Shown here: positions 1 to 64,000 of the stretch, piece by piece
How the letters are laid out: every line of letters starts with the position of its first letter
How positions within the stretch are numbered: the stretch's first letter is position 1
IMG/VR virus record: IMGVR_UViG_3300048928_000047
Strand: one strand, 5' to 3'
Origin: a virus
DNA length: 64,000 nt
The notes under the pieces: generated by a model
Told to the model about the DNA's origin: nothing
Databases searched by the model: none
The model's input: only the letters and a program-made list of their open reading frames with translations
Program-made: the position numbers and the translations under genes

Positions 1-1
1 A

Positions 2-1078
2 CCATCTGTTATTGATTTAAGCCATGTTGATCAAATCAATCTGGTGCTGGATACAGATCCGGTAAACGGTGTAAATGGTAAAATTGATTGGTATTGCGTT
101 AATGACGTACCTACCACCTACTCCTCTACGAGTGGTGATGATTATACCATGTATTTCCGTATCACGGTACAGGGAAGCAATCCGTACAATGCCAAACTTG
201 GTGATTGTGTAATCATCGACTATAAGCTAAATAGTTTGTACTACACACCTGGTATTATCCCGTTCTCCAACATCAGTGACCCTAATACGGCTCTGTTTGA
301 TGGATGGCGTGGACTTCCATATCCAGGATATCAGTACCCTACTCTGTATTGTTTCAAAGGTCAGAACATTGATTATACACGTCTGAATGAAAGTATCAAC
401 TTCCTTTATGACGCTCAGCAATGGTTCTACACAACCTTCAACCCTGTAATGCCTGGTCCTATGGCTCAAGCATTCGTATGGGATCGTTGGGACGCTAAGA
501 AATACGGTGACACCAATGAGTTTACAATGAAACACTGGAACGAGAAAGCTTGGGATGGATACGAAGCTCGCGCATTCTATTGCGCTGCACGTTGCCTCCA
601 CGAACTAAAAGCTCGTAACGAGCCTATTCCACCTAAACTACTGACAGTCGTTAAGAACTGGGTTGACTACCTGAAATGGTTCCAAGATCATAACGATGGA
701 CGTACACCAACCATCTTTAATCCAGATGGAACAGTGCTCGCACCTATTGATGACTTCACAAGTCACATGTCAGCGTTGTGGATGGCTGGATGTTCTTATG
801 TTGGTCTTGCTGGTCTGGAAAGTCAAATTCCTAACATCGGTATTGTGGCTGATCGTTGCTTCGAGCTGATCCAAGAAAATTACATCATTCTGACTCCTAA
901 TCATCCAATGAACGGAAGCTGGAGTGTTGCACCTCGCGCCAATACGGACAACGGCATGTTCTTCGGTTTCCACGCAGGTGAATTGCTACGTGGCTTCGGT
1001 CTGTATGCACTTTACCGTGAACTGAATCCGCAGTCAAGCCTACCAGATATTGGCATTGACTTGAGAAAAAACCAATGA
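2..1078 (+). CDS. virion (baseplate/tail-associated) protein, C-terminal part; 5' end outside window
   Basis: Frame is open from the window edge (no in-frame stop between nt 2 and the listed GTG at 44). Stop overlaps next start (ATGA at 1075). Directly upstream of baseplate genes. No domain recognised by eye. Confidence 0.6.
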   Translation, partial: PSVIDLSHVDQINLVLDTDPVNGVNGKIDWYCVNDVPTTYSSTSGDDYTMYFRITVQGSNPYNAKLGDCVIIDYKLNSLYYTPGIIPFSNISDPNTALFDGWRGLPYPGYQYPTLYCFKGQNIDYTRLNESINFLYDAQQWFYTTFNPVMPGPMAQAFVWDRWDAKKYGDTNEFTMKHWNEKAWDGYEARAFYCAARCLHELKARNEPIPPKLLTVVKNWVDYLKWFQDHNDGRTPTIFNPDGTVLAPIDDFTSHMSALWMAGCSYVGLAGLESQIPNIGIVADRCFELIQENYIILTPNHPMNGSWSVAPRANTDNGMFFGFHAGELLRGFGLYALYRELNPQSSLPDIGIDLRKNQ

Positions 1079-1323
1079 AGAAATTTTTAATCGGAATGTT
1101 TTGTACTTATCCAAACAGCAAAGTTAGTTCTACCAAAGTGTGGAACGCAGTCGGAATGCTTACCATGACAGGAATGTTCATCTTCTTGGGGATCGAAAAA
1201 GAGATCCCTGAGTGGATGGGTTGGGCTTTCGTTTTCATGATCACACCTTCACGCTTAATGAAGAATCTGATCGATCTACGTTGGGGCAGAACACCTGCCC
1301 CTGATAAGAAGGAGGAAGATTAA
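1075..1323 (+). CDS. small membrane protein (two hydrophobic helices)
   Basis: 82 aa with two hydrophobic stretches. ATGA coupling to upstream gene and TAATG coupling to downstream gene. Confidence 0.5.
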   Translation: MKKFLIGMFCTYPNSKVSSTKVWNAVGMLTMTGMFIFLGIEKEIPEWMGWAFVFMITPSRLMKNLIDLRWGRTPAPDKKEED

Positions 1324-2810
1324 TGGCAGATTATGGCCTAACAGATGCGGGATTTGTAATCCCGACATTCGATGACATTCTGAATAACTACATGACTTCC
1401 CTGAAAAACACTTTCGGGGCAGACACTGCAACTTCCGAAGATACAGTTTTCGGGCAGTTGTTCCGCATTGTTGCATACACCGACTATACACTATGGGAAG
1501 GTATGCAGGGTGTTTATAACACACAAACATTAGATGGTGCAGAAGGTATTTACCTCGACGAGATTTTCTCTAAGCGTGGTTTCTACCGACAAGGCGCGTC
1601 TGCTGGTAGTGGCTATGCTTACGTTAAGACGAACAACAAAGCAGCTTGGACTTATGAATTAGGCACAGAAACCTACTTCAATGCAGATAACGACTTGACA
1701 TATTACGTCAGCACTCCTACCATGCTTAACGCTAAGATTGGAGCATACACTATTTCCAAGGCTAACGCAACAGGATCTGGTGTAAACGCTATTACATTCT
1801 ACATGCAGAACGCGAGTGATGGTGGTCTGAACAGTAAAACGCTAAATCCGAACTCTACAACGTTCATTACAGACTTAATGAATTTCATTAAGGCAAACGT
1901 ATCCATCACGGATAGAAACCTTGTATGGAACGATTCAAGCAACGTATACGTAGGTTTTAATACCTCAGATAACGTTAATCCCGTTGGGCTTGTTACTCCA
2001 ATGAAATTCTACGCTTCCATTCCTATCGGAATTAAGTGGAGTGAAATTCCTGTCGTTGGTGCAGAGGCTGGATATAACCCTGTTGGCGTAGAGAGTATCA
2101 CTGGTATCTCTTCAACATTTGCGGGTTACTTAGACACTGGTAACTTCTATGCATTCTCCCCAGGTCGTGATGTTGAAACCGATGCGGAATTCCGTTCACG
2201 TTTCAATGACAACCTTGATGAAGCAAATGCTGCTACTCGTGCTGCGATTGTTAAAGCTCTGCTGTTAACTGACGGTGTAACTAAGGTTAAGATTTATGAT
2301 AACCCGACACTGCACGATCAGACATATGCACCAGCCTTTACTTTCCAAACTATCGTATTTGGTGGTAACGCTGAGGAAGTGGCTAAAGTTATTTATGACA
2401 CTAAGCCAATCAACACCCTGACTTATGGGACTACAGCTATTACTATCACAACGGAAGATGGTGGTCAAGAGATTATTCGTTTCTCTCCAGGTGATAGCCA
2501 AGTTTACTCTCTGAAACTGGTTTATCAGAGTGCTAACGGTTCTACTCTAAGTACGACAGAAAGAGAAAACATTGTCAAGGCTCTCTCTGACCTGCAAGCT
2601 TACTTCGAATTAGGTTCAACTGTTACTAACGACCAGATTAAAGGGGTAATTTATTCCGCTCTGGCGTTTGGACGCTTGACTTCTCTGCGTGTTTATGTTA
2701 AACTTAATACTGAGGATGACAGTAAATATACTGAGAGCGATATCGTTCCTGCGTACAACGTTGTACCATCATTCGACCTTGGAAACATTTCATACGAATA
2801 CGGAGTCTAA
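1323..2810 (+). CDS. baseplate wedge protein, Baseplate_J (P2 gpJ / T4 gp6)-like
   Basis: N-terminus MADYGLTDAGFVIPTFDDIL and the ~500 aa size fit the J-family pattern. Embedded in the baseplate/fibre module. Confidence 0.6.
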   Translation: MADYGLTDAGFVIPTFDDILNNYMTSLKNTFGADTATSEDTVFGQLFRIVAYTDYTLWEGMQGVYNTQTLDGAEGIYLDEIFSKRGFYRQGASAGSGYAYVKTNNKAAWTYELGTETYFNADNDLTYYVSTPTMLNAKIGAYTISKANATGSGVNAITFYMQNASDGGLNSKTLNPNSTTFITDLMNFIKANVSITDRNLVWNDSSNVYVGFNTSDNVNPVGLVTPMKFYASIPIGIKWSEIPVVGAEAGYNPVGVESITGISSTFAGYLDTGNFYAFSPGRDVETDAEFRSRFNDNLDEANAATRAAIVKALLLTDGVTKVKIYDNPTLHDQTYAPAFTFQTIVFGGNAEEVAKVIYDTKPINTLTYGTTAITITTEDGGQEIIRFSPGDSQVYSLKLVYQSANGSTLSTTERENIVKALSDLQAYFELGSTVTNDQIKGVIYSALAFGRLTSLRVYVKLNTEDDSKYTESDIVPAYNVVPSFDLGNISYEYGV

Positions 2811-2812
2811 AA

Positions 2813-3442
2813 ATGGCAGTGAGTGTTGACCATGTAACGACTTGGGATAATATCAATGAAGATGTTAAAAACCTCCTGATTGAAGATTTTAAATCTTCTG
2901 AAAACATTGTCAAGCTCCTTTACGTCATTTCAAGTGAAAAGCAAAAGATAGATCAGGCAATGATCTATCTTGCTAAACACCGTTTGATCTCCACTGCTAC
3001 AGGTGAATATCTCGATATCATCGGTGAAGAAATGGGGATCGAACGAAATGGTTCTGACGATGAAGAGTATAGAACGATTTTAAAAATCAGGGCATATCGT
3101 GTTGCATCCTCTGGTACACGAGGCGACATTATTGATATTTTCGCTCGTTTCACAGGTACAGATAGATCTACGATTAACACATACGTTGGGTTAAACAAAA
3201 CCTTCGACGTATTCTTTTATAACTTGTGTCTGCAATCTGATCAGGCTATTGCGCAACTGCTTAACGTTTTCCCAATTTTAAGTAGCTACCGTTTAGGAGC
3301 GAAGTCTGGATCGGCTTTCGGTTTCACTTCCTATTACGCGACTAAGCCCCCTCATGGGATTGGTGGCCTGGGTTCCCTATACATGGAATCTACCGGAGAA
3401 GAAACTGGACGCATGTGTATGCTAATAGCGCAAATAGAGTAA
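2813..3442 (+). CDS. baseplate wedge / fibre-connector protein (P2 gpI-like position)
   Basis: 209 aa directly after the J-like gene. Motif GEYLDIIGEEMGIERNG. Assignment rests mainly on synteny. Confidence 0.4.
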   Translation: MAVSVDHVTTWDNINEDVKNLLIEDFKSSENIVKLLYVISSEKQKIDQAMIYLAKHRLISTATGEYLDIIGEEMGIERNGSDDEEYRTILKIRAYRVASSGTRGDIIDIFARFTGTDRSTINTYVGLNKTFDVFFYNLCLQSDQAIAQLLNVFPILSSYRLGAKSGSAFGFTSYYATKPPHGIGGLGSLYMESTGEETGRMCMLIAQIE

Positions 3443-3451
3443 GGAGTTTAA

Positions 3452-4528
3452 ATGGCTAAGCCAACATACTACCCTGATTGGGCGACACAAACAGTAACGC
3501 TTCCAGGGACAGGGAACACAAACAAGATTAGACCGAAAGAAACTATCCGCACAGTGGGTATGGACTTCGGTCAAATTATGACTTGCGAAGAATTAAACTG
3601 GCTGCTGAATAACCTTGGATTATGGATTCACTACATCGTAGATGAATTCATGCCAACGTTACCAAACACCTATCTTCCGCTTGTTGGTACTAAAATTACA
3701 ATGGCTGGTGATGCCACTGGTTCTGTAACTTGGAATGGTAACAAAGAAGTTACTCTTTCAATCCAAGTTGTAGATAATAGCCACAACCACCTATCAGCGA
3801 ATATCTCAGACGCTACAAGTAATGTTGTCACTCCTAACGTAGTAGTTAAGCGAGATGGTAATGGTGGTATTTGGGGCGGTGATATCTATGTCTGTGGTAC
3901 AAGCACAACAGATGCTGCAACGATCTTCTTCCAGAACTTCGCTGGTCAAGTTAACGGTAACTTTTCATCCACTTATGCGGGTGGTGGTTATTTGTCAATG
4001 GCACGTATTAACCCTGCAAACGGTGCTCAAACTGCTGTTGTTACCATGTGGGATGGTGGTTATGTTACCCTGACAAGTCCTCGTACAAACGATGCACAGG
4101 ACACAGTAAATGGTAATGCTCTTGTTCGTTTAGATTATTTGAACAACCGTTTAAATACATTACAAACGACATTGCAAAATAACATTAACAATGTTAACAC
4201 CAACCTAACTAACTACATCAACTCTCAGATTGGTGCAGTAAACAACCGTATCACTAACGTTCAAGATTATCTGCAAGGTCAAATCACCAACAATTTAAAC
4301 TATCTAAACGGTAACTTTGTTCGTGATATGCGTCTTGGATCTGAGATTTCTACACATCGTGAAGACTTAGGTCACGAATCGTTTGTCTATCGTGCTCCAT
4401 ACGGCTGCATGGTGACAGGATTTAACGTTCACTCATCAAGTAGTAGTCAAGATGAATTCGTAGATATGTATAGTAGACCTCTTCAAAAGAACGTTAACGG
4501 TACTTGGTACACAGTGGGACAATTATAA
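3452..4528 (+). CDS. tail fibre protein
   Basis: N-terminal YYPDWA...NKIRPKE...ELNWLLNNLGLWIHYI fibre-attachment motif. Long Asn/Gln-rich heptad segment (LNNRLNTLQTTLQNNINNVNTNLTNYINSQIGAVNNRITNVQ). Confidence 0.7.
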   Translation: MAKPTYYPDWATQTVTLPGTGNTNKIRPKETIRTVGMDFGQIMTCEELNWLLNNLGLWIHYIVDEFMPTLPNTYLPLVGTKITMAGDATGSVTWNGNKEVTLSIQVVDNSHNHLSANISDATSNVVTPNVVVKRDGNGGIWGGDIYVCGTSTTDAATIFFQNFAGQVNGNFSSTYAGGGYLSMARINPANGAQTAVVTMWDGGYVTLTSPRTNDAQDTVNGNALVRLDYLNNRLNTLQTTLQNNINNVNTNLTNYINSQIGAVNNRITNVQDYLQGQITNNLNYLNGNFVRDMRLGSEISTHREDLGHESFVYRAPYGCMVTGFNVHSSSSSQDEFVDMYSRPLQKNVNGTWYTVGQL

Positions 4529-5079
4529 TGACTATTTTAATAAACTTTCAAGAATACACTCCTACCGAAGAAGATAAAGTTAAGCTTCAAGATGAGGTGG
4601 GTGTAATTTTTTTAAAATGTGACCAAGGCGTAGATTGGTATGATTCATTCTCAGCTTTCGATGCGAACAAACTGAAAATTGTCTTTGACACTAAAACAGG
4701 TGTAATCGTACAAACTGGTGTAGACATTACTGCCCTATGGCCTAATGGTTATAGTATAGCCGATGTTGAGAATGAGATCAATGTTAAGCCCGATGATCTG
4801 AAAGGAAAAGTCTTTAACATTAGAGCGGGTAAGATTGTTGATCGAGTTTACACCAAAGCTGAACAGAAACTAATTGCAGATAGTAAGATTTCTTCTCTCC
4901 AGAAAGAAGCTTCTAATCTTATGGCTCCTCTCCAGGCAGCTAAGGAATTGGATATGATGACTGAGGAAGAGTCTGCATATTTAAAAGAATTGCAACGTTA
5001 CTTGGTATATTTAAACCGTGTGACTTCGCAAGAAGGTTATCCAACTAATATTGAATGGCCTATCCTGCCAACTAAATAA
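4528..5079 (+). CDS. tail fibre assembly chaperone (Tfa/gp38-like)
   Basis: Start moved to ATG 4528 (TAATG overlap with fibre stop). C-terminus YLKELQRYLVYLNRVTSQEGYPTNIEWPILP resembles Tfa-family C-termini. Follows a fibre gene. Confidence 0.65.
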   Translation: MTILINFQEYTPTEEDKVKLQDEVGVIFLKCDQGVDWYDSFSAFDANKLKIVFDTKTGVIVQTGVDITALWPNGYSIADVENEINVKPDDLKGKVFNIRAGKIVDRVYTKAEQKLIADSKISSLQKEASNLMAPLQAAKELDMMTEEESAYLKELQRYLVYLNRVTSQEGYPTNIEWPILPTK

Positions 5080-5088
5080 GGAGGTCAC

Positions 5089-5430
5089 ATGCAAATTACC
5101 GAACTATGGGATATCGCAAAGGAAACGATACTCCCTCTAATTGGTGTTATCTGGTTCTTCTTCAAACAAAAAGTTGATGACATGTCATCGGACTTAGAAG
5201 AAGTTGAAGACAAGTATCGAGAATTAGAAAAGAAACTCGTCTTTGTCGAATCAACTTACGCAACGAAAGCCGAACTTGCTCAGATGCTGAACCAGATAAA
5301 CTCTACTCTGATGGCAAATAACACCGCTCTTGAACAGAAAATCGAAAAGATTATGGATCTCAAGAACGCGACTATCCAGATGATGTTAGAGGAAATAACT
5401 AAACGCACACAAAGTAAGGACAAAAATTAA
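5089..5430 (+). CDS. membrane-anchored coiled-coil protein
   Basis: GGAGG SD 4 nt upstream of the ATG. N-terminal TM helix (ILPLIGVIWFFF) followed by a heptad-rich helix. Confidence 0.5.
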   Translation: MQITELWDIAKETILPLIGVIWFFFKQKVDDMSSDLEEVEDKYRELEKKLVFVESTYATKAELAQMLNQINSTLMANNTALEQKIEKIMDLKNATIQMMLEEITKRTQSKDKN

Positions 5431-8400
5431 TGGCATTTCCAACATATCCTGCTACAACACTCGATCAGGGTGTTGACCTGGTTATTTTCTCTTCTAACCA
5501 GTTGCACGATGTTATTAACGGTGCTGCAACAGCCACGGTTGAAACTGAAACAGGTTTAATCCCTACGCTGCGTAAAGCATTGCTTGATAACTTCTACTTC
5601 AAAAGTCCTGTCGCTTGGGCGGCAGGTACTAATGAAACAGTATTTAACCAACTCCGTTTCTTCCAGAATGGGATTCTGAGTGGGTATTACTACGCTCCAA
5701 CAGCGACAACCGCTAACCCAATCCCTATGCAAGGGACTCCAGTAGGAGACAACAACTGGGTTCTGTGGGCTATGAAAACTGAACAGCTTGCTAACGAAGT
5801 ATACCCTTGGTTGTACACTGGCGCAACAGGTTATGAGAAAGTTATCAGCCCTCCATACGTGTTTGATAGTGCTATCGTAACTATCAACGGGGTTGTGCAG
5901 ATTGTTGGTGATGCGTATACTATTCAGGACAGCAAGATCATTCTTTCTGAACCTCTTGGTTTAGATCCTGCTACTGGACTACCTAACAAGTTGTTTGCAT
6001 ATATTGGTAAGATTGTAGCCGCTGCGGATAACGATCCTAACCTGGCAAACCGTGTTACTGCACTGGAAACTACTACTTCCAATCTGACAACTCAGATGGG
6101 TAAAGTTCCAACACAGATTGTGGCACGTAAGTTCGGTCTGAAAGATGCAGAAGTTGGTTTAGCACAAACAGGGCAGTCTTTAACAGGTATCAAGGCTCTT
6201 TACGATCCTACAACTCAAGCAGCGTACACTCTACCAGCAGGTATTAGCGGTAACTTCGGTAGCCTTTCTGCAACAGGTGTGTTAACTTACTCAGGTGGTA
6301 CAGTTGATCTTGCTGCACTGGCTGTTGAACGTGGACAATTTGTTCACCTGCCAACGAGCTTCGGTAACGCAGCTACTTTAACTATCAAGAACCAAACCAT
6401 TGGTATGGGTTCAGGTCGTTATCGTTGGGCTGGTACTCTACCTAAGACAATTTCAGCTACAGACACTTTAGAGAGCAGCGGCGGGGTTAGCCCTACCACT
6501 TGGGTTCTGACGAACACAGAAGCGCTCCTAACGCCACACGGTGGTGTATTCAACGACCTGTTCGACGTTGTTTACCTGTCTGAGTTTGCGAACAATTCAA
6601 AATACACTACTCCAGAAGCAGCTTTCCAGGCGGCTCTGACAGCAACTGCTAACAGTAAAGGGAAAGTGTTGAACGCCTACGGGTGTGACATGACTTTCAC
6701 TACAAGCAGCTTTGATATCACTGGTATCACGCTGAAAGGTGGTGTATTCCGTGGTCAACGTGACTATCGTCTACAGAATGCTACCTTAGAAGGTGTAACC
6801 TTCCGTAACGCTCGCGTTATGTATTGGGGTGGTGCAGTTCGTATCTACGATTGCCTGTGGGACGGTGCGCCACGCGCAGGACAAGTTGGTAGCCTGGTAT
6901 TCCAGGGAAACCCAATTACTGGTACATTCGAGATTGACAACTGTACCTTCAAAAACGGTTTATACGGTATTCTTCAACAAGGTACTGGTGAGCCTGTAAC
7001 TCGTGGTGTATTCCGCAACCTTACCTTCATGGATATGCAAGGTGATGCTATCGAACTTAACGTTATCAGTAAACACTATGATGATGGTTGTGTGATCGAG
7101 AACATCTATCTGTCCAATATTGACGGTACAAACGCTCCTATCGCTAACTCCAACTGGGGTATCGGTATCGGTGTTGCAGGACAGGGACCATACGGTTACG
7201 ATATTCCAGACAGTCAATACTGTAAGAATATCACAATCCGCAACGTGTTTGCAAAACGTTGTCGTCAAATTGTTCACGTAGAAGTTGGACGTAACATTAC
7301 TATTGAGAACATCCACGGTGATCCTGACCAAACTGTTTCGACAGGCACTGGTTTAGCAACTGGTGCGGTGGTAATGTACGGAAGCAAAGACTTCACGATT
7401 GACGGTGTTTACGGTGAACCTAAAACTGATGCTAACACTCCAGCAAGTAATATCCGTCTGATTTACTTAGAGTGGGGTACTAACCCAGTATTGGGACCGG
7501 ACGGACAACCAGTTCAGCCACCACAAGGCAGACCTTCAAACCCTTGCTTCAACTACTCTGTTAAGAACGTTCATACTCGTACAGGGCGTGTGTTCGCAGG
7601 TGTTTCAGCAGGACCAGGATTTGAAAACCGTGTGAGCTTCGAGAACATCCGTTGTGCTGCATTACAGCTATTCGGTATTGCTTCTTGGCTGTCTATGTCA
7701 AACATCACTTGTAACAGCTTCGAGTGTGTTGGTCAACCAGAATCAGGACCAGGTACATTCTACGATGGATTCTTCCGTCGCGAGAAATCAGTTCTTGAAA
7801 TGGTCAATGTAAACTGCTACCCAAATGGTAACACAATGGTTAGTGGTCGTCCAGCATGGAGCCGTTGCCGTTACTCTGACATTCACCGTGTCAATTGTAA
7901 CGTTGAAGCCAACATGTATACCAACATCGCTGGCGGAATTGGTGCTCTTCTTGGTTCTACCGGAAAGGTTTACTACTTGGAAGCTAACCCAAGCAGAAAC
8001 ATTGATGGGCTGCACTTCCCAACTGGGAAAGAGTTCGATAAAGGTGACATGATCGTTAAAGCAGATAACACGTTCTTCCTTGTTACGACAAGTGGTGCAT
8101 ATATCCCAGATATTGCAGCATTCGGAATTCGTGCAACAACTGTTGGCGATAAATCACTGGCTCAGAACTTAGTACCAAATGGAACGGCGACAAACGCTTC
8201 TTGGTTATACCATTACCCATTATCAGCCGGAACACGTATCCGTATTCCTGGAGCAGGTGCAGGTGGTGCAGATCTCGATACTGTAATTACCCGCGCACCA
8301 TATCAAGATAATGACCTGTGGACAAACCCTGTCAAGATTGATATTGCCGATCCTATTCAAACAGCTACTGCGGCTGGAATTAGAATTAAAACTGTTCCTA

Positions 8401-8474
8401 ACGACGCAAGTAATGTTTCAGTGGGTAACACTGCGGTAATTCGTCCAACTCCAAACGATGTACCAACGACGTAA
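5430..8474 (+). CDS. tailspike / putative depolymerase with right-handed parallel beta-helix
   Basis: 1014 aa. Repeated beta-helix rungs: NATLEGVTFRNARV, FEIDNCTFKNGLYG, FRNLTFMDMQGDAIE, IENIYLSNIDG, ITIRNVFAKRCRQ, ITIENIHGD. Confidence 0.7.
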   Translation: MAFPTYPATTLDQGVDLVIFSSNQLHDVINGAATATVETETGLIPTLRKALLDNFYFKSPVAWAAGTNETVFNQLRFFQNGILSGYYYAPTATTANPIPMQGTPVGDNNWVLWAMKTEQLANEVYPWLYTGATGYEKVISPPYVFDSAIVTINGVVQIVGDAYTIQDSKIILSEPLGLDPATGLPNKLFAYIGKIVAAADNDPNLANRVTALETTTSNLTTQMGKVPTQIVARKFGLKDAEVGLAQTGQSLTGIKALYDPTTQAAYTLPAGISGNFGSLSATGVLTYSGGTVDLAALAVERGQFVHLPTSFGNAATLTIKNQTIGMGSGRYRWAGTLPKTISATDTLESSGGVSPTTWVLTNTEALLTPHGGVFNDLFDVVYLSEFANNSKYTTPEAAFQAALTATANSKGKVLNAYGCDMTFTTSSFDITGITLKGGVFRGQRDYRLQNATLEGVTFRNARVMYWGGAVRIYDCLWDGAPRAGQVGSLVFQGNPITGTFEIDNCTFKNGLYGILQQGTGEPVTRGVFRNLTFMDMQGDAIELNVISKHYDDGCVIENIYLSNIDGTNAPIANSNWGIGIGVAGQGPYGYDIPDSQYCKNITIRNVFAKRCRQIVHVEVGRNITIENIHGDPDQTVSTGTGLATGAVVMYGSKDFTIDGVYGEPKTDANTPASNIRLIYLEWGTNPVLGPDGQPVQPPQGRPSNPCFNYSVKNVHTRTGRVFAGVSAGPGFENRVSFENIRCAALQLFGIASWLSMSNITCNSFECVGQPESGPGTFYDGFFRREKSVLEMVNVNCYPNGNTMVSGRPAWSRCRYSDIHRVNCNVEANMYTNIAGGIGALLGSTGKVYYLEANPSRNIDGLHFPTGKEFDKGDMIVKADNTFFLVTTSGAYIPDIAAFGIRATTVGDKSLAQNLVPNGTATNASWLYHYPLSAGTRIRIPGAGAGGADLDTVITRAPYQDNDLWTNPVKIDIADPIQTATAAGIRIKTVPNDASNVSVGNTAVIRPTPNDVPTT

Positions 8475-8476
8475 AT

Positions 8477-8496
8477 AGAGGGGAGAAATCCCCTCT
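8477..8496 (+). terminator. rho-independent terminator AGAGGGGA-GAAA-TCCCCTCT
   Basis: Perfect 8-bp stem with GAAA loop, followed by TTTAATTT. Lies 3 nt after the tailspike stop. Identical 20-mer recurs at 11035. Confidence 0.75.
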
Positions 8497-8540
8497 TTAA
8501 TTTCTATGCTACCGTTTAATAATCGAACGAGGAGTAATAA

Positions 8541-11030
8541 ATGATTCTAACAAGACCTAATAGCGCTATTGCTGATATGGTCGAAGCTACCTACAGAAAG
8601 CGTAGAAGCTTTGTAGCTGGCTTTACATTAACAAATGCAAGAGAAGTATTACTGTACGATACAGACGGTAACTACTATCAATGGAAGGGTGCTTTACCTA
8701 AGATCGTTCCAGCAAACTCTACCCCTGGTTCAACAGGTGGCATCGGTGTTAACACTTGGGTTAACGTTGGTAAAGCTGATGATATCGCTATTATCAATGC
8801 TAAGTTTACAACTATTCAACAAGAGATCGACGACCTCACTACACAAATTCCAGAAGCAGGTAAATCTGCATACGATATTGCGGTAGACAACGGCTTCGTC
8901 GGTACTGAACAAGAATGGCTTGACTCCCTGAAAGGAGAGACAGGTAGCGGTCTTGTAATCAAAGGTAGCTTTGGTTCTGTATCTGACCTGCCTATGACAG
9001 GTAACAGTCCTGGTGATGCATATATTGTTCAAGAGCAAATGTGGGTATGGGATAGTATCCAATGGTCGCCTGTTGGTCAAGTGGGACCGGAAGGTAAATC
9101 TGCGTATCAAAGTTGGTTAGACGTTGGTAACACAGGTACAGAGCTTGACTTCGTTCAATCCATTAAGGGTGATAAAGGTGATCCAGGTCCACAAGGACAG
9201 AAAGGTGATCCTGGTGTAAACGCTAACGGATTTGATTATCAGGGCGCTATCTCTGATCCTGGATTATTACCACTACCATCTCCAGCCAACGTGTCTCAGG
9301 CATGGAGCTATGGAACCTACCTCTACGTGTCTAACGGTACTGAGTGGGTTAACATGGGTGCTATTGTCGGTCCGAAAGGTGACAAGGGCGATAAAGGGGA
9401 TAAAGGTAACGCTGGTACAAATGGGGCAGATGGTAAAGATGGTGACTCAGCTTACCAAATCTGGATTAATGCTGGTAACTTTGGTTCAGAAGCCGATTTC
9501 ATTGCATCACTGAAAGGTGAGAAAGGAGATAAAGGCGACAAAGGTGATCAAGGTAATCAGGGTGTACAGGGTGTTCCTGGTATCCAAGGTGAAGGGCTTA
9601 ACATTGTAGGTGAAGTAGATAACGAAAGTCAACTACCTTCTACTGGTGTTGACTATGGTACAGCTTACTTAGTCGGTCCTGATAAATACATCTACATCTG
9701 GGTAGCAGTAGATCCTGGTGCCGGAACAGGGGAATGGCTAAATGCTGGTGTACTACAAGGTATCTCAATCACTGCGAAAGGTCAAGTACCATCTGCAAGT
9801 GATTTACCAGTTAAACCTCCATACGGTAGCGCATACAGCTTAGAAGACACTGGTAATCTGTACATCTATACGCTAAACTTCGACAAGAGCGAAGGTTGGG
9901 TGGATATGGGTGTTCTCCGTGGTATTGACGGAGAGAAAGGTGACAAAGGGGATACTGGTAACTCTATCCACGCGAAGGGTGAACTAAGTAACACTACCGA
10001 CTTACCTACCACTGGCAACATTCAAGGTGATATGTACTACATTCACCAGCGTTCATACATCTGGAGCGGTACAGCTTGGATTGACATGGGCGTGAACAGC
10101 GGTCCACAAGGTATACAGGGTGAGCAGGGTATTCAAGGGGAACAAGGTATTCAGGGTATTCCAGGTCCTATGGGACCAGGGGTTAAGATCCTTGGGGAAC
10201 TTGATTCAACCGCAGATCTTCCTGCTACTGGAACCATCGGTGAAGGTTATCTGATTGACGGAAACTTCTGGGTTTGGAACGTAGATAGCTCAGGAAATGG
10301 ATCATACCAGAACGCAGGTAATATCCAGGGACCAGCGGGACCGCAAGGTGCGCAGGGTGTGAAAGGTGATAAGGGTGATCAAGGTACACTGTGGATCGTA
10401 TTGCAGCGTAACCCTGGACCTGCTGACGGACGTGTAGGCGACTACTTCCTAAACTCCTTAACACTACAGTTCTTCCAGAAAACCAGCAGTCTTAACTGGG
10501 CTTCTATGGGCTACATGGGTGGTGGTAACGTATACGACGCACCAAGCGATGGCTCTATGTATGCTCGTAAGGACGGTGGTTGGACAGCGTTTACGATCCC
10601 TTCTCCAGGAATCTCAGACGCCCCTGCCGATGGGAAAGTTTATGCACGTAAAGATTCAGCTTGGGTAGAAACACTGGCGAAAGCCCCTACCACAGATGGC
10701 TATTACATGCAAAGTGGTGGTGTGTGGACTCGTTTGAATCGTTACGATTTAGCGGTATCTACTGCGACTGCTACACTTGACGCAAGTCAGGGACAAGTGT
10801 TTACTGTCTCTCTGGCATCAAGCAAAACCCTAACTATTACCAACCTACCTGCGGGTAGAGCGATGACCATTGTTGTTATCTTCACTGGTAATACGGGTTC
10901 AGTGTCATGGACTAACACAATCAACTGGACAGATGGAACGGCTCCAACGTACACAACTGGACGTTGTACAGTTAGTTTGCTATGGGACGGAACGAGCCTA
11001 CTTGGTTTCAAACCAGGTGGTTACGCTTAA
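8541..11030 (+). CDS. collagen-repeat tail fibre protein
   Basis: Several Gly-X-Y runs (e.g. GPKGDKGDKGDKGNAGTNGADGKDGD and GPQGIQGEQGIQGEQGIQGIPGPMGPG). Three copies of SAYxxWxxxGNxGxExDFxxSxKGxKGD. About six ~40-aa modules of the type G-x-(V/L)-xxx-DLP...W...G. Confidence 0.75.
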   Translation: MILTRPNSAIADMVEATYRKRRSFVAGFTLTNAREVLLYDTDGNYYQWKGALPKIVPANSTPGSTGGIGVNTWVNVGKADDIAIINAKFTTIQQEIDDLTTQIPEAGKSAYDIAVDNGFVGTEQEWLDSLKGETGSGLVIKGSFGSVSDLPMTGNSPGDAYIVQEQMWVWDSIQWSPVGQVGPEGKSAYQSWLDVGNTGTELDFVQSIKGDKGDPGPQGQKGDPGVNANGFDYQGAISDPGLLPLPSPANVSQAWSYGTYLYVSNGTEWVNMGAIVGPKGDKGDKGDKGNAGTNGADGKDGDSAYQIWINAGNFGSEADFIASLKGEKGDKGDKGDQGNQGVQGVPGIQGEGLNIVGEVDNESQLPSTGVDYGTAYLVGPDKYIYIWVAVDPGAGTGEWLNAGVLQGISITAKGQVPSASDLPVKPPYGSAYSLEDTGNLYIYTLNFDKSEGWVDMGVLRGIDGEKGDKGDTGNSIHAKGELSNTTDLPTTGNIQGDMYYIHQRSYIWSGTAWIDMGVNSGPQGIQGEQGIQGEQGIQGIPGPMGPGVKILGELDSTADLPATGTIGEGYLIDGNFWVWNVDSSGNGSYQNAGNIQGPAGPQGAQGVKGDKGDQGTLWIVLQRNPGPADGRVGDYFLNSLTLQFFQKTSSLNWASMGYMGGGNVYDAPSDGSMYARKDGGWTAFTIPSPGISDAPADGKVYARKDSAWVETLAKAPTTDGYYMQSGGVWTRLNRYDLAVSTATATLDASQGQVFTVSLASSKTLTITNLPAGRAMTIVVIFTGNTGSVSWTNTINWTDGTAPTYTTGRCTVSLLWDGTSLLGFKPGGYA

Positions 11031-11034
11031 TAAC

Positions 11035-11054
11035 AGAGGGGAGAAATCCCCTCT
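11035..11054 (+). terminator. rho-independent terminator, exact copy of 8477-8496
   Basis: AGAGGGGAGAAATCCCCTCT followed by TCTTTTATT, 5 nt after the fibre stop. Confidence 0.75.
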
Positions 11055-11075
11055 TCTTTTATTCGGAGGAATACG

Positions 11076-11744
11076 ATGGAAGAAACTACTTCAATCGAAG
11101 ATTTTACTTTGGTTTATGATTACACCCCGTTAATTAATATGGCGGATCTTTCTTGGCCTATTTATTTCCCTGCTATTCGTGCTTCTAACACTAACATTAG
11201 TTATCCATACCCGTGCCGAGATTACATTCTTGAAGAGTTTGGTTATGCTGTGATTTTCGATTCACCTATTCCTGATGGTGATGTTATTACAGAAATCACT
11301 CCAGTGCAAGGGGCAGACGGTAAATTCTACCGTACTTATGTTGTACGTGATTTTGATGAACAAGAAGCGGCAGCAGATCTTGCACAAAGAAAACAAGGTC
11401 AAGCAGCTAACCTATATAACATCTTTATTCAAGATGGTTTCACAGGTATTACTGTTACATACGCAGATCAAAATTACACCCTGCAAATGACAGCAGATGG
11501 TATGGCACTATTAAATATTATCAAAGCCTCTGCTACCAGCGGAACTGCCACCGATACTTATCTGATTAATCTGAAAGAAGGTGTGTCAAATCCACTAAAT
11601 AAAACAGATACCTTGGGTCTAATTGACCAAGCTATGAAGCAATGGGGTGTTGTGGTACAAAATTATCTGACTGTCTTGAAAGCAACATACGAGGCGACAA
11701 GTAAGCAGAATCTACCTGCTGTACCTAATACATTTATTAGTTAA
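11076..11744 (+). CDS. hypothetical protein in the fibre module
   Basis: 222-aa ORF with GGAGGA SD upstream. Lies between two receptor-binding-type genes. No motif recognised. Confidence 0.5.
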   Translation: MEETTSIEDFTLVYDYTPLINMADLSWPIYFPAIRASNTNISYPYPCRDYILEEFGYAVIFDSPIPDGDVITEITPVQGADGKFYRTYVVRDFDEQEAAADLAQRKQGQAANLYNIFIQDGFTGITVTYADQNYTLQMTADGMALLNIIKASATSGTATDTYLINLKEGVSNPLNKTDTLGLIDQAMKQWGVVVQNYLTVLKATYEATSKQNLPAVPNTFIS

Positions 11745-11753
11745 GGTGAACTT

Positions 11754-12905
11754 ATGCTTGAAGTGTTACTCGCCGGAGGAAAGCCTTACGTAAACTACAT
11801 TGTTAAACGCTTGCAAGAATTCGGTGTAGTTACCTTGGGTGCAGGTGTTGCCGAGTCTACAGATTCGGCATCAGGGAAAGGTTCGCTCATATTTAGTGGA
11901 ACATCTAATAGTAAAATAACCGTTACAAACCCGTCTGGTGGTCTACCTACTGGTCTTGTGGTTGGGACTACTACCGACCTACTTATAGACACATGGTTAT
12001 ATTTAGATAACACCTCTCAAGCTATTCTATGCGGTAACTTGAATAACAATGCTGGTTCTGGTAGTTGGTGGATAACCTTAAACAATACGTATCAAGTATT
12101 CGCATCCGTTAGTATAGATGGCTACAGCACGACAGGGGAAGTCCAAAGATTTCGTTTTGGGACTGCTGCACTACCAGTTAATACTTGGTTTCGACTGACA
12201 ATAACGAAGTCAGGGAGTAGCTTGTATGTGAAGAAAGATAATGTCTTTCTCGGATCTGTTTTAACTATTTCTAAGGGTTTCGGGGGAAATACTGCTAATC
12301 CCTTCTGTATTGCTGGGACTACAGATAACGCGCTAATGCTGCGTGGTAAAATAGACGATCTAACTATCATGACCAGTATAGTACCGACAGCCACAAGCAT
12401 TACCACAGATTCCATCGGTATTGCAATAGTGGGAGGCACGAAACAATTAACATACTCTGTTACTCCAACCGGAGCACCAATAACAGATAAAGTTTATGCT
12501 TCAAGTAATACTTCTATTATGACCATTGATACTAATGGGCTAATGTCGTTTGTTAGTGAAGGTGGTTTCGATGCAAGTTTAACAGCTAAAAACAATGTTG
12601 GAACAACGCTCTCTGATAGTTCTGGAGGCTATGCATCTACATTAAGCGTGTACACTGAAAGCTTGAGTGCAATGAGTGTAGGGACTACACAACAACTTGT
12701 GGCAACGATAACACCAGATGGTGCAGCGTCGTTATCAGATATGGTTATCACTTATACCACAACAGATCCTACAGTGGCTACGGTTGATAGTAATGGTCTT
12801 ATTACTGGAGTAGGCGATGGCGGGTGCAGGATAGGATGTACTGCCACATATCAAGGTACGGTGGTTGCTTCTGATAGCTCCTACTTATCCGTAAATGCTG
12901 TGTAA
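11754..12905 (+). CDS. LamG/ConA-like plus two Big_2 (Ig-like) domain protein; probable surface-exposed virion protein
   Basis: Two Big_2-type segments: IVGGTKQLTYSVTPTGAPITDKVYASSNTSIMTIDTNGLMSFVSEGG and MSVGTTQQLVATITPDG...YTTTDPTVATVDSNGLITGVGDGG. The N-terminal ~190 aa are lectin/LamG-like. Confidence 0.6.
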   Translation: MLEVLLAGGKPYVNYIVKRLQEFGVVTLGAGVAESTDSASGKGSLIFSGTSNSKITVTNPSGGLPTGLVVGTTTDLLIDTWLYLDNTSQAILCGNLNNNAGSGSWWITLNNTYQVFASVSIDGYSTTGEVQRFRFGTAALPVNTWFRLTITKSGSSLYVKKDNVFLGSVLTISKGFGGNTANPFCIAGTTDNALMLRGKIDDLTIMTSIVPTATSITTDSIGIAIVGGTKQLTYSVTPTGAPITDKVYASSNTSIMTIDTNGLMSFVSEGGFDASLTAKNNVGTTLSDSSGGYASTLSVYTESLSAMSVGTTQQLVATITPDGAASLSDMVITYTTTDPTVATVDSNGLITGVGDGGCRIGCTATYQGTVVASDSSYLSVNAV

Positions 12906-12945
12906 TAAAAAAGGGAACCTCGAAAGAGGCTCCCTTTATTTTTAT
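12905..12945. terminator. bidirectional terminator between convergent arms
   Basis: AAAAAAGGGAACCTC-GAAA-GAGGCTCCCTTTATTTTT. 10-bp stem (one mismatch) flanked by an A-run and a T-run, between the + late module and the - arm. Confidence 0.8.
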
Positions 12946-12947
12946 CC

Positions 12948-13850
12948 TTAGAAAGGAATATCGTCGTCGAAGTCCATTGGAGGTTCTGGCTCAGGAGCTT
13001 TTACCGCCTCTTTTGGCTTACGAGTTGTCTTTGGCTTCTCTGCGGCTGGTTTGGATTCAGCAACAGGAGCATCACCACGGATTGCAGCAGCCACCTTATC
13101 AGATAGCGCCAGCACATCGCGAGCAGCTTCAATCAGTTCGTCAATGGTCACATCATCGCGAGAGTGATCACGGCAAGCATTCAGGATAGCATGACCGACA
13201 GAAGCACCCAGATCGTAATCAGTGATATCCACACCACGAGCCTTAGCAACTTCTGCTTTCAGCGTTACAGTGGCGGACTGTACTACACCTGCGAGTTCAA
13301 AGGCATCACCTTTCACACCACCACGGATTAGCTCAAGAGCACCGTTAACAGCGTGACCAGTTTCAATACCTACGGTATCGCGTTTCTTGAACGGTTGTTT
13401 AGCTGGAGTGCTATCACCACCTTTTCCTGCTTTCGGAGCAGCAGCTTGAACACCTTCGGTAGATACAACGAAGATCTTACCTTTGGATGATTGGTAATAA
13501 GTTTTACCCTGCCATTCATTAGGCTTAACGTCCAGTGTAATTTCAACACCACGTTCGATAGTCACCCACTGGTCGTCTTTCTTGACTTGCAGATTTTCAT
13601 GCTCTGGATGCAGCTTAACATCACCCAGACCGATCCAAACACCTGGATCATCCTTACCAGCACCTTTCTCTTTCAGAAGAATGGAAGCTTTGTGAGTGGA
13701 CTCAATTTTCTTATCCGGCTGACCAGCGACTTTAATGTAAGAGACTTTCATCTCTGCAAACTTGTCCAGCTTAACATATTCTACAATACCCTCAGCCCAG
13801 AATGCTTCTTGTTTAGTCTTGCGGTCGATTTCGGAATTAATTACTGGCAT
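12948..13850 (-). CDS. ssb: single-stranded DNA-binding protein with host-type acidic tip
   Basis: C-terminus PPMDFDDDIPF carries the same MDFDDDIPF as the E. coli SSB C-terminal tip. N-terminal OB-like region, disordered P/A/K linker. Adjacent to replication genes. Confidence 0.75.
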   Translation of the reverse strand: MPVINSEIDRKTKQEAFWAEGIVEYVKLDKFAEMKVSYIKVAGQPDKKIESTHKASILLKEKGAGKDDPGVWIGLGDVKLHPEHENLQVKKDDQWVTIERGVEITLDVKPNEWQGKTYYQSSKGKIFVVSTEGVQAAAPKAGKGGDSTPAKQPFKKRDTVGIETGHAVNGALELIRGGVKGDAFELAGVVQSATVTLKAEVAKARGVDITDYDLGASVGHAILNACRDHSRDDVTIDELIEAARDVLALSDKVAAAIRGDAPVAESKPAAEKPKTTRKPKEAVKAPEPEPPMDFDDDIPF

Positions 13851-13867
13851 ATATTCTCCTCTTTGGA

Positions 13868-14266
13868 TTACATTACTTTGACGCAGAATTCTCTTAATAG
13901 AATTGCATCTGTTGGTTCTAACAGATATTTACCCTTCCCAATACCCACACCGATTTCACCATTTTCAAAATGCAGAAGTTGAATCTTGTTTCCACCAAGA
14001 TTAATGATTCCGGCTTTGCCTGGAGTATCTAAGATATTTCGAAGTGTGTCTTGCAACAGGGTAAATTCTTTACGGGTGACAGTTTGTTCTGAGAACTGAG
14101 AATCGTCGATACGTACACTTAAACGTACTGCACCGCCAGTGATACTCAGAAGTTGTATGAAGAACGAATTGTCTTGTGGAAGTGCTTCTTTCTCAACGAG
14201 AACGAGACTGTTCATCTCACGACTGTAAGAAGTCTCGACTGTTATTTTAGCGCGTGAATCTGTCAT
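13868..14266 (-). CDS. hypothetical protein
   Basis: 132-aa ORF, co-directional and tightly packed. GAGGA SD upstream. Confidence 0.55.
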   Translation of the reverse strand: MTDSRAKITVETSYSREMNSLVLVEKEALPQDNSFFIQLLSITGGAVRLSVRIDDSQFSEQTVTRKEFTLLQDTLRNILDTPGKAGIINLGGNKIQLLHFENGEIGVGIGKGKYLLEPTDAILLREFCVKVM

Positions 14267-14292
14267 TCAAGTCCTCATCTTAACATGAAATG

Positions 14293-14312
14293 GAGGGGTT
14301 TGTCAACCCCTC
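14293..14312 (-). terminator. terminator-like hairpin GAGGGGTT-(4)-AACCCCTC
   Basis: 8-bp perfect stem, 6 nt downstream of the 14318 gene stop. Weak T-run. Confidence 0.4.
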
Positions 14313-14317
14313 ACCCA

Positions 14318-14995
14318 TTAAATTTCATCAGTCCAGTGTGGCTGATTCAGTGGGATGTACTCCGGCAGCTTCATGTGCGGCTCTTGCTTCTGCTTCATTG
14401 GTGCAGGAGGAGCAGCAGGTGGCTCGTCAAAGCTGATATCTGAATCATCAGGAATCTCTACTTTTTTATAAAACATGAATTGTGGAAAACGCTTAGCCAT
14501 CTTACGTAGATGTGCTTCTTTGCCAGTGTAGTTCTCATGGACCAGGCAAACACGAGTCTTCACACAGAATTGAAATTCTTCATTGTAATGACACTCGATC
14601 CCATCAAACCATGCCCGACAGATAGCCACGTCGAAATCTTTGATAATTTCTTCGCGTACACCCTTCTCCATAACCATCAGATTAACTTGAATACCGTTGT
14701 AACGACCTTCAAACACCCATTTCAGGTTAGGTAATTCTGCGTAGGTTGATTCCTTAATCTTGTCAATAGGGTAGAAATCTTTAATCCCCACCATTGTAGC
14801 CAAGGAAGTTACCAATCCAATGGTATTGTGGTTAGGAAGACGCAGATATACGTCCAAGTCCTTGGCAACGGTGTTAAAGTACCAGTCACGAGGAGCACCA
14901 CCTGCGATCATAGCAAACGGATCTACCATCTTCAATTTAGAAAGAAGTTCTGATGCTGCTTGCTTTTGATTATCTACGGTCATGAATAATGCCAT
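14318..14995 (-). CDS. Pol-beta-superfamily nucleotidyltransferase (CCA-adding / poly(A)-polymerase head-domain-like)
   Basis: Motif AMIAGGAPRDWYFNTVAKDLDVYL matches the GG-x-x-RD ... D-x-D signature of class II tRNA nucleotidyltransferases. At 225 aa it lacks the usual body/tail domains. Confidence 0.5.
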   Translation of the reverse strand: MALFMTVDNQKQAASELLSKLKMVDPFAMIAGGAPRDWYFNTVAKDLDVYLRLPNHNTIGLVTSLATMVGIKDFYPIDKIKESTYAELPNLKWVFEGRYNGIQVNLMVMEKGVREEIIKDFDVAICRAWFDGIECHYNEEFQFCVKTRVCLVHENYTGKEAHLRKMAKRFPQFMFYKKVEIPDDSDISFDEPPAAPPAPMKQKQEPHMKLPEYIPLNQPHWTDEI

Positions 14996-15237
14996 TATTT
15001 TAACTCCCCTAACAGTTTCACTCGACCTTCTTTCAGAAGATCATGCAGCCATTTCTGTGTTACATTGGCTTCCCCCGCAATAAATCCTGCACCCTCAGCT
15101 TTAAATCTTTCTGGTTCGGAATCTTTACGGAGAACAATTACATCTCCCAATTTATAAAAGCCAACTTCATCAAGGAACATAACTACATCCCCTACTTCAA
15201 ATTCTACGGTAGTGATTACTGTTTCTACTAATTTCAT
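14995..15237 (-). CDS. hypothetical protein
   Basis: 80 aa. GAGGAGAAA SD. Its stop (TAA) shares one nt with the start of the next gene (TAATG overlap). Confidence 0.5.
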   Translation of the reverse strand: MKLVETVITTVEFEVGDVVMFLDEVGFYKLGDVIVLRKDSEPERFKAEGAGFIAGEANVTQKWLHDLLKEGRVKLLGELK

Positions 15238-15254
15238 TGTTTTCTCCTCTAATA

Positions 15255-15270
15255 AGGGGCTTTCGCCCCT
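15255..15270 (-). terminator. hairpin AGGGGC-GAAA-GCCCCT after the DNA polymerase gene
   Basis: 6-bp GC stem with tetraloop, 6 nt after the polymerase stop. Member of a recurring GGGGC-NNNN-GCCCC hairpin family. Confidence 0.5.
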
Positions 15271-15275
15271 GTTTA

Positions 15276-17861
15276 TCAGTGACAGCTTGCCCAGGAATTA
15301 CCCAAGTCATAACCTGCTGTCAGTTCTACGTTCAGGCCATAGAATTCACCTGCTTTCTTAACTGCGATGGATGCCAGTTCACCTGCACGACTGTAGCCAG
15401 TAAACCAACCACCTTTCGGAGATTCGTGTACGTTAGCCCAGATCTTACCAGTACGAGTTTCTTCCTCAGCTTTCCACGCATTTACTTTAGCCATACATTC
15501 TTTGTCGATTCGTTCCTGCTCTTTCTCATCATCAACTTGAATCCAGCCCAAAGATTCTTTGGAGAACCATTTGAACTCAACCAGGTCACGAGTAACCTCA
15601 AGTTGTGCTTCATCGTGGTAAGCGATCATTTGCTGCACGAAGGATTTGTTTTTCCAATCGTCAACAAAGAAGTCAACTGCCAGCCCTTCTTCTTCGATCA
15701 GGTCATCGTAAATCACCATTGCACGTTTCGCACAGATAACCCCGCCACTCTGGAAGAGTGAGTTTAGGATAGCGTGAGCAGAACGGGTAGGCACTTTACG
15801 TCCGTCGATACCGAGAATGTATTTCTTACCTGTTTTAACCCAGAAATCATGTAGACGTTCTTTCAGTAATGCGAGAGGCTTTGCAGCTTCCCAGAATGCA
15901 TCATAAACCATCTGGCCTGTGTGCATATCACTACCGATTGTCTTAGCCACCTTCGCAGCCTGAGCACCGTATGTGATACCATACTTAACAGATTTAGCCG
16001 GAGCACGTTCAAACTTACGTCCGATAGTTTCTGTAATGCGTCGTGCCATCATTGAGTGAACATCATGCGGCTTTTCTAACAGAAGAGCGTTACAATATTC
16101 ATGTGGCTCTGCTTCATATCTCCAGCAGTAATGCGACTCAATCTTTGCTTCAAGTGAGTCAAAGTCATAACCAATCTGGAAGTATGCCGGAACCTCTACA
16201 CCAAACATGTTACGCATTTGGAAACCGTACAGAGAGGTTACACGAGGAATGTTAGCAACAAGACGGTGTTTCATGCGAGAAGTAGCAGCGTCACACGTTG
16301 CCGCTGGCGTTGGAATACGCCCGTCTGCCCTTACTGCTGCAAGATAACCTTTGTTGTATTCCTGATCCTCTTCATCATCTTCCCAATCTGCACCACCACC
16401 GAGAATAGAGTTGCGACGGTGTTTGTACGTCAGGTATTCCACGATCTGAGTAGCATACGGGAACTTCTCACCCAGTTCAGCCAGGTTAGGACAAATCTCT
16501 TTCTCCTGTCCCTTGGTGAATGATGGGTTAGTCAACACCTTGACACCTTTACCTTTTGCCTTAGCAATACGGTCACGCAGCTTCCACTCAAGAGTTTCAG
16601 GCGTACATTCAAGGTGGTCACAACGATCTTGACAGAAGTTTGATGCCAGAGTTTGATCCACATAATCGCGAATCGCTTTCTCCATCTGCGCCTCGTCCTT
16701 TTTAATCTTAGTACCAGACTTCAACGTAATGTCTTTATCTTTGTACTCAGAAGGACTCCAGCCTAATCCTACCAACCAGTTCTTGATGTGTGTCGTGTCG
16801 TTCAGTGTAGCCGGAACAGTAGGTTCACAGATTGGCTCTTCACTTGAGATAGGAAGTTTCATTTCCTTATCCAGGGCAATCAACCACCATCCATCTTCAC
16901 GCTCAACCAGTTCACCACCATGCTTAGCTGCAAACTTCGTAATGTTACTTGTTGGATCACCATTCTTCTTAAACTGGAGTTTAGGCGGAATGAAATCTTT
17001 CAGATAACCTTTCGTTGCAGGTTTCGGAGGGAGAATAGGTTCAGCCTCAAGTCTACACGCTTCCATCTTAGAATCAAGATCTTTTATATTCTCTTCGGCT
17101 TGTTTCATATTGAAAGCGAAGCCACGGTGTTCCTGACGAGTAATAATGTCAGCAATACGTTGTTCAAGAATAAATGGTTCCGTCCACTTATCGTAGTCTC
17201 CCCATTCTTCCATCAGGTATTTATATACAGCGGTGTTCGATTTGTTATCGTAAATACAGTAATAGAGCATGTCTGCTGCAAACGTTTTGAATCGATCTTC
17301 AACCGGAATATCTTTACGGAAGTCAAGCTTAACATCACCACCTGCCTTGCTGGATAATTCCGCCAGGCTATGACCACCGAAACGGTCAGGGTTCAGCACT
17401 TTACTCAGGATCATGGTATCACAGATTTCCACATCCTGATTATCCCAAGTATTATACTTCACGCTGTAATTCATTTTAAAGTAGAGTTTAATGGCTAACA
17501 AGTCAAAGTTGATAATGTTATGACCAACTACTTTCGTAATCTTGTACTGAGGTTTGTTGGCAAATACACCAGTGCCTTTAACGAAGTCTCGGAATGCGCT
17601 CATTGGAAAATGGGTGTAATCCTGATGTTCGTATTCTAACAGGCTGTAAGTGTATTTCCCGTCAGTCTCTACGTAAGGACGACCATCGAAGTGATACTTG
17701 TCTCCATCGTGGAAAGCAATAATCTCTCCGGTGTCATGACTCTCGCATACAATACAGTGCATCTCAAAACTGTCTTTCAGTCGATAAGGACTTGACAGGT
17801 AATCCACACTCTCATCATTAAGCAAGTTGTTACTTTCAATGTCGAAAGTAAATGCTCCCAT
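15276..17861 (-). CDS. family A DNA polymerase with 3'-5' exonuclease
   Basis: Exo motifs DIESNN, HNIINFD, YCIYD. Polymerase motif A DFDSLEAKI, motif B RAPAKSVKYGITYGAQ, motif C AYHDEAQLE. Confidence 0.95.
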   Translation of the reverse strand: MGAFTFDIESNNLLNDESVDYLSSPYRLKDSFEMHCIVCESHDTGEIIAFHDGDKYHFDGRPYVETDGKYTYSLLEYEHQDYTHFPMSAFRDFVKGTGVFANKPQYKITKVVGHNIINFDLLAIKLYFKMNYSVKYNTWDNQDVEICDTMILSKVLNPDRFGGHSLAELSSKAGGDVKLDFRKDIPVEDRFKTFAADMLYYCIYDNKSNTAVYKYLMEEWGDYDKWTEPFILEQRIADIITRQEHRGFAFNMKQAEENIKDLDSKMEACRLEAEPILPPKPATKGYLKDFIPPKLQFKKNGDPTSNITKFAAKHGGELVEREDGWWLIALDKEMKLPISSEEPICEPTVPATLNDTTHIKNWLVGLGWSPSEYKDKDITLKSGTKIKKDEAQMEKAIRDYVDQTLASNFCQDRCDHLECTPETLEWKLRDRIAKAKGKGVKVLTNPSFTKGQEKEICPNLAELGEKFPYATQIVEYLTYKHRRNSILGGGADWEDDEEDQEYNKGYLAAVRADGRIPTPAATCDAATSRMKHRLVANIPRVTSLYGFQMRNMFGVEVPAYFQIGYDFDSLEAKIESHYCWRYEAEPHEYCNALLLEKPHDVHSMMARRITETIGRKFERAPAKSVKYGITYGAQAAKVAKTIGSDMHTGQMVYDAFWEAAKPLALLKERLHDFWVKTGKKYILGIDGRKVPTRSAHAILNSLFQSGGVICAKRAMVIYDDLIEEEGLAVDFFVDDWKNKSFVQQMIAYHDEAQLEVTRDLVEFKWFSKESLGWIQVDDEKEQERIDKECMAKVNAWKAEEETRTGKIWANVHESPKGGWFTGYSRAGELASIAVKKAGEFYGLNVELTAGYDLGNSWASCH

Positions 17862-17873
17862 TTTCCCTCCTAA

Positions 17874-18191
17874 TTATTTTAATGTATTAAGTAGCTGATG
17901 GAATTGCTCCCAAATAACTTCGTCACCTTCCTTGTATGCATTACTCACTTCGTAATAACCTGAATAATGGCTCCCATTATTTTCATACTCTTGAAAATAA
18001 TATGCACCAAGGGAATTTTGTTTGAGTTGAACATCTGTCCCCATACCCTTGCCAGCAAGCCAACTTGCATAAGCCATGCGGGTTATCTCGTAAGGGGTGA
18101 AGTTCTTTATTGTGTGTTTGGATAGTTCCTGCGGGGTAACTTCTACATCCATTCTCTCGACTGTCGTTACGGAACCTTTTAACTGTATCAT
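17874..18191 (-). CDS. hypothetical protein
   Basis: 105-aa ORF between primase-helicase and polymerase. GAGGAGAGAA SD. Confidence 0.55.
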   Translation of the reverse strand: MIQLKGSVTTVERMDVEVTPQELSKHTIKNFTPYEITRMAYASWLAGKGMGTDVQLKQNSLGAYYFQEYENNGSHYSGYYEVSNAYKEGDEVIWEQFHQLLNTLK

Positions 18192-18209
18192 AATTCTCTC
18201 CTCTAAGTC

Positions 18210-18227
18210 AAGGGGCTTGCGCCCCTT
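18210..18227 (-). terminator. hairpin AAGGGGC-(4)-GCCCCTT
   Basis: 7-bp stem with tetraloop, 4 nt after the primase-helicase stop. Confidence 0.5.
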
Positions 18228-18230
18228 TTA

Positions 18231-20000
18231 TTAATAACTACCTTCGGGTACAGGCAGTTTGTTCATGTACTGATCGTAATCATGAAGGGTAGCAGTCTTG
18301 ATTTCATAGAAGAAACTACCTGCTGCACCTGTCTCAGAGAACTCACGGTTCTTGAGGATGTAGCAATATGTACGGTTTCGTTCCATTGGGTCTTCTGCTT
18401 GTTTGTCACGTTCCAGTGCGATGGTGATACCAGCACCTTTAGCCAGGAAGCTACTACCCATTGCATCATCTTCCACAATGTGTTCATTGCTGTTATTGGA
18501 AGACTTCTTAACGTGAGAGATTACGATAATAGTGATACCGTACTCTTTCATAATACGTTTCAGCCAAGTTGCGAGTTCTTCCTGCGCGGAAACATCCATA
18601 CCAGAAAGCAAGTCAGAATAAGGGTCGATAACAAGGATTGTTACTCCGAAGTAGATGATCATCTCCAGAACCTTTTCCTTGATAACGTCTACGTTTGCTC
18701 CTCGGTCATCACACACGTAGAAACGTGGAGTGCCGTCTTCGTGCTCGTAGAAGTTACGAATTCTCTCCTCATTCGCTTTCAGGATCTCCTGTTTCTCTTC
18801 TGCCGTTTTACGGTGCAGAGGAATGTGCAGGAAAGATGACAGCAAGTTACGAGAATACTTCTTGTACGTTGCCTCCAAGGAAAGAACGCCAAGAGTATGC
18901 TCTGGGTGCGCCATGATAATGTGTTTGGTGATCTCATTCACCAGGAGAGTTTTACCGATACTGGTTTTAGCCAGAATAACAGTAATCTCTTCCTCCACCA
19001 AACCGCCTCCAAGCATGTTAGCAGCCTGTCGCATGAATGGCGGTAGGGTTATGACCTTAGCCTCCAAACATTCCAATGCAGCCTCGTACAGGACGTTTGA
19101 TGCGTATACACCAGCAGGGGTGTACATCTTCGCTTTAAAGAATCGGTCAATGAAGTGATCAACCTTTCCTTCTTCAAGTGCCTGATTAGGATCTTTAACC
19201 TCAGTTAAGTCCATCACATACACTTTGTTGCGAGGTAGAATCTTAACACACTTTTCTACTGCTGCTCTACCAGCATCATCATTATCCATGCAGAGAATGA
19301 TTTTCTTGAACTGATCAAGGAACTTGTAGCGTGATTGCAGTTGCTTGTGCAGGGAACTCTCACCACATGTGCCAGAGACAACGGCTGGCACAGGGTATTT
19401 ACCACCTTTGTTATGATCCATCAGCATCTGTGTAGCTGCAAGCATGTCATGCTCACCACCTACGATGACGATTGTACCACTGTGGTTTCGATATTTAAAC
19501 TCACCGAACAGGTCACATTCTTTACCTGTTTCCCCTACGGGTTGCGTAAAGTCTTTCGGATCAATGCGGTGTTTATAACCTGCGATCTGATAGCTCTTAG
19601 TGGTTGGATAATATGTGTCTGTCACATTGCCTGTTTCAGCATCATAACCATAACGTACACCCAGGGGTTTTGAAATATCTTCTCGGATTCCACGATAGCC
19701 TCGTGGGTTTGTTCCGGTTTGTTCTTTCAGTTTATCATGAATTTGTGGGTTGAACTCGCTTCCCAAGATATCCTCCTCTTCAATTTCTTCACCGTGTTCA
19801 TCCAACCATTCTTGACTCGGAATGGTAAATTCGCATGAGAAGCAGTGTGCTCCTTTGTGCTCACCGCCACTATCTAACCCATATACCATCAAGTTATTCT
19901 GTGAACGATCTCTACCATTCTTCATACAACGTGGACAACCAGTGTGACCTTCTCGACTCAAATCAATATTAAAGCCGTACTTATTTACAACATGTGTCAC
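18231..20000 (-). CDS. bifunctional DNA primase-helicase (T7 gp4-like)
   Basis: Cys4 zinc ribbon (CPRC...CFSC). TOPRIM (VGGEHDMLA, CMDNDDAGR). Walker A AKTSIGKT. Walker B LVIDPYSDL. Confidence 0.9.
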   Translation of the reverse strand: MTHVVNKYGFNIDLSREGHTGCPRCMKNGRDRSQNNLMVYGLDSGGEHKGAHCFSCEFTIPSQEWLDEHGEEIEEEDILGSEFNPQIHDKLKEQTGTNPRGYRGIREDISKPLGVRYGYDAETGNVTDTYYPTTKSYQIAGYKHRIDPKDFTQPVGETGKECDLFGEFKYRNHSGTIVIVGGEHDMLAATQMLMDHNKGGKYPVPAVVSGTCGESSLHKQLQSRYKFLDQFKKIILCMDNDDAGRAAVEKCVKILPRNKVYVMDLTEVKDPNQALEEGKVDHFIDRFFKAKMYTPAGVYASNVLYEAALECLEAKVITLPPFMRQAANMLGGGLVEEEITVILAKTSIGKTLLVNEITKHIIMAHPEHTLGVLSLEATYKKYSRNLLSSFLHIPLHRKTAEEKQEILKANEERIRNFYEHEDGTPRFYVCDDRGANVDVIKEKVLEMIIYFGVTILVIDPYSDLLSGMDVSAQEELATWLKRIMKEYGITIIVISHVKKSSNNSNEHIVEDDAMGSSFLAKGAGITIALERDKQAEDPMERNRTYCYILKNREFSETGAAGSFFYEIKTATLHDYDQYMNKLPVPEGSY

Positions 20001-20012
20001 TGGTTTCTCCTG

Positions 20013-20282
20013 TTAAAAATATTCGTTGCTCTCCATTACATAATTAAGTTCCAAGTCTTCCTTGTATTTCTTAAATTGGAAAGCTATTTCTGCACCTGTA
20101 ATACTTACGTTGGATATTTCTTCCATTCCATCATAAACACGAACATCATCAATGATCAGTCCACCGTAGAAATCCCAATCACTTTCGCGAGACAATGGAT
20201 TTGGTTCTTCGTAGAAGAAATCTACTTCGACAATTACAGGAGTGCCGGACGGCAAGTTATATTCAAAATCGAATGTATTCAT
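20013..20282 (-). CDS. hypothetical protein
   Basis: 89-aa acidic ORF. Its start shares one nt with the stop (TAA) of the upstream glycosyltransferase gene (TAATG overlap). Confidence 0.5.
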   Translation of the reverse strand: MNTFDFEYNLPSGTPVIVEVDFFYEEPNPLSRESDWDFYGGLIIDDVRVYDGMEEISNVSITGAEIAFQFKKYKEDLELNYVMESNEYF

Positions 20283-21226
20283 TACAACCTCTCAATAAGT
20301 AATCTACGAGTCTCGTTTAATGCATCAATACTATATTGAGCACGTACATATTTGGCTAAGGCCATTCCCTTTTCAACACAAATATCTGGAGACTCTACTA
20401 AGTATTCCACCAGGTCTTTCCATTCAGATAATGAATCAGCAAAGTAAACCAGATCCTTAAACTCTTCGGTGAAATAATTCTCACGAGGAGAACAAATCAA
20501 CGGTAAGCCTTTGGCTCCAGCCTCAAGAATCTTGAGGTTGCTTTTTGCATTATTGAAAGGATTGTCTACAAGCGGAGCAATGCTAATCTGATGACCGTCA
20601 TACGATTCCATGTAAGTGGCGTATGGTCTGACACCTTCATAGATACAATCAGGTTGAATATCTTCTCGTATCAATGTCCATTGCAAGCTACTTAGCTCTT
20701 CTTTGTCTCTACGGAATCCGCAGAGTGTTAGCATCTTACCGAGGGGCGGTAGGATTGCCAAGTCATGTTTATGGGTTTCACTGCCAGCCCACACCAATGG
20801 ACTCTTAGAATAACGATCCTTTGTTATGGTGAATTGCCATTCATCGAAAGGCAAACCATTCGGCACGATATGCACGTTGTCATTATATTCTGAGAGTTCT
20901 TTCTGGAGAGCCGGAGTAGTTGTTGTTACCAAATCACTCCGTTCCAAAAACCACTTGAGGTCATCACGGATACGGGTATCAAACAAGTCCTCAAGCATAT
21001 GTCCTTCTGGAATATGTAGGGAGTCATCAAGATCCATAACCATTTTGAAACCAAGTTGTTTGAGAGCCAGGAATCCTGACTTCCCACGAGTAGGCACACC
21101 ATTGAACACGAAGATATTGTGTTGTGGGTTAATGGTGAGCGCTCGTTTGTATGGAAGGATAATTCTATGGAAATCACAGACACTATAATTATGTCCGTTG
21201 CGTGTGTCAAGCACAATGTTAGGCAT
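20282..21226 (-). CDS. GT-B-fold glycosyltransferase (paralogue 1)
   Basis: C-terminal IAPLVDNPFNNAKSNLKILEAGAKGLPLICS fits the GT1/GT4 nucleotide-sugar binding region. Clear paralogue of 21235-22233 (shared CD(F/Y)HR, DLDD and KSNLKILEAGAKGLP blocks). Confidence 0.55.
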   Translation of the reverse strand: MPNIVLDTRNGHNYSVCDFHRIILPYKRALTINPQHNIFVFNGVPTRGKSGFLALKQLGFKMVMDLDDSLHIPEGHMLEDLFDTRIRDDLKWFLERSDLVTTTTPALQKELSEYNDNVHIVPNGLPFDEWQFTITKDRYSKSPLVWAGSETHKHDLAILPPLGKMLTLCGFRRDKEELSSLQWTLIREDIQPDCIYEGVRPYATYMESYDGHQISIAPLVDNPFNNAKSNLKILEAGAKGLPLICSPRENYFTEEFKDLVYFADSLSEWKDLVEYLVESPDICVEKGMALAKYVRAQYSIDALNETRRLLIERL

Positions 21227-21234
21227 AGAACTCC

Positions 21235-22233
21235 TTATAAACTTTCGATCACTTGTCGGCGCAATTCATTTGCATCATCAAGATTGTAATGTGTTCTGAC
21301 GTGTTCTGCAAGCATTAAACCACGATCCTCTGCGTAGTTTGGATTACGAAGAAGTTTCACCACCTCGTAGTGCCATTCTGCGCGGGATTCAGCATAAAAC
21401 ACCACGTTAGCATCCACCGGATTATAATATGGTAACACCTTAGAACAAATGATAGGTAGTCCCTTAGCTCCTGCCTCCAGGATCTTCAAGTTGCTTTTAC
21501 AAGCATTGAAGTCATTATCAACCAGGGGAGCAATAGCTACGGCATGACCATCGTACACCGACATATACTCGCCTAAATGATGTACTGCTGGTTTGTATTG
21601 TGCATTCGGTAGCTTACGTCTGACTTTTCTCCACTCGGCAGTTGTCAATTGCTGATGACTACCAGCAGGAGCAGACTTGTGCTCTTCATATCCGGCAATT
21701 GTTAACAAATCATCATCAAAACTGTTCGAGACAAGAGATAGATCAGGATAGTGACTTGCACCACCCGCCCATATCAACGGAGTGTCTGACTCTTTATCTT
21801 CACTCAGGGTAAACTGACCAGTGTCGAAAGGCAGTGCGTTACGGATAACCACCACATTTCTATTCAGTGGCCTTACCTTGTAAGCCAGATATTCAGTGGT
21901 GACGATAACAACATCTGCTAATTTCACCATGTCAATGATGTTCTGTGTGTGACTTGTGAACACGCTTGCCAGGTAATGTTCAGGGTTAAGTTCATAGAAG
22001 TCATCTAAATCTACTACCACCTTAACACCACGCTCTTTCAGACGGCGAACCTCTTCTGCACCACGAGAATAGATACGGTTGAATACCAGTACATTCTCTT
22101 TTGGTTTGAATTTATTATCAGCAAAAGGCATCACCACTCGGTGATAGTCGCACCCACTTCCTAACTTGTTATCACAATATAAGCGGGGCTTATGAACAAG
22201 CATGTTTAACATCCTCCTTAAATTATCAATCAT
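21235..22233 (-). CDS. GT-B-fold glycosyltransferase (paralogue 2)
   Basis: IAPLVDNDFNACKSNLKILEAGAKGLPIICS. Tandem paralogue of the previous gene. ATGA overlap with the upstream gene. Confidence 0.55.
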   Translation of the reverse strand: MIDNLRRMLNMLVHKPRLYCDNKLGSGCDYHRVVMPFADNKFKPKENVLVFNRIYSRGAEEVRRLKERGVKVVVDLDDFYELNPEHYLASVFTSHTQNIIDMVKLADVVIVTTEYLAYKVRPLNRNVVVIRNALPFDTGQFTLSEDKESDTPLIWAGGASHYPDLSLVSNSFDDDLLTIAGYEEHKSAPAGSHQQLTTAEWRKVRRKLPNAQYKPAVHHLGEYMSVYDGHAVAIAPLVDNDFNACKSNLKILEAGAKGLPIICSKVLPYYNPVDANVVFYAESRAEWHYEVVKLLRNPNYAEDRGLMLAEHVRTHYNLDDANELRRQVIESL

Positions 22234-22793
22234 ATTACCTTCTCCATATCCTGGCAGTGAATGAGATGCGAAATGGCTCTACGTGGATCGATTGCTCCAA
22301 GACGATAAGTATGGAACAGATACATTCCTCGCATGATTCCTAATCGCTTTCCTGCTGCGTGTAGAGTATTAGAGAAGATTAAATCGAATTGAATAGATCT
22401 TTCTTCGAATGGAATTTCTTGCCACAAACTCTTCCTGAATAATAAGAAGAATCCTGCAAGTGGTACTCCCAGAGGAACATCTTCAATGCTATTGCCCCAG
22501 GCTGTTCGGGCTGCTTTCGCAATTTCTATGTGATTGCGTATGTCTGAATCGTCACTGATTTCGTTACCGAATAATTGGTAAGTAGATCCCAGGCGGTTGC
22601 ATGATGCACCAATAACATCATACTCTGGGTTAGAACGGACGAGGGTTTCAAGCCACATCGGTTGTTCTGGTAGTAGGAACATCGTGTCGATATCCCTCAA
22701 GCAAATCCAACTATCTTCCGGCAGTTCACGGATGGTATCGTTGATGCCTTTGCCGATATCACCAGAAAGATAGGGAGTAATGTGGAAGATCAT
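22230..22793 (-). CDS. GT-A-like glycosyltransferase (DxD)
   Basis: Start moved to MIFHITPYLSG (GGAGGGAGAA SD). Motifs WICLRDIDTMF (DxD) and LAGFFLLFRKSLW resemble family-2-type transferases. Confidence 0.45.
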   Translation of the reverse strand: MIFHITPYLSGDIGKGINDTIRELPEDSWICLRDIDTMFLLPEQPMWLETLVRSNPEYDVIGASCNRLGSTYQLFGNEISDDSDIRNHIEIAKAARTAWGNSIEDVPLGVPLAGFFLLFRKSLWQEIPFEERSIQFDLIFSNTLHAAGKRLGIMRGMYLFHTYRLGAIDPRRAISHLIHCQDMEKVI

Positions 22794-22855
22794 TTCTCCC
22801 TCCTGTAATGTTAATTTAGCACCGATCAGCACAAATGTCCAATCGGTATTGCCTA

Positions 22856-23053
22856 TTAATCTTTAGGCTTCACAATGCCACGATTCTGTAGCTCCAACTG
22901 AATGGCAATAGAACGATCTCGTGCAGCCATGTACTCTGTGAAAGTCTCCTGGAGATGATCACCAGCCACATCGCGCAGCTTCAAGAGCTTCTCGTCTGTC
23001 ACCTGAGTCAGGTCATCAAACACCTCTACATCATTTGTCCCATTCGTTTGCAT
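22856..23053 (-). CDS. hypothetical protein
   Basis: Start placed at MQTNG, which has an AAGGAGG SD 6 nt upstream. 65 aa. Confidence 0.45.
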   Translation of the reverse strand: MQTNGTNDVEVFDDLTQVTDEKLLKLRDVAGDHLQETFTEYMAARDRSIAIQLELQNRGIVKPKD

Positions 23054-23258
23054 CAACAACCTCCTTAATGGCTACGGCACAATCTTTACAGATACAATTG
23101 CCTTTGTTCTTTTCAAGTTCAATATACGGGGAATTATCTTCCCGACGAGAGTCATAGATTACACTGTTGAAACACACAACGCAAACATTTTTCAAGATTG
23201 TGTACTTCTCAATACGTTTCTTAGTGCGAAAATTAACTTCGATGATATCTGCCATCAA
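23031..23258 (-). CDS. small zinc-ribbon protein
   Basis: 75 aa with CVVC...CxCKDC pairs. ATGA-type overlap with the upstream gene. Confidence 0.5.
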   Translation of the reverse strand: MMADIIEVNFRTKKRIEKYTILKNVCVVCFNSVIYDSRREDNSPYIELEKNKGNCICKDCAVAIKEVVDANEWDK

Positions 23259-23536
23259 TGTACTGCTCCCAGGATGTTATTCTGTGCCATCGTAGCACTG
23301 AGTTCTACCATGTCGTGAGATCGTGAAAAACGTTCCCACACCTCTGCATCAACCTTGAGAGCTATGCAAGGATAGATAGAGTCGTGAATAACCTCTACGT
23401 GAAACACGTTTGGGTTCTCATCTTCCTCTACGAACATCTGACCATAACTTTCGAGGTGTTTACGGATGTACAGAGCATCCTCCTCAGTGAGTCCAATCAT
23501 CAAATAACTCGCCACCACTACATGTCTATCCTGCAT
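23255..23536 (-). CDS. hypothetical protein
   Basis: 93-aa ORF. AAGGAGAAAA SD. Confidence 0.5.
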   Translation of the reverse strand: MQDRHVVVASYLMIGLTEEDALYIRKHLESYGQMFVEEDENPNVFHVEVIHDSIYPCIALKVDAEVWERFSRSHDMVELSATMAQNNILGAVH

Positions 23537-23545
23537 ATTTTCTCC

Positions 23546-24070
23546 TTAGCTCTTAGGTATATAGAATTGATGTTCCTTGTAACGGTACACCAAGATCATA
23601 TCCTTCTCCCAATGGGTACGGATATTCTTCTTTTTGAAATACTTAGCCCCTTTCGTTACATCTGTTGCATCACGAGCTTCGGGGAAGTTCTTATCAAGGT
23701 AGATTAAGCGATCAGCAATATGCTTTGCCTCCTGCCATCTATCCTTTTCGACGACATTAAATGCGCCTTTATACGTGTATGAGAATTGTCCTGGTTGGAA
23801 GAGAACACCTTTGACGGTCTTAGGGAACTGAGGATCGTTAACACGATTCAGAACAACATTACCGACAGCAGCCATTCCTTTCTTTCCTTGGTTACGGCTC
23901 TCTGCGTACATTGCACAAGCTAAAAGATTTTCTTTCGTATCTCGCTTTGTACACTTGTGGACTACTTTAGCGGTCTTTACGTTTGCAGCTTCGGCAACGC
24001 CGATTACAGGTGTAAATGTAAAAGCAGTTAATGATAGTAACGCAATTGTTACAAAGTTTCGTATCAGCAA
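23546..24070 (-). CDS. SleB/Hydrolase_2-family cell-wall hydrolase with N-terminal signal/anchor
   Basis: CAMYAESRNQGKKGMAAVGNVVLNRVNDPQFPKTVKGVLFQPGQFS is the SleB-family core. No ATG in the N-terminal region. TTG at 24070 has an AGGAGG SD 6 nt upstream and yields MLIRNFVTIALLSLTAFTFTPVIGVAEA. The longer form (to 24130) is also TTG-initiated. Confidence 0.7.
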   Translation of the reverse strand: MLIRNFVTIALLSLTAFTFTPVIGVAEAANVKTAKVVHKCTKRDTKENLLACAMYAESRNQGKKGMAAVGNVVLNRVNDPQFPKTVKGVLFQPGQFSYTYKGAFNVVEKDRWQEAKHIADRLIYLDKNFPEARDATDVTKGAKYFKKKNIRTHWEKDMILVYRYKEHQFYIPKS

Positions 24071-24157
24071 ATTTTGCCTCCTTTTTGTTTTACGAACTAT
24101 TATTCTATCACAGGAGGGAGGATTTTGCAAGAGAAAGGGGCTTTCGCCCCTCTCATG

Positions 24158-24811
24158 TTACAGTGTGAAAGTGGTGGTGAAGTCCACTTTAGCGCCATCT
24201 TCAAGGACGGTGAGCTTGAGGGTGTCGCTCTGAATATTATCCAGAGATTCCAGTTTGACAGTCACACGCTCGTAGGCTGGTTGACCATCTTTCAGGAAAG
24301 TACGCTCTGTGACTACCACCTTGTCTGCTACGATCAGAGTGGCTTTACCGTCATGTTCCAGGTGGTAAGAACTACCGTCTTTATAGTTGACGACAACTAC
24401 GCCACCGCTAACTACCAGATTATCACCCAACACGATTGCCACTGGAGCAGTATTTACACCTACTGCAAGAGTGGTTGAAGATGGTAAACTTTGCAGATAC
24501 TGGAATTCCGACATTGCTGCACTAACCATCTCTTCAAACTCTTCTACTTCGAGAGGATCACGATCACTCCAGTCGTAGTCATCGATCTCGGTGTCACCGT
24601 CTTTGATACCCATATAGTTCCAGTTATCAATTGTGAAACCAGTTTCACCCATCCAAGTATCTTCAAAATTCTCGCAGACGGTGAAATGAATACCCATATC
24701 CCTTACATCCTGGAATAAAGCTGTCGTTTTTCGGCTCTTGGCTGCGTCGTAGTCCACATCAACAACAAAGTCTTCTTCGAACAGGCTACGCAGTTTCTCT
24801 AATGCACTCAT
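24158..24811 (-). CDS. hypothetical acidic protein
   Basis: 217-aa ORF bounded by GC tetraloop hairpins (24131-24154 and 24840-24857). Confidence 0.55.
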   Translation of the reverse strand: MSALEKLRSLFEEDFVVDVDYDAAKSRKTTALFQDVRDMGIHFTVCENFEDTWMGETGFTIDNWNYMGIKDGDTEIDDYDWSDRDPLEVEEFEEMVSAAMSEFQYLQSLPSSTTLAVGVNTAPVAIVLGDNLVVSGGVVVVNYKDGSSYHLEHDGKATLIVADKVVVTERTFLKDGQPAYERVTVKLESLDNIQSDTLKLTVLEDGAKVDFTTTFTL

Positions 24812-24872
24812 TTTATTCTCCTTCTTTAAGTCTCAGTGGGGAGGGCTTGCGCCCTCCGTGGCAGATTAATCC

Positions 24873-25475
24873 TTACGGGCAGTCAAACCAGTTGACGTCA
24901 CCACCGAATGCTACCACCACATCACAGATATCCATACCTGCTTTACCAACACCGTAGGCTTTCAGTTTCCATTCGCCATCTTCACGAACCAGTGAAGCTA
25001 CGTGGCAGATGGTGTTACCAGCAACTTCCGGTGCCAGGAAGTCGAAGTCGAGGATCTCAACATTACGTTCTGCGTCGAAGATTTTCAGCATACCTTCGGA
25101 GGCATGACCGAGGCGCTTCTGACCAGTTTCATCGTCGATGGTGATCACGAATGCAATTTCATCTGCATTCTGGGAGATTTTACTCAGAGTAACATCGATC
25201 TGCTCCAGGTTGCCAGTACCATCACGAACATCTTCGCCAGCGAAGGTTGAACGCTCTGGATCAACTTTGTTTGCATAGCAAACCAGGTGACGGGCAGACA
25301 GCATTTCTGGATTACCAGAGGCATTATGACGGCACACCAGTGCGCTTACGTCCAGATCCAGCTTAGTGGATGATTTCCAGGAGAATTCCAGACGAATCTC
25401 TTTCAGCAGAGGTGCGATCTTTTTCAGGGAGATCTTTTCGGTGGAACCTTTTTTCAGGGAAATTTTCTCAGACAT
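24873..25475 (-). CDS. terD: TerD-family protein
   Basis: Start moved to MSEKISLKKG (AAGGAGAA SD). Motifs ISLKKG..ISLKK, LDLDVSALV, FAGEDVRDGTG and EIAFVITIDD follow the TerD-domain pattern. Confidence 0.85.
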   Translation of the reverse strand: MSEKISLKKGSTEKISLKKIAPLLKEIRLEFSWKSSTKLDLDVSALVCRHNASGNPEMLSARHLVCYANKVDPERSTFAGEDVRDGTGNLEQIDVTLSKISQNADEIAFVITIDDETGQKRLGHASEGMLKIFDAERNVEILDFDFLAPEVAGNTICHVASLVREDGEWKLKAYGVGKAGMDICDVVVAFGGDVNWFDCP

Positions 25476-25507
25476 GTATGTTCTCCTTCTTTCTGTTTTC
25501 ATTTACT

Positions 25508-25570
25508 GGGGAAGAACCGCTCTTCCCCCTTTGATGTAATCTATTCTACGTATTTCTTAGGGTAAGTCAA
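25508..25570 (-). promoter_or_regulatory. sigma70-type promoter plus leader hairpin upstream of terD
   Basis: Minus strand: TTGACT (25570-25565), 16-nt spacer, TAGAAT (25548-25543). Then ...ATCAAA plus hairpin GGGGAAGA-GCGGT-TCTTCCCC (25528-25508), then the SD. Confidence 0.6.
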
Positions 25571-25579
25571 CAACTATTT

Positions 25580-26374
25580 TTAGTTTTTTGCACCTACTTT
25601 CTCAACCCACTGACCAAACTCATCAGACAGCAGTTTGTCATAGAGTTGTTCGTCAGACAGATCCAGGTCATCAATGCCGATGAAAGCTACGTTATCGTAT
25701 TCATTTGCCAGAGCTTTTAGGAAGCTAAAGCGAGCATTACCAACCCCAACCATGAACCAGTAGATAGGTTTACCTTTGTTACGGTTCAGTACAGCGCGTA
25801 CTGCGGATTCGTCATTGTTCTCACCATCAGTCTGGAAGAACACCATTGCAGGTGTGGTATCCACAGACGCAGAGGTATCTGGTACTTGTTCTGTGATCGT
25901 TTTCTTGACAGTAACGGTTTCAGTTTTACCTGTCAGTTTGGCAAAGAAGCCGCTCACCGGACGCTGCTCTTGTACCTCAACTTCACGAGATACAGTTTTC
26001 ATTGGCGTAGAGCCAAAGTATTCGTCGTAGATCGCCTGGATAACTGGTGCGTAGCTTGTGCCGCCATTGATGGATACGTTACGCATACATTTACCTACGT
26101 AGTCGTCGTACACGTCAGCGGTAGCTGGCGGCAGTTCAGAAGAGTAGTTGTTGAACGCCCACATATCGATCTGCTGGTTATCGTCAAACTGCATACCGAA
26201 CGGCAGGAGTTTACCGACGAAATCACTCACAGTACCGTTACGGTACAGGCTGTGCATACTACCAGAGATATCCAGTGCAGATGCTACGCGCAGTACGATC
26301 TGTGCAATCTTTTTCTTTTTCAGGCTGATTACCAGTTGTTCCTGACGTTTTACCAGACTAATTTTCTCGCTCAT
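25580..26374 (-). CDS. von Willebrand factor A (vWA) domain protein, TerY/TerF-like
   Basis: MIDAS motif ALDISGSM, later FFQTDGENND. N-terminus MSEKISL mirrors the TerD start. Adjacent to terD. Confidence 0.7.
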   Translation of the reverse strand: MSEKISLVKRQEQLVISLKKKKIAQIVLRVASALDISGSMHSLYRNGTVSDFVGKLLPFGMQFDDNQQIDMWAFNNYSSELPPATADVYDDYVGKCMRNVSINGGTSYAPVIQAIYDEYFGSTPMKTVSREVEVQEQRPVSGFFAKLTGKTETVTVKKTITEQVPDTSASVDTTPAMVFFQTDGENNDESAVRAVLNRNKGKPIYWFMVGVGNARFSFLKALANEYDNVAFIGIDDLDLSDEQLYDKLLSDEFGQWVEKVGAKN

Positions 26375-26577
26375 AATTTTTCCTCCATTAAGTTTTTAAG
26401 TGCGATGGTTGTTTCAGATTGGGTTTCTTCCTCGGAACCATCTGGATTTGCATGATAGTGCAAGAAATCTTCTGGGTCGTACCAATCGGATTCTTGACCT
26501 TGCTTCCAACCATCTATGAATGCGTCTTCGATGATAGTCTTTAACTCAAGACGTGTCAAGGTGATTTTATCAGTCAT
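26371..26577 (-). CDS. hypothetical small acidic protein
   Basis: 68 aa. 4-nt overlap downstream and 8-nt overlap upstream. Confidence 0.5.
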   Translation of the reverse strand: MTDKITLTRLELKTIIEDAFIDGWKQGQESDWYDPEDFLHYHANPDGSEEETQSETTIALKNLMEEKL

Positions 26578-26797
26578 CTTGTACCTCCGCTAACTGTTCT
26601 CGATAGTGATCATCATCCCATCCACCTGGTGGATAAAAGTCATCACCTACTTCGATGATTGTTCCACCTTCGCTCATTGCTAACTCTTCACAGAAGTAGT
26701 CATGGTAAGCGATCTTCTCCGCAAAGTCAACATCTTTGAAGAAACGAATAGTGGCGCTACCATCACCGCAATCGGCAATTACGAGAGCAATCTTCAT
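26570..26797 (-). CDS. hypothetical small acidic protein
   Basis: 75 aa. Translationally coupled on both sides. Confidence 0.5.
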   Translation of the reverse strand: MKIALVIADCGDGSATIRFFKDVDFAEKIAYHDYFCEELAMSEGGTIIEVGDDFYPPGGWDDDHYREQLAEVQDD

Positions 26798-27000
26798 ACC
26801 TCAAACTCCTTGACCAACTCAAGTTCATCAAAGCGTTCTGCTGAACACTGGTCATAACCGTAAAGTTCACGACCAACAACCAGCACAGGCTCCAGATTAG
26901 GGAAAGATAAAATATGTTCACTGTTCCCTGCAAACTGCTCTTCATCATCATAACGAACAGCTACATACCCATCTTCCAGTTTATAAATACGAATTCGCAT
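26794..27000 (-). CDS. hypothetical small protein
   Basis: 68 aa. AAGGAGAAAA SD. ATGA overlap downstream. Confidence 0.5.
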   Translation of the reverse strand: MRIRIYKLEDGYVAVRYDDEEQFAGNSEHILSFPNLEPVLVVGRELYGYDQCSAERFDELELVKEFEV

Positions 27001-27009
27001 GTTTTCTCC

Positions 27010-28113
27010 TTACACTAAGCCAGATTTGACTTTTTGGATCATCCCATCTTCCAGGGATTGAACCTCGTTGATGTAATCAATACGAGCGGCGCGAGCCTCG
27101 GTATTGATGCGGTTGGTTTCTTCCAGCATTTTAACCAGGTTTTCCTGATCTTTACGCAGGGTTTCAATGTCCAGAATCTGACGGTTAGACAGAGCCGTAG
27201 CATTGATAATGTTTTGTGCAGCCAAATCGCTCCCCATTTGAATTGCAGTGTTGAATTCATCCAACACATTAGCCTGACTTTTACCAGCTTCCGCCTGGCG
27301 TAAGCTCTCAATATACATTGAGAAGTTTGCAGAATAAGCCGGAATAACGTTGTTCACGATGTTACGAGCAGATCGCATAAGCATTTCGCTAACCTTAATC
27401 ATACTGTTCACTCGTGGTCCCATTTGCACACACAGCAAACGTAGTGCTTTAAGGTCAGCAATACGGATCTCCAGAATATCCAGGGTATCGCGGATCTCGG
27501 TACGAGTTTCCACTTCTTCCTCTGGTGTATTCAAGAAACGTGCTTCCTCTTTTGCGTAGGTGTCCGTCAGGAGTTCCACATCACGGTTAAGGCTCATGGC
27601 GTACTGAGCAATAGCGGATTTCAGTTTTTCCAGATAGACAAGTGAATCTTCCTCTTTACGCACATCACCTTCCAGTTCTTTCACCAGAACATCAATACGG
27701 TTGTTAACGTTGTCGTACTCAGCAAACAGATCTTCTTTCAGCCCCATGATCTTCTTGATGAATTTACCAACGCCTTTTGACTGCTTGATTGAAGAAGGAT
27801 CAAGCTGTTTAGCCTGTTTAATCAGGGCAGTGAGGCGTTCATTCATCTCCCCACCTTGATTACCACGTTGGTGTTTCAGGACTTCGCTGTTGAGGCTACG
27901 CAGAGTTAATCCTGCCTCAGCGCCCACTCCGTCAATCTCCTTGCGGCTCATTGCAGGAAGAGCAGGTACAGGTTTAACAACTGCCGGAGCAAACACAGGG
28001 CTTGCTTCCAGCACACTTGGAGCCAGTGCAGAGCGTTTGTCATCAACAGTGGTCAGAACACTTGCACCATGCTTATTGCCTTTCACGGCATTCAGGAATG
28101 GACTCTTAGACAT
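27010..28113 (-). CDS. telA: TelA-like (toxic anion resistance family) protein
   Basis: 367-aa all-helical protein. The segment LDPSSIKQSKGVGKFIKKIMGLKEDLFAEYDNVNNRIDVLVKELE...DSLVYLEKL fits the TelA/KlaB pattern. Lies between the TerD/vWA genes and TerC. Confidence 0.65.
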   Translation of the reverse strand: MSKSPFLNAVKGNKHGASVLTTVDDKRSALAPSVLEASPVFAPAVVKPVPALPAMSRKEIDGVGAEAGLTLRSLNSEVLKHQRGNQGGEMNERLTALIKQAKQLDPSSIKQSKGVGKFIKKIMGLKEDLFAEYDNVNNRIDVLVKELEGDVRKEEDSLVYLEKLKSAIAQYAMSLNRDVELLTDTYAKEEARFLNTPEEEVETRTEIRDTLDILEIRIADLKALRLLCVQMGPRVNSMIKVSEMLMRSARNIVNNVIPAYSANFSMYIESLRQAEAGKSQANVLDEFNTAIQMGSDLAAQNIINATALSNRQILDIETLRKDQENLVKMLEETNRINTEARAARIDYINEVQSLEDGMIQKVKSGLV

Positions 28114-28123
28114 TTCTTTCTCC

Positions 28124-28687
28124 TTATACAGTCATGTTAATGGAGGATGTGTACATTTCTGCACCCTCAGCTTCGAGGATCACAGTCCCCAAGTTGGTGA
28201 GTGACATATCCAGTTCAAATTGATGGTTAACACCACGGACTTTGACACGCGCAACATCGTCATTAGGTACGGTGATTGCTTGACGATAGTTTACAGTATC
28301 TTTCCAGTTATCTTCCATGATAAAGACAACCTTCTCAGCAGTTACTTCGATGGAAATAAAGTCTTTCACTGTATATTGCTCTCCACTTGTGAAAGTAATT
28401 GTCGCTTTATTTACAGTTGGGGCTTTGTTTCGTTCACCCTTTTTACGTTTGGCACGTTTTGGTTTTTCTGTTTGAAGAACTGGGTACATTGGCGTAATAA
28501 CGGCTTCACCAGTTTTCACCATATCAGCACCAGAAAATTGAGTAGTTCCTGTTGTTACACCCTTAAACACCCAATCACCGTTGTTCTCAATGCGAACAAG
28601 TCTGAAAAGATTGCTGTTATCTTCCAGAACACTCTCCGCGAAACCTTCTCCGGTCAGGTGGTACACATTATTTACGATAAGTTGCAT
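28124..28687 (-). CDS. hypothetical protein
   Basis: Start moved to MQLIVNNVYHL (AAAGGAGAGAA SD), downstream of the promoter cassette at 28721-28754. Confidence 0.5.
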   Translation of the reverse strand: MQLIVNNVYHLTGEGFAESVLEDNSNLFRLVRIENNGDWVFKGVTTGTTQFSGADMVKTGEAVITPMYPVLQTEKPKRAKRKKGERNKAPTVNKATITFTSGEQYTVKDFISIEVTAEKVVFIMEDNWKDTVNYRQAITVPNDDVARVKVRGVNHQFELDMSLTNLGTVILEAEGAEMYTSSINMTV

Positions 28688-28720
28688 GTTCTCTCCTTTG
28701 TTATTGGTTTCTCTTGACGA

Positions 28721-28754
28721 GAGGGACTTTATTATCCCTCTAAGCAAAAGTCAA
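28721..28754 (-). promoter_or_regulatory. class-II promoter cassette (GTTGACTTT; -10 inside a hairpin loop)
   Basis: Minus strand: TTGACT (28754-28749), 17-nt spacer, TAAAGT (28731-28726). Hairpin GAGGGA/TCCCTC encloses the -10. Followed by CAAGAGAAACC. Confidence 0.55.
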
Positions 28755-28756
28755 CC

Positions 28757-28996
28757 TTACTGCGAAATGATTTCTTTGATTGCTGGTTCACGTCCTGCTA
28801 ACGTACCGTCAAAATCAATAAGGAAGCTGAATTCAACGCCACTTTCGTGCTGAAACAGCAGTCGGTCATTCGGATCGTAGACGTAGATACCGTCTTCGTC
28901 AACCAGGACGATTTCCAGTTGATCTTTATCTCCGTGTGCCGAGAAGTCTGTGTCAACCATTACTGCGATATCACCTTTCTTTGCATTCTTAAACAT
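28757..28996 (-). CDS. hypothetical protein
   Basis: 79-aa ORF. AAGGAGG SD. Confidence 0.5.
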   Translation of the reverse strand: MFKNAKKGDIAVMVDTDFSAHGDKDQLEIVLVDEDGIYVYDPNDRLLFQHESGVEFSFLIDFDGTLAGREPAIKEIISQ

Positions 28997-29008
28997 GTTG
29001 CCTCCTTA

Positions 29009-29572
29009 TTAGCGACGACGACTTGAGCTAAAGCTGCTACGACTTGAGGAGAAGCTCTTGCTGCTGCTATAACTACGAGATGGTTTACTGTAGCTACTCA
29101 TTGGGCTGGAGTAGGATTTCTTAGCCGAGTATGCGCTGTTAGTGCTCATAGTCGGACGGGACTGCGTTTGATACACCTGCTTACCACTGTTGTTGTAATA
29201 ACGAGTGGTGTTGCTGGAATAACTGCTACCACTACGAGGCTGCGCTACGGTGTTGTTATTGATGATCGTAGTGCGGCTGGAGTTATTGCTGTAGCCACCA
29301 CCGTTACCACCGCCGCTCATCATATGCCCCAGGATCATACCAGTGGCAAAGTCGCCAACACCGGAATCATGACCACCGCTTTGAACGATAACCGGAGCAG
29401 GAGCCGCCTGAACAACTTGTGGCGCTGGTTGGTTAACGTATTGCTCATCCACCATCTGCTGCTGAGGAGCAGGGACGTATTGAGTTTGTTTTGGAACATC
29501 ATCATCACAACCTACCAGCATACTTGCACCCAGAACGATCACAGCACCCAGTACCAGTTTCATATTAGTCAT
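29009..29572 (-). CDS. Ser/Tyr-rich lipoprotein with glycine-zipper segment
   Basis: Signal peptide plus lipobox MKLVLGAVIVLGASMLVGC. Glycine zipper GDFATGMILGHMMSGGGNGGG. C-terminal low-complexity SYSSxxS tail ending RRR. Confidence 0.6.
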   Translation of the reverse strand: MTNMKLVLGAVIVLGASMLVGCDDDVPKQTQYVPAPQQQMVDEQYVNQPAPQVVQAAPAPVIVQSGGHDSGVGDFATGMILGHMMSGGGNGGGYSNNSSRTTIINNNTVAQPRSGSSYSSNTTRYYNNSGKQVYQTQSRPTMSTNSAYSAKKSYSSPMSSYSKPSRSYSSSKSFSSSRSSFSSSRRR

Positions 29573-29762
29573 GTTTGTTCTCCTCGCTTGAAATTTTACA
29601 CTTAGTTTTATCGGTCGAGTAGCAATATGTTTGCTTCCCGTCTTTCATGACTTCAATAGTACCTCCGTTCAGTACCATTGTCAACACCGTGAACAAAAAT
29701 AAAAATCCGATTGCGTAACAAATATTTTCAAACACGATCCAGATCACTTTTAAGATTTTCAT
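29565..29762 (-). CDS. small membrane protein
   Basis: 65 aa. One strong TM helix (ICYAIGFLFLFTVLTMVL). 8-nt overlap with the next gene. Confidence 0.5.
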   Translation of the reverse strand: MKILKVIWIVFENICYAIGFLFLFTVLTMVLNGGTIEVMKDGKQTYCYSTDKTKCKISSEENKHD

Positions 29763-29769
29763 ATTTACC

Positions 29770-29946
29770 TCAATTTAAGAATGAAAGGTTCTGTGTGGAT
29801 TCGATTAATCGAATGCTGTACTCAGAAGGATCGGAAAACTCACTCAACAGCATCTCCCTCGCCTCCGTGTAAGTCTTGGCTCTGACTACCGTAATCTCAG
29901 AGATAAATTTAGAACCACACGTAACTAAAAACAAATAATTAATCAT
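29770..29946 (-). CDS. hypothetical small protein
   Basis: Start moved to MINYLFL (GGGAGAG SD). 58 aa. Confidence 0.4.
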   Translation of the reverse strand: MINYLFLVTCGSKFISEITVVRAKTYTEAREMLLSEFSDPSEYSIRLIESTQNLSFLN

Positions 29947-29962
29947 TACTCTCCCTCTATAC

Positions 29963-29988
29963 AAAAGCCTCCCGAAGGAGGCTCTTTT
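29963..29988 (-). terminator. terminator AGCCTCC-(4)-GGAGGCT flanked by A/T runs
   Basis: 7-bp stem with tetraloop and flanking AAAA / CTTTT, 3 nt after the terC stop. Confidence 0.65.
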
Positions 29989-29990
29989 GA

Positions 29991-30974
29991 TTAAGCTGTT
30001 GCTTCGTCTTCTTTCTCAGGGAAGACCAGACTTGCCAGAACACCAAGTGCCAGAGTACCCAGTACGATATACAGACTAACGTTAGCTGAGATATCGTGTG
30101 GCAGGAACGCCCACTTAGCATGTAACGTTTCACCGAACGGGTGGTAAATCAGTTTAGCACCAACAAACACCAGGACCACCGCCACTGCTTTCTCCAGGTG
30201 AACCAGATACTTAACTGCAACACTCAGCACGAAGAACAGAGCACGTAAACCCAGGATTGCGAACAGCATCGCAGAGTAAACCAGCAGAGGTTCTTGTGTC
30301 ACACCGATCACCGCAGGTACAGAGTCGAAGGAGAAGATTACGTCAGTAAACTCTACCACGAACACACACAGCAGGGCTGGAGTTGCATATTTAATACCAT
30401 TTTTAATCGTGATGAACTTCTCGCCATCAAGAGCCGGATGAACCGGAAGGATCTTACCAACCAGACGGGTAGCCCAGTGTTTGGAATAATCTACATCCTC
30501 TTCATCGTCATCACCGCCTTTGATGATAGCCATTGCAGACCATGCAACAATCAAGCCGAACAACACTTGTACAGACCAATGCAGGTTGAACAGTGCAGTA
30601 CCTGCTGCTACGAAGATACCACGGAAGACAATTGCACCTGCGATACCCCAAAGCAGAATCTTATGCTGCAAGTGTGTCGATTTGATACCGAAACTTGCGA
30701 AGATTGCCATGAACACCATCAGGTTATCCACCGACAAGGATTTCTCTAATACATACCCGCTTAGGAAGAGAGAAGCAAACTCTTTACCATACTCTACCCA
30801 AATGAAACCGTAGTACGCAAAGGCCAGGGCAATCCAGAATGCTGACCACGCCAGCGCACTTTTAATACCGATCTCTTTATTCTCCTTATGACCGAAGAAG
30901 TCCACTACGATTGACAGTACCAGTACACCAACCAGCACTGCGATATCCAGCAGTGGGAATCCGAAATGAGTCAT
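29991..30974 (-). CDS. terC: TerC-family integral membrane protein
   Basis: Multi-pass membrane protein. KSLSVDNLMVFMAIFASFGIKSTHLQHKILLWGIAGAIVFRGIF is the TerC signature region. Confidence 0.85.
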   Translation of the reverse strand: MTHFGFPLLDIAVLVGVLVLSIVVDFFGHKENKEIGIKSALAWSAFWIALAFAYYGFIWVEYGKEFASLFLSGYVLEKSLSVDNLMVFMAIFASFGIKSTHLQHKILLWGIAGAIVFRGIFVAAGTALFNLHWSVQVLFGLIVAWSAMAIIKGGDDDEEDVDYSKHWATRLVGKILPVHPALDGEKFITIKNGIKYATPALLCVFVVEFTDVIFSFDSVPAVIGVTQEPLLVYSAMLFAILGLRALFFVLSVAVKYLVHLEKAVAVVLVFVGAKLIYHPFGETLHAKWAFLPHDISANVSLYIVLGTLALGVLASLVFPEKEDEATA

Positions 30975-30991
30975 GTTTTTCTCCTCTTTTG

Positions 30992-31052
30992 AAGAGGGAG
31001 CCTATCTCCCTCTTGATAACTTATACTTTACTCTCTTTTCGCACAGAGTCAA
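30992..31052 (-). promoter_or_regulatory. sigma70-type promoter plus leader hairpin upstream of terC
   Basis: Minus strand: TTGACT (31052-31047), 16-nt spacer, TAAAGT (31030-31025). Then ATCAAG plus hairpin AGAGGGAG-(5)-CTCCCTCT (31012-30992), then the GAGGAGAAAAA SD. Confidence 0.6.
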
Positions 31053-31055
31053 GCA

Positions 31056-31271
31056 TTATTTTGAACTTTCTTTATCGAAGCAATACATTCCAACCGAACC
31101 GCTCGAATTGCTTACAATGTAACAGAACTTGTGGTTCTGGTCATCCTGCATGATGAAGATCTTATTAACAGCATCCCATCCATCGTAAACTTGATCCACT
31201 TTCACCTCATCGGCGTTAGCTGTACCCATAGTACCGAGGACGAGAGCCAGAGTCAACAGAATTCTTTTCAT
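31056..31271 (-). CDS. small secreted protein
   Basis: Start moved to MKRILLTLALVLGTMGTANA (signal peptide). ATGA overlap with the upstream gene. Confidence 0.5.
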   Translation of the reverse strand: MKRILLTLALVLGTMGTANADEVKVDQVYDGWDAVNKIFIMQDDQNHKFCYIVSNSSGSVGMYCFDKESSK

Positions 31272-31471
31272 TTTCGACCTCGGAATATTCCACGGATCAC
31301 TGTCAGGATGAACGCAACACAAATCACACTCAGCAGAGTGACAGGAATCTCCCAGTTAGGATGACCAACTAAGGCAACAATGTAGTTGTATGCCAGCATC
31401 ACCAACCAAGTTGGAATCAGGCAGACCAGAAATATGACTACCAGGAATAGCAGTCCTACAATAAACTCCAT
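31268..31471 (-). CDS. small two-TM membrane protein
   Basis: 67 aa with two hydrophobic helices. AAGGAGAAAA SD. Confidence 0.5.
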   Translation of the reverse strand: MEFIVGLLFLVVIFLVCLIPTWLVMLAYNYIVALVGHPNWEIPVTLLSVICVAFILTVIRGIFRGRK

Positions 31472-31481
31472 AATTTTCTCC

Positions 31482-31970
31482 TTACTTTAATTGATAAACA
31501 ATCACCTCTAAGCCTCTCAGCATCAGAGTTTCTTTGATCATGGCCTCAACAACCGACCACTTCCCTCCAGCCAAACCGCAACCAATCAGGGGTAAACCCA
31601 CACGTCTTGCGCCATTGGCTACCAGGTCTGCTCCCATCGCATCCAGTGCATCGTAGATGGCATTGTAGTTCAGGTCACGAATGCCTTGATCTCGCTTACT
31701 GTACCCATACTGTCCGTACAGGTTATAAACAGTCAGGAAACCATCCTCAACTACAGCTTTACTGTAGCCACCAAGCTTATACTTGTCGCCTTTAATGGTT
31801 GCACAATCTGCGGCGTACACATCAGGCCATTTAGCCTTAATCTTGGGAGCAATACCGCTCCCCATTGTGTTCCAGCAGTTGCAACAGTGTGCAATCGCAT
31901 CTACTTCACCTTCGGAAGCTGCAACAAGAAGATTTCCTTCTCGGTATTGAATAGGTTCAATCTGCTGCAT
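31482..31970 (-). CDS. macro domain protein (ADP-ribose binding/hydrolase fold)
   Basis: DAIAHCCNCWNTMGSGIAPKIKAKWP and VGLPLIGCGLAGGKW match the two glycine-rich macro-domain loops. Confidence 0.8.
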   Translation of the reverse strand: MQQIEPIQYREGNLLVAASEGEVDAIAHCCNCWNTMGSGIAPKIKAKWPDVYAADCATIKGDKYKLGGYSKAVVEDGFLTVYNLYGQYGYSKRDQGIRDLNYNAIYDALDAMGADLVANGARRVGLPLIGCGLAGGKWSVVEAMIKETLMLRGLEVIVYQLK

Positions 31971-32520
31971 GTTTATCCAACCATTTTTCAGCTTTAACTT
32001 TCAGCAGATCGTTCAAATGACCAACTACCTCGTCTGCCAGTTCCTGACCATCAAGACCACTGGTTGACTTTTTGTGCAGTAGCGCCAAATCCAAGGCGCA
32101 GATAATAACATCAGCACATTCACCCAAAAGGTCTTCTTTCTGACGATCAGGATTGACCAGCCAATCTGCACACTCGCCAGTTTCAGATGCAAGGTATGCC
32201 ATTACTTGGAATACGTCACGAGGTTGATTAACCTTATGGCTTGCATGTACCGCAGTAGAGATATCCAGAGTCATTTCAGGGTAGTCTAAGTGCTTAGCCT
32301 CATCCTCTACCCAGAACATATCATGATGACCACCAACAATGGTAAAAGTAGGATATTCTGTACCGGAGTCAAGCTCTATGGCTTTTACTCTTACTTTACC
32401 ATTAGCTGTGGCTTCCACCAGTTCCAGCACACGGATGTGATAACCCATACCGAATCCAGCGCCATTACTCTTAGCGATGCGCCCGATATCTTTTTGGGAA
32501 ACACTTGTGATCTTTTCCAT
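31957..32520 (-). CDS. protein with C-terminal MazG-like NTP pyrophosphohydrolase domain
   Basis: ASETGECADWL ... LLGECADVIICALDLALL resemble the paired EExxE/D helices of the all-alpha NTP-PPase fold. ATG at 32520 follows an AAGGAGG SD. 14-nt overlap with the macro gene. Confidence 0.6.
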   Translation of the reverse strand: MEKITSVSQKDIGRIAKSNGAGFGMGYHIRVLELVEATANGKVRVKAIELDSGTEYPTFTIVGGHHDMFWVEDEAKHLDYPEMTLDISTAVHASHKVNQPRDVFQVMAYLASETGECADWLVNPDRQKEDLLGECADVIICALDLALLHKKSTSGLDGQELADEVVGHLNDLLKVKAEKWLDKHAAD

Positions 32521-32530
32521 CAACCCCTCC

Positions 32531-33364
32531 TTACTTATTTAAGATATTGCTTTCAAAGAAATGCTCCAAGAACTCAAAGTTCTCTTCATATTTCTCAATG
32601 CTGTTGTAACCTTCTGCCAGGCAACCAAAGTAGAGCGCTTCTACATAAGACAGAGGAAGCTGGCTGAGTGCCACCTTAAAGGTGATTTCACTCTGGCTCA
32701 TCAGGTACTTGATCGGACGCACCAGGCACTTAGCATCAGGTTCATCCTTGATCATCTGCACAAATGCAGAGACACTGTTAATGTCGCTGAAATTCAGCGC
32801 CGCTTCTGTGTTTGCCTCATTGCCGTTATACTTGGCAAAGTACAGGAAAAATGTATCGTTAGTTACATTCTCTGCATCCAGGATCTCAATCAGCTTGTCC
32901 TCATGGGTTCCGGTGATATTCACGTCATCAATGAAGATCAGATTTTTGTTACCCCAAAAGTCTTTATTGATAGAGAACGTGTCGCCATCGATCAGAGCCT
33001 TACGATCTTCCTTACTCAGGAAGCCGTAGTCATTAATGTAACTCACTTTACGGTGGATGATATCCCACTCAATTGGGTAAGCACCACCCATACGGTTCAT
33101 CAGATAATTGAGATGGTCTACAAAATGCTCTGACAACACCGTAGCTGCGTTTTTAACGTAGTTGTAAGGCGAAGGTATTACCACGAACTGTTCGTTCAAC
33201 AGACGCAGTTTGTGGGCTTCATAGAAGCTCTCTGCCAGTTTACGTCCCATACGCTTCGCAGCTTGATTACTACCGAATTTCAGACGTGAGTAGTCGGCAG
33301 TATTAAAACAAGCAACAGTCAGGTCGCTAAAGACATGGGCGAAGTGTTGTTTCTGGTTACGCAT
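32531..33364 (-). CDS. type I phosphoribosyltransferase (PRTase)
   Basis: PRPP-binding loop NLIFIDDVNITGTHEDK (four hydrophobic residues, DD, xx, TG, xT). 277 aa. Confidence 0.7.
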   Translation of the reverse strand: MRNQKQHFAHVFSDLTVACFNTADYSRLKFGSNQAAKRMGRKLAESFYEAHKLRLLNEQFVVIPSPYNYVKNAATVLSEHFVDHLNYLMNRMGGAYPIEWDIIHRKVSYINDYGFLSKEDRKALIDGDTFSINKDFWGNKNLIFIDDVNITGTHEDKLIEILDAENVTNDTFFLYFAKYNGNEANTEAALNFSDINSVSAFVQMIKDEPDAKCLVRPIKYLMSQSEITFKVALSQLPLSYVEALYFGCLAEGYNSIEKYEENFEFLEHFFESNILNK

Positions 33365-34016
33365 TGATGATTTCTCCTTTTTGCAGTTTCTCTAACAGGT
33401 CTTCTGGGTTCTTAATGTGACAGAAATTAAATCCTGCGTCAACACATCTCCCATCAAAAATTTCACTATCTCCGATGTGCAATACTTCGTCGGGTTGAAG
33501 CTGGCGATTGTAAGATCGAAGAACTGTCTGGTCAAAGAAGCGTTTATCAGGTTTACACATTTCCCAGTTATCAGAAAAGTGCATGAAAGCCCAGAAAGGC
33601 ATACGATCAAAACCGACAGCCTGCGCCAGAATATATCCAGGAATGAAGTTGGTATTGCTCTTAATGCTCAACTCATAATCCATCGACAGATTAATCAGTC
33701 GGTCAACCAAGTCCATACTCAGGTGTGGTGGATTCACCAGGAAAGCCATCTCAGAATACTTTTTCATCTGCTCTGCTGATTTTCGATCTACACCCAAGTG
33801 TCTACCCAACGCCCACCATGCGTGATATTGATCACCACACAACATGTGTTCAGCATTCATATCCAACACACGTTTGACGTGTGCATAGGCAGCATCTGCC
33901 TCTTCTGGAGCTACTCCGCCAAAGTAAGAAATAATTTCTGTACGCTCGTAAGCATAACGAGGATTAGCAGTGATCAGGGTATTCCATACGTCAAAAGAGA
34001 TGTGTTTGATTGTCAT
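33357..34016 (-). CDS. HAD-superfamily hydrolase
   Basis: Start moved to MTIKHISFDVWNTLI (motif I of the FDxxGTL type). Motif IV VLHIGDSEIFDGRC. 8-nt overlap with the PRTase gene. Confidence 0.6.
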   Translation of the reverse strand: MTIKHISFDVWNTLITANPRYAYERTEIISYFGGVAPEEADAAYAHVKRVLDMNAEHMLCGDQYHAWWALGRHLGVDRKSAEQMKKYSEMAFLVNPPHLSMDLVDRLINLSMDYELSIKSNTNFIPGYILAQAVGFDRMPFWAFMHFSDNWEMCKPDKRFFDQTVLRSYNRQLQPDEVLHIGDSEIFDGRCVDAGFNFCHIKNPEDLLEKLQKGEIINA

Positions 34017-34017
34017 A

Positions 34018-34623
34018 TTAAGCCCACCATGCGTCAAGGTTTAAGTTACTGTCTACTATCACTTGTTCTACGTGATAGCTCTTCATTTCGATTCCATTTA
34101 ACAGAAGCATACCATACACCTCATTGAAACGCAACTTATCTTCTGCGGAATAAAGACGAGCATTATAGAAGCGATAATCCACCTCTTCGGCATTGGAAGA
34201 GATACGAAAGAAGCCAGTGTCAATTTCCGGCGCACTTGCCGGAGTCTTGATATGCACTTCCCCGTAATGTTCTTTGCTCAGATCCATAAACATTACACAC
34301 GCAACGTGCCGGAACATCTGCTCCAGCTTATAACGTACTACTTTGAATCCAGCCTCTTCGAGTTTTGCTACACAATCCAACATAAGATCTGTCTCAATAC
34401 CCGCCTGGTATTTAGTGAGCATACGGTCACGCTGTGACTGAGTATCACGGTGCAGATCGATTGTGGTACATTTTGCACCAATCAATTTTGCTGCCTCCAT
34501 GAGTTGTTCACTATTTACATCTGCCAGGGTGAGATGAAAGTGCGCTTTCCACACCTTCTCCACTGGAACACCAAGAGGTTCACCGTTGGTGCGTGGCAGG
34601 TTGACGATCAGCTTATGTTTCAT
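34018..34623 (-). CDS. hypothetical protein (one HxTx motif; possible degenerate 2H-phosphoesterase, unproven)
   Basis: 201 aa. AHFHLTL fits HxTx, but the second candidate VHIKT does not. First gene of the overlapping operon ending with the macro gene. Confidence 0.5.
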   Translation of the reverse strand: MKHKLIVNLPRTNGEPLGVPVEKVWKAHFHLTLADVNSEQLMEAAKLIGAKCTTIDLHRDTQSQRDRMLTKYQAGIETDLMLDCVAKLEEAGFKVVRYKLEQMFRHVACVMFMDLSKEHYGEVHIKTPASAPEIDTGFFRISSNAEEVDYRFYNARLYSAEDKLRFNEVYGMLLLNGIEMKSYHVEQVIVDSNLNLDAWWA

Positions 34624-34633
34624 TGTTTCCTCC

Positions 34634-34840
34634 TTAGAAAGGTGCGCGTTCTAACTCATACGGTTCAATGCCAACAATATTAGCAATGTCTCTGTCAGAA
34701 AGCAACTCTTTTCTTTGTAGGATTTCTACGAGAGTACCGAGCATTTCACGAGTATCTCGATCACTCTTCTCTACAAAACCCTTTGCACTATCAATTTGAT
34801 CTTTATAGAAATAAAACTGAGCCATAAATCCTCCAAACAA
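34634..34840 (-). CDS. hypothetical small protein
   Basis: 68 aa. GGAGGA SD. Preceded by a hairpin at 34842-34861. Confidence 0.5.
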   Translation of the reverse strand: MFGGFMAQFYFYKDQIDSAKGFVEKSDRDTREMLGTLVEILQRKELLSDRDIANIVGIEPYELERAPF

Positions 34841-34841
34841 G

Positions 34842-34861
34842 AAAGGGGCTTTCGCCCCTTT
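34842..34861 (-). terminator. hairpin AAAGGGGC-(4)-GCCCCTTT
   Basis: 8-bp stem with tetraloop, 4 nt after the AAA+ gene stop. Confidence 0.55.
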
Positions 34862-34864
34862 GAA

Positions 34865-36025
34865 TTAGTAGTTGTAACCTGCGCCTGAGAAGGCGTAATC
34901 CATGTAGTTGAGGGTTTCTTTCTGTTTCACCTCAATCTCAATGATGTTATCACCCTGAGCGAACACGAAGTGATAACCATCTCCACCCATGCTCTTAATG
35001 CTCTTCTCATCGTAGGCGATGAAGATCTTGTCGCAATCGTAGTACCAATCGCCGTCAGAGTCCTGCTGGTCAAGGGTAACAACACCTTTCATGTTAGGCA
35101 GACGTTCAGTACCTTCTTTGTGGTCTACGTTGATCTGGAACTTAGCGCCTTGGAACAGGGACTGTGCTGACATTCCAGACAGATCGAATCCACGAACATC
35201 TTGCAGACGATCAACACCATTCACTTTCAGAGTTTTAATCTCTTTGGCAGAACGGCTACCTTCATTGATGGAGATACCCATCAGGTTCAGTGCATCAGAG
35301 AACTTATCGTCAGGATAACGGTTCAGTTCTTCTACCAGCGACTGAATTACATCGAAGTTCAGATCTGCTGACAGGTTGTACAGAGTTTCGAAGTCTGCAA
35401 CGAACGCTTTGTTGACCAGGTTTTTAGCCAGGTAGTCATCCAGCGTAGACTTAGGCAGTTTCTTATAGCTAAAGCTATAGAAGATACGGCTTGGTCGGTT
35501 ACGCAGGAATTCAGAAACATAACCATCGTTTTTGGTCAGAACGAACAGTTTATTGTAACCGCCCACACCATCCAGCAGAGTAAGCAGACCGTCCTGATGT
35601 TCTTTCTCAGCATACAGCTTATCGAATTCATCCACCATCACCATGATCGGCTGTTTGATTTTCGACATGAAGTTGATGAACGCTTCACCGTTGAACGGGC
35701 TACCGATGGAGATGGTAGGAATGCCCTGTTTACGCAGTGCCACTGACAGCATTTTCGCTTGCAGGGTTTTACCACTACCCTTAGTTCCTTCCAGGAGAAC
35801 ACCAGTGTTCTTACCATCACGGCTCAGGAACGTCTTGATGATACGCTCGGATTTGTCATCTGTGTCGCCGTAGGTTACGGCTGGCACTTCCATATCGTTT
35901 TTAGGGTACAGATAAAACGCACCTTCCATTGTAACGCCGATACCATAAGTACCCGCTGGAATTACGTCGATATCAACACCGGATTTCTGACGCAGGAAGA
36001 TTTGGCTACCGAATTGTGTGAACAT
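34865..36025 (-). CDS. AAA+ ATPase (paralogue A)
   Basis: Start moved to MFTQFG (AAGGAGAAA SD). Walker A GTKGSGKT, Walker B IMVMVDEFDK. Long collinear similarity to 52474-53598 (shared NTGVLL.GTKGSGKT, LLTLLDG, NRPSRIFYSF, FDVIQ..VEELN blocks). Confidence 0.8.
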   Translation of the reverse strand: MFTQFGSQIFLRQKSGVDIDVIPAGTYGIGVTMEGAFYLYPKNDMEVPAVTYGDTDDKSERIIKTFLSRDGKNTGVLLEGTKGSGKTLQAKMLSVALRKQGIPTISIGSPFNGEAFINFMSKIKQPIMVMVDEFDKLYAEKEHQDGLLTLLDGVGGYNKLFVLTKNDGYVSEFLRNRPSRIFYSFSYKKLPKSTLDDYLAKNLVNKAFVADFETLYNLSADLNFDVIQSLVEELNRYPDDKFSDALNLMGISINEGSRSAKEIKTLKVNGVDRLQDVRGFDLSGMSAQSLFQGAKFQINVDHKEGTERLPNMKGVVTLDQQDSDGDWYYDCDKIFIAYDEKSIKSMGGDGYHFVFAQGDNIIEIEVKQKETLNYMDYAFSGAGYNY

Positions 36026-36052
36026 GTATTTCTCCTTCTTTCTCTTTAAAGT

Positions 36053-36089
36053 GTAGGGGAAGTATATCAACCTCCCCTGTGAAAATCAA
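36053..36089 (-). promoter_or_regulatory. class-II-like promoter cassette upstream of AAA+ paralogue A
   Basis: Minus strand: TTGATT (36089-36084), 17-nt spacer, TATACT (36066-36061). AGGGGA/TCCCCT hairpin spans the -10. Followed by AAAGAGAAAG. Confidence 0.5.
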
Positions 36090-36092
36090 CTC

Positions 36093-36968
36093 TTATTTTT
36101 TAAAAATTCGACCCAGTTGTTTACCGCCATTGATCACCGTACCATCTTCTGCCTGGTAATCCCAGGAGCCGTCAATGTTACGTAGGAAGCTTGAGCGATT
36201 ACCCACATCGTGGATTACTACAGCCATCAGCAGTTTTTCATCGATCTCAGTTTCGATGCTCTCTTTAATACCTTCGGTGACTTCCCGCTCATGTTGGATG
36301 TACACCGTACCATCGATCACCTGCACACTGCGCACGTTTTTAAACGTGTACACTTGCTGCGTGGTGTAAAGTACACGGACGATAGTTTTAGCCACGGTTG
36401 GTTTCTGACGACTACGCTTACGATAGCGTGGACGTGGATTCAGCGCAGGTGCTGGCTCGTCATCCAAGAGTCGATAAGCTACAATATCTCGGTCATTGCC
36501 GTAATGATTCCAACGGAATTCTCCCACCCTACCATCTAATACATCCCCTTCGCGAACTACGATCTTCACTTTGCGATCTTTGTCACCTACGGCAGATTTA
36601 CCATCGTGATAGATAAACCCTTCTGGAATGCCGTTAATCTGTTCTTCCTCAAGGAAACGCTGTTTGAACAGGCATTCAAACGTTTGGTAATCCACGATCA
36701 CTCTACCATGTGCATCCCCTTCGTCATTTCCATTCAATGCGGCTTCTTCGTCAAACCACATGATGTTAGTTTCTGGGGAACTAATGTAGCAGAGCAGATG
36801 ATCAGCATCGTCCCAATAGTTAATCCCTTTTGTCTTGGCAACTTTAATCATCCATTCGATATCTGAATGTTGTGCCTCTTTGAAAGGAAACGCCACTTCT
36901 TTCAGAGTTAGTTTTGGTTTGTCGCTATTACGTTCGCGTGTACTGCTATCCCATTCTGCATCACTCAT
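36093..36968 (-). CDS. hypothetical protein
   Basis: 291-aa ORF. ATGA overlap with the upstream micro-ORF. Confidence 0.55.
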   Translation of the reverse strand: MSDAEWDSSTRERNSDKPKLTLKEVAFPFKEAQHSDIEWMIKVAKTKGINYWDDADHLLCYISSPETNIMWFDEEAALNGNDEGDAHGRVIVDYQTFECLFKQRFLEEEQINGIPEGFIYHDGKSAVGDKDRKVKIVVREGDVLDGRVGEFRWNHYGNDRDIVAYRLLDDEPAPALNPRPRYRKRSRQKPTVAKTIVRVLYTTQQVYTFKNVRSVQVIDGTVYIQHEREVTEGIKESIETEIDEKLLMAVVIHDVGNRSSFLRNIDGSWDYQAEDGTVINGGKQLGRIFKK

Positions 36969-37123
36969 TTCTGATCTCCTTCTTCGTATTTCTTAAGCTT
37001 ACGTTTCAGCACTTCAATTTGCTCTTCTAAGCTCTCGATGTACTCTTGACGTTCCCACTCTCTGCGTTGACTTTCTCGCTCAATCATCTCTCGACGTTGG
37101 CTATCTCCGCTATAATCACTCAT
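36965..37123 (-). CDS. 52-aa coiled-coil micro-protein (not in ORF track)
   Basis: MSDYSGDSQRREMIERESQRREWERQEYIESLEEQIEVLKRKLKKYEEGDQK. Start overlaps the upstream stop by 8 nt. Stop overlaps the downstream ATG (ATGA). Fills an otherwise unexplained 150-nt gap. Confidence 0.5.
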   Translation of the reverse strand: MSDYSGDSQRREMIERESQRREWERQEYIESLEEQIEVLKRKLKKYEEGDQK

Positions 37124-37394
37124 TGTGTTGACCTCGGAGTGTTTTTATGGCTTCTTCATACCAAACATCGAAATCAACGACTTCTCTGCCACCTGGTTTC
37201 AGACCATTACCATTTAAATCAAATTTGTCCCCGTCCATTTCAAGCCAACTATAACCAAGCCCATTGGCAAAGAACATGAAGTCTGCTGCGTCATCCCAGA
37301 AAGTTGAACCAAGAATATGCAATTCGTCAATAACGTGCTGAATCTTATATTCTTCTATGTTGCTATCGGCAAAACAGATTTTAAAAATATTCAT
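37116..37394 (-). CDS. hypothetical protein
   Basis: 92 aa. ATGA overlap with the YqeY-like gene. Confidence 0.5.
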   Translation of the reverse strand: MNIFKICFADSNIEEYKIQHVIDELHILGSTFWDDAADFMFFANGLGYSWLEMDGDKFDLNGNGLKPGGREVVDFDVWYEEAIKTLRGQHNE

Positions 37395-37825
37395 CCTAAG
37401 ATCTCCTTAGCAATAGTGGAAGCCAGTTTACCATCATACTGATTAGGGAAATCCGTGCGCAGGTGTTTCATCATATCCGGCATTTTCTTACCTGATAGGG
37501 CAAATTCTTCTGCAATGAAACGCAGATCTTCCTCAGACAGCATTTCCGGCAGATAGCGCTCCAGTACGATAACATCACGCTCTGCACGTTCGATACGTGC
37601 TTGGGAAGCCGATACAGCTTTCAGAGAAGCAATTTCTTCTTTGGTGTGAGCAATACCCACTTTTACGATATTGATCATGATATCGTCTTCGGATTTACCC
37701 AGATTTGCTTTCTGGGTGCGAGCCAGATCAAACTCACCGATGATATTGGTTAACAGGGCAAACGCACCTTTATCTGTGGTACGCGCCAGAATACGATCTG
37801 CTTTCATTTGAGTTACAATGCTCAT
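37391..37825 (-). CDS. GatB/YqeY-domain protein
   Basis: Start moved to MSIVTQMKADRIL (AAGGAGAA SD). LERYLPEMLSEEDLRFIAEE ... DGKLASTIAKEIL is collinear with bacterial YqeY. Confidence 0.7.
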   Translation of the reverse strand: MSIVTQMKADRILARTTDKGAFALLTNIIGEFDLARTQKANLGKSEDDIMINIVKVGIAHTKEEIASLKAVSASQARIERAERDVIVLERYLPEMLSEEDLRFIAEEFALSGKKMPDMMKHLRTDFPNQYDGKLASTIAKEILG

Positions 37826-37835
37826 TTTGTTCTCC

Positions 37836-38039
37836 TTATCTGCCATACTTACGGATGTTTTTCAATTCTTCTTTACTATAAAGATCAATGTCGATTAAGT
37901 CAATCTTTTTATTATCGAAATGACCATTAAGATACATTGTCATCACAACAGCTAAACCTACGATACAAGCAACGGTGAAGATGCTCAGGATAATTTCTGC
38001 AAGGTTCATCCCGAAAGCAATGATATCATTATGACACAT
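37836..38039 (-). CDS. small membrane protein
   Basis: 67 aa. TM helix ILSIFTVACIVGLAVVMTMYL. AGGAGA SD. Confidence 0.5.
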   Translation of the reverse strand: MCHNDIIAFGMNLAEIILSIFTVACIVGLAVVMTMYLNGHFDNKKIDLIDIDLYSKEELKNIRKYGR

Positions 38040-38056
38040 AATTGATCTCCTGTAAA

Positions 38057-38074
38057 ATGCCCCCGAAGGGGCAT
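38057..38074 (-). terminator. rho-independent terminator ATGCCCC-(4)-GGGGCAT
   Basis: On the minus strand the 7-bp stem is followed by TTTTAC. 4 nt after the 38078 gene stop. Confidence 0.7.
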
Positions 38075-38077
38075 GTA

Positions 38078-38266
38078 TTATTTCTTCAAACTGTCCTCAG
38101 TACCATCCCACTTCTCAACGAGTTCGATGAGTTGTTCTTTGGTCTTTGTCCAGCCAAGTTTCAAAAGTGACTCTACTTTAGCATCCACTGAGGGATCATG
38201 CAAGCCTTTTTCTACTTCTTGTTCAAGCCAGGTTAATACTTTGTGCAGAATTGAACTTCCGTCCAT
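38078..38266 (-). CDS. hypothetical small protein
   Basis: 62 aa. Start overlaps the helicase stop. Confidence 0.5.
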   Translation of the reverse strand: MDGSSILHKVLTWLEQEVEKGLHDPSVDAKVESLLKLGWTKTKEQLIELVEKWDGTEDSLKK

Positions 38267-40080
38267 TAACAGGTATCTCCGTCATAGTTTTCCATTGCTA
38301 TCTTTCTTTCGATGAGTCCTAAGAGGTCATTGCTGCGGGACAAGTCCGGCATCAAATCAACCTCCCCTAAGAACTCACCGTCACCATCCTCAAGCCAGCT
38401 TTCGTAAGCCTGGAGGTGGTTATCGTTACCATCGAAGCTATCTGCTACGAAGCACTTGATATCACTGGCTGTTGTACAGCCAGCACCAAACACGCCTAAG
38501 CGAACATTTTCGATGGGGATGCCGCCTTTAAGCGGCTTCTCCTTTGGGGGCGCAGTTTTCTCCTGCGCTACACCCCTGATATCAATAATCTCTTGAACAG
38601 TGCTGTTCCACTGTAAGCATTTGATACAACGAGTGTGGGCTACGTACAGCAGGTTACGCTCTGCTTCTTCCAGACCCACCCATTCCCCTGTTTTCTTATC
38701 ATAGTTGGAAGGGAAGTCGTTAGCAACAACTACCTGGTCCCATTCCAGACCTTTTGATTTATGAGCCGTAGTGAGCGTCACCTTGGCAGTAGGTGAATTT
38801 CGATGTGTACGCAGGGTGTGAGCGATTGTATTCGCTTTCCCACTCACAACTACGTTAAGTAGTCGTTTCGCGTCAGGATCGCTCTCAGCACATTCTACAA
38901 ACTCGTCCCAGTTTGCATATGGCAACACTGTCTCGTGCTTCACCTTCTCAATATCACCACGACGCAGAGCGTTCACGCTATCCACCATTGAGATAAAGTC
39001 TTTGGTGTCAACGTTGATGATAATCTCCTCACCATCAGCGATACGATCCATTGCTTCCATCAGCAGTGTCAGGTTTTTACGGAAGATGATTGTATACGGC
39101 TTGGTGTAATCCACCATGTCAGAGACATAACTGCCTACCGTTGTATCATAGCCTTTACCTACCAGCGGGTGAGCCAGCGGTTCTTTATCTTCCAGGATCA
39201 TGTTGGCAATGGTTGCCACTTTCGGACCGAATCGGAAACATGCTGTCAGAGGAAGCTCTACACCGTAGGTGGAGGTTTCTTTCATCATGTTCTGACTACC
39301 ACGGAACTGATAGATACTCTGAAATTCATCACCCACCACCACAATGCGTTTCGCTGCCTTGGCATTACGCAGGATGGACAGGAACGCAGGGTTAACGTCC
39401 TGGAACTCATCACCAAAGATGATATCGTATCCCAGATCTTTACCGGACAATTCAAACAATTTCACATAGGTGTCGTGAGTCATGATTGTTTCTGACTTAG
39501 GATCAATACGTTCACGCCAAAGCTGTTTAGCATACGTAACCACTTCTGAAATCAATTTGTTTTCATTGATGTTTTTACGTTTAATATCTGCCAGATGCAC
39601 AGTAGGGAAGTGTTTACGCCCTAAGTGAGCATCATCAGAGAATTCAAATTTACCCACAGTCTGCTTGATCATCAAACCAATCATTGCACGAGTGAGTAGA
39701 GTTTTGCCATTCTTATCAATCAAGTTATTGATTTTGAACTTCTTGGCAATCTCATTACCCGTCCCTGCCACGTTAACGTATGCACCTTCTGGACGTGTCA
39801 GCTTGTGACGCAGAGACTGATCCAGTTGCTGGTAGCAGATAGAGTGAAGGGTACGACACTCCACATTATCCGGCATCTTGCGACGGGCTTCTTCTGCCAT
39901 GCTTTTGTTAAATGCCAGATACAGGATCTTATCATCCGTACCATTTGCCAGCATATACAATGTTGAAGTTTTACCAGATCCAGATTTAGCTTGAATGGTG
40001 GTGAATCGGTTCTCTTTGAACGCACCTTCAATTGCAAATTGTTCGTCAGTCGGTGTAAAACTTAGTTCGCTTTTAGCCAT
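38266..40080 (-). CDS. UvrD/Rep-like superfamily 1 DNA helicase
   Basis: Walker A AKSGSGKTST. Motif II IIFGDEFQDVNP. Motif III VVGDEFQSIYQFRGS. Motif VI TAHKSKGLEWDQVVV. Confidence 0.85.
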   Translation of the reverse strand: MAKSELSFTPTDEQFAIEGAFKENRFTTIQAKSGSGKTSTLYMLANGTDDKILYLAFNKSMAEEARRKMPDNVECRTLHSICYQQLDQSLRHKLTRPEGAYVNVAGTGNEIAKKFKINNLIDKNGKTLLTRAMIGLMIKQTVGKFEFSDDAHLGRKHFPTVHLADIKRKNINENKLISEVVTYAKQLWRERIDPKSETIMTHDTYVKLFELSGKDLGYDIIFGDEFQDVNPAFLSILRNAKAAKRIVVVGDEFQSIYQFRGSQNMMKETSTYGVELPLTACFRFGPKVATIANMILEDKEPLAHPLVGKGYDTTVGSYVSDMVDYTKPYTIIFRKNLTLLMEAMDRIADGEEIIINVDTKDFISMVDSVNALRRGDIEKVKHETVLPYANWDEFVECAESDPDAKRLLNVVVSGKANTIAHTLRTHRNSPTAKVTLTTAHKSKGLEWDQVVVANDFPSNYDKKTGEWVGLEEAERNLLYVAHTRCIKCLQWNSTVQEIIDIRGVAQEKTAPPKEKPLKGGIPIENVRLGVFGAGCTTASDIKCFVADSFDGNDNHLQAYESWLEDGDGEFLGEVDLMPDLSRSNDLLGLIERKIAMENYDGDTC

Positions 40081-40541
40081 TACATTCCTCTCTTAATTTC
40101 ATTCACTAACATGGGGATCAGATCTCGTTCCAATACTCGCTCCATGATGTGTGAGGGCAGATTTCTAAACTGCCAGTTATATGCCACAGTACCACCTTCC
40201 GGTGTAGATACACGGATATACATAGTATCTCGTAATCTGTCGAGGTCAGCACGATACTCAATACCTCGTAAGGTGTGAATAGTCGCCATCATATTGTAGA
40301 TATCTTCACCAGATGTACGAGCTAATTGTACTGGAAGGTAATTTACATCTTTGGTTTTAGGCATGAGGGTTGGGAAATATTCTCCCAGGAGTTCGCATGT
40401 CATTTCAAGACATTCGCGCTCCATTCTATTCTCATTCCGACTGTTGTCAAGATCTCTCTGCAATTTATTTAATTGTTCTTGCTGTGCAGCCAGAGCTTCA
40501 CGCATTTTGCGTTTTTGGTTTCGTCCAAATCGTTTACTCAT
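40080..40541 (-). CDS. hypothetical protein (basic coiled-coil N-terminus)
   Basis: 153 aa. GAGGAGG SD. Its stop (TAA) shares one nt with the helicase start (TAATG overlap). Confidence 0.5.
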   Translation of the reverse strand: MSKRFGRNQKRKMREALAAQQEQLNKLQRDLDNSRNENRMERECLEMTCELLGEYFPTLMPKTKDVNYLPVQLARTSGEDIYNMMATIHTLRGIEYRADLDRLRDTMYIRVSTPEGGTVAYNWQFRNLPSHIMERVLERDLIPMLVNEIKRGM

Positions 40542-40550
40542 CGTTCCTCC

Positions 40551-41060
40551 TCAATAAAAGTCCATCACTTGCAGCATTCGTTTTAGTGTGATTGCCGCAT
40601 ACTCACCATTCAGATCTTCTGGCAGATGCTTAAAGATATAAGCCTCCTGCTCTTCCCAAGACCATTTCTCTTTCTTTTCCGGTAGGTTATCTCCAGCGTG
40701 AGAGTTCTCACGTTGAGTTTGAATGATCCAATTACTGGGGAAGTGAACGCCCCCTTTCTTGAAGGGAATGTAGTGGCCTAAAGTGAAACTACCTTTACCC
40801 TCCAGACCACCAAGTTTGTTCAGATGGATAATCAAACTACGGAACACAAAGTATTCGTAAATATTATCCACCGTGTAGAAAGCGTAATATTTTAAGATGC
40901 CCGTATCACGTTTGAAGTTATGAACATCCAGGCTACACCAGTTTACATTCGTCGGATCGTAGTTGTGGTTTTCAATCCACTCCTCACGTTCATCCCACTC
41001 AGGGTAAATAACCGCTTGGCTTGAAGATTCAACCAAAGGTGAGAAAACATCAAAAAACAT
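40551..41060 (-). CDS. hypothetical protein, possible HNH-type nuclease
   Basis: LGHYIPFKKGGVHFPSNWIIQTQRENSHAGD loosely fits H-N-(N/H) spacing. The ORF is secure; the function is not. Confidence 0.4.
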   Translation of the reverse strand: MFFDVFSPLVESSSQAVIYPEWDEREEWIENHNYDPTNVNWCSLDVHNFKRDTGILKYYAFYTVDNIYEYFVFRSLIIHLNKLGGLEGKGSFTLGHYIPFKKGGVHFPSNWIIQTQRENSHAGDNLPEKKEKWSWEEQEAYIFKHLPEDLNGEYAAITLKRMLQVMDFY

Positions 41061-41069
41061 CTTGCCTCC

Positions 41070-41444
41070 TTAGCTTAGGGCTTTAACGTCATCCAGTGCG
41101 TTACCTGCTTTGAGCAGGATGATATCATTCACTGCATCAGGTTCCCCTGGTTGCTCCGTGAACTTCTCTGTGGCGAACATCACCAGATAGTGTTCATCCA
41201 TCTGGTACACTTTGATCCAACCATCCAGCTTAACATCCTGTGCGAAACCGAAGCCTCTGAATTTTTCTTTCAGTGGGTGATCTCCTGGTCGGGATAGTGC
41301 CATTGAACCATGCGGAATTGTGAAACGCTCTGCACCAATGTAGATGAAGGTATCGTTCTTATCCAGGTCATGATAAATGGTGGCTGGACGATCTGCCAGC
41401 ATGGTTAGTTTGAAGATATCAATATCTTGTGTTGTTTGACTCAT
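41070..41444 (-). CDS. hypothetical protein
   Basis: Start moved to MSQTTQ (GGGAGGAA SD, ATGA overlap with the upstream stop). Confidence 0.5.
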   Translation of the reverse strand: MSQTTQDIDIFKLTMLADRPATIYHDLDKNDTFIYIGAERFTIPHGSMALSRPGDHPLKEKFRGFGFAQDVKLDGWIKVYQMDEHYLVMFATEKFTEQPGEPDAVNDIILLKAGNALDDVKALS

Positions 41445-41809
41445 ATATGTTCCTCCCAGATCCAATAGTCATCTTTAAATGGTGGGTGTCGTTTGTCCCA
41501 TTCTCTTCTCGCCCATTGTACGGCTGCAACCAACACATCTCCGTGACAAGCTTGAGGAGCACAGAAGCAAACAAGGTTTTGACCTTCCAATTCCAGTAAA
41601 TCCTCAAGGGTAATCTTACCAGAACGTATCTGTTCCCACAACCATTCTTTGTATCGCTGAATTGTTGAGCCTCTTGGCTCCCCGTCTTGCAGCTTGAAAG
41701 GATTGGCAAACTTGGAGGCTTTAAGCCCGAAGTGGGGCATTGCACGTCCAATATATGTCGCTCCTTCTGGAATCACCTTGCCAAGGTGATAAAAATTTAA
41801 AACTTTCAT
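41441..41809 (-). CDS. DUF4326-like protein
   Basis: YIGRAMPHFGLKASKFANPF ... NLVCFCAPQACHGDVL follows the DUF4326 pattern (GR..WGNPF ... C.C.P..CHGDVL). Confidence 0.6.
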   Translation of the reverse strand: MKVLNFYHLGKVIPEGATYIGRAMPHFGLKASKFANPFKLQDGEPRGSTIQRYKEWLWEQIRSGKITLEDLLELEGQNLVCFCAPQACHGDVLVAAVQWARREWDKRHPPFKDDYWIWEEHI

Positions 41810-42168
41810 TTCTTCTCGTCCTCTTTGTATTCCAGGAACAAATCTACTTTGTAGGTTTTCCTTTCTTCAAATTTTGCAGGATTGAGAGTGATGAAGAGTT
41901 GGCGGTCTATGTCCATGTATTCTTTGACAAGGATGAAGAGATCCTTCCCACAATAAAAGCCAGTGGCTTTAAAGGCATCGCCCCATTGATCCACTGACTT
42001 TGTACTCTTGTCCAGCTTACAGCGAATGTCTCTACCTTCATCTTGGTATAAAGCTACACCACCGTACCAGGTAAAGAATTTAGTGCCATCGGCAACCACT
42101 TTGAATCCTTCCCGCGCATTCGCGCCAGCAGATAGACACAGCGCGATCACCAACAGCCACTTAATCAT
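41806..42168 (-). CDS. secreted protein
   Basis: Signal peptide MIKWLLVIALCLSAGANA. ATGA overlaps on both sides. Confidence 0.55.
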   Translation of the reverse strand: MIKWLLVIALCLSAGANAREGFKVVADGTKFFTWYGGVALYQDEGRDIRCKLDKSTKSVDQWGDAFKATGFYCGKDLFILVKEYMDIDRQLFITLNPAKFEERKTYKVDLFLEYKEDEKK

Positions 42169-42446
42169 TCAACCTCCAGCCGCTTATTCTTGTCAAACAC
42201 TGCATCGTATTTCTCTCCGCAGCCGTTGTCAACATAAAACTTGATAAACTGGTCATCCTGTTCTATTTCGTAACGAACTTCGAGACACATACCATTACCT
42301 GTATCCTCCAGAATATCCACAGCTAAATCACTGTAAAGTATGCTATCACCGTCAAATGACCAGAAGTAATCTGAGAGGTTATCAAAAGATAAATTCAACT
42401 CAGGGTTTTCCTGGTGGAGTTTAACTGCCATCATTAGATAACTCAT
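42165..42446 (-). CDS. hypothetical protein
   Basis: 93 aa, translationally coupled. Confidence 0.5.
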   Translation of the reverse strand: MSYLMMAVKLHQENPELNLSFDNLSDYFWSFDGDSILYSDLAVDILEDTGNGMCLEVRYEIEQDDQFIKFYVDNGCGEKYDAVFDKNKRLEVE

Positions 42447-42817
42447 TCATCCTCCAGTTGTTCGTAAGGTACAAAGCCAGTACCAAACTTATAGAAACGC
42501 TTGGTTCCGTCAAAGTAGTACAGCACTGCATCATAACGGAAAGCTTCACGGTCTAACTCGTCGATTGGTGTACCGTACAAACTTGGTACTTCTTTACCAT
42601 CTGTTGAGCTAAACCAAGTGTACCAACGTTCACCGCAGCATTCACAGTATGAGTCGTTTCCACAGGTGATGCGATCAGCACGACTCTGTGCATCCTCTGG
42701 CGATGTTGCCTGGATAATAACCGTGTCTCTCACTTCATCATTACGGATAAAGTAACCACCAGAGTTGTTCTGACTCATTGTATACCATTTTAAATCAACT
42801 TCAATCGTTGTTTTCAC
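42443..42817 (-). CDS. hypothetical Cys-rich protein
   Basis: 124 aa. CGNDSYCECCGERW cluster. GGAGGAA SD. Confidence 0.5.
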   Translation of the reverse strand: MKTTIEVDLKWYTMSQNNSGGYFIRNDEVRDTVIIQATSPEDAQSRADRITCGNDSYCECCGERWYTWFSSTDGKEVPSLYGTPIDELDREAFRYDAVLYYFDGTKRFYKFGTGFVPYEQLEDE

Positions 42818-42826
42818 TGTTCCTCC

Positions 42827-43183
42827 TTACTCGTAGGCTTCTTTCCAAGCCTTAACTTTGTCCAACATTTCTTCGTAGTCACCCCACGAATACTCCTCCA
42901 CCTGGTATTCCAGGCGAGAGATTATTTCATCGAACGACCAAGCCGGAAGATAGCCATTGCCGAAGTCAGCAAGTCGTTCCTGGTAGTCGTCAGCATCACG
43001 ATCACCCCAACCAAATTCTGCCTCAAACGAGTCACAACCGGAGCAGGAGCCGTAGGAACCCTCAGCTACACCGAGAACACCATCAACCCGTACAAGAGCC
43101 AGCCATTCGCCCTGATAGCTACCAAATTCTTGGTAGTCCAGCACTTCTGCACCTGTTGCTTCTAACGCTTCTTGATAACTCAT
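42827..43183 (-). CDS. hypothetical acidic protein
   Basis: 118 aa. GSYGSCSGCDSFEAEFGWG motif. GAGGAGAGAA SD. Confidence 0.5.
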   Translation of the reverse strand: MSYQEALEATGAEVLDYQEFGSYQGEWLALVRVDGVLGVAEGSYGSCSGCDSFEAEFGWGDRDADDYQERLADFGNGYLPAWSFDEIISRLEYQVEEYSWGDYEEMLDKVKAWKEAYE

Positions 43184-43206
43184 AATTCTCTCCTCACTTC
43201 AACATG

Positions 43207-43260
43207 TCGCCAGGTGGCGAGGTAATGTTCTATTTTAAGAGCCACTTGCACCGCGCTAAG
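43207..43260 (-). promoter_or_regulatory. possible internal promoter plus leader palindrome
   Basis: Minus strand: TTAGCG (weak -35), 16-nt spacer, TAAAAT (43237-43232). Then palindrome TCGCCACCTGGCGA (43220-43207) before the SD of the 43183 gene. Confidence 0.35.
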
Positions 43261-43319
43261 ATTTGTATGCAGACAAACTGGCTCGCTGTCCCAACCCATT
43301 CTCCCGTACAGGGAGTATT

Positions 43320-44021
43320 TCACTGACTTTGCTTGCGCCATTGGTACACTCCAAACAGAGAGTTAAGCAGGAATGCTACCCACATCGCCAGCACCGCTGC
43401 GCCACCACCTTCATGGTGTAGTGTAGCCTGAATCCACATGACCACTGCCACGATGTTAACCAACACCCAAACATACCATTGCTCAGCATAACGGTACATC
43501 ATAAGTGTGGTAGCCAGAATGGACAGGATTGCAGTTGCAGAATCCAAACCAGGCATACTACCTTTCAGTTCGGCTACGAACAAGGCATAAAGCCCAATTG
43601 CTGCCAGCGTACCGACGCTCACCCAAATGCGTTGCTTTGTCGTCAGGTAGTTCTTGATAACATCTGCACGATCTCCACTTACATTCAGCTTTCGACTCCA
43701 CACCACTGCGCCCCAGAACTGCATCGGGAGGAACACGAGTGTGTACATGATCGCTTCACCGAAGAGTTGGTATTTGTATGAGATCCATGCGTAGAGTGCC
43801 GTAGCAATGACACCCCACCAGTAGCTTGAAATTTTACCCTTTGCCACAAGGATCGCACCTACAATCCCTGTTACTGAGGAGATAAACTCAACCAGCGTAC
43901 TGTTCATCGCAATAGAGATCGCACCGATACTGGCAGTACAGATAACCAACCAAAGATATTCCAAAGGTTTCCAGCCGTAGAAGTCAGTCCAGGTGGATTT
44001 AACGTATAAGTTCATGTTCAT
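43320..44021 (-). CDS. pnuC: nicotinamide riboside transporter PnuC
   Basis: GAILVAKGKISSYWWGVIATALYAWISYKYQLFGEA and LMMYRYAEQWYVWVLVNIVAVVMW match the two conserved PnuC blocks. About seven TM helices. Confidence 0.85.
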   Translation of the reverse strand: MNMNLYVKSTWTDFYGWKPLEYLWLVICTASIGAISIAMNSTLVEFISSVTGIVGAILVAKGKISSYWWGVIATALYAWISYKYQLFGEAIMYTLVFLPMQFWGAVVWSRKLNVSGDRADVIKNYLTTKQRIWVSVGTLAAIGLYALFVAELKGSMPGLDSATAILSILATTLMMYRYAEQWYVWVLVNIVAVVMWIQATLHHEGGGAAVLAMWVAFLLNSLFGVYQWRKQSQ

Positions 44022-44040
44022 CTCCTCTTTAGGATTAAAA

Positions 44041-44337
44041 TTAGTCTTTTTTCAGATGTTCCAGCACTTCTTCACGAGTCATTACACGACCTTCTTCGAC
44101 GTCCCGTTGTGAGATTTCAAGGAGCTTGACAAGAGCTTCCAATTGTTCTTCTTCATCAACAGGTTCAAAATCCCAGAATGCACCTTTCATCGGGATAGGA
44201 ATGCGATCCAGACCACCCTTATCATCACGTAGCAACATTCCACCGTATCCAAATCCTTCTATCACATAGAGAGTATCCACCGAATACAATTCAGAGTCAT
44301 CGCTACGAGTACATCTTACACGATCACCGATTTTCAT
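44041..44337 (-). CDS. hypothetical protein (tandem paralogue, MKIGD family)
   Basis: MKIGDRVRCTRSDDSELYSVDTLYVIEGF parallels the neighbour's MKIGDVLRCTYSVDSDFTVGNLYEIVSF. Confidence 0.5.
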   Translation of the reverse strand: MKIGDRVRCTRSDDSELYSVDTLYVIEGFGYGGMLLRDDKGGLDRIPIPMKGAFWDFEPVDEEEQLEALVKLLEISQRDVEEGRVMTREEVLEHLKKD

Positions 44338-44519
44338 TCAACCTCCTCGAAACGCCAACGAGTGCCATTCATCACAACACCGATACCGCCAGTGTAATCA
44401 TCGTTATCCCTCAGAATAGGATCACCATCCTTATCAAAAGACACGATTTCATAGAGATTTCCTACCGTGAAATCACTGTCCACTGAATAAGTACAACGCA
44501 ACACATCTCCAATTTTCAT
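44334..44519 (-). CDS. hypothetical protein (tandem paralogue, MKIGD family)
   Basis: 61 aa. ATGA overlap with the downstream paralogue. Confidence 0.5.
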   Translation of the reverse strand: MKIGDVLRCTYSVDSDFTVGNLYEIVSFDKDGDPILRDNDDYTGGIGVVMNGTRWRFEEVE

Positions 44520-44528
44520 AAACCCTCC

Positions 44529-44702
44529 TCAGAGTCTTTCGAATGTCACCTTAGCAAGGTGGAGTTCTTTTACTGGTACAAACCCGTTGTACCCGTCAAC
44601 AATCCACTCTTTACCGTGGCGCACCACGATTTCGTATTCACGCAGTTCCAGCTTTGGTACTGCTCGTTCTGTAGCCAACACTTTAAGACGTTTTCCAAAC
44701 AT
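44529..44702 (-). CDS. 57-aa protein (not in ORF track)
   Basis: MFGKRLKVLATERAVPKLELREYEIVVRHGKEWIVDGYNGFVPVKELHLAKVTFERL. GGAGGG SD. Fills the gap between nadR and the MKIGD genes. Confidence 0.5.
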   Translation of the reverse strand: MFGKRLKVLATERAVPKLELREYEIVVRHGKEWIVDGYNGFVPVKELHLAKVTFERL

Positions 44703-44704
44703 TG

Positions 44705-45772
44705 TCAACCCTCCGCTAAAAGTTTATCAATGGCTGTAATAGCTTGATTGACACGATCTTCATAGTCTGTACCCGTGATGTGAACAACAGGGACAGCACA
44801 GTAGAGGTCATGAACCATATCCCACAGCAAGGTATTAGTGTTCTCACGCTTACCTGCGGTGTCTTGCAGACGTAAAGGATCAGCAACCCACTCTACCTCT
44901 GGAGACAGGAACAACACCATATCGTAGAAGTTATGTGCTTCTTCAATAGCCAGTGACATAAACATATCATCATTATAACTCACTTTACCAGCACAAATTG
45001 CAGAAAAATGGGTTATCAGGTTTGTGGTGTCCGAGATGTGGACAACATGTGCCTCGTTGGAGTGCATATATTCTTCCATACGGTGTGCCATAGCCACTTT
45101 GAGATACGCTTCACGATCCATCAGGAATTCACTGCCGCAGAATAACTCTTCACAAATGTTCCGCCCAATCTCAGGCGTAGATGTTGTTTTGTAATGACGA
45201 GCTAAAAGCTCCGTCATCGTGGATTTACCAGTGCTTTCTACACCAATGATAGCTACACGTTTGACAAAACGTGGTTTAGCTTGCTCGGAAAGATATTCAA
45301 AGTTTTCCCGTAGATTGGTACGGATACGAGTGGCAGAGATGTTCACTCCGCTGCGCTCTGCATCCAGTACAACATGCTCCACCTCTGGGAAATACTCAGA
45401 GAAGTAGGCAGTATACTCCGGCTCAGAAGAGAATGCGTGTGTCAACACCTCTCCTTCGGGGATCTTAGCACGAATCAACTCAGCATACGACTTACCACCT
45501 TCTGGGTAGCCAGGAATGTTGGACTCGTCCACGTAGTCTACGATCACTTTGTGAGTGAGTCCAGAGTCTTCAACAAGAGCTTTGAGATCCCACAAACGTT
45601 GACTTAAACCGAGGCGTTCCTGCATCCACGGGGTTTGAGTGTCGTTGAACTTCTGGTCGAAAGACAGGAACAAATACAGACGATCAATGCCCGATTCTAC
45701 TGCCATACGGATGAAGTTGACATGTCCTGCTGTCAGTGGTGCAAACTTACCAAAAATTAAGCCTACTTTCAT
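44705..45772 (-). CDS. nadR: NadR-type bifunctional NMN adenylyltransferase / ribosylnicotinamide kinase (no HTH domain)
   Basis: VGLIFGKFAPLTAGHVNFI (nucleotidyltransferase HxGH-type motif, cf. E. coli NadR GKFYPLHTGH). Walker A VAIIGVESTGKST (cf. NadR GGESSGKST). Confidence 0.85.
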   Translation of the reverse strand: MKVGLIFGKFAPLTAGHVNFIRMAVESGIDRLYLFLSFDQKFNDTQTPWMQERLGLSQRLWDLKALVEDSGLTHKVIVDYVDESNIPGYPEGGKSYAELIRAKIPEGEVLTHAFSSEPEYTAYFSEYFPEVEHVVLDAERSGVNISATRIRTNLRENFEYLSEQAKPRFVKRVAIIGVESTGKSTMTELLARHYKTTSTPEIGRNICEELFCGSEFLMDREAYLKVAMAHRMEEYMHSNEAHVVHISDTTNLITHFSAICAGKVSYNDDMFMSLAIEEAHNFYDMVLFLSPEVEWVADPLRLQDTAGKRENTNTLLWDMVHDLYCAVPVVHITGTDYEDRVNQAITAIDKLLAEG

Positions 45773-45786
45773 GAGATCTCTCCTTA

Positions 45787-46041
45787 TTACTGTTTAATTA
45801 CGAGCGTTGCATCAACAATCACCCAGATACGCTCATCTTGAATAAAATCCTCATCTTCTTCTACGCGACCAGGGCTGCTGTTTAACATGACAGAATAACC
45901 TTGTTGACATTTGAGGTACAGTACACCGTCTTCATGTGAGTCAACAGCATCATCTATGTACGTGAACACTGCACCCTCTGGGATACTTTTATAATCAACA
46001 GCCACCACGTTACGCTCTGTACTCCTTTCAATCTTTAACAT
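45787..46041 (-). CDS. hypothetical protein
   Basis: Start moved to MLKIERS (AAGGAGAG SD). Confidence 0.45.
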   Translation of the reverse strand: MLKIERSTERNVVAVDYKSIPEGAVFTYIDDAVDSHEDGVLYLKCQQGYSVMLNSSPGRVEEDEDFIQDERIWVIVDATLVIKQ

Positions 46042-46059
46042 CCCACTCTCCTTTCTCAA

Positions 46060-46503
46060 TTAGTCTTCGTCAGAACTGTCTTCTACTGCAAAGACAATAT
46101 CTACACCCTGCTCTTTCAGGATCTGGTTGACAATGCCTACCGTGAGTTCAGCAACCTCCATGCCATCCATCATATAATCAAAATCTTCCTGACACAAGAG
46201 AATTTTGAACTCAGCTTTGGGTTTGGGAGGGGCATTCACACAACCATAAGCAAGACCTGCCACTTTGCCATCAACAATAGTCAGAAGTGCAGTACGGAAG
46301 TCATCTGCCAATGGCAGATAGAGATCTTCACCATCAGCATCCTCTAAGTATTGTATGAAATTCTTACTTGTCCAGTATTGATCAACGAACCGTTGCCCAG
46401 GATCAGAGTGGTATAAATTTATCACACCATCTTCATCTTGACTAACAAACTCCACATCTTCATCAAAAACAATACCACTTAATAACTCATATAAATTCAT
46501 CAT
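46060..46503 (-). CDS. hypothetical acidic protein
   Basis: Start moved to MMNLYELL (GGAGGAA SD), just downstream of the terminator at 46518-46537. The longer ORF would run through that hairpin. Confidence 0.5.
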   Translation of the reverse strand: MMNLYELLSGIVFDEDVEFVSQDEDGVINLYHSDPGQRFVDQYWTSKNFIQYLEDADGEDLYLPLADDFRTALLTIVDGKVAGLAYGCVNAPPKPKAEFKILLCQEDFDYMMDGMEVAELTVGIVNQILKEQGVDIVFAVEDSSDED

Positions 46504-46517
46504 TTCCTCCAGTAAAC

Positions 46518-46537
46518 AAAGGGGCTTGCGCCCCTTT
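46518..46537 (-). terminator. rho-independent terminator AAAGGGGC-(4)-GCCCCTTT
   Basis: 8-bp stem with tetraloop. On the minus strand it is followed by GTTT. 4 nt after the 46541 gene stop. Confidence 0.65.
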
Positions 46538-46540
46538 TTA

Positions 46541-46795
46541 TCAGCCTTCAAGATCGTAACGCTGATTCTCCGCTTCGATCTCGGCTTTCTCCGCACGTTT
46601 GATAGCGCGTTCCAGGTGCTCCGGCGACCACGCCGTGTGAACGGTGTTACCGTTCGTCAGGTGGATACGACAAGTATCCCATTCAGCCACGCTGTAACCT
46701 GCATACTGATCCAGGTTGAACTTGGCTTTCACGCCTTTACGACGAAACACAGGATATTCGATTTGCATGTTATACCTCCTCGTTTTTGATTCCAT
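46541..46795 (-). CDS. hypothetical protein
   Basis: 84-aa ORF. GAGGAGG SD near 46800. Confidence 0.5.
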   Translation of the reverse strand: MESKTRRYNMQIEYPVFRRKGVKAKFNLDQYAGYSVAEWDTCRIHLTNGNTVHTAWSPEHLERAIKRAEKAEIEAENQRYDLEG

Positions 46796-46973
46796 ACATA
46801 CCCATGATGTATCCAGCGAGATACAGGGCTTGTTCTTTGGTCAGAGCCATAGACTCATAATCATACAGATAGTTGCTGTTACGTTCAATCAAAGTCATAT
46901 CATCGTAAGCAGTAACTTCGTATTCACGATCATCTGGTCTGTTTCCATCTTTTGGTAGCTTAGTGGTTTTCAT
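46770..46973 (-). CDS. hypothetical protein
   Basis: 67-aa ORF. 26-nt overlap with the next gene, so the exact start or stop relationship is uncertain. Confidence 0.4.
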   Translation of the reverse strand: MKTTKLPKDGNRPDDREYEVTAYDDMTLIERNSNYLYDYESMALTKEQALYLAGYIMGMYGIKNEEV

Positions 46974-46975
46974 AC

Positions 46976-47188
46976 TTAATCTCCCAGGTCACACTCCAGT
47001 AGGAAAGTAAGTAACATCTTAGCTTGAGATTTAGATAAAGTCAACTGTCCTTCACCATAAATTTCACCAACCCACTCTGCTGTTAGATCTAAATGCTCAC
47101 CATTGTACCACTCAGCATCTATGGTGTTACCTGTTTCGGTATCATCAATTAATTGGGTACTTAGGTATGTAGTTTGTTTTCCACTCAC
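46976..47188 (-). CDS. hypothetical acidic protein
   Basis: 70-aa ORF. GGAGGTG SD. Confidence 0.45.
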   Translation of the reverse strand: MSGKQTTYLSTQLIDDTETGNTIDAEWYNGEHLDLTAEWVGEIYGEGQLTLSKSQAKMLLTFLLECDLGD

Positions 47189-47414
47189 AATGATACACCT
47201 CCACTGGTTTCAATGTCCATCTTTCAGGAATCAAAAGATTAGCATAGTTGAAGAATAGATAAAGGTAAACAGCTAATACTGGTAGTAACAGATACCAGGG
47301 AGCACGATTACCAAACTTACGTTGTAGTAGATAGAAATAGGTGAATGGGATAACCAACATACCTATCAGTATCATAAAGAAGATCACTATGAATCTCATA
47401 GTCATTACATCCAT
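47145..47414 (-). CDS. membrane protein
   Basis: Start moved to MDVMTM (TAGGAGG SD). Two or three TM helices. Confidence 0.5.
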   Translation of the reverse strand: MDVMTMRFIVIFFMILIGMLVIPFTYFYLLQRKFGNRAPWYLLLPVLAVYLYLFFNYANLLIPERWTLKPVEVYHCEWKTNYIPKYPIN

Positions 47415-47505
47415 AACACCTCCTATCAAGTATCCGTCCCTTCCATTCTACGAATGTCAGGAACGAATAGAGAATTCCCCCTCGCTATCGCTCGGAACCT
47501 TGGGG

Positions 47506-47544
47506 TTAGGGTAGCATACTTTTTGGAGAAAGTCAATACCCTAA
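47506..47544 (-). promoter_or_regulatory. long-loop inverted repeat enclosing a possible promoter
   Basis: TTAGGGTA ... TACCCTAA 8-bp inverted repeat. On the minus strand TTGACT (47536-47531), 17-nt spacer, TACCCT lies inside it. Confidence 0.3.
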
Positions 47545-47550
47545 ACACAT

Positions 47551-47847
47551 TTATTTTGCAGTGTATAGTGAAGGTTTGATTCCTGAGTACACAGTGTTGC
47601 TATCGTAGTCGTAAAAATGTACAACACCTGTTTCACGAGATACACGAATAGCCAGCTTTGCTCCAGCAATCAGCTTATCGGTTTCACCGATTTTCTGACG
47701 GAAGCGTGTCACCGTATGCGAGAACGCGCTATGTGGCATCCAGTGACGGTTCACACGATCCCGTTTGAAATGACGGAAGTCTGCGATCATGTTGTTGCGC
47801 TGTTTACGTAACATCGCCAGCAGTTGGTAGTACGGATGTTTGCTCAT
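47551..47847 (-). CDS. hypothetical basic protein
   Basis: 98 aa. ATGA-type overlap with the upstream gene. Confidence 0.5.
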   Translation of the reverse strand: MSKHPYYQLLAMLRKQRNNMIADFRHFKRDRVNRHWMPHSAFSHTVTRFRQKIGETDKLIAGAKLAIRVSRETGVVHFYDYDSNTVYSGIKPSLYTAK

Positions 47848-48119
47848 TTAGGGAATACCTCCTTTCCAGCTTCTTCCATTTGCAGCATCACTTCACAGAT
47901 CTGATACATTTGGTCGAAGGTAATTTGTTGAATGCCTGTGTCCTTGCAGAATACAGCACAGAACTCTCGAATGTCAACACCTTTCACGGAGGAGGAGGCC
48001 GTTCTTACAGTTTCACCCTCTTTCCAGTCGATAGGATCTTTCAGTAACACCCAACTGCCATCAGCGGTTTCGATGATATGATCTGAAATGTTAGCGCGTG
48101 GTGTGACGTTGTTCTGCAT
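47844..48119 (-). CDS. hypothetical protein
   Basis: Start moved to MQNNVTPRAN (AAGGAGAA SD), 2 nt after the upstream stop. Confidence 0.5.
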   Translation of the reverse strand: MQNNVTPRANISDHIIETADGSWVLLKDPIDWKEGETVRTASSSVKGVDIREFCAVFCKDTGIQQITFDQMYQICEVMLQMEEAGKEVFPK

Positions 48120-48120
48120 G

Positions 48121-48552
48121 TTATTCTCCTTTTGCAAATTGTTCTGCATAATCAAACCAGATTGTACAGTGTCTGTCTGTGGCCTCCATTAAAGCAGCAA
48201 TTGCCTCCTCTGTCAACTCCACAGGAGTAAATTCATTAGGACGGGCATAGTACAAGCCGTAATCGTCAGAGTTGGTTTTTTCAAAAAGCTCCTGACGTGC
48301 TTTAATGTCCTCAATAGTAAAACCAACCATGTAACCATCGTGCTTAGCACCCCAACCTCGTTCAAATTCCATAACAGGGATGCAGAAGCCATAACGACGA
48401 CCTGTATCGCTTTCTGGCACGTTTTCACGAGAAGCCTTACCGTTTTCCCATCCTTCCTTGAAGATGGCGTAGAGAGACTCGTAGAGGCTCTTATTGCTAC
48501 CCTCTTTGTACGGGTGAAGCTCCTCAAATTTAGCGCGAATGATATCAGACAT
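48121..48552 (-). CDS. hypothetical protein
   Basis: 143 aa. AAGGAGGTG SD. Start overlaps the upstream stop. Confidence 0.55.
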   Translation of the reverse strand: MSDIIRAKFEELHPYKEGSNKSLYESLYAIFKEGWENGKASRENVPESDTGRRYGFCIPVMEFERGWGAKHDGYMVGFTIEDIKARQELFEKTNSDDYGLYYARPNEFTPVELTEEAIAALMEATDRHCTIWFDYAEQFAKGE

Positions 48553-48761
48553 TAAACACCTCCTTTTGGAATATACTCAGGCATAGGCATGTATGCCACC
48601 ACTGGTTCCAGGTCAAAGTAGAAATGACCATTAATAACTGCAAACTTACCGCTACCACCTTGCACCACCTGGCAGACACCATGCTTACCATCAGCCATAA
48701 TGACAATCCAATCACCAAACGGCATATTGTCGATACCATCAACATCAATCCAAGTCGTCAT
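48552..48761 (-). CDS. DUF551-like small protein
   Basis: WIDVDGIDNMPFGDWIVIMADG ... VAYMPMPEYIP follows the DUF551 pattern (WI.V.D.LP ... HWMPLPEPP). Confidence 0.5.
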   Translation of the reverse strand: MTTWIDVDGIDNMPFGDWIVIMADGKHGVCQVVQGGSGKFAVINGHFYFDLEPVVAYMPMPEYIPKGGV

Positions 48762-48916
48762 TTGATCTCCATAATCTTGTAATATGGGAGTTTCTTGATC
48801 AACTCCTCCGGTGTACCGCTTTCAGACCAAGTGGCTCCGCCGTCCGTAGAGGCGTAGCCCTTGTTGCCAACGTATTTGCGCATGATAGCACGAAACTGAT
48901 TCTGGTAGATAGTCAT
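48758..48916 (-). CDS. 52-aa protein (not in ORF track)
   Basis: MTIYQNQFRAIMRKYVGNKGYASTDGGATWSESGTPEELIKKLPYYKIMEIK. TAATG overlap upstream and ATGA overlap downstream. Confidence 0.45.
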   Translation of the reverse strand: MTIYQNQFRAIMRKYVGNKGYASTDGGATWSESGTPEELIKKLPYYKIMEIK

Positions 48917-49089
48917 TACACATCCATCACTTCTTCAAACGTAACAGTATCAAGCAGTGCTTCCTGGAATTCCGCCAGAGTGAAAGCTGACGGCATGGTA
49001 TCACACATATCATCATCGTCACACAGCACAACATCATCCTGCACCCAGTAGATCAGATCGTTATATTTGTTCCGGTAGTATTTAGTCAT
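48916..49089 (-). CDS. 57-aa acidic protein (not in ORF track)
   Basis: MTKYYRNKYNDLIYWVQDDVVLCDDDDMCDTMPSAFTLAEFQEALLDTVTFEEVMDV. ATGA overlap with the upstream stop. Confidence 0.45.
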   Translation of the reverse strand: MTKYYRNKYNDLIYWVQDDVVLCDDDDMCDTMPSAFTLAEFQEALLDTVTFEEVMDV

Positions 49090-49574
49090 TTCTTCTTCCT
49101 CTTCTGTAATTTATTATGACCACGACCTTTCGTGATACGAAAATTGTAGTTCTCCTTTTCACGAGGTAAGGTCGGAGATCGTGGAGTGATACCAACGTAG
49201 TAATCCATAGTTTCCAGATCATAACCTTGCCCTGCGTAGAGTGCAAGAACTTTCTCCTCCAGCGCAGAATAGTTTTCACCAAGCATCACAGCTTTCATTT
49301 TCTGGCGTTCTGCACCAGTAAGACGGATCTCTCCTTCTTTCCAGGCAGATTCTGAGATGTCTCCTTCGAAAGGCTTGAAATTGTCTTCAAGGATCATCCA
49401 ACCTGCCTCCTGCCAATCGTAGCCACGATACCAGCCAGACATTGGGTAGCCCTGCTCATCCCAGATCTTTCCGTCTTCCATATAGAAGAACTCTTCGTCC
49501 GTGAAGTTGCTGTTCTTAACACGTTTACCTTCACGCATTGCTTCTTGGGCTTGAGTCCAGGTCAGATTGTACAT
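49086..49574 (-). CDS. hypothetical protein; N-terminal ~65 aa weakly DUF2829-like
   Basis: First gene of the leftward arm (GAGAGGAGA SD). LTWTQAQEAMREGKRVKNSNF ... YDWQEAGWMILE loosely follows the DUF2829 pattern (f.eAl.a.k.Gkkv.R.gW ... eDW.i.e). Confidence 0.55.
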   Translation of the reverse strand: MYNLTWTQAQEAMREGKRVKNSNFTDEEFFYMEDGKIWDEQGYPMSGWYRGYDWQEAGWMILEDNFKPFEGDISESAWKEGEIRLTGAERQKMKAVMLGENYSALEEKVLALYAGQGYDLETMDYYVGITPRSPTLPREKENYNFRITKGRGHNKLQKRKKK

Positions 49575-49604
49575 TAGCTATCTCCTCTCGTTTTGTATGC
49601 AGCA

Positions 49605-49632
49605 ATCTTATCAAACCAGAAATGAAAGTCAA
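49605..49632 (-). promoter_or_regulatory. leftward sigma70-type promoter of the 37-kb arm
   Basis: Minus strand: GTTGACTTT with TTGACT at 49632-49627, 16-nt spacer, TAAGAT at 49610-49605. About 30 nt upstream of the 49574 start. Confidence 0.6.
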
Positions 49633-49635
49633 CAC

Positions 49636-49663
49636 TTGACATGAAATATTTTTCAAGTAAGAT
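49636..49663 (+). promoter_or_regulatory. rightward sigma70-type promoter (back-to-back with the leftward one)
   Basis: TTGACA 49636-49641, 16-nt spacer, TAAGAT 49658-49663. The two -35 boxes are 3 nt apart on opposite strands. Confidence 0.6.
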
Positions 49664-49693
49664 AAGGCTATCGAAACAAATGAGGAGGTGTAT

Positions 49694-49849
49694 ATGGAAG
49701 GGTTTGAAGAATTCTGGCAAGAAAACTTTAAAGAAGTAACTGATCCGTTAACAATTGCTATTGCAAGAGCATCATGGAACGGGTGCTGGACAAAAGTAAT
49801 AGAAGACTACTCACGTCAGAAACAAGATGAAGGGTATGGTAAACAATAA
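49694..49849 (+). CDS. 51-aa protein (not in ORF track)
   Basis: MEGFEEFWQENFKEVTDPLTIAIARASWNGCWTKVIEDYSRQKQDEGYGKQ. GAGGAGG SD 6 nt upstream. TAATG overlap with the next gene. Confidence 0.55.
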   Translation: MEGFEEFWQENFKEVTDPLTIAIARASWNGCWTKVIEDYSRQKQDEGYGKQ

Positions 49850-50142
49850 TGAACATCACTGCATCTACTAAGAACATCTCAGAAACCGCAGAAGGGTATG
49901 GCATCATCATTGCTATCCACGGTGTTAACGAGAAATGGTTAGCTTCTTTCGAGGAGGACGAAGATCGTAACATTCGTCTGGATGCACCGATTAAGGTGTT
50001 GCACCAGGTGGGAGAAGAGAAAACTCAACTCCGTTCGTATAAAGAGTTTAATGTCACAAACGAGTTAATAAAAATGCTTGACTTTGTGATTGACTTGTTC
50101 GATACTGCACCTACCGAAACGAAGAAAGTGTTGGCATTTTAA
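49849..50142 (+). CDS. hypothetical protein
   Basis: 97-aa ORF in the rightward operon. Confidence 0.55.
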   Translation: MNITASTKNISETAEGYGIIIAIHGVNEKWLASFEEDEDRNIRLDAPIKVLHQVGEEKTQLRSYKEFNVTNELIKMLDFVIDLFDTAPTETKKVLAF

Positions 50143-50157
50143 CAGAGGAGTGGATGT

Positions 50158-50550
50158 ATGAAGAATGAAAGAGGCGATACCATTACTGAAGTGATCCTGG
50201 AAAAAGAAGATGTGTTGGATCTGGATACTACTCTCGCCACCATCATTTTTCAGGGGTTGTGTCAGTTCCGTGTAGTGATTGCGAATGATCCACTCCGCGC
50301 TGTTCCTGGTTTGTTACTGCGCGAGATGTTCCCGACTGTCCCACAGGGAGAGCATACGGAAGAACAGATTGAACAAGCGGATAAAGAGTGGTTGCGGATT
50401 GTTGACCGTATGATCGATGCTTTTGACCAAAGCAAGGATATCATCCACCACTCTGATCCATATTATATTGCAAAACGTACAGAACGTCTTGACATTGAAC
50501 GCGAAGGGCGTATACTCTTTGCTAAATATTTCAACAGCCTGTATAACTAA
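50158..50550 (+). CDS. hypothetical protein
   Basis: 130 aa. GAGGAG SD. Confidence 0.55.
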   Translation: MKNERGDTITEVILEKEDVLDLDTTLATIIFQGLCQFRVVIANDPLRAVPGLLLREMFPTVPQGEHTEEQIEQADKEWLRIVDRMIDAFDQSKDIIHHSDPYYIAKRTERLDIEREGRILFAKYFNSLYN

Positions 50551-50559
50551 GGAGAAACT

Positions 50560-50895
50560 ATGTTTAGCCCAAACGTATTAGAAATGCTGTCCTACCTGAT
50601 TGACAACGACATTGAAGTTTCGTTGCACAAACGTGCAAACGGTGTTTATTATGCCGATCTGCACAGCCAGGCTAAGAGCCATTTGCATGTTTTTGAAAAG
50701 GATGGTAAAGTGGTGTTCGACATGCGTTACGGCAAACAAGAAGAAGTTTCTGCCGAAGAAGATGCAGAAGCTTTAGTGTACCATGCTGCCTGTTGCTTTG
50801 CATATGATTGCATCTGCGGTCGCAGCTTCGGTAGCCAAGCCTGGGATAAGCTCTGCAAAGAGATGGATATCACTGTCTCTTATGGAGACATGTGA
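50560..50895 (+). CDS. hypothetical protein
   Basis: 111 aa. AAGGAGAAA SD. Confidence 0.55.
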   Translation: MFSPNVLEMLSYLIDNDIEVSLHKRANGVYYADLHSQAKSHLHVFEKDGKVVFDMRYGKQEEVSAEEDAEALVYHAACCFAYDCICGRSFGSQAWDKLCKEMDITVSYGDM

Positions 50896-51137
50896 TGAAT
50901 TTTGTTAAAGGTCAGAAGATGACGGTTTATTGCGAAGATGATATGATCTTTGCACTGGAACTGCTGGAAGACGCAGGTTTCAAGTGGATCAATGGGAATG
51001 AGAAGCCAACAGAATGGCTCCCGCATGAAAAAATTGCTGGACATACGTTCCCTGATAGCATAAACTGGCATTCAGACGGCAAGATTTGCCGAGGTAATTA
51101 TCCTTCTGGTAAGGAATGGACGACGAGGGTGTTTTGA
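50892..51137 (+). CDS. hypothetical protein
   Basis: 81 aa. ATGA-type overlap with the upstream gene. Confidence 0.5.
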   Translation: MMNFVKGQKMTVYCEDDMIFALELLEDAGFKWINGNEKPTEWLPHEKIAGHTFPDSINWHSDGKICRGNYPSGKEWTTRVF

Positions 51138-51382
51138 TTAAAGTTAAACAGAAGATGATCTCTGATGATGCAGCAGATCATGTGTGGAAATGCGGTAAGG
51201 TGTGGCGTGAGTACGTCGCTGGTAATGAAGTAGTGGTTGTCACTGAGCATGAGATCTGCCCCACAGATTTGTTTGGTGATTATTACGGAGTAATCAAATT
51301 AGGTATTGACAAGGGTTTAGTTAAGATGCTAACCTTGGCACAAGTTGAACTGGAACACTTAGACAAGTGTGTTGAATTTTAA
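51116..51382 (+). CDS. hypothetical protein (start uncertain)
   Basis: 88-aa ORF overlapping the previous gene by 22 nt. An in-frame TTG at 51134 with a GAGGG SD is an alternative start. Confidence 0.45.
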   Translation: MDDEGVLIKVKQKMISDDAADHVWKCGKVWREYVAGNEVVVVTEHEICPTDLFGDYYGVIKLGIDKGLVKMLTLAQVELEHLDKCVEF

Positions 51383-51396
51383 AAGAGGAGAAATAT

Positions 51397-51996
51397 ATGA
51401 TTTTTGGTCTGATGCGTAAAACTACTCACGATGCGATTGTTGCTGAACTGGAAGCACGTATTGATTATCTGGAAACCAAATCATACGGCTTGTCTGTTCT
51501 CGCTGATGCGCGTCTGGAAAAGCTGGAGAAGGTCGAAGGTGAGATGGCTAAGCTGAAAGCGCCAACCGTAAAAGCAACCCCTGTTGCTGCACCTGCGAAA
51601 GTGATGGTTGAGCAACCAAAACAAGGCGAATATGTCCGTCTGGTTAGCACAGCGCGTAGCCCTTCTACCCGCCTGAACATTCTGGAAACTGTTCTGCCGA
51701 AAGCTAAGTTCCAGATCAAAGGTAATGCGATCCGTGTGCTGTTCAACGGTAAGCCAGCGCGTGTTCGTGTGGCTCAGCCAACGTACCGCAAGGACACCGA
51801 TAAAACCTTCACATTCCTGAACATCGTGCCTGGTGATATCTGTGTTGCTCTGAACGAAGATCAGTCCCTGCGCTCTGTGTTCGTCGCTAAACGCGATATG
51901 ATCACCAGTGGTGGTGGCATCTTCCTGGTTCGTAACAGTGAGCGTGATATCAACGCCATCCAGAACACCAACCTGGTACTGCGCAACTTCAAATAA
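51397..51996 (+). CDS. hypothetical protein (N-terminal coiled coil)
   Basis: 199 aa. GAGGAGAAA SD. Confidence 0.55.
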   Translation: MIFGLMRKTTHDAIVAELEARIDYLETKSYGLSVLADARLEKLEKVEGEMAKLKAPTVKATPVAAPAKVMVEQPKQGEYVRLVSTARSPSTRLNILETVLPKAKFQIKGNAIRVLFNGKPARVRVAQPTYRKDTDKTFTFLNIVPGDICVALNEDQSLRSVFVAKRDMITSGGGIFLVRNSERDINAIQNTNLVLRNFK

Positions 51997-51998
51997 AG

Positions 51999-52033
51999 TT
52001 GACTTTCACTGAGGAGCACTGTACAGTGCTCCT
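51999..52033 (+). promoter_or_regulatory. class-II promoter cassette (GTTGACTTT; -10 inside a perfect palindrome)
   Basis: TTGACT 51999-52004, 17-nt spacer, TACAGT 52022-52027. AGGAGCACTGTACAGTGCTCCT (52012-52033) is a 22-nt perfect palindrome. Followed by GTTGAGAGAAAC. Confidence 0.55.
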
Positions 52034-52066
52034 TGTTGAGAGAAACTAATCCATTAAGGAGAAAAC

Positions 52067-52459
52067 ATGAACGAGGCACTCGAAGCAAAGGCAAGTGAAT
52101 TACTGGTCAAGATGATTGATGTTACCGTACAAAGCGTCAGTGATGTTGTGGAGTTTGGTAAACAACAAATTCCAGAAGTTATCCATCAACTTATCATGTG
52201 GAACATTGCAAAGGTTTCGATCTGGATGATTGTCGGTGTTGTTATTGCTGTGTTCTTGTGTCAAATGGGTAACAGATTCAAACCAAACCTAAATCAGTAT
52301 GAAAAAGGTCTTGGTACATTTGTACAGTTTATTTTCTGGGTGGTAGGTTTGGCTGTCGGTGGTAGTATGTTTGTCAGCAATCTTCTCCAGGTGGCGTACA
52401 TTGTCATCGCACCGAAAGTTTGGCTGATTGAATACGCAGCACAGTTGATTAAAAAATAA
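52067..52459 (+). CDS. membrane protein
   Basis: 130 aa with three hydrophobic helices. AAGGAGAAAA SD. Confidence 0.55.
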   Translation: MNEALEAKASELLVKMIDVTVQSVSDVVEFGKQQIPEVIHQLIMWNIAKVSIWMIVGVVIAVFLCQMGNRFKPNLNQYEKGLGTFVQFIFWVVGLAVGGSMFVSNLLQVAYIVIAPKVWLIEYAAQLIKK

Positions 52460-52473
52460 TTTAAGGGGGTTAT

Positions 52474-53598
52474 GTGTCATACACAATTTATGGTGATATC
52501 GCAGTAGTGGACAAAGAGGCAGGTGTGAAGAGCGAAACTCTCCCTGCTGGTTTCTGGACAGTGAGCCGTGATCCACTGGGTAACTACTTCCTTAGTCGTG
52601 GGGATTTGACAGGTGTACCAAGCGTCCTGTATGGTGAAACAGAGAAACGTGCCTCGCACATCATCTCCACCTACAAGCGTCGTGCGGAGCAGGGCAAGAA
52701 CACAGGTGTTCTCTTGTCCGGCACAAAGGGTAGCGGTAAAACCATGCTGGCTAAGGTGATTAGCCGTAAACTTGCCGCCGAAGGTTTGCCAGTTATTATG
52801 GTAACGCAAGCGTATAGCGATGCCAATTTCATTGAACTGATGAGCAAGATTGCAGAGAAAGCAATTGTCATCTTCGATGAGTTTGACAAAGTGTACGAAA
52901 AGAAACAGGATCAGGAAGCACTGTTAACCCTTCTGGATGGTACAGGCAGTGGTAACAAGCTGTTTATCCTGACGAAGAATAGCGGCTTCATCTCCGAGTT
53001 CTTTATCAACCGTCCAAGCCGTATCTTCTACAGCTTCAACTATGATAAGATCTCCCTGGAGACAATGCTTGATTATCTTGATAAGAATCTCGATGATAAA
53101 GAGCATCAGGCAAGCTTCCAGCGCCTGTGGGATGTGAGTTTAGAACTCTCCTTTGATGTGATTCAAGGCATCGTGGAAGAGCTTAACTTCTACAAAGACA
53201 TGACCTTCAAAGCATGTCTGGATATGATGGGTATTTCCCTGGGCGGTGAAGCCAAGTGGGATATCAGCAATATCACCGTGAACGGTAAGCTGGCAGAAGT
53301 GAACTGGGTTAGCAACTGGCATGGATTCAATCCAATGTCATTCCTGAGTGGTATCAAAACCCTCGATGTTTATCTGCGTCCGGCAACGCAGGATAATCAG
53401 GAAGCATTCGAAGAATGTTCCGCAGTCATCATTGATGATGAAGGTGATCCACGCATTCACCTGAACGCCACGAAGTGGAAGACAGACCTGATTGCAGGTG
53501 GTAAACTGGTTGTGTATAGCGATGAACCAGGCGACAGCTTCCGTGTGGTACTGGAACCAAGCACAACGCGAAGCGCAAACCTGTCACTGATTATGTGA
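52474..53598 (+). CDS. AAA+ ATPase (paralogue B)
   Basis: GTG start with AAGGGGG SD. Walker A GTKGSGKT, Walker B AIVIFDEFDK. Paralogue of 34865-36025. Confidence 0.8.
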   Translation: MSYTIYGDIAVVDKEAGVKSETLPAGFWTVSRDPLGNYFLSRGDLTGVPSVLYGETEKRASHIISTYKRRAEQGKNTGVLLSGTKGSGKTMLAKVISRKLAAEGLPVIMVTQAYSDANFIELMSKIAEKAIVIFDEFDKVYEKKQDQEALLTLLDGTGSGNKLFILTKNSGFISEFFINRPSRIFYSFNYDKISLETMLDYLDKNLDDKEHQASFQRLWDVSLELSFDVIQGIVEELNFYKDMTFKACLDMMGISLGGEAKWDISNITVNGKLAEVNWVSNWHGFNPMSFLSGIKTLDVYLRPATQDNQEAFEECSAVIIDDEGDPRIHLNATKWKTDLIAGGKLVVYSDEPGDSFRVVLEPSTTRSANLSLIM

Positions 53599-53603
53599 CA
53601 CCT

Positions 53604-53621
53604 AAGCCCCGAAAGGGGCTT
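53604..53621 (+). terminator. rho-independent terminator AAGCCCC-GAAA-GGGGCTT
   Basis: 7-bp stem with GAAA loop, followed by TCTTC. 6 nt after the ATPase stop. Confidence 0.65.
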
Positions 53622-53639
53622 TCTTCATATGGAGGAATT

Positions 53640-53870
53640 ATGATTACCCAAGCAGAAAAACAGAAACTATTAGCACTAATTGAAAATTGCTGTGTCTACG
53701 AAGGGCAGGTGGCACTGTGGGATCATTTACGTCCCACACAGATTGATCCTGCAAGCCGTGACTTAGTGACGAGTAATTACGAACGCTCTCTCAAGAATGC
53801 TGATCAAGCAGGGCAAGCACTGATTGCCTTTATCGAAGAGATTACGGAGAAACCTGATGAAACTGACTAA
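53640..53870 (+). CDS. hypothetical protein
   Basis: Start moved to MITQAEKQK (GGAGGAA SD), downstream of the terminator hairpin. Confidence 0.5.
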   Translation: MITQAEKQKLLALIENCCVYEGQVALWDHLRPTQIDPASRDLVTSNYERSLKNADQAGQALIAFIEEITEKPDETD

Positions 53871-54081
53871 AGAACAGATGTTTGATTTTATCCTTAACAA
53901 TGTGGTTACTATCCTCCCAGGCGGAGGTTGGTGGACTCGCCATGACGAGGAAGGGAATGTTATCCAACGGTATCAGAATAAATACACCGTGAGTATCAAT
54001 GAAACAGGTATGTGCGGAATGGATCTCGAAGAAGCCATCCAATACTACCACGACAACTACGGAGATAAGAATGAAGTTTGA
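53857..54081 (+). CDS. hypothetical protein
   Basis: Start moved to MKLTKEQMF (GGAGAA SD). Overlaps the upstream stop. Confidence 0.5.
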   Translation: MKLTKEQMFDFILNNVVTILPGGGWWTRHDEEGNVIQRYQNKYTVSINETGMCGMDLEEAIQYYHDNYGDKNEV

Positions 54082-54688
54082 TAATCTAATCGTGGTTGGT
54101 ATGCGGGACAAAGTACCAGAAGGGTTTAAGGTGGTCAACACTACCAGCCGTGATAAAGAAGGATACGGACAGCAGCTTAGCCCGTTCTACCTGCGTGATA
54201 TACCGATGTATGGTGGTATCGTAGCCAAGAATATGGAAAACGCCTGGCAATTTAGTAAGGTGTACGAAGAGCACGTAGATGAGAACGGTGATCCAACCGA
54301 GGCGTATTACGCATGGGCGCGAGCAGGTTGGGCTAACTGGAGAGCAGAACGCTACCCTATGGGTAAAGGCAGAAATCCTCTGTATAGTGTCTGGGATGGC
54401 AAGAAACTGGATTACATCACTGCCCGTCGAAACCTGTACTTCCCAATGTACGCTCGTGCAGTGGTGCAAACAGCTACATTCAAAGACCTATGGAAACGGG
54501 TTAATGATGGTGAGAAGATTGCACTGTTAGACTTTGACGGTTATCACTACCAGGAGTTAGGTATGGATTATTACGATGTAATTCATGCTGAGGATAAGAA
54601 GTGTGGTCACGGGTTTGTCATCTACGGATTAATTCAAAGAGAACTAATTCTAAGTGGCGACCGACTTTTCCTGCCGATGTTAGGCTAA
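54071..54688 (+). CDS. NADAR (YbiA/DUF1768)-superfamily-like protein
   Basis: Start moved to MKFDNLIVVG (GGAGATAAGA SD). QLSPFYL...NMENAWQFSKVY parallels YbiA FSNF...SEHYFQAQKF. KKCGHGFVIYGLIQ parallels G.N.LG..LM. Similarity judged from memory only. Confidence 0.4.
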   Translation: MKFDNLIVVGMRDKVPEGFKVVNTTSRDKEGYGQQLSPFYLRDIPMYGGIVAKNMENAWQFSKVYEEHVDENGDPTEAYYAWARAGWANWRAERYPMGKGRNPLYSVWDGKKLDYITARRNLYFPMYARAVVQTATFKDLWKRVNDGEKIALLDFDGYHYQELGMDYYDVIHAEDKKCGHGFVIYGLIQRELILSGDRLFLPMLG

Positions 54689-54915
54689 CCTGATATTATC
54701 CGATATTTTAAAAATTTTCGTTTTTAGAATAAGGGGTGTGGGGTTCAATATTTCGGAGCCTCACCTCCAGCACACCGTTAAATCCAGAAAGACAGATTGA
54801 AGTTCTTCGCACCATATTTAAATAAATTTCTAACCAATCTTGTAAGTTATTGTAATAACTTAGGAATCTATTTTCATCTCAATCAGAATAATATTTAAGT
54901 CAAGTTTGAAAGCAA

Positions 54916-55125
54916 CTCCCAAATTATTTAAAACTTTTCTCCAAGTTTCTGGATAAATATTGCAAACCAAAATTTAAAATTTCTCTGAATTATTTAAAAC
55001 TTTTCTGCATCTTATCACAGAAAAATCCAAAACCAAAATTTAAAATTTTCAAAAAATTCCCCAATTATTAAAAGTTTTTGAACTTTTCGATCTGCATTTT
55101 TCCAAAAGCAAAATTTAAAATTCTC
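54916..55125. repeat. three tandem 66-75-bp AT-rich repeats
   Basis: Motif AATTATTTAAAACTTTTCT at 54922 and 54988, with a variant at 55063. Motif CCAAAATTTAAAATTT at 54967, 55033 and 55108. Spacings are 66 and 75 bp. No ORF. Confidence 0.75.
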
Positions 55126-55140
55126 AAAAATTTGCGGGAT

Positions 55141-55240
55141 GAGCATGATAAGCATTCTCATTTGCAATTGATAATCATTCTCGTTTAAAAAGTTGAATGA
55201 GAATCATTCTCATGTACAGATCGGAATGAGACTCATTCGC
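55141..55240. promoter_or_regulatory. array of four Fur-box-like palindromes
   Basis: 19-mers at 55141, 55164, 55193 and 55222 (GAGCATGATAAGCATTCTC, GCAATTGATAATCATTCTC, TTGAATGAGAATCATTCTC, CGGAATGAGACTCATTCGC). They match GATAATGATAATCATTATC at 15, 15, 14 and 12 of 19 positions (hand count). Spacing 23, 29 and 29 bp. Confidence 0.45.
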
Positions 55241-55468
55241 ATTTGTGATTTGTGGAATGACGGGCAGGTCCGGTGATTGTCTCGCCAGCCCCGTTCCCCT
55301 GTCCATGTATACATAATAACACAACCAAATCACGACGCAAGCACTTTATTCAATCTTTACAAAACTTTTTTGAGACGAGCTACCGGCGATCCACCTTCCA
55401 ACCAGTGCCCTGGTATGTTAGCCCCGCCTTTTCGCCGTGGGGTGGCGTGTCCTCTTCTTTATGTGATG

Positions 55469-55498
55469 AGTATAGCCCGACTTGCGCCAGGCTGTCAA
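55469..55498 (-). promoter_or_regulatory. leftward early-type promoter with no obvious ORF downstream
   Basis: Minus strand: TTGACA (55498-55493), 18-nt spacer, TATACT (55474-55469). Then CATCACATAAAG, the initial sequence shared with the rightward promoters at 58362, 62523 and 63080. Confidence 0.5.
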
Positions 55499-55500
55499 CA

Positions 55501-55770
55501 CTATTCTTTATCTTTTTGTGCGTCCAAGACACCACGCCAGAAAGATATCCGATCAGGTCGATAAGAGCATGACCGATAGGCAGCGCCGCAAATATCCACC
55601 ACGGCAAGCCGTAGCGCCTTTACGCCGTGATCGTAGGCTATCCGATTAGATACAGGGGAAGAATGAAGGTTTAACACTTCCAGGACGGTTAGCCCCGTTT
55701 CGCTTGCTACCTGGTGAACGGTTCCACCTTGCCAGCCTAAAACCTGCATCAATCTTTCTGTATTGGTCAT
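55501..55770 (-). CDS. small early protein (GWQGGTVHQV motif)
   Basis: GAGGAT SD. Own promoter and leader hairpin (55788-55841). The C-terminal third overlaps an alternative frame (55380-55607) that encodes a TM helix, so the true 3' end is uncertain. Confidence 0.5.
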   Translation of the reverse strand: MTNTERLMQVLGWQGGTVHQVASETGLTVLEVLNLHSSPVSNRIAYDHGVKALRLAVVDICGAAYRSCSYRPDRISFWRGVLDAQKDKE

Positions 55771-55787
55771 TGTTCGATCCTCGTTAT

Positions 55788-55841
55788 GCCTCCACCGTGG
55801 CGGCTTGATAACTACTATATACTAATGAAGGGAAAACGCAA
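55788..55841 (-). promoter_or_regulatory. leftward early promoter plus leader hairpin
   Basis: Minus strand: TTGCGT (55841-55836), 16-nt spacer, TATAGT (55819-55814). Then ATCAAG plus GC hairpin GCCGCCA-CGG-TGGAGGC (55804-55788). Confidence 0.5.
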
Positions 55842-56080
55842 GAAAAAATTTTCGTGATTTAGGCTCCCAGGTGATCGAAAAATTTTGCTCGCAAGTTTCA
55901 GGATCTCGATTTTTTCAGCTAACGAGTTTTACCAGGTCGAAAAATTTTTGTAACGAGTTTTACGTAAGAGGAAAATTTCCGAAACGAGATCCACCTAATC
56001 GAAAAAATTTTGTGGGAACTCCCAGGTGAAAAAATTTTTTATTTTTCAATCACCAGGGAAATATATATAAAAAATTTTAT
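55840..56080. repeat. array of about 8 phased A(n)T(n) tracts / ~31-bp iterons
   Basis: A5-6T4-6 tracts centred near 55848, 55882, 55912 (inverted), 55945, 55975, 56007, 56035 and 56074. Flanking words recur: CCCAGGTG, CAGGTCG, AACGAG. The array ends 10 nt before the -35 at 56090. Confidence 0.7.
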
Positions 56081-56089
56081 GAGTGGTAG

Positions 56090-56118
56090 TTGACAGCATA
56101 GTGGCGGCGATCTAATAT
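56090..56118 (+). promoter_or_regulatory. first rightward early promoter
   Basis: TTGACA 56090-56095, 17-nt spacer, TAATAT 56113-56118. Confidence 0.65.
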
Positions 56119-56169
56119 TACTACACAAGGCGAGGCGATAGGCGCACCGCATACCAGGAAGAAAAGAAA

Positions 56170-56373
56170 ATGGCAACATTACACGTAGTAGTAACTAACG
56201 AAACAATCAAAGTGATCGTGAACGGTTTTTGTGAGAAGGAAGAGGAAAACGATTTCAACGGCTATTGCATTATATCCGCTTTCCTTGATTCCCTGGTGGA
56301 AATGTGCGTGATCACTCATGAGCAGCGCGAAGCGAAGATCAACCGCCTGAAAAAAGTTTTAGATATTGAATAA
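56170..56373 (+). CDS. early small protein
   Basis: 67 aa. First ORF after the 56090 promoter. Confidence 0.55.
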   Translation: MATLHVVVTNETIKVIVNGFCEKEEENDFNGYCIISAFLDSLVEMCVITHEQREAKINRLKKVLDIE

Positions 56374-56379
56374 AAGCGC

Positions 56380-56441
56380 TTGACAGATTCATCCAGTAAC
56401 GTATAATTCACTTCATAGGCGGCGGGAATGGTTCCCGCGCC
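56380..56441 (+). promoter_or_regulatory. early promoter plus conserved leader hairpin (copy 1)
   Basis: TTGACA 56380-56385, 16-nt spacer, TATAAT 56402-56407. Hairpin GGCGGCGGGAATGGTTCCCGCGCC at 56418-56441. Confidence 0.7.
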
Positions 56442-56462
56442 AAATTAAAGAGAGATAACCAA

Positions 56463-56996
56463 ATGTCTGATATCATTGAAACTTTCAACTTTTCCCGTAA
56501 CAACATTGATTTCACTGTTAACGTTGTATGTGCTTACACGTTTGACCAGTTCGGGGATCAGTGGAAAATGACAGACACGCACGAGGGCGGCGTAACTATT
56601 ACTAACCCTGATGCAGATCGCAATAGCTTTAAATATGCTATCCCTCAGCAGTATACGCTGGCAGAACTCACGGCAGACTATGCGAAAGCAGGACGTGCTA
56701 ACCCGTCCCGTGAAGCTTACGAAAGTTTACAGCGTCAATTAGCGCGTGACATTACCGCCAATGACTACTATTTCACGGTTGACGCTACCGCCGGATCTCA
56801 TACCCTGTTAGACGGTGAAGTAGTATGTTGCGGTTTTGATTATTCCTACGATGATGAAGGATCACTCTTAGACACGGCAGAAGAGATCTGGAAAGCGCAC
56901 GGCGGTGAAGAGGACGCAATTGAAGCCGCGATCAGTGCAGCGCGTGATCTCCTGGATGGTGTAGACGTGTTGAAAAGTATTGTTGAAAACGTCTAA
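56463..56996 (+). CDS. early acidic protein
   Basis: 177-aa ORF after promoter/hairpin copy 1. Confidence 0.6.
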   Translation: MSDIIETFNFSRNNIDFTVNVVCAYTFDQFGDQWKMTDTHEGGVTITNPDADRNSFKYAIPQQYTLAELTADYAKAGRANPSREAYESLQRQLARDITANDYYFTVDATAGSHTLLDGEVVCCGFDYSYDDEGSLLDTAEEIWKAHGGEEDAIEAAISAARDLLDGVDVLKSIVENV

Positions 56997-57002
56997 ATAG
57001 TG

Positions 57003-57031
57003 CTTGACCATAGCCCCGAAAGGGGCTATCA
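57003..57031 (+). promoter_or_regulatory. early promoter with a perfect hairpin in the spacer
   Basis: TTGACC 57003-57008, 17-nt spacer, TATCAT 57026-57031. ATAGCCCC-GAAA-GGGGCTAT (57009-57028) fills the spacer, so it may also terminate the upstream unit. Confidence 0.55.
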
Positions 57032-57062
57032 TTCCCCTACACCAACAGAAGAGAGTAAGAAA

Positions 57063-57311
57063 ATGGAAAGAGCAATTATCGGTAATATCGGAATCCATAA
57101 AGAAAACTTTTTCATTACTGATTTTATTGATGCGCCTTTATGGTGGCATGAGCGCGGCAGGCAGAAAACCGCGAGCGGCTACGGTACAAAAATTGAGACA
57201 CGCAATAAAGTCAAGTATAAAGGGCGCTTGCGCCGTGTTTATTGTGACGTGTACAGCAATTCCGGTTATTGCTACATTATCGTGAAAGGTGAAAAAATTA
57301 CGGTACGATAG
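57063..57311 (+). CDS. early small protein
   Basis: Start moved to MERAIIGN, downstream of the 57003 promoter. 82 aa. Confidence 0.55.
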   Translation: MERAIIGNIGIHKENFFITDFIDAPLWWHERGRQKTASGYGTKIETRNKVKYKGRLRRVYCDVYSNSGYCYIIVKGEKITVR

Positions 57312-57371
57312 TTGACAAGGCCCAGGAATGGGGCTAATATTATCTCAAAGGGCGGGAATGGTTCCCGCGCC
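57311..57371 (+). promoter_or_regulatory. early promoter plus leader hairpin (copy 2; one extra G in the loop)
   Basis: TTGACA 57311-57316, 17-nt spacer, TAATAT 57334-57339. Hairpin GGGCGGGAATGGGTTCCCGCGCC at 57349-57371. Confidence 0.7.
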
Positions 57372-57390
57372 TCCTCAAAGGTGAAAGATT

Positions 57391-57537
57391 ATGAAACAAC
57401 GTGTAATGAAAATCCACACCAACACCGGATCAACCGTTGTAACTCCCTCCCGTTTCGCTATCGCGAGCCGTTGCGCCCGTTTGAAACGTGAGTTAAAATC
57501 TAACCAGGGCGCGGGGTTTACCAGATGGGGGAAATAA
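57391..57537 (+). CDS. 48-aa basic protein (not in ORF track)
   Basis: MKQRVMKIHTNTGSTVVTPSRFAIASRCARLKRELKSNQGAGFTRWGK. It is the only ORF placed correctly after promoter/hairpin copy 2. Confidence 0.5.
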   Translation: MKQRVMKIHTNTGSTVVTPSRFAIASRCARLKRELKSNQGAGFTRWGK

Positions 57538-57544
57538 TAACGTA

Positions 57545-57805
57545 ATGAAACCATTGTTTCTAAACTGTAAAGGCGAGGTTATCGCCTTTATGGATTCAAC
57601 AGCCTACGATCTCGCACGATATGCAATGACGTTTAAAGAAAACGTTTACAAGCGGAGCGGGGGCGGGTATACTATCTTTAATCACCGTAACGCCGAAGTA
57701 AAGGACGTTACAAAGGTTGAGATCGGGAAGTATCGGATCGGGTGGCTACCTTCAAAAGATGCGGGGAGCCTTTACCGTGTATGCGAGTTAGTAACGAGGG
57801 GTTAA
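57545..57805 (+). CDS. early small protein
   Basis: 86-aa ORF. Confidence 0.5.
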   Translation: MKPLFLNCKGEVIAFMDSTAYDLARYAMTFKENVYKRSGGGYTIFNHRNAEVKDVTKVEIGKYRIGWLPSKDAGSLYRVCELVTRG

Positions 57806-57808
57806 CCT

Positions 57809-58357
57809 ATGGGGCGTGAGCATGTTATTCAATCGTGGGTTAAACATGACGAGGATGATTGGCGGGTGATACCGCCTGATCTCCTGGATGACGCAAGCGG
57901 CTACAGTGGCGAGCAAGTGGGGCAGCGCGTAGCGCGTAACAACGGGAACACGGCGATCCGCGCCACGGTTCCAGGTTGGCTACCAAATGGACAGGCAGAC
58001 ATTGCAGGGGCGGCAGATCCGGCAGATGACGCGAAAGGCGATCCCCTGCTGATGGTAGATCCGGCGTTTAAAACGCTGTTAGAGTACCCTGGGAAGGTCG
58101 CAGCGCTTACGAAAACATATGAGGCGGGAAAGATGCCTGAGAGCCTTTATCGTAGCGCCTTGCGAGTCCTGGACGTGAAAGCAGACAAGGCGCAGCGCAA
58201 GATCGATAAGCTGGCGGGATCTGTACTCCTGGAGGAAGAGAACGCGCCGGAGGAAGAGCCGGAGCTTGATCCGGTAGTCCTGGAAGAGGACGCGATCACG
58301 CCGTATCATCCGACACCGGAAGAGGCAGCGCAAGCCCTACGAAATTATTTTAAATAA
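57809..58357 (+). CDS. early acidic protein
   Basis: 182 aa. Acidic C-terminal half (EEENAPEEEPELDPVVLEED). Confidence 0.55.
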   Translation: MGREHVIQSWVKHDEDDWRVIPPDLLDDASGYSGEQVGQRVARNNGNTAIRATVPGWLPNGQADIAGAADPADDAKGDPLLMVDPAFKTLLEYPGKVAALTKTYEAGKMPESLYRSALRVLDVKADKAQRKIDKLAGSVLLEEENAPEEEPELDPVVLEEDAITPYHPTPEEAAQALRNYFK

Positions 58358-58361
58358 GGGG

Positions 58362-58420
58362 TTGACAAGCGCCCAGGAGGGGGCGCATAATTCATCACAT
58401 AGGGCGGCAATGATGCCGAC
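58362..58420 (+). promoter_or_regulatory. early promoter (GC palindrome in spacer) plus variant leader hairpin
   Basis: TTGACA 58362-58367, 18-nt spacer, CATAAT 58386-58391. Spacer palindrome GCGCCC...GGGCGC. Leader TCATCACATAGG plus CGGCA-ATGA-TGCCG (58405-58418). Confidence 0.65.
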
Positions 58421-58437
58421 ACCAAAGAGGATGTACC

Positions 58438-58641
58438 ATGTTAAAAGTTTTCATAGTGACAAGTAACGATGATAAATATGTTGAATATCGTTTGACTATC
58501 ATCGCGAAGAGTGAAGAGCAAGCGCTCAAAATGGCGGCGACCTATACGCAAAAAGAGATCACCGATCTGGAGGTTATCGAATCGGCAGACGTGGATCAGG
58601 TTGGCATTGTTGACAATTCTATAATTTTCTACGGGGTGTAA
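58438..58641 (+). CDS. early small protein
   Basis: 67-aa ORF after the 58362 promoter. Confidence 0.55.
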   Translation: MLKVFIVTSNDDKYVEYRLTIIAKSEEQALKMAATYTQKEITDLEVIESADVDQVGIVDNSIIFYGV

Positions 58642-58643
58642 TT

Positions 58644-58757
58644 ATGTTAATCAAAAAGGCAAACAGTCCGATCACTGGTTTAATCAATGCTCTGATCCTG
58701 GCGGTTCCTGCGTGGGCGATGATTGCGCTTGTTTACGTTACCTTAACCCGCTTTTAA
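58644..58757 (+). CDS. 37-aa single-TM peptide (not in ORF track)
   Basis: MLIKKANSPITGLINALILAVPAWAMIALVYVTLTRF. Starts 2 nt after the upstream stop. Confidence 0.4.
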   Translation: MLIKKANSPITGLINALILAVPAWAMIALVYVTLTRF

Positions 58758-58774
58758 ATTATCGCAAAATTAGC

Positions 58775-58836
58775 TTGACAGCAGATTAAATCAGGCGTAA
58801 ATTACTAATCAAGGCGGCGGGAATGGTTCCCGCGCC
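58775..58836 (+). promoter_or_regulatory. early promoter plus leader hairpin (copy 3)
   Basis: TTGACA 58775-58780, 17-nt spacer, TAAATT 58798-58803. Hairpin at 58813-58836 is identical to copy 1. Confidence 0.7.
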
Positions 58837-58858
58837 ACACCAAAGAGAGAGAAACATC

Positions 58859-59020
58859 ATGATCCCAATGACTACCCGTGAAGCCGCTCGCAACGTAGCC
58901 CGTAAAGTTAACGCCGTTGCACCTGCTAAACTTAAAGCACCAGTAAAAGGCGCAGACGGTTGGATCTTCCCTGGCTTGTCTCATGCCGATAACAAAGGCA
59001 CTTTGAGCCTGAAAAAATAA
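58859..59020 (+). CDS. 53-aa basic early protein
   Basis: Start moved to MIPMTTREAARN, downstream of hairpin copy 3. Confidence 0.5.
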   Translation: MIPMTTREAARNVARKVNAVAPAKLKAPVKGADGWIFPGLSHADNKGTLSLKK

Positions 59021-59022
59021 AG

Positions 59023-59059
59023 TTGACTTTTCGTTATGCCGCGCTAAAATAGGCGGCAT
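59023..59059 (+). promoter_or_regulatory. class-II promoter cassette
   Basis: TTGACT 59023-59028, 16-nt spacer, TAAAAT 59045-59050. The -10 lies in the loop of ATGCCGC...GCGGCAT (59036-59059). Followed by AGAGAAGAGAAACC. Confidence 0.6.
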
Positions 59060-59093
59060 AGAGAAGAGAAACCAAAAACCAGGAGCCAACGAA

Positions 59094-59282
59094 ATGCGCC
59101 ATTTAACAAATGATCCTAACCGTTCCCATGTTATCAGTATGAGTAACGGGCAAACCGTAACATGTTATGATCATTCAGATGAAAGCATTGTTGAGTTAAC
59201 GCAACGTTACTATGAAGGAAAGTATAATCTCAATTGCTCAATAGTAAATAAAGCAGGTGAAGAAATTTATAAAACCCGTTGA
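59094..59282 (+). CDS. early small protein
   Basis: 62 aa. AGGAG SD. Its TGA stop lies inside the next TTGACT -35 box. Confidence 0.55.
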   Translation: MRHLTNDPNRSHVISMSNGQTVTCYDHSDESIVELTQRYYEGKYNLNCSIVNKAGEEIYKTR

Positions 59283-59316
59283 CTTTCTGTAATGGCTGTT
59301 AGATAATGCAGCCATT
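59279..59316 (+). promoter_or_regulatory. class-II promoter cassette
   Basis: TTGACT 59279-59284, 17-nt spacer, GATAAT 59302-59307. The -10 lies in the loop of AATGGCTG...CAGCCATT (59291-59316). Followed by GAAGAGAGAAACC. Confidence 0.6.
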
Positions 59317-59352
59317 GAAGAGAGAAACCAAACAATCTAACGAGGTGATAAG

Positions 59353-59574
59353 ATGGTTACATTTGCAATTATTTCCCTGGTGGCGGGTAACGTGTTTATC
59401 AATGACACTTTCCAGGCTGATGACAGCAAGCCAGGTGAGATCAGCGCGGTTTATGCTGAATGTAAAGCCGCCGAGCGTATGTTATCGCCTTGTATGCTTA
59501 TGTCCGAGCGTAACGATGGGCGGATCGTGTTTACCAATGTTGAATCCTGGTATCAATTGGTAGTAGAAAAATAA
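59353..59574 (+). CDS. early small protein (N-terminal hydrophobic segment)
   Basis: 73 aa. GAGGTG SD. Preferred over the overlapping 59306-59563 frame, which lacks an SD. Confidence 0.5.
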   Translation: MVTFAIISLVAGNVFINDTFQADDSKPGEISAVYAECKAAERMLSPCMLMSERNDGRIVFTNVESWYQLVVEK

Positions 59575-59587
59575 GTTCAATAACCAG

Positions 59588-59645
59588 TTGACAGCAACAC
59601 CGAAAAGCATTAAATTATTCATCAAGAGGCGGGAATGGTTCCCGC
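59588..59645 (+). promoter_or_regulatory. early promoter plus leader hairpin (copy 4)
   Basis: TTGACA 59588-59593, 17-nt spacer, TAAATT 59611-59616. Hairpin GGCGGGAATGGTTCCCGC at 59628-59645. Confidence 0.7.
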
Positions 59646-59666
59646 TTAAACAGAAGAGAAAATATT

Positions 59667-60035
59667 ATGACTACTATCCTCGAAATGAAACGCGCAGAAC
59701 TGGCAAGTGTGATCCGTGATATCGCAGAAACCGAGCGTCAGATCCGCAACTTCTCTTATGAAGTAAGCGAAGAGGAATATGATGCAATCCTGGATGACTG
59801 CTACGAAGATATAGACGTTTGCGGATCACTGTTTAGTCCGTCCTATGCTCTGAAAAATCTTGATCCGGTGGCGTACCGTTGCGGCAAAAGTGACTATGAA
59901 GGGACGATAGATCTTGACGAAGTGCCAGCCTATCAGGAGCTAACGAGCGACCTGGAAGATCTGGAAGAGCGCCGCGATAGCTTAGAGGAAGAGATCGCAG
60001 ACCTGGAAGCCGAAGAGGAAGAAAGCGAAGAATAA
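59667..60035 (+). CDS. early highly acidic protein
   Basis: 122 aa. C-terminus DLEDLEERRDSLEEEIADLEAEEEESEE. Confidence 0.6.
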   Translation: MTTILEMKRAELASVIRDIAETERQIRNFSYEVSEEEYDAILDDCYEDIDVCGSLFSPSYALKNLDPVAYRCGKSDYEGTIDLDEVPAYQELTSDLEDLEERRDSLEEEIADLEAEEEESEE

Positions 60036-60048
60036 TTTTAAAAACAGG

Positions 60049-60108
60049 TTGACACGGTAAACGGTTTAAATTAAATTAGTATTCAAGGCGGCGGGAATGG
60101 TTCCCGCC
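60049..60108 (+). promoter_or_regulatory. early promoter plus leader hairpin (copy 5)
   Basis: TTGACA 60049-60054, 17-nt spacer, TAAATT 60072-60077. Hairpin GGCGGCGGGAATGGTTCCCGCC at 60087-60108. Confidence 0.7.
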
Positions 60109-60130
60109 TTACAATGAAAAGGTTATCAAA

Positions 60131-60505
60131 ATGAAATCAGCAGAAAAAATCAAGTCTTACATCCTGGCAGCAATTGAGTTTTACGATCATAAAGAAGACT
60201 TAATCACCAGCGAAGAGGATAAGATCCGCGAACTAATGCGCCGCTTTAATGCTGAATACTGGTACTATGAAAACCAAGTATACTATAAAGGCAACATGCT
60301 CAAAGCGATGGCCTCATGGTTGCAGGGTTTACCGTCCGACATTAATCACGCCTATTATTACAATGAGATTGATTCTCTTTTGATTGAGTGGGGTTATCTC
60401 AAGCCTACCAGCCGCGAGGCAACGATTGACCGCGAGCGGGATAATTACTGGCTTTACCTGGCGGGATCACTGATCGCGGTTGCAAAGTCTCACAACGTAG
60501 CGTAA
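60131..60505 (+). CDS. early protein
   Basis: 124-aa ORF after hairpin copy 5. Confidence 0.6.
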   Translation: MKSAEKIKSYILAAIEFYDHKEDLITSEEDKIRELMRRFNAEYWYYENQVYYKGNMLKAMASWLQGLPSDINHAYYYNEIDSLLIEWGYLKPTSREATIDRERDNYWLYLAGSLIAVAKSHNVA

Positions 60506-60519
60506 GCTAACACAACAAC

Positions 60520-60537
60520 GGCGGGAACTTCTCCCGC
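60520..60537 (+). promoter_or_regulatory. intercistronic hairpin, variant of the leader element
   Basis: GGCGGGA-ACTTC-TCCCGC. Same GCGGGA/TCCCGC stem but no promoter upstream. Lies between 60131-60505 and the 45-aa ORF. Confidence 0.5.
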
Positions 60538-60567
60538 TAACATTGAAACTAAAACGAGGGTTTAAAA

Positions 60568-60705
60568 ATGAATGGTTCCAACAACGTAGAAAAAATGGGT
60601 AACGGTAAACCGCGCAAGGCATGGAACGAAGATACCAGCCGCAAAGGGGATAAGCGCAACAAAACGCGCCGCGACCGCACCGAGAAACGGGGCTGGATTG
60701 AGTGA
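60568..60705 (+). CDS. 45-aa very basic peptide (not in ORF track)
   Basis: MNGSNNVEKMGNGKPRKAWNEDTSRKGDKRNKTRRDRTEKRGWIE. GAGGG SD. Followed by a terminator. Confidence 0.45.
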   Translation: MNGSNNVEKMGNGKPRKAWNEDTSRKGDKRNKTRRDRTEKRGWIE

Positions 60706-60710
60706 TAAGA

Positions 60711-60736
60711 GAAGGGGCGCACAATAGCGCCTCTTT
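60711..60736 (+). terminator. terminator-like hairpin (GGCGC-ACAATA-GCGCC core)
   Basis: Core 5-bp GC stem extendable with A-T and G-U pairs, followed by TTTCGCTTTC. Confidence 0.5.
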
Positions 60737-60770
60737 CGCTTTCTAACGTGTTTTAACCGGAGGTTATCCA

Positions 60771-60956
60771 ATGACATTGGAACAAATAGAAAAGGCCATA
60801 GAACAGCGCGGAGGGCGCTTAAAAGCGCGTTATCGTGATCAATGGGGCTTTATGGTTAATGGTGTGATCCTGGGGATTGATAACGGTGAGATTTTGATTG
60901 ACAATCTGAAAAATCGTGTTAAGCCTGATCAGGTAGTGGCTATCAATCATATTTAA
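60771..60956 (+). CDS. early small protein
   Basis: 61 aa. GGAGG SD. Confidence 0.55.
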   Translation: MTLEQIEKAIEQRGGRLKARYRDQWGFMVNGVILGIDNGEILIDNLKNRVKPDQVVAINHI

Positions 60957-60973
60957 TTGATAGGAAATAACTA

Positions 60974-61025
60974 TTAGACATTGCGCCCAGGTTGGCGCAT
61001 AGTGATCACATGAGGCGATAACCGC
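60974..61025 (+). promoter_or_regulatory. early promoter (weak -35, GC palindrome in spacer) plus short leader hairpin
   Basis: TTAGAC 60974-60979, 18-nt spacer, CATAGT 60998-61003. Spacer palindrome TGCGCC...GGCGCA. Leader GATCACATGAGG plus GGCG-ATAAC-CGCC. Confidence 0.45.
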
Positions 61026-61039
61026 CGGAGGAGGGATAA

Positions 61040-61426
61040 ATGAAAAAGATTATCATCGCCGCTATCCTGGCGGCAGTAAGCCTAAATGCAACAGCAGCAG
61101 ACACCGAGATCGACGCAATGAGCGCAAGCCGTGATCTCAGAGCCAGCATTGAAAAGATGCTGATAGTTTCGGGCGACACTAACGCAACGTTACGATCTTA
61201 CAACCTATCTAAAACTTTTGAGAATGCATTAAATTCTCAAATGATACCCGTTCTCAATAATAATCCTGATGCATCATGCGAGCTTATAGCGGCGCGGGTG
61301 GCACAGAATGCGCGGGGCAATTATGCGCCTTATCAGGTTAATCCCCTGATGACAAGAGCGATTGAAGATATGATCGGCAAAATGACCGTTTACACGATGG
61401 CGCAATGTTACTATTTAAAGAGTTGA
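61040..61426 (+). CDS. early secreted (periplasmic) protein
   Basis: Signal peptide MKKIIIAAILAAVSLNATAA. GGAGGAGGG SD. The TGA stop lies inside the next TTGACA box. Confidence 0.6.
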   Translation: MKKIIIAAILAAVSLNATAADTEIDAMSASRDLRASIEKMLIVSGDTNATLRSYNLSKTFENALNSQMIPVLNNNPDASCELIAARVAQNARGNYAPYQVNPLMTRAIEDMIGKMTVYTMAQCYYLKS

Positions 61427-61451
61427 CAAGCGAGCGGATCACGGTTAAGCT
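61423..61451 (+). promoter_or_regulatory. early promoter
   Basis: TTGACA 61423-61428, 17-nt spacer, TAAGCT 61446-61451. Confidence 0.5.
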
Positions 61452-61479
61452 GTAATGACAGTAACAGCAGGGGCAGAAA

Positions 61480-61770
61480 ATGGAACAGGCAAAATCTTTA
61501 TTGATGTTTAGCGGTGTAAGCAGTGATGCGGTGACGGTTGAGAGACACCAGGACGGCGACACGCTGATCGCAATGTTACGCGATGGTAACAACGGAGCGC
61601 TTTTGATCCTCAGTCTGAAAGAAGTGAGGAAAGGTTATTATTCGTTAGCTTATCATTTGATAACTAATGATAATGAAACAAGCCAGGATTTTTCCTTGCC
61701 TTTTCCGGCAAATTGTGCGCCGTCTTTCGTGGCTGCAATTATCAATGATGTTTTCCAGGTGGTGGCATGA
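61480..61770 (+). CDS. early protein
   Basis: 96-aa ORF. Confidence 0.55.
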   Translation: MEQAKSLLMFSGVSSDAVTVERHQDGDTLIAMLRDGNNGALLILSLKEVRKGYYSLAYHLITNDNETSQDFSLPFPANCAPSFVAAIINDVFQVVA

Positions 61771-61853
61771 TGGAACGTGACACTAAAATAAAACTTGCTT
61801 TCGCCGCCGTTTTATGGATAATGGTTTTTGCGGTGGTTATCATGAGAGGGTAA
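61767..61853 (+). CDS. 28-aa single-TM peptide (not in ORF track)
   Basis: MMERDTKIKLAFAAVLWIMVFAVVIMRG. ATGA overlap with the upstream stop. Confidence 0.35.
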   Translation: MMERDTKIKLAFAAVLWIMVFAVVIMRG

Positions 61854-61857
61854 ACCA

Positions 61858-61977
61858 ATGAAACGTTATCAAGTGGAATACAGCACAGTAAACCCTGCCT
61901 ATGAGGAAGGGGCGAAAATGTGCAAAATTGCATCTTACTTTTTAGCGCTCATTGTATTATTTTCTTTACTATCCTGA
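61858..61977 (+). CDS. 39-aa peptide with C-terminal TM segment (not in ORF track)
   Basis: MKRYQVEYSTVNPAYEEGAKMCKIASYFLALIVLFSLLS. Starts 4 nt after the previous stop. Confidence 0.3.
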   Translation: MKRYQVEYSTVNPAYEEGAKMCKIASYFLALIVLFSLLS

Positions 61978-62005
61978 AACATCGTTTAAACCTGGAGATC
62001 AGAAA

Positions 62006-62239
62006 ATGGCTAACGTGTCAATCAAAAAAGCAGCACTTGACTATGCGACCGTAAGACAACAGCGCCACGCTATCGACACCGCACAGCGTTTACTAAATGA
62101 GATTGCTTCTCAATTAGGTACAGCACAAATTCCAGCCAATGATCACCTGATGGCGATCCGTAATTTGATAGATGAGAAAGATTCTCAATTGTTCGACAAA
62201 GAGCAAGATTTATACTATATCGTTTCACGCCTGGATTGA
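62006..62239 (+). CDS. early small coiled-coil protein
   Basis: Start moved to MANVSIKKAAL (GGAGATCAGAAA SD). Confidence 0.5.
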   Translation: MANVSIKKAALDYATVRQQRHAIDTAQRLLNEIASQLGTAQIPANDHLMAIRNLIDEKDSQLFDKEQDLYYIVSRLD

Positions 62240-62247
62240 TTCACAAA

Positions 62248-62285
62248 GGCGGGAGCTTGTCAAGGGTTCCCGCAACTATTTTTCA
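62248..62285 (+). terminator. terminator that reuses the leader-hairpin stem
   Basis: GGCGGGA-(13-nt loop with inner CTT/AAG stem)-TTCCCGC, followed by AACTATTTTTCATTTTT. Confidence 0.6.
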
Positions 62286-62522
62286 TTTTTGCGTTATGCA
62301 AAAAAGTGAATTTAAGGCGATCAGGGAGAGAATGATCAAAGGTACGGGAAACGGTTAGCGCCCCGTGTAGGGCGTTTTAGAGCGTTTTACGGGGTATTGA
62401 CTTTTTCCGAAACGCTCAAAGCGTCTTAAATTTAGTTTCACCGTGTGATTATGTGCATACGAGTGCATTTCTATGCAATAAAGTGAATATTGTAAAGATG
62501 ATGAATATTGCATTCATCGCTA

Positions 62523-62550
62523 TTGACTACCGCGCCCGATCTGCTATGAT
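62523..62550 (+). promoter_or_regulatory. early promoter
   Basis: TTGACT 62523-62528, 16-nt spacer, TATGAT 62545-62550. Leader TTATCACATAGGGCGGGGC. An inverted repeat GATGAAT-(5)-ATTCATC lies just upstream (62497-62515). Confidence 0.6.
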
Positions 62551-62605
62551 TTATCACATAGGGCGGGGCAATAACGCAACGCCAGAAAATCCGAAGGATT
62601 GCATC

Positions 62606-63070
62606 ATGAATAAATTTTGCGTAGGTCAAAAGGTTATCGGTTTAAACGAGCGTAAGATCCACGTTGTAACCGCCTTACGTGGCGAGGGCGTGATCGTCCT
62701 GGATGGCAAAATTGAGGACGTGGAAAGCGCCTATCAGATCGAACCTGAATTTATGGATAAGACCAACTATTTTTATCATCATTCAAAATTTGCCGAAGCT
62801 ATCGAAATGATGAATGATGGCTTTTATGCCTACCGTGGATCAGTAGAGGAATATGCGTACCTGAAAAGTTTAGTAACAACAGAACATCCGAGCGCTTTTA
62901 TGTTAAGTGCGCTTTCTATGTGCCAGGGGCTGATTGACACCGCCGCCGCTAAAATTGAGCGCGGGTTAGCGGTAAAGCGTACCGCCGAGCACAATTTAGC
63001 GCAATGGGATCGGTTGACGCTTGATCATCACTTCCCATTCCTTAACCCTGAAAATCTGACAGACTACTAA
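62606..63070 (+). CDS. early protein
   Basis: Start moved to MNKFCVGQK, downstream of the 62523 promoter. The longer ORF would span the promoter. Confidence 0.55.
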   Translation: MNKFCVGQKVIGLNERKIHVVTALRGEGVIVLDGKIEDVESAYQIEPEFMDKTNYFYHHSKFAEAIEMMNDGFYAYRGSVEEYAYLKSLVTTEHPSAFMLSALSMCQGLIDTAAAKIERGLAVKRTAEHNLAQWDRLTLDHHFPFLNPENLTDY

Positions 63071-63079
63071 ATATAATAG

Positions 63080-63141
63080 TTGACGCGCCCAAGGAAAGGG
63101 CGCATAATTCATCACATAGGACGGCGGGAATGGTTCCCGCC
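63080..63141 (+). promoter_or_regulatory. early promoter (GC palindrome in spacer) plus leader hairpin (copy 6, perfect 8-bp stem)
   Basis: TTGACG 63080-63085, 17-nt spacer, CATAAT 63103-63108. Spacer palindrome GCGCCC...GGGCGC. Leader CATCACATAGG plus GGCGGGAA-TGG-TTCCCGCC at 63123-63141. Confidence 0.7.
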
Positions 63142-63159
63142 TTAATGAGAGAGATTATC

Positions 63160-63384
63160 ATGTTTAACTTAGACCAACTGGCAGCAGCGATTGAGAAAGC
63201 AGGTGATGCGAAATATGGCGTTAAAGATCACTATTTCATCGGTCAATATCCTGATGGCACTTATTACGGTGTGTTGTCTAACAAGGTGAAAAGCCGCAGC
63301 AGCGCCGCGCAGATGAGAACGCCGGAATGGTTCGAAAGTAAAGGAATTAAAGCGATCAAAGTGATGAAACGAGGCCACAAATGA
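63160..63384 (+). CDS. early small protein
   Basis: Start moved to MFNLDQLAAAIEK, after hairpin copy 6. Confidence 0.55.
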   Translation: MFNLDQLAAAIEKAGDAKYGVKDHYFIGQYPDGTYYGVLSNKVKSRSSAAQMRTPEWFESKGIKAIKVMKRGHK

Positions 63385-63617
63385 AAACGAAAAGCATTCT
63401 CATTAAGAAAAAATTCCCTGATCGTATGTGGGAGATCAGCGAAGTGATCCACGCTGGAACGGCGGAGGAATACAAGCGCCTGATCGGATATATCCGCGAA
63501 ACAAAAAGCGGTTTTATCTGGACTCATTCAGGCTTGAACCGTGAGAGCGCCAGCTATCACCCAACAAAGGCGCAAGCCTTGCGCGGTTTAAAGCTGGTAC
63601 ACCAGCAACAAAAATAA
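63381..63617 (+). CDS. early basic protein
   Basis: 78 aa. ATGA overlap with the upstream gene. Confidence 0.55.
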   Translation: MKTKSILIKKKFPDRMWEISEVIHAGTAEEYKRLIGYIRETKSGFIWTHSGLNRESASYHPTKAQALRGLKLVHQQQK

Positions 63618-63629
63618 ATCGAATTATTT

Positions 63630-63698
63630 CGCCCTGGAGCTTGATCTCCCTGGGGCGTTTTGCTATCCTTAATTTGTGGGGCGGCAATGATGCCGACC
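63630..63698 (+). promoter_or_regulatory. fused terminator/promoter plus variant leader hairpin
   Basis: Hairpin CGCCC..GGAG-CTTGAT-CTCC..GGGCG followed by TTTT. TTGATC (63641-63646) sits in its loop, then a 17-nt spacer and TATCCT (63664-63669). Leader hairpin CGGCA-ATGA-TGCCG at 63682-63695. Confidence 0.5.
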
Positions 63699-63716
63699 AC
63701 TAACGAGGAAAACAAT

Positions 63717-64000
63717 ATGCAACCTTTACAACTCCTTTCAACTTTACGCGCTATCGCTAACAACACTCTGATCGCTTGCCAGCGCCAGGAGTTTAAGCCG
63801 GAATTCATCTACAAGATGCATAACCAGCAGTTAGCAACAATTGAGGGCGCGATCAAGGGGTATCAGTTAGGGGCGAAAGTGACCGCGAAATATAAAGCGG
63901 AGATAAAGAAAATAACGCTTGCGCCAATGAAGGAAAAGAGCTACTATCTTATCACTGAGCAGGTGAAAGGTGGTGTAAGCCAACTGACCAGCGCCATTGA
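63717..64000 (+). CDS. early protein, 3' end outside window
   Basis: ATG 63717 with GAGGAAAA SD. Frame stays open to the last base of the window, so it is absent from the ORF track, which needs a stop. Confidence 0.55.
   Translation, partial: MQPLQLLSTLRAIANNTLIACQRQEFKPEFIYKMHNQQLATIEGAIKGYQLGAKVTAKYKAEIKKITLAPMKEKSYYLITEQVKGGVSQLTSAI

Follow-up and report, generated by a model that had tools for sequence, protein, structure and literature searches.

Architecture of the non-coding control region

The window, that is, the whole stretch of 64,000 nucleotides analysed here, from a virulent enterobacterial phage (IMG/VR virus record IMGVR_UViG_3300048928_000047), contains a 1.48-kb non-coding region in which four 17-bp palindromes, boxes 1 to 4, occupy positions 55145-55242 and share the consensus ATGA[G/T]AAT-N-ATT[C/A]TCAT (Table 1). 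An earlier note had singled out four 19-mers at this place as resembling binding sites of the iron regulator Fur, spaced 23, 29 and 29 bp apart. Their starts at 55141, 55164, 55193 and 55222 bear out the spacing, and a recount of the matches to the Fur consensus GATAATGATAATCATTATC returned the same 15, 15, 14 and 12 of 19 positions, the two 15/19 matches being the only such in the window. The 17-bp dyads, which we prefer as the description of the sites, follow a 7-1-7 register, their centres displaced rightward by 3 bp from those of the classical 19-mers. The third site had been called a near-perfect palindrome; it is indeed a palindrome, but a perfect one in the 8-1-8 register.

Table 1. Elements of the control region and its immediate surroundings, in window coordinates.
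Feature	Position	Strand	Description
Three AT-rich 61-nt repeats	54922..55123	.	Start-to-start distances 66 and 75 nt; each ends AAAATTTAAAATT
Box 1	55145..55161	.	ATGATAAGCATTCTCAT; Fur-type 7-1-7 dyad; 17.1 bits
Box 2	55168..55184	.	TTGATAATCATTCTCGT; 22.0 bits, top site of the 64-kb window
Box 3	55197..55213	.	ATGAGAATCATTCTCAT; perfect 8-1-8 palindrome, 0 mismatches; 18.2 bits
Box 4 (proximal box)	55226..55242	.	ATGAGACTCATTCGCAT; 17.5 bits
Leader between P2 start and box 4	55243..55312	-	Conserved; invariant blocks GGTG.TTGTCTCGC and CCCGT (alignment A1)
GGAATGA, possible remnant half-site	55254..55260	.	12 nt right of box 4; alignment reading
P2, leftward sigma-70 promoter	55313..55340	-	TTGCGT-16-TATTAT, TG at 55321..55320; start ~55306
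P1-P2 transcribed interval	55341..55462	-	Highly conserved, long invariant runs in two subfamilies; predicted RNA fold
P1, leftward sigma-70 promoter	55469..55498	-	TTGACA-18-TATACT, 11/12; start ~55462
89-aa leftward ORF	55501..55770	-	Directly upstream of P1; phrog_33408, phrog_19316
Rightward early promoter, strong	56090..56118	+	TTGACA-17-TAATAT; start of small-early-ORF block reaching the window end

The boxes had been placed between AT-rich repeats and a single 'orphan' leftward promoter. Both neighbours are real, but the promoter is no orphan: the boxes lie downstream of two promoters, at +228 to +309 from P1, the one originally named, and at +72 to +153 from P2. Both promoters, recognised from their consensus and from comparison among relatives, would transcribe into the AT-rich repeat tract, which is gene-less and contains no minus-strand ORF of at least 60 aa, and no intrinsic terminators were found either between P1/P2 and the boxes or beyond the boxes. 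Equivalents of P1 are present in the relatives phi92 (TTGACA-17-TATACT), PVP-SE1 (TTGCAA-17-TATAGT) and L021 (TTGCAA-17-TATATT), and those of P2 in PVP-SE1 (TTGATC-16-TATTAT, again with TG) and L021 (TTGCAA-17-TATATT); in the alignments the P2 hexamers are conserved and the spacer is variable. For the interval between the promoters, RNAalifold predicts 16 pairs from 22 sequences, with an A-U to G-C swap at one pair in 10 of the 22 and a C-G to G-C swap at another in two. The interval has indels that are not multiples of three, which speaks against its being coding. A search of Rfam with both strands of 54.5-56.3 kb returned noise alone and no family match at E values up to 10, and the window contains no tRNA. 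Within the possible remnant half-site to the right of box 4, the tetranucleotide GAAT is invariant in 10 aligned phages.

The boxes score like footprinted Fur sites

For comparison with genuine operators, a Fur matrix (consensus AATGATAATCATTATCATT) was built from 12 DNase-footprinted Fur regions of E. coli K-12, with the coordinates taken from Table 3 of PMC2189734. The scores of all four phage boxes fall within the 8.7-23.9 bits obtained for the genuine sites by leave-one-out, and TGAGAAT-type half-sites are present in the top-scoring sites of the footprinted fecI and fepB regions. Over 500 shuffles the 1.48-kb non-coding region gave 0.016 sites reaching 17 bits, whereas the real sequence has four; for the whole window the corresponding figures are 0.105 and six. 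Allowing the palindrome at most three mismatches yields 15 strand-matches across the window, where shuffling leads one to expect 0.29. The 7-1-7 dyad symmetry is consistent with binding of a dimer, and the logo of the family is likewise symmetric. Six further matrix hits (61048, 63395, 61249, 60371, 62105 and 62180) were not counted as part of the element. All lie within ORFs at 60.3-63.4 kb, several of them on start codons (MKKIII, MKTKSILI), and may be no more than codon-driven; they were left out because coding hits are rare in a complete relative.

E. coli Fur operators usually consist of overlapping sites 3 or 6 bp apart that also overlap a promoter (PMC2189734). The phage boxes do not overlap the -35/-10 elements of a repressed promoter, and the sole overlap with a promoter-like match is that of a weak 9-of-12 sequence, TTATCA-18-TATCAT, with boxes 1 and 2. 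Shadow sites shifted by 6 bp are weak here (9.1 bits at 55147 and 14.1 bits at 55170), whereas T5 and the terminal-repeat boxes of relatives have stronger pairs of this kind. This layout, with discrete sites 23-29 bp apart downstream of their promoters, differs from that of the usual E. coli operators and tells against the proposal made below.

The exact 19-mer AATGAGAATCATTCTCATT, which contains the palindrome of box 3, is present in more than 120 bacterial genomes at least, compared with about four expected by an estimate for random sequence; box 3 with its own flanks reads AATGAGAATCATTCTCATG and differs from this 19-mer in one flank base. Among the matches listed, the bacterial sites are mostly intergenic and mostly beside iron-uptake genes. 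Pfam searches with 49 ORFs flanking the 19-mer identified TonB-receptor Plug domains (9), FeoB_N (4), ZnuA (3), Peripla_BP_2 (3), Fe3+-type SBP (3), FTR1 (1) and Iron_transport (1), such that at least 24 of the 49 encode TonB receptors, FeoB, metal-binding proteins or FTR1. None of the matches listed is from Enterobacterales, and the assignment to Fur for this host group therefore rests on the E. coli footprints.

Conservation and variation of the array

The array is kept at the same position in phi92-, phAPEC8- and PVP-SE1-like phages, which belong to two subfamilies and infect E. coli, Klebsiella, Salmonella, Cronobacter and Serratia, and comprises one to five boxes, with a single box at the PVP-SE1 locus. 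The boxes are conserved and the spacers between them are not. Spacings of 29 and 23 bp recur; phi92, muut and phi1_175008 share the 23-bp distance that separates boxes 1 and 2. The proximal box lies at -176 to -190 from a conserved anchor in almost every relative that has the conserved block, single-box ones included, the exceptions being two divergent loci, L016 and L023, in which the box is elsewhere. The core reading of the earlier note, namely that these are Fur-box-like operators, is thus supported at the level of sequence, given matrix scores within the footprinted range, conservation of the array and the occurrence of the same 19-mer beside bacterial iron-uptake genes.

The variable positions within the boxes are -4 and +4, a pair which over 68 boxes reads G/C in 26, T/C in 25, G/A in 12 and T/A in two, the last being the rare fully consensus form. 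The two positions vary independently, and 37 of the 68 boxes carry the non-complementary arm pairs T/C or G/A, which argues that the boxes behave as protein sites rather than hairpins. The phage boxes favour G at -4 and C at +4 (65%), whereas footprinted E. coli sites favour T and A (56%, with G at ~10%). The bias may point to another binder, or to selection that does not favour the highest affinity for Fur.

The same palindrome occurs in T5-like contigs and, besides these, in over 120 other viral contigs. Arrays in other viral contigs reach up to ~20 matrix hits of at least 14 bits (overlapping 6-bp-shifted hits being counted separately), and the viral arrays occupy non-coding stretches whose neighbours are ordinary phage genes rather than iron genes. 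Flanks of the boxes such as TTTAAAAAGnnGAATGA resemble flanks in a T5-like contig; the recognised motif may thus extend beyond a Fur site, or the module may have spread by horizontal transfer.

Position in the genome and the injection-stop region of T5

The distance between array and genome end could be read from relatives whose terminal repeats are mapped or evident: to the mapped end it is 12.3 kb (8.3%) in alia/BME3, and in phi1_175008 it is 13.0 kb (8.7%). The terminus of the present phage lies beyond the window, and we infer that it has the same termini. The terminal repeat of the relatives measures 342-343 bp and also carries such boxes, and the DNA between it and the array is occupied by small early ORFs transcribed toward the end. 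A complete relative has 10 of its 13 sites of at least 15 bits in non-coding DNA, nine of these 10 in two clusters, at the array locus and in the terminal-repeat region, and ~9-11 strong sites are present in the whole genome of a relative.

This position, together with a parallel in T5, alters what the array most resembles. The direct repeats C1-C4 and palindromes E-I of T5 score 19.8-26.1 bits on the Fur matrix, and the T5 box array at 9482-9627 (7.8-7.9% of the genome) coincides with the estimated shear point of first-step transfer at 9618, beside the 7.9% nick. In the description of these repeats (10.1101/866236) they carry no link to Fur, and the mapped T5 origins lie far from them.

A proposed role and its alternatives

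We tentatively favour, with confidence a little short of even, a reading in which the palindromes are operators of host Fur and the array acts as a Fur-Fe2+ barrier or gate on the inner border of the terminal early block, with titration of Fur in addition. Each box would be a single-dimer 7-1-7 site for host Fur. The boxes lie in an extended non-coding control region, where the small-early-gene block next to the genome end has its inner border. P1 and P2, which are conserved and of host type, would fire leftward, away from the terminus, into the gene-less AT-rich tract, and Fur-Fe2+ dimers on the array would form a nucleoprotein barrier that gates this inward transcription, and whatever depends on it, by the iron and Fur state of the cell. 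The barrier could equally well fence off the AT-rich tract from the early promoters. Since replicated genomes would each carry the array and the terminal-repeat boxes, the phage would also titrate Fur.

Candidates for a phage-encoded binder were also sought. A tblastn search of 50,697 phage records with E. coli Fur gave no hit to a Fur homologue in Stephanstirmvirinae or Vequintavirinae, and Pfam found no domain at the curated cut-off in 19 early ORFs. The T5 pre-early proteins, including A1 and A2, had no tblastn hit in the window, with ~4 kb of the early block lying beyond it, and homologues of A2 were confined to T5-like genomes, with none in these phages; A2 or another T5 pre-early protein was therefore rejected as a shared binder. 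The 89-aa ORF, for which 20 homologues were found, was rejected as well: it has no Pfam domain and no PDB sequence hit, its PHROG families are of unknown function, and its AlphaFold2 model (pLDDT 87) found no Foldseek match in the PDB below E = 2. At the corresponding position no homologue was found in PVP-SE1, which keeps a box, the leftward ORF there being only 22% identical to the 89-aa ORF.

Titration on its own, with boxes that have no local role and soak up Fur during replication, is unlikely to be the whole explanation; on that reading the host's iron uptake, its RyhB and its Mn-dependent ribonucleotide reductase (nrdHIEF) would be de-repressed, to the advantage of phage DNA synthesis. 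The principle of titration is established by the FURTA assay, and such a sponge would fit the varying number of boxes among relatives with more at the terminal repeat, the large arrays of other viral contigs in non-coding DNA near ordinary phage genes, and the fact that no strong promoter is overlapped. A pure sink, however, needs no positional conservation, and here the proximal box stands at a fixed distance from P2 in almost every lineage that has the conserved block, those with one box included, and the 29-bp phasing recurs. One box per locus, as in PVP-SE1, makes a poor sponge, and Fur is abundant, with several thousand molecules per cell, so that the capacity of a sponge would be marginal before late replication. 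Operators of a dimeric DNA-binding protein of the phage itself, whose specificity coincides with the Fur box or deliberately copies it, are a distinctly doubtful alternative. The systematic G/C preference at ±4 departs from the E. coli Fur consensus in a way that such a protein might explain, the N-terminus of the 89-aa ORF is very conserved and looks helix-turn-helix-like by eye, and the early ORFs are nearly all of unknown function. Against this, the palindrome recurs in unrelated T5-like phages, in the other viral contigs and beside bacterial iron-uptake genes, and the search above yielded no shared candidate, the 89-aa protein having no significant fold match and no homologue found at a locus where the box persists. 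The suggestion of the earlier note that these are phage-repressor operators merely resembling Fur boxes has on these grounds become less likely.

It is rather improbable that the array is the counterpart of the T5 injection stop, marking a pause after a putative first-entering terminal segment of ~8%, with P1/P2 or early proteins importing the rest and Fur or the array itself taking part in the pause or its release. The coincidence of the T5 array with the shear point and its place next to the nick, the matching distance from the terminal repeat in relatives with early ORFs directed toward the end as in T5, and strong tandem inward promoters with no downstream ORF all point in this direction, and P1 and P2 recall the entry of the T7 genome, which is driven by transcription. 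Yet two-step entry has not been reported for these phages, the locus lacks DnaA boxes, no A1 or A2 homologues were found, a cytoplasmic protein on DNA that has already entered has no obvious means to halt entry, and the agreement in percentage may be coincidence. The tandem promoters followed by an AT-rich repeat tract also recall the primary origin of T7 and oriF/oriG of T4, and P1/P2 transcripts might open or prime the repeats with the boxes modulating firing. The earlier note had raised Fur-dependent origin firing. We regard such a transcription-activated origin as highly improbable, nothing specifically supporting an origin of replication: the GC skew has no inflection at the locus, its minimum lying near 50 kb at the switch in gene orientation, DnaA boxes (TTWTNCACA) are absent from 54.6-56.2 kb and number two in the whole window against ~8 expected, no initiator gene is nearby, and the T5 boxes are distant from the mapped T5 origins (10.1101/866236). 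Their palindromic form, and the transcription expected from P1 and P2, would suit a structural role, but it is scarcely credible that the boxes are DNA or RNA hairpins (cruciforms or RNase sites) or that they cluster by chance in AT-rich sequence, given arms that do not co-vary, the excess over shuffles in the region and conservation across subfamilies.

Taken with the boxes of the terminal repeats, of T5 and of more than 120 viral contigs, the array suggests that phages widely exploit the iron sensor of the host beyond iron genes. The outcome or timing of infection may depend on the iron status of the host, phage DNA may relieve repression of the host iron regulon as it replicates, and a host protein may have a share in the sixty-year-old puzzle of two-step DNA transfer in T5. 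Phages of the phi92-, rV5- and PVP-SE1-like groups are common candidates for therapy, and bacteria within a host are normally iron-limited.

Comparison with known systems

Fur boxes are textbook elements, familiar as operators in the promoters of bacterial iron genes and of a small number of phage cargo genes. The present case differs in its conserved and position-fixed array of Fur type, which occupies non-coding control DNA in a phage that is strictly lytic; the literature searched yielded nothing relevant for virulent phages, for T5 or for decoys such as a natural viral Fur sponge. The boxes share with enterobacterial operators (fhuF, fepA-fes, entC, sodA, fecI and iucA) the common 7-1-7 dyad (A)ATGA(T/G)AAT-N-ATT(A/C)TCAT(T), scores within the footprinted range and the clustering of several sites. 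Unlike these classical boxes, they overlap no strong promoter, adjoin no iron gene, stand apart rather than overlapping at 3 or 6 bp, and prefer G/C at ±4.

At E. coli ftnA, Fur acts as an anti-silencer of H-NS from sites beside AT-rich, curved DNA and off the promoter core, an arrangement like that of the phage array except that the latter lies downstream of its promoters, not upstream. Decoy arrays, as used in FURTA, are similar in that many high-affinity sites on a multicopy replicon would lower free Fur, but FURTA owes its effect to plasmid copy number and is an artefact of the laboratory. In temperate phages, Fur boxes lie upstream of cargo genes, as for sitABCD on lambdoid phages and for stx1 (PMC6969025). 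These too are host Fur operators on a phage genome, but they are promoter operators of an iron-related cargo operon, whereas here there is no cargo gene and infection is lytic.

Repeat Region 3 of T5, the injection stop signal region, contains the same palindromes, for example AATGAGAATCATTATCATT at 26.1 bits. In both phages the array sits in a long non-coding repeat region. That of T5 marks the inner border of a terminal early segment of ~8%, and judging by the termini of relatives the array of the present phage would lie at such a border too. T5 additionally carries nine DRD repeats, a site-specific nick, paired DnaA boxes and a terminal repeat of 10 kb, none of which is present here, and it has A1 and A2, homologues of which the window search did not find here. 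It would be a bold generalization, and one we consider improbable, that the unrelated phi92/rV5-like myoviruses and T5-like siphoviruses both use arrays of Fur operators ~8% from the genome end, bordering the terminal genes that are expressed first, as a boundary element at which bound Fur would help to pause, gate or insulate stepwise entry and early transcription, such that the stop signal of T5 would at least in part be a Fur array.

Identity and conservation of the boxes

The basic unit of the array is a 17-bp dyad centred on position 13 of the classical 19-mer, in the same register as the 7-1-7 motif TGATAAT-N-ATTATCA, the single-dimer model of Chen et al. (PMC2189734). The four 19-mers of the earlier note, with their spacings of 23, 29 and 29 bp and their consensus matches at 15, 15, 14 and 12 of 19 positions, were exact on recount, and the third, which it had called near-perfect, is a perfect palindrome. 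When up to three mismatches are allowed, the palindrome yields 15 strand-matches within the window versus 0.29 expected.

Scoring was based on a symmetric Fur matrix of 19 columns (consensus AATGATAATCATTATCATT), which rests on 12 sites from the DNase-footprinted E. coli K-12 regions in Table 3 of PMC2189734; these regions were taken from NC_000913.3 with the coordinate shift corrected, and recognisable boxes were confirmed in each. The four boxes score within the range of left-out genuine E. coli sites (8.7–23.9 bits), and box 2 is the highest-scoring site of the 64-kb window. Sites of at least 17 bits number six in the whole window versus a mean of 0.105 in 200 dinucleotide shuffles, and four in the 1.48-kb non-coding region versus 0.016 in 500 shuffles, such that the comparison with background proposed in the earlier note places the boxes (17.1–22.0 bits) far above chance. 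Half-sites with G (TGAGAAT-type) occur in the top-scoring sites of the footprinted fecI and fepB regions. Six more matrix hits of 13–18.5 bits are packed into 3 kb of early coding sequence (60363–63403), where several fall on start codons (61040, MKKIII; 63381, MKTKSILI); these six hits may be functional or may be driven by codon usage.

Features of the array region and of the corresponding alia clusters (window coordinates unless stated)
Feature	Position	Strand	Sequence or motif	Remarks
Three AT-rich 61-nt repeats	54922-55123			left of boxes
Box 1	55145-61		ATGATAAGCATTCTCAT	17-bp dyad, 17.1 bits
Box 2	55168-84		TTGATAATCATTCTCGT	17-bp dyad, 22.0 bits
Box 3	55197-213		ATGAGAATCATTCTCAT	perfect palindrome, 18.2 bits
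Box 4	55226-42		ATGAGACTCATTCGCAT	17-bp dyad, 17.5 bits
P2	55340..55313	-	TTGCGT-16-TATTAT with upstream TG	start ~55306; consensus and comparative prediction
P1	55498..55469	-	TTGACA-18-TATACT	start ~55462; consensus and comparative prediction
89-aa ORF	55770..55501	-		adjoins array region; PHROG families without assigned function
alia cluster 1	80208-80301 (alia)			five boxes; homologue of window locus
alia cluster 2	91364-92563 (alia)			four boxes; at physical genome end

A similarity search with the 1.5-kb region round the boxes matched about 100 phage records, the closest being the Klebsiella phages KP13-26 and phi1_175008 (78–80% identity), followed by phi92, muut, alia and phAPEC8-type phages (Stephanstirmvirinae) and by PVP-SE1-type phages (Vequintavirinae); these relatives are large virulent myoviruses of ~145–150 kb. 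This non-coding region carries boxes in all relatives examined, and their offset from the adjoining conserved block is the same in nearly all of them. There is one box in PVP-SE1-type phages, two or three in several environmental relatives, three or four in Klebsiella relatives and five in phi92, alia and KKP_3264. The proximal box lies at -176 to -190 from the conserved anchor in nearly all relatives and elsewhere in two divergent environmental loci (L016, L023). Spacings of 29 and 23 bp recur, and the spacers have diverged beyond alignment.

The logo of 68 family boxes, which are not phylogenetically independent, reads AATGA(G/T)AAT(C/G)ATT(C/A)TCATT, with G in 65% and T in 32% at position -4 and C in 65% and A in 32% at +4, and with this G/C preference at ±4 the boxes genuinely differ from the E. 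coli consensus (T/A, 56%). Within one box, the two positions vary independently (-4/+4 counts among the 68: G/C 26, T/C 25, G/A 12, T/A 2), a pattern that suits two protein half-sites and speaks against a hairpin, a reading that is thereby disfavoured.

The same palindrome in bacteria and other phages

The exact 19-mer AATGAGAATCATTCTCATT occurs in at least 120 bacterial genomes of many phyla, the estimate for random sequence being ~4; Enterobacterales are absent from the listed matches. The listed sites are mostly intergenic with an ORF start 10–100 nt away, and Pfam annotation of 49 flanking ORFs returned TonB-dependent receptor Plug (nine), FeoB_N (four), ZnuA-type, Peripla_BP_2 and Fe3+-type solute-binding proteins (three each), and FTR1, Iron_transport and an ABC ATPase (ABC_tran; one each). 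Judged by these metal-uptake neighbours, the G-variant palindrome is a metal-uptake operator in bacteria. The Fur-box identity put forward in the earlier note thus gains from scores in the range of footprinted sites, from conservation and from use in bacteria, and sequence analysis could hardly give firmer support to the assignment of the boxes as Fur-type operator sequences.

An IMG/VR scan for two such boxes within 6–30 bp found paired boxes in non-coding DNA of at least 120 viral contigs from many environments. Many of the listed contigs carry arrays, with several to ~20 matrix hits of at least 14 bits when overlapping shifted hits are counted. Unlike the bacterial sites, the listed viral boxes usually have no ORF start within 400 bp; their arrays are often found close to terminase genes or to contig ends. 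Flanking ORFs, where present, belong to phage genes (large and small terminase, ParB-like, tail fibre, integrase), with no iron gene among them. That the palindrome recurs in unrelated phages which have hosts, though not proteins, in common speaks for a host factor as its binder.

Promoters and surroundings of the array

Across both subfamilies, conservation within the intergenic region peaks in the ~230-nt block directly right of the boxes (55243–55470), which holds two predicted leftward sigma-70 promoters, P1 and P2, with hexamers kept and spacers variable. Equivalents of P1 were scored in phi92, PVP-SE1 and one environmental relative, and of P2 in the latter two, which also have a third leftward promoter-like match (9–10/12) just beyond the box. 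The boxes do lie between leftward promoter and AT-rich repeats, as the earlier note described, but "orphan" does not fit, as there are two such promoters. Relative to the predicted starts, the boxes are located at +228 to +309 (P1) and +72 to +153 (P2), no ORF of at least 60 aa follows on this strand further left, and beyond the AT-rich repeats a convergent operon has its 3' end at 54688. By this downstream placement, the boxes are not classical promoter-overlapping operators; boxes 1 and 2 themselves form a sole promoter-like match (9/12).

The P1–P2 interval (55341–55462, - strand) is near-invariant in the two subfamilies, with indels of lengths not divisible by three. Its predicted RNA fold (alignment A6) comprises a hairpin CGCC/GGCG and a long helix GGCGG...UCGCC. 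Two pairs co-vary, one with G-C in place of A-U in 10 of 22 sequences, and hardly any pairs are broken. The interval matches no Rfam family and could represent a phage non-coding RNA or leader not described before. Immediately upstream of the P2 -35 element (55344–55360, + strand), relatives have a tandem heptamer TCTTTAC-N4-TCTTTAC that hardly varies; its first copy is degenerate in the window (CTTTATT), and the heptamer pair may be a site for another factor. Further right, three tandem 31-nt repeats at 55921–56013 (AACGAGTTTTACC.GGTCGAAAAATTTTTGT) and several AAAAATTTT motifs within 55840–56080 sit just upstream of a strong early promoter (56090–56118). The DnaA-box consensus TTWTNCACA occurs twice in the 64-kb window versus ~8 expected from shuffles, which may reflect avoidance.

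Distance from the genome end

The complete relative alia (148,442 bp) has 13 sites of at least 15 bits, 10 of them outside ORFs of at least 90 aa, and nine of these 10 fall in two clusters. The 342-bp direct terminal repeat of BME3, determined by PhageTerm (PMC12210895), maps to alia ~92.3–92.7 kb and holds two boxes. Similarly, phi1_175008, the closest relative of the window phage, has a record that begins and ends with the same 343 bp, boxes included, and more boxes lie ~1 kb inward of the terminal repeats of relatives. The distance from array to genome end is 12.3 kb in alia and BME3 (8.3% of the genome) and 13.0 kb in phi1_175008 (8.7%). This DNA consists of small early ORFs transcribed endward, as in the window from 56170 on; P1 and P2 are oriented oppositely, towards the remainder of the genome. 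From the relatives' termini, we infer that the window phage ends at ~67.5–68.2 kb, beyond the window. PVP-SE1-like environmental relatives have extra, mostly intergenic boxes of up to 23.9 bits ~9–10 kb right of the locus (+9.2 to +10.4 kb from the anchor in L010, +9.2 to +10.0 kb in L021), probably in their own terminal regions.

Binder and possible role

We consider host Fur the probable binder of the boxes. A phage-encoded protein could possibly take its place, and the 89-aa ORF next to the array has a strongly conserved N-terminus (MTNTE.LM..LGWQGGTVHQVA..TGLTV), a variable C-terminus and a confident predicted fold (pLDDT 87). However, this fold has no significant structural neighbour and its sequence no match in the PDB, and no homologue is found at the corresponding position in PVP-SE1, where a box persists. 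Moreover, tblastn with E. coli Fur detected no Fur homologue in these phage groups, and the 19 early ORFs right of the boxes contain no Pfam domain at the curated cut-off, such that no phage candidate can be nominated.

Host Fur bound at the boxes could act as an iron-conditional block on transcription running inward from P1 and P2 or, alternatively, could fence off the early control region from the AT-rich tract, again depending on iron. Fur binding, if real, would also lead to titration of Fur by replicating genomes, and this titration may itself be under selection. Three features speak for a local role and against a pure sink: the proximal box keeps a fixed position with respect to P2, the phasing of the boxes recurs, and the array sits on the border of the terminal early block. 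As to the origin firing envisaged in the earlier note, no positive support for a replication origin was found at this locus.

Comparison with T5

T5-like genomes are among the listed viral contigs, and their array adjoins DnaA boxes. In T5 itself (AY587007), the annotated "direct repeat C" copies 1–4 and palindromes E–I at 9468–9637 are such boxes, scoring 20.9, 26.1, 19.8 and 21.3 bits, with further half-sites present. Fur boxes in T5 or virulent phages were not found in the literature searched, and homologues of A2, the T5 pre-early DNA-binding protein, are confined to T5-like genomes. The T5 box stretch is Repeat Region 3, a candidate injection stop signal, 9.5–9.6 kb from the genome end (7.8–7.9% of the genome); the first-step-transfer shear point is at ~9618 and the 7.9% nick at 9661–9668 (Davison preprint 10.1101/866236, which does not mention Fur). 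T5 carries the same palindromes at the estimated first-step-transfer boundary, and the array described here is likewise near the genome end, as judged by the termini of relatives. More speculatively, this parallel suggests that the boxes could have a role in stepwise genome entry.

Follow-up and report, generated by a model that had tools for sequence, protein, structure and literature searches.

Leader stem-loops of repeated early-promoter cassettes in a phi92-like Klebsiella myophage

Elements of the kind analysed here have been described as the promoter-early stem-loop (PeSL) cassettes of the T4-like phages RB49 and phi1, in which the stem-loop lies inside the promoter. In the PeSL papers, one of which is Arbiol et al. 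(PMC2839356), the position of the stem-loop varies, and a crossover in RB49 falls within the loop. Arbiol et al. also reported that the PeSL211/210 stem-loop caused a drop in lacZ expression similar in size to that caused by rrnB T1 (PMC2839356). The window, by which the whole analysed stretch of 64,000 nt is meant, comes from a phi92-like (Stephanstirmvirinae) Klebsiella myophage. Its cassettes have in common with those of RB49 a TTGACA..TAnnnT promoter, a CATCAA start region and an SD–ATG end, but carry the stem-loop just past the start site. An exact 17-mer, GCGGGAATGGTTCCCGC, is present six times on the + strand (56422, 57352, 58817, 59629, 60091 and 63124), with a one-mismatch relative at 60521; the number expected by chance is zero (no match in 100 dinucleotide shuffles). 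The interpretation of these six copies as transcribed 5'-leader stem-loops of modular early-promoter cassettes, a PeSL kind of element, is well supported.

The first of the six + strand units has a promoter at 56380..56407 (TTGACA-N16-TATAAT, matching the consensus at 12/12 positions), followed by the leader hairpin GGCGGCGGGAAtggTTCCCGCGCC (56418..56441, core 56422-56438; fold -16.6 kcal/mol, z-score -2.7) and the gene 56463-56996. The second promoter (57312..57340, TTGACA-N17-TAATAT) holds a separate GC hairpin in its spacer (57319-57335) and precedes a leader hairpin at 57350..57371 (core 57352-57368) and the gene 57391-57537. The next three promoters all read TTGACA-N17-TAAATT. That at 58775..58803 is followed by a hairpin at 58813..58836 (core 58817-58833, z-score -3.3) and the gene 58859-59020, that at 59588..59616 by a hairpin at 59627..59647 (core 59629-59645, z-score -3.8) and the gene 59667-60035, and that at 60049..60077 by a hairpin at 60090..60108 (core 60091-60107) and the gene 60131-60505, which belongs to the phi92 gp236 family. 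The sixth promoter (63080..63108, TTGACG-N17-CATAAT) again contains a GC hairpin, GCGCCCaaggaaaGGGCGC, in its spacer (63085-63103); its leader hairpin lies at 63123..63141 (core 63124-63140) ahead of the gene 63160-63384.

The 17-mers lie 10-15 nt 3' of near-consensus sigma-70 promoters, with the first core-stem position 11-15 nt past the -10 hexamer, and they stand 20-25 nt 5' of the start codons of small genes, all of them ORFans with no Pfam match. Identity over the six units is 100% in the 17-mer, 31% in the promoter spacers, 37% in the leaders after the hairpin and 38% in the 30 nt upstream; the loop is TGG in all six copies, within randomised flanks. A first-pass annotation had proposed a repeated promoter-plus-leader-hairpin family at the head of early genes, and the analysis supports it as genuine. 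The re-derived hairpin coordinates fall within 1-2 nt of the earlier ones, and the '..CA(A/T)(A/G)G' element it placed ahead of the stem occurs in 6/6 units. Its consensus of TTGACA, a 16/17-nt spacer and TA(A/T)A(A/T)T holds for five units, as TTGACA-N16/17-TA(T/A)A(A/T)T, and the sixth (63080) departs from it slightly.

Related elements surround the exact copies, and those that had been listed earlier were all found again: the variant CGGCA-ATGA-TGCCG at 58405-58418 and 63682-63695, the reuse of the shared stem in a hairpin and a terminator, and minus-strand promoters of like layout with different stems. The first variant unit (58362..58423, +; TTGACA-N18-CATAAT, spacer hairpin 58369-58386) carries the leader hairpin GGGCGGCAatgaTGCCGACACC (58402-58423) ahead of the gene 58438-58641, and the second (63641..63700, +; TTGATC-N17-TATCCT) carries GTGGGGCGGCAatgaTGCCGACCAC (63676-63700) ahead of an ATG at 63718. 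The hairpin GGCGGGAacttcTCCCGCT (60520..60538, +) separates the genes 60131-60505 and 60568-60705 and has only a weak promoter-like TTGCAA-N17-TAAGCT upstream; in phages FBKp34 and KP2025, a hairpin of this type comes after a TTGCAA-N17-TATAGT promoter. An intrinsic terminator (62249..62273, +) reuses the GCGGGAG/TTCCCGC stem, followed by AACTATTTTT. Other leader hairpins occur in the first rightward unit (56090..56150, TTGACA-N17-TAATAT, hairpin 56130-56150, gene 56170-56373) and in the + strand unit at 62523..62583 (TTGACT-N16-TATGAT, hairpin 62562-62583). On the minus strand, the terD promoter (25508..25570, TTGACT-N16-TAGAAT) is followed by ACATCAAAG and the leader hairpin GGGGAAGAGcggTTCTTCCCC (25528-25508), a unit that matches covariance model R1 at 30.4 bits. 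The terC promoter (30992..31052, TTGACT-N16-TAAAGT) is followed by AAGAGGGAGataggCTCCCTCTT (31014-30992), and that of the 55770 gene (55788..55841, TTGCGT-N16-TATAGT) by AGTTATCAA and the imperfect hairpin GCCGCCAcggTGGAGGC (55804-55788). The terD (24876-25502, -) and terC (29994-30974, -) products match Pfam TerD and TerC, respectively.

The layout of promoter and leader hairpin extends to close relatives, to phi92 and to phAPEC8, the last of which has mostly the CGGCA-type variant stem, and further to Vequintavirinae (Kashira and 4MG), jumbo phage G17 and one Felix O1-like phage. Over nine loci from five phage groups, a leader hairpin follows 61 of 104 strong predicted early promoters (59%, against a background of 12% of random 38-mers), and about 40% lack one. 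Covariance model R1 gave 49 matches, every one in sense orientation, and about ten further matches in phi92.

The leaders of the six units fold at -13 to -17 kcal/mol with z-scores from -1.4 to -3.8, so that four of them are more stable than almost every shuffled version and the other two are not. The Shine–Dalgarno region is predicted to be mainly unpaired and the start codon partly so (0.34-0.93). Orthologous leaders, those of units 5 and 6 among them, show compensatory changes (C-G to G-C, G-C to C-G and G-C to U-A) as well as A-U to G.U, whole pairs gained or lost as paired indels, and loops that vary among tgg, cgg, ttg, tag, tga and atgg. Among 45 distinct hairpin sequences, paired cells make up 96.7% and both sides change in 7/8 pairs, each observed value being reached by at most 1 of 500 shuffles; these covariation counts (A5 and A7) come from sequences picked or aligned as hairpins, a bias that only the orthologous comparisons escape. 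The stem cells include 17 G.U and 4 A.C, and the sense strand is the more stable in 20 cases against 9 for the antisense strand (p=0.003). Because of the compensatory stem changes, the paired indels, the variable loops and the excess of G.U over A.C, it is the RNA fold that appears to be under selection, and neither a single invariant word nor a palindrome in the DNA, and the hairpin would be kept mainly for its fold and less for its exact letters. The alignment of copies and related phages thus gives mostly covariation, and near-identity as argued in the first-pass annotation does not support a sequence-specific factor.

On the sequence comparisons, it has a somewhat better than even chance of being right that the element is a transcribed leader stem-loop acting in cis on the stability or insulation of early mRNAs and serving also as a recombination site. 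In the early region of this phage, the cassettes stand in front of small ORFan genes, each with a putative sigma-70 promoter, the ..CA(A/T)(A/G)G start region, a GC-rich hairpin whose first arm is the G-rich one, an unstructured A-rich stretch, a Shine–Dalgarno sequence and the ATG. Host RNA polymerase would start 2-5 nt before the stem, at the predicted start site, and the hairpin would fold alone in the sense-strand RNA, leaving the ribosome-binding site free. It would most likely act in cis as a structural cap close to the 5' end, by which the lifetime and translation of early mRNAs are increased or made uniform, and in read-through transcripts from the upstream unit it could serve as a 3' barrier. 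One stabilising 5' stem-loop is that of the T7 phi10 leader. Stabilisation of E. coli mRNAs by 5' stem-loops is established, and the primary papers (Emory 1992, Bouvet 1992, Arnold 1998 and Bricker 1999) are among the references of PMC3997798.

A 5' stabiliser or structural leader element is the best-fitting of the options raised earlier, weakened by the 2-5 nt (1-7 in the window) that are predicted to be unpaired at the 5' end, counted from the predicted start site. Since RppH and RNase E require only at least 2 unpaired nucleotides and prefer at least 3 (PMC8833179), and RNase E scans beyond simple stem-loops (PMC9943677), protection through occlusion of the 5' end would be partial at best. 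Stability alone also does not explain why weak A-U pairs are kept at the stem top, why U-N-G loops are preferred, why the UCAA(G) is conserved or why all six loops of the window are TGG.

These features could reflect recognition of the hairpin and the preceding UCAAG by a sequence- or shape-specific RNA-binding factor of host or phage, which was the reading preferred in the first-pass annotation. Such a factor might regulate translation, protect against the RNA decay of host shutoff, act in a timed shut-off or serve as an antiterminator. Recognition of this kind is rather unlikely. It would account for a 17-mer that is 100% identical between flanks at 31-38% and for a geometry poorly suited to simple 5'-end occlusion. 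It also fits the unusual conservation across phage groups of the GAA/UUC stem top, with near-invariant A-U and A-U(G.U) pairs, of the mostly U-N-G loop (TGG in 22/45, TAG in 7/45), and of the UCAA(G), which stays beside the stem even when its distance to the -10 hexamer shifts by 3 nt. Serratia phage Kashira has six exact copies of GGCGGGAAtggTTCCCGCC (L125), and a predicted promoter precedes four of these. E. coli phage 4MG has this stem with a loop of the sequence tag; both phages are Vequintavirinae, another subfamily than the window phage. However, single genomes use different stems (GGCGGGAA, GGGGGAG and GCGGGGAG in KP2025; GGGGAGAA, GAGGGGAA and AGGGGAAA in G17), orthologous leaders covary and change their loops, and shared ancestry with recombination can also give identity. 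Rfam holds no match for the hairpin, and no host copies point to a host regulon. A nut/boxB-like site in particular is disfavoured by the varying loops, by the lack of a boxA-like partner on reading the leaders and by the absence of a terminator excess to override: scanned for canonical terminators, positions 55400-64000 gave 9 terminator-like sites against 9.4 expected, and the earlier statement that all units end in terminators was not confirmed. At most unit ends there is instead a GC hairpin that overlaps the following promoter or lies within it.

The PeSL authors proposed that the stem-loop attenuates or terminates transcription coming from the upstream unit, or protects the upstream mRNA as a hairpin at its 3' end; the place of the stem-loop past the next start site would then be incidental. 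This function is improbable here. The lacZ decrease reported for PeSL211/210 speaks for it, as does the presence at nearly every early-gene junction of a GC hairpin, whether in the leader, in the promoter spacer or covering the -10 hexamer; at units 56380, 58775, 59588 and 60049 there is no other hairpin from the stop codon upstream to the following gene. Nevertheless, a U tract is absent from 44/45 distinct leader hairpins (at most 3 T in the 8 nt past the stem), which disfavours reading them as terminators, and a terminator placed 5-30 nt past the start site of its unit would cut short that unit's transcripts as well. Both promoter-embedded and leader hairpins are present in units 57312, 58362, 63080 and 63641, and these are two different classes, because the C-rich arm comes first in the spacer hairpins and the G-rich arm first in the leader hairpins.

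That the element works as a palindrome of double-stranded DNA (+5 to +25), either a dimeric-repressor operator for early shut-off or a supercoiling-sensing cruciform, is very improbable. The arms form a perfect inverted repeat of 7-8 bp around 3 central bp, in a place where a bound protein would block elongation, and conserved arms with a variable centre would also be expected of an operator. However, the 17 G.T against 4 A.C cells indicate symmetry kept only on the sense strand, whose fold is the more stable, and on these grounds a sequence-specific operator, one of the earlier options, is disfavoured; several different palindromes per genome also count against it, as do compensatory changes, which would make both half-sites poorer targets for an unchanging protein. 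Hairpin promoters are used by the non-host (virion) polymerase of phage N4, and the stem with its 3-nt loop superficially resembles these promoters. That the motif is itself a phage-specific promoter, of this hairpin type or another, is barely credible, although the phAPEC8 record (JX561091) labels GTAGGGCGGCAATGGTGCCG and GTAGGGCGGGAATAGTTCCC 'putative promoter determined with PHIRE', since PHIRE detects only repeated 20-mers, the motif always lies 10-15 nt after a near-consensus sigma-70 promoter, the window has no giant ORF, none of its six ORFs of at least 450 aa (largest 1014 aa) has an RNA-polymerase Pfam match, and the rV5 paper favours host polymerase throughout (PMC3606486).

The leader stem-loop reading also includes a role in recombination. 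Phage FKP3 has a chimeric unit in which the unit 56380 promoter is fused to the unit 57312 leader and gene. The crossover falls within the hairpin, inside GCGGGAATGGTTCCCGCGCC, and FKP3 lacks the two-gene module lying between these units. This behaviour is as described for the PeSL cassettes of T4-like phages, and further boundaries of homology blocks cluster at the cassettes. Identical copies are recombination partners, which offers another possible reason for their identity; common ancestry, selection against single stem mutations and recombination between cassettes may all contribute. The repeated identity of 17-24 nt would, as a by-product, provide a crossover site that shuffles early-gene modules. 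The cassette is a real building block common to several groups of large enterobacterial phages.

Six exact copies of GCGGGAATGGTTCCCGC occur in the window, all on the plus strand and compared with none in 100 dinucleotide shuffles, and each copy lies behind a near-consensus sigma-70 promoter (at 56380, 57312, 58775, 59588, 60049 and 63080), confirming as real the repeated promoter and leader hairpin that the first-pass annotation had proposed. The promoter reads TTGACA-N16/17-TA(T/A)A(A/T)T in five units and TTGACG-N17-CATAAT in the sixth; the core stem begins 11–15 nt past the -10 hexamer, with the start codon of a small gene 20–25 nt downstream of the copy. Identity across the six units is 100% for the 17-mer of the hairpin, 31% for the promoter spacers, 37% for the post-hairpin leaders and 38% for the upstream 30 nt. 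The predicted leaders fold into a hairpin of -13.1 to -16.6 kcal/mol (z-scores -1.4 to -3.8), with the Shine–Dalgarno region predicted to be mostly unpaired and the start codon partly so (0.34–0.93 unpaired).

The loop plus its closing base (GGGAATGGTTCCC) contains an ATG in all six copies (56428, 57358, 58823, 59635, 60097 and 63130). This ATG opens mini-ORFs (MVPAPN, MVPAPPQR, MVPA and MVPALQ, each closed by a stop) and in two units is in frame with the downstream gene (58823–59020 and 63130–63384). A function as an upstream ORF was considered and rejected, since the ATG lies inside a hairpin of -13 to -17 kcal/mol, has no usable Shine–Dalgarno spacing, occurs in inconsistent frames and, although present at the apex of 24 of 45 hairpins compared across phages, is absent from the other 21. 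It is judged to be a by-product and not a start codon.

The window belongs to a large virulent myophage with ∼80% nucleotide identity to the Klebsiella phages KP2025, KP13-26, phi1_175008, FKP3 and FBKp34; three records among these relatives are filed under Stephanstirmvirinae (the phi92 group) and that of KP2025 carries no subfamily. Baseplate and tail-spike genes occupy 1–11 kb, replication genes (family A DNA polymerase, primase-helicase and UvrD-like helicase, with terD and terC among them) lie on the minus strand, and 49.6–54.7 kb is a block of rightward genes, the last of which encodes an AAA ATPase. A non-coding, repeat-rich stretch at 54.7–56.1 kb (54700–56090) lies between divergent transcription units, and the rightward run of small genes without a Pfam match that starts at 56.1 kb is the home of the leader-hairpin units. 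The non-coding stretch holds iteron-like direct repeats, namely three copies of ∼61 nt at 54922–55123, three tandem 31-nt units at 55921–56013, three 29-nt units at 55146–55226 and numerous A/T tracts of the GAAAAATTTT type; it may serve as an origin of replication or as an array of protein-binding sites. Transcription from a strong minus-strand promoter (TTGACA-N18-TATACT, 55498–55469) would enter this stretch, where no convincing ORF follows. Within the replication-gene region, the TerD-domain gene (24876–25502, minus strand) and the TerC-family gene (29994–30974, minus strand; Pfam E-values 1.5e-28 and 5.2e-41, respectively), whose products are homologues of tellurite-resistance and membrane proteins, each have a promoter-plus-leader-hairpin unit of their own.

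The related elements of the first-pass annotation also hold: two additional units have the variant CGGCA-ATGA-TGCCG, the stem of the six units recurs in the hairpin at 60520 and in the terminator at 62249, and the minus-strand promoters of terD, terC and the 55770 gene have an equal layout with other stems. The statement that every unit ends in a terminator fails, a canonical scan of 55400–64000 giving nine terminator-like sites against 9.4 expected, and the only hairpin that qualifies as an intrinsic terminator is that at 62249–62273. Found at many unit ends are GC hairpins with the C-rich arm first, located either within the 17-nt spacer that separates the hexamers of the following promoter (57013–57026, 57319–57335, 58369–58386, 60983–60998 and 63085–63103) or across its -10 hexamer (59036–59059 and 59291–59316), so that the end of one unit overlaps the promoter of the next. 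The six leader hairpins are followed by A/C-rich sequence and not by the U tract that, with a GC stem, marks an intrinsic terminator; in 44 of the 45 members of the hairpin family the 8 nt that follow the stem include at most three T, and the leader hairpin is predicted not to be an intrinsic terminator. A search of the whole window against Rfam at gathering thresholds gave no match.

To gauge how widespread the architecture is, promoters were predicted blind to hairpins (a strong sigma-70 match with a Shine–Dalgarno sequence and an ORF downstream), after which positions +1 to +38 were folded. Of 104 early promoters from nine loci, 61 (59%) had a leader folding at -9 kcal/mol or below; among 1350 38-mers drawn at random from these regions the figure was 12%. 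The p-value of the enrichment overstates independence because the loci are related; ∼40% of early promoters are without a leader hairpin. Leader hairpins are present in four Klebsiella relatives. Among the Vequintavirinae, Serratia phage Kashira carries exact GGCGGGAAtggTTCCCGCC six times, four of them behind a promoter in the promoter scan, plus the variant GCCGGGAGaggTTCCCGGC, and Escherichia coli phage 4MG carries GGCGGGAAtagTTCCCGCC. The jumbo phage G17 (Asteriusvirus) has roughly twelve units that read TATAAT-agtttACATCAA-GGGGAGAA-(a)tgg/tag/atga-TTCTCCCC-ACTAA..SD..ATG, and GGGGAGGGaatgaCCTTCCCC or near variants occur in six units of the Felix O1-like phage DE7. The hairpin architecture is therefore general, being common to several phage groups rather than to this phage alone.

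A covariance model of the leader hairpin (R1), constructed from 21 triloop examples, gave 49 matches at E<1e-3 in 218 kb, all sense-oriented to the gene that they precede and 48 of them in early regions; the sole other match is the terD promoter leader (window 25500–25540, minus strand). The same model gave ∼10 further matches in 12 kb of phi92. Only weak matches were obtained in RB49, because the RB49 stem-loops sit inside the promoter, either within the spacer or overlapping the -10 hexamer. An IMG/VR scan for GCGGGAANNNTTCCCGC returned single copies in unrelated contigs among the matches listed. As to the hosts, one unit used as a blastn query had no match in 5,426 E. coli genomes, and across the 185,579 species genomes scanned the exact 19-mer had 45 scattered single matches, mostly in GC-rich bacteria, with no recurring Enterobacteriaceae locus; two inspected loci (L131 and L166) read as coding sequence. 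None of the host copies of the motif points to a host regulon. The literature search found no description of these leader hairpins and no start-site maps for these phage groups; the rV5 paper (PMC3606486) lists sigma-70 promoters and terminators only.

Some further sharing was seen between phages. An early-promoter start-region motif, (A)CATCAA(G/A/C), 7–10 nt past the -10 hexamer, is common to unrelated phage families (RB49, minus strand 15000–34600; G17; Kashira; DE7; window 58804–58812) and occurs with or without a leader hairpin, and TAAATTACTAATCAA is letter-identical in the window and in DE7. Several records of ∼146–151 kb bear non-enterobacterial host labels, namely Campylobacter phages A150, A145, C3 and A110a (matches H24–H27 and H91), Acinetobacter phage ABPH49 (H31) and Pseudomonas phage PsgM04F. 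These have the E. coli-type promoter and leader cassette and a gp236 homologue with ∼52–60% amino-acid identity; their host labels may be wrong, or the phages may have unusually broad relatives.

The first-pass annotation had set covariation, as a sign of structure, against strict identity, as a sign of sequence-specific binding. In the comparison of leaders, orthologous stems covary and compensate, loops vary, and the stem top and UCAA(G) stay near-constant. Leaders were treated as orthologous when both the promoter and the downstream gene were the same. For gene 60131 the leader is GGCGGGAAtggTTCCCGCC in the window, GGGGGAGcggTTCCCCC in KP2025, GGCGGGAAttgTTCCCGCC in KP13-26 and GCGGGAGttgTTCCCGC in FKP3; in distant homologues it is GGCGGGGAAtggTTTCCCGCC (phi92), GGCGGGAAAtggTTTCCCGCC (muut and KKP_3264), GGCGGGAAtagTTCCCGCT (phAPEC8) and GGCGGCAatggTGCCGCC (PsgM04F). 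At the homologue of this gene (gp236) the cassette is absent from nepoznato and the promoter stands without a hairpin in Av-05. The gene 63160 leader has two adjacent pairs swapped (C-G/G-C to G-C/C-G) relative to FBKp34, KP2025 and KP13-26, and in one unit of FBKp34 a G-C pair is replaced by U-A and a G.U pair is present as well. As aligned here, orthologous leader stems change by compensation.

In 45 distinct model-aligned sequences, 96.7% of cells are paired and seven of eight pairs are changed on both sides; each observed measure was reached in at most one of 500 shuffles (in none of 500 for three of the five measures) and slid controls were all far lower, with the weight nevertheless carried by the orthologous comparisons because the 45-sequence sets were selected or aligned as hairpins. 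G.U cells outnumber A.C cells (17 versus 4) in the aligned set, and the sense fold is stronger than the antisense fold in 20 of 29 discordant cases (p=0.003). Pairing is thus kept in the sense strand, which points to RNA and not to a symmetric DNA site. The loops are TGG in 22 sequences, TAG in seven, CGG in four and TTG in three, with others including TGA, ATGG and AAAC. The stem top is unusually constant: 44 of 45 sequences have A-U at one pair, and the same number have A-U or G.U at the pair that follows; UCAA(G) immediately 5' of the stem is also constant.

The hairpins coincide with junctions between related genomes. FKP3 15288–15380, compared with window 56380–57400, holds a single unit in which the promoter and start region are those of unit 56380 and the post-hairpin leader and gene are those of unit 57312. 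The switch point lies inside GCGGGAATGGTTCCCGCGCC, a shared 20-nt hairpin sequence, and FKP3 is without window 56442–57351, including two genes (56463–57311); the junction reads as a clean deletion or insertion between two cassettes. In FBKp34 the promoter at 57312 is joined to the -10 hexamer and leader of the type found at 58775, with five genes missing, and in KP2025 and KP13-26 the gene between the promoter at 57004 and the hairpin at 57352 is replaced by an unrelated gene. Further ends of homology blocks, at 58797, 59012–59023, 59263–59278, 59577/59654, 62274–62277 and 63073–63125, are all located at cassettes. The six copies are probably identical in part because of this recombination.

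This arrangement resembles the promoter-early stem-loops (PeSLs) known in the T4-like phages RB49/phi1, PST and nt-1 (Arbiol et al., 2010, PMC2839356; Comeau et al., 2014, PMC4122927), in which a sigma-70 early promoter, a GC stem-loop and an SD-ATG lie beside ORFans and which are divided by stem-loop position into subclasses, one of them listed as 'downstream of the -10'. The likeness extends to the repeated near-consensus sigma-70 promoter (10–12 of 12 positions of TTGACA-N16-18-TATAAT in the units), to a GC stem-loop, here after the -10 hexamer, in a cassette of ∼100 bp ending in a Shine–Dalgarno sequence and start codon, and to an ORFan-rich variable region, all six copies lying in 56–64 kb, which is mosaic relative to relatives. 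It further includes position subclasses, the spacer and -10-straddling hairpins of the window matching the commoner ones, and location at indel or replacement junctions between related phages with crossovers in the stem-loop (the FKP3 chimera, the FBKp34 57312/58775 junction and the missing cassette in nepoznato). The RB49 cassettes have the same promoter type, CATCAA start region and SD-ATG end as the window units. The two differ in carrier, T4-like there and a phi92-like myovirus here, and in that the PeSL stem-loop occupies the spacer or covers the -10 hexamer, whereas that of the window lies past the predicted start and inside the predicted transcript (∼+3 to +27). Excised mini-circles arising by recombination between flanking cassettes are a trait of the known system. 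The leader hairpin unit is best filed as a transcribed-leader class of PeSL-type cassette in non-T4 phages, and the element is real, well defined and widely shared among large enterobacterial myoviruses. Early ORFans are likewise common to different subfamilies, as annotations of phi92 gp227 and gp247 and of a G17 gene (G17_00010) show: phi92 gp247 is 96% similar to rV5 gp170, and the G17 gene is similar to one in Cronobacter phage CR3, which fits an exchange of early-gene modules across phage families.

The motif has been mislabeled as a promoter in at least one record before. The phAPEC8 record (JX561091) labels GTAGGGCGGCAATGGTGCCG and GTAGGGCGGGAATAGTTCCC 'putative promoter determined with PHIRE', directly after a 'host dependent promoter determined with MEME'. 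These 20-mers correspond to the 5' half of the leader hairpins GCGGCAatggTGCCGC and GCGGGAAtagTTCCCGC, and seven such features in phAPEC8 9713–13562 are 5' halves of leader hairpins with the true sigma-70 promoter just upstream. The PHIRE element is the one described here and owes its promoter label to being a repeated word; the annotation, which is probably misleading, mentions neither a hairpin nor its place in the transcript, neither covariation nor a role in recombination. Separately, early ORFs of 48–97 amino acids in KP2025 (PP919962; 3974–4264, 4346–4492, 6764–6985 and 11796–12089) are named 'DNA ligase', 'portal protein', 'radical SAM protein' and 'ribosomal protein L20', names which look like annotation artefacts given the size and position of the ORFs.

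The leader hairpin stands behind a host-type promoter, keeps its fold in the sense strand, leaves the ribosome-binding site unsequestered and is a crossover site. Transcription would start at a purine 7–8 nt past the -10 hexamer, the A of ..TCA.. or ..ACA.., so that the RNA would open with 2–5 unpaired nucleotides (1–7 in the window) followed by the stem. The most economical function, proposed with moderate confidence, is that of a cis-acting structural element of early mRNAs, a 5'-proximal cap that would stabilize or standardize them and, for read-through transcripts, could act as a 3' barrier. With the G-rich arm first, the hairpin may simply provide a purine-rich initial transcribed sequence, which in work on the T5 N25 promoter reportedly favors promoter escape. 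An RNase III site was rejected, as RNase III needs about two helical turns and the stems are only 7–11 bp. A stable hairpin near the 5' end of an mRNA from an enterobacterial host, separate from the ribosome-binding site, is also found in the 5'-terminal stem-loop stabilizers of E. coli (ompA and papA), and the T7 phi10 leader is a further stabilizer of this kind. The E. coli stabilizers have 0–1 nt unpaired, whereas the window leaders are predicted to have 2–5 nt free, enough for RppH and RNase E, for which two unpaired nucleotides suffice and three or more are preferred (PMC8833179). Confidence in a structural cap is only moderate for this reason and because RNase E scans past simple stem-loops (PMC9943677), the conserved closing pairs, loop and UCAA(G) are left unexplained by stability and the hairpin-free promoters are numerous. 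The same bypassing of simple stem-loops led to rejection of an RNase E scanning obstacle (PMC9943677), a possible rescue of the stabilizer idea.

The considerations that weaken the cap, namely the RppH and RNase E requirements and the hairpin-free promoters, would lend some weight to a hairpin read by a specific RNA-binding factor, as would the weak closing pairs, U-N-G loop and UCAA(G), the conservation of which goes beyond what stability explains; on balance we regard such a reader as unlikely. Large virulent enterobacterial myoviruses of no fewer than four lineages (Stephanstirmvirinae, Vequintavirinae, Asteriusvirus and Felix O1-like) have UCAA(G) with a hairpin topped by GAA-UNG-UUC. A tentative extension, to which we give a similarly low probability, is that UCAA(G) and this G-first hairpin form a shared 5' tag of early mRNAs, read by a common factor (a host polymerase, RNase or ribosome component, or a widely exchanged phage early protein); the tag would single these mRNAs out for protection while the host is being shut off, or for silencing at a set time, with the recombination role secondary.

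Attenuation of transcription, as the PeSL authors proposed, is rather improbable for the leader hairpins: they sit after their own predicted start site, and four units hold a promoter-embedded hairpin as well as a leader hairpin. A U tract is almost universally lacking, so that termination, as suggested for PeSLs, would probably be a poor match, and the terminator scan showed no enrichment. For the nut/boxB option of the first-pass annotation, the likeness to lambda is that a phage using the host polymerase has early leader RNAs with a short GC hairpin. A lambda-type nut site consists of boxA and boxB with a conserved GNRA-like pentaloop and is read by an N-like protein, whereas here the tri- or tetraloop is variable, the copies are many, one per small gene, and terminators to override are not in excess; reading of the window leaders by eye revealed no boxA-like element, and the option is disfavored. 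A palindromic DNA operator, also raised in the first pass, is very improbable: it would call for uniform symmetric half-sites at all promoters under its control, kept on both strands, whereas G.T cells outnumber A.C cells and several stems coexist per genome. Least credible is a phage-specific promoter, the reading embodied in the PHIRE labels, since a sigma-70 promoter is constantly upstream and the 64-kb window contains no giant ORF and, among its six ORFs of at least 450 amino acids, none with an RNA-polymerase Pfam match.

With the leader hairpin read as a cis-acting element of a PeSL-type cassette, the idea of self-contained cassettes that express and shuffle ORFans is extended beyond T4-like phages to further groups of large, therapeutic-type phages that infect Klebsiella, E. 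coli, Serratia and Salmonella, and a class is recognized whose stem-loop belongs to the mRNA leader. An annotation habit is corrected, PHIRE 'promoters' being really leader hairpins, and a simple covariance model is available for locating early transcription units in such genomes. The unit is also a compact natural promoter-plus-leader part that could serve expression design. If it is true that a factor reads the conserved stem top and loop, the hairpin would offer a handle on early-program control in little-studied phages.
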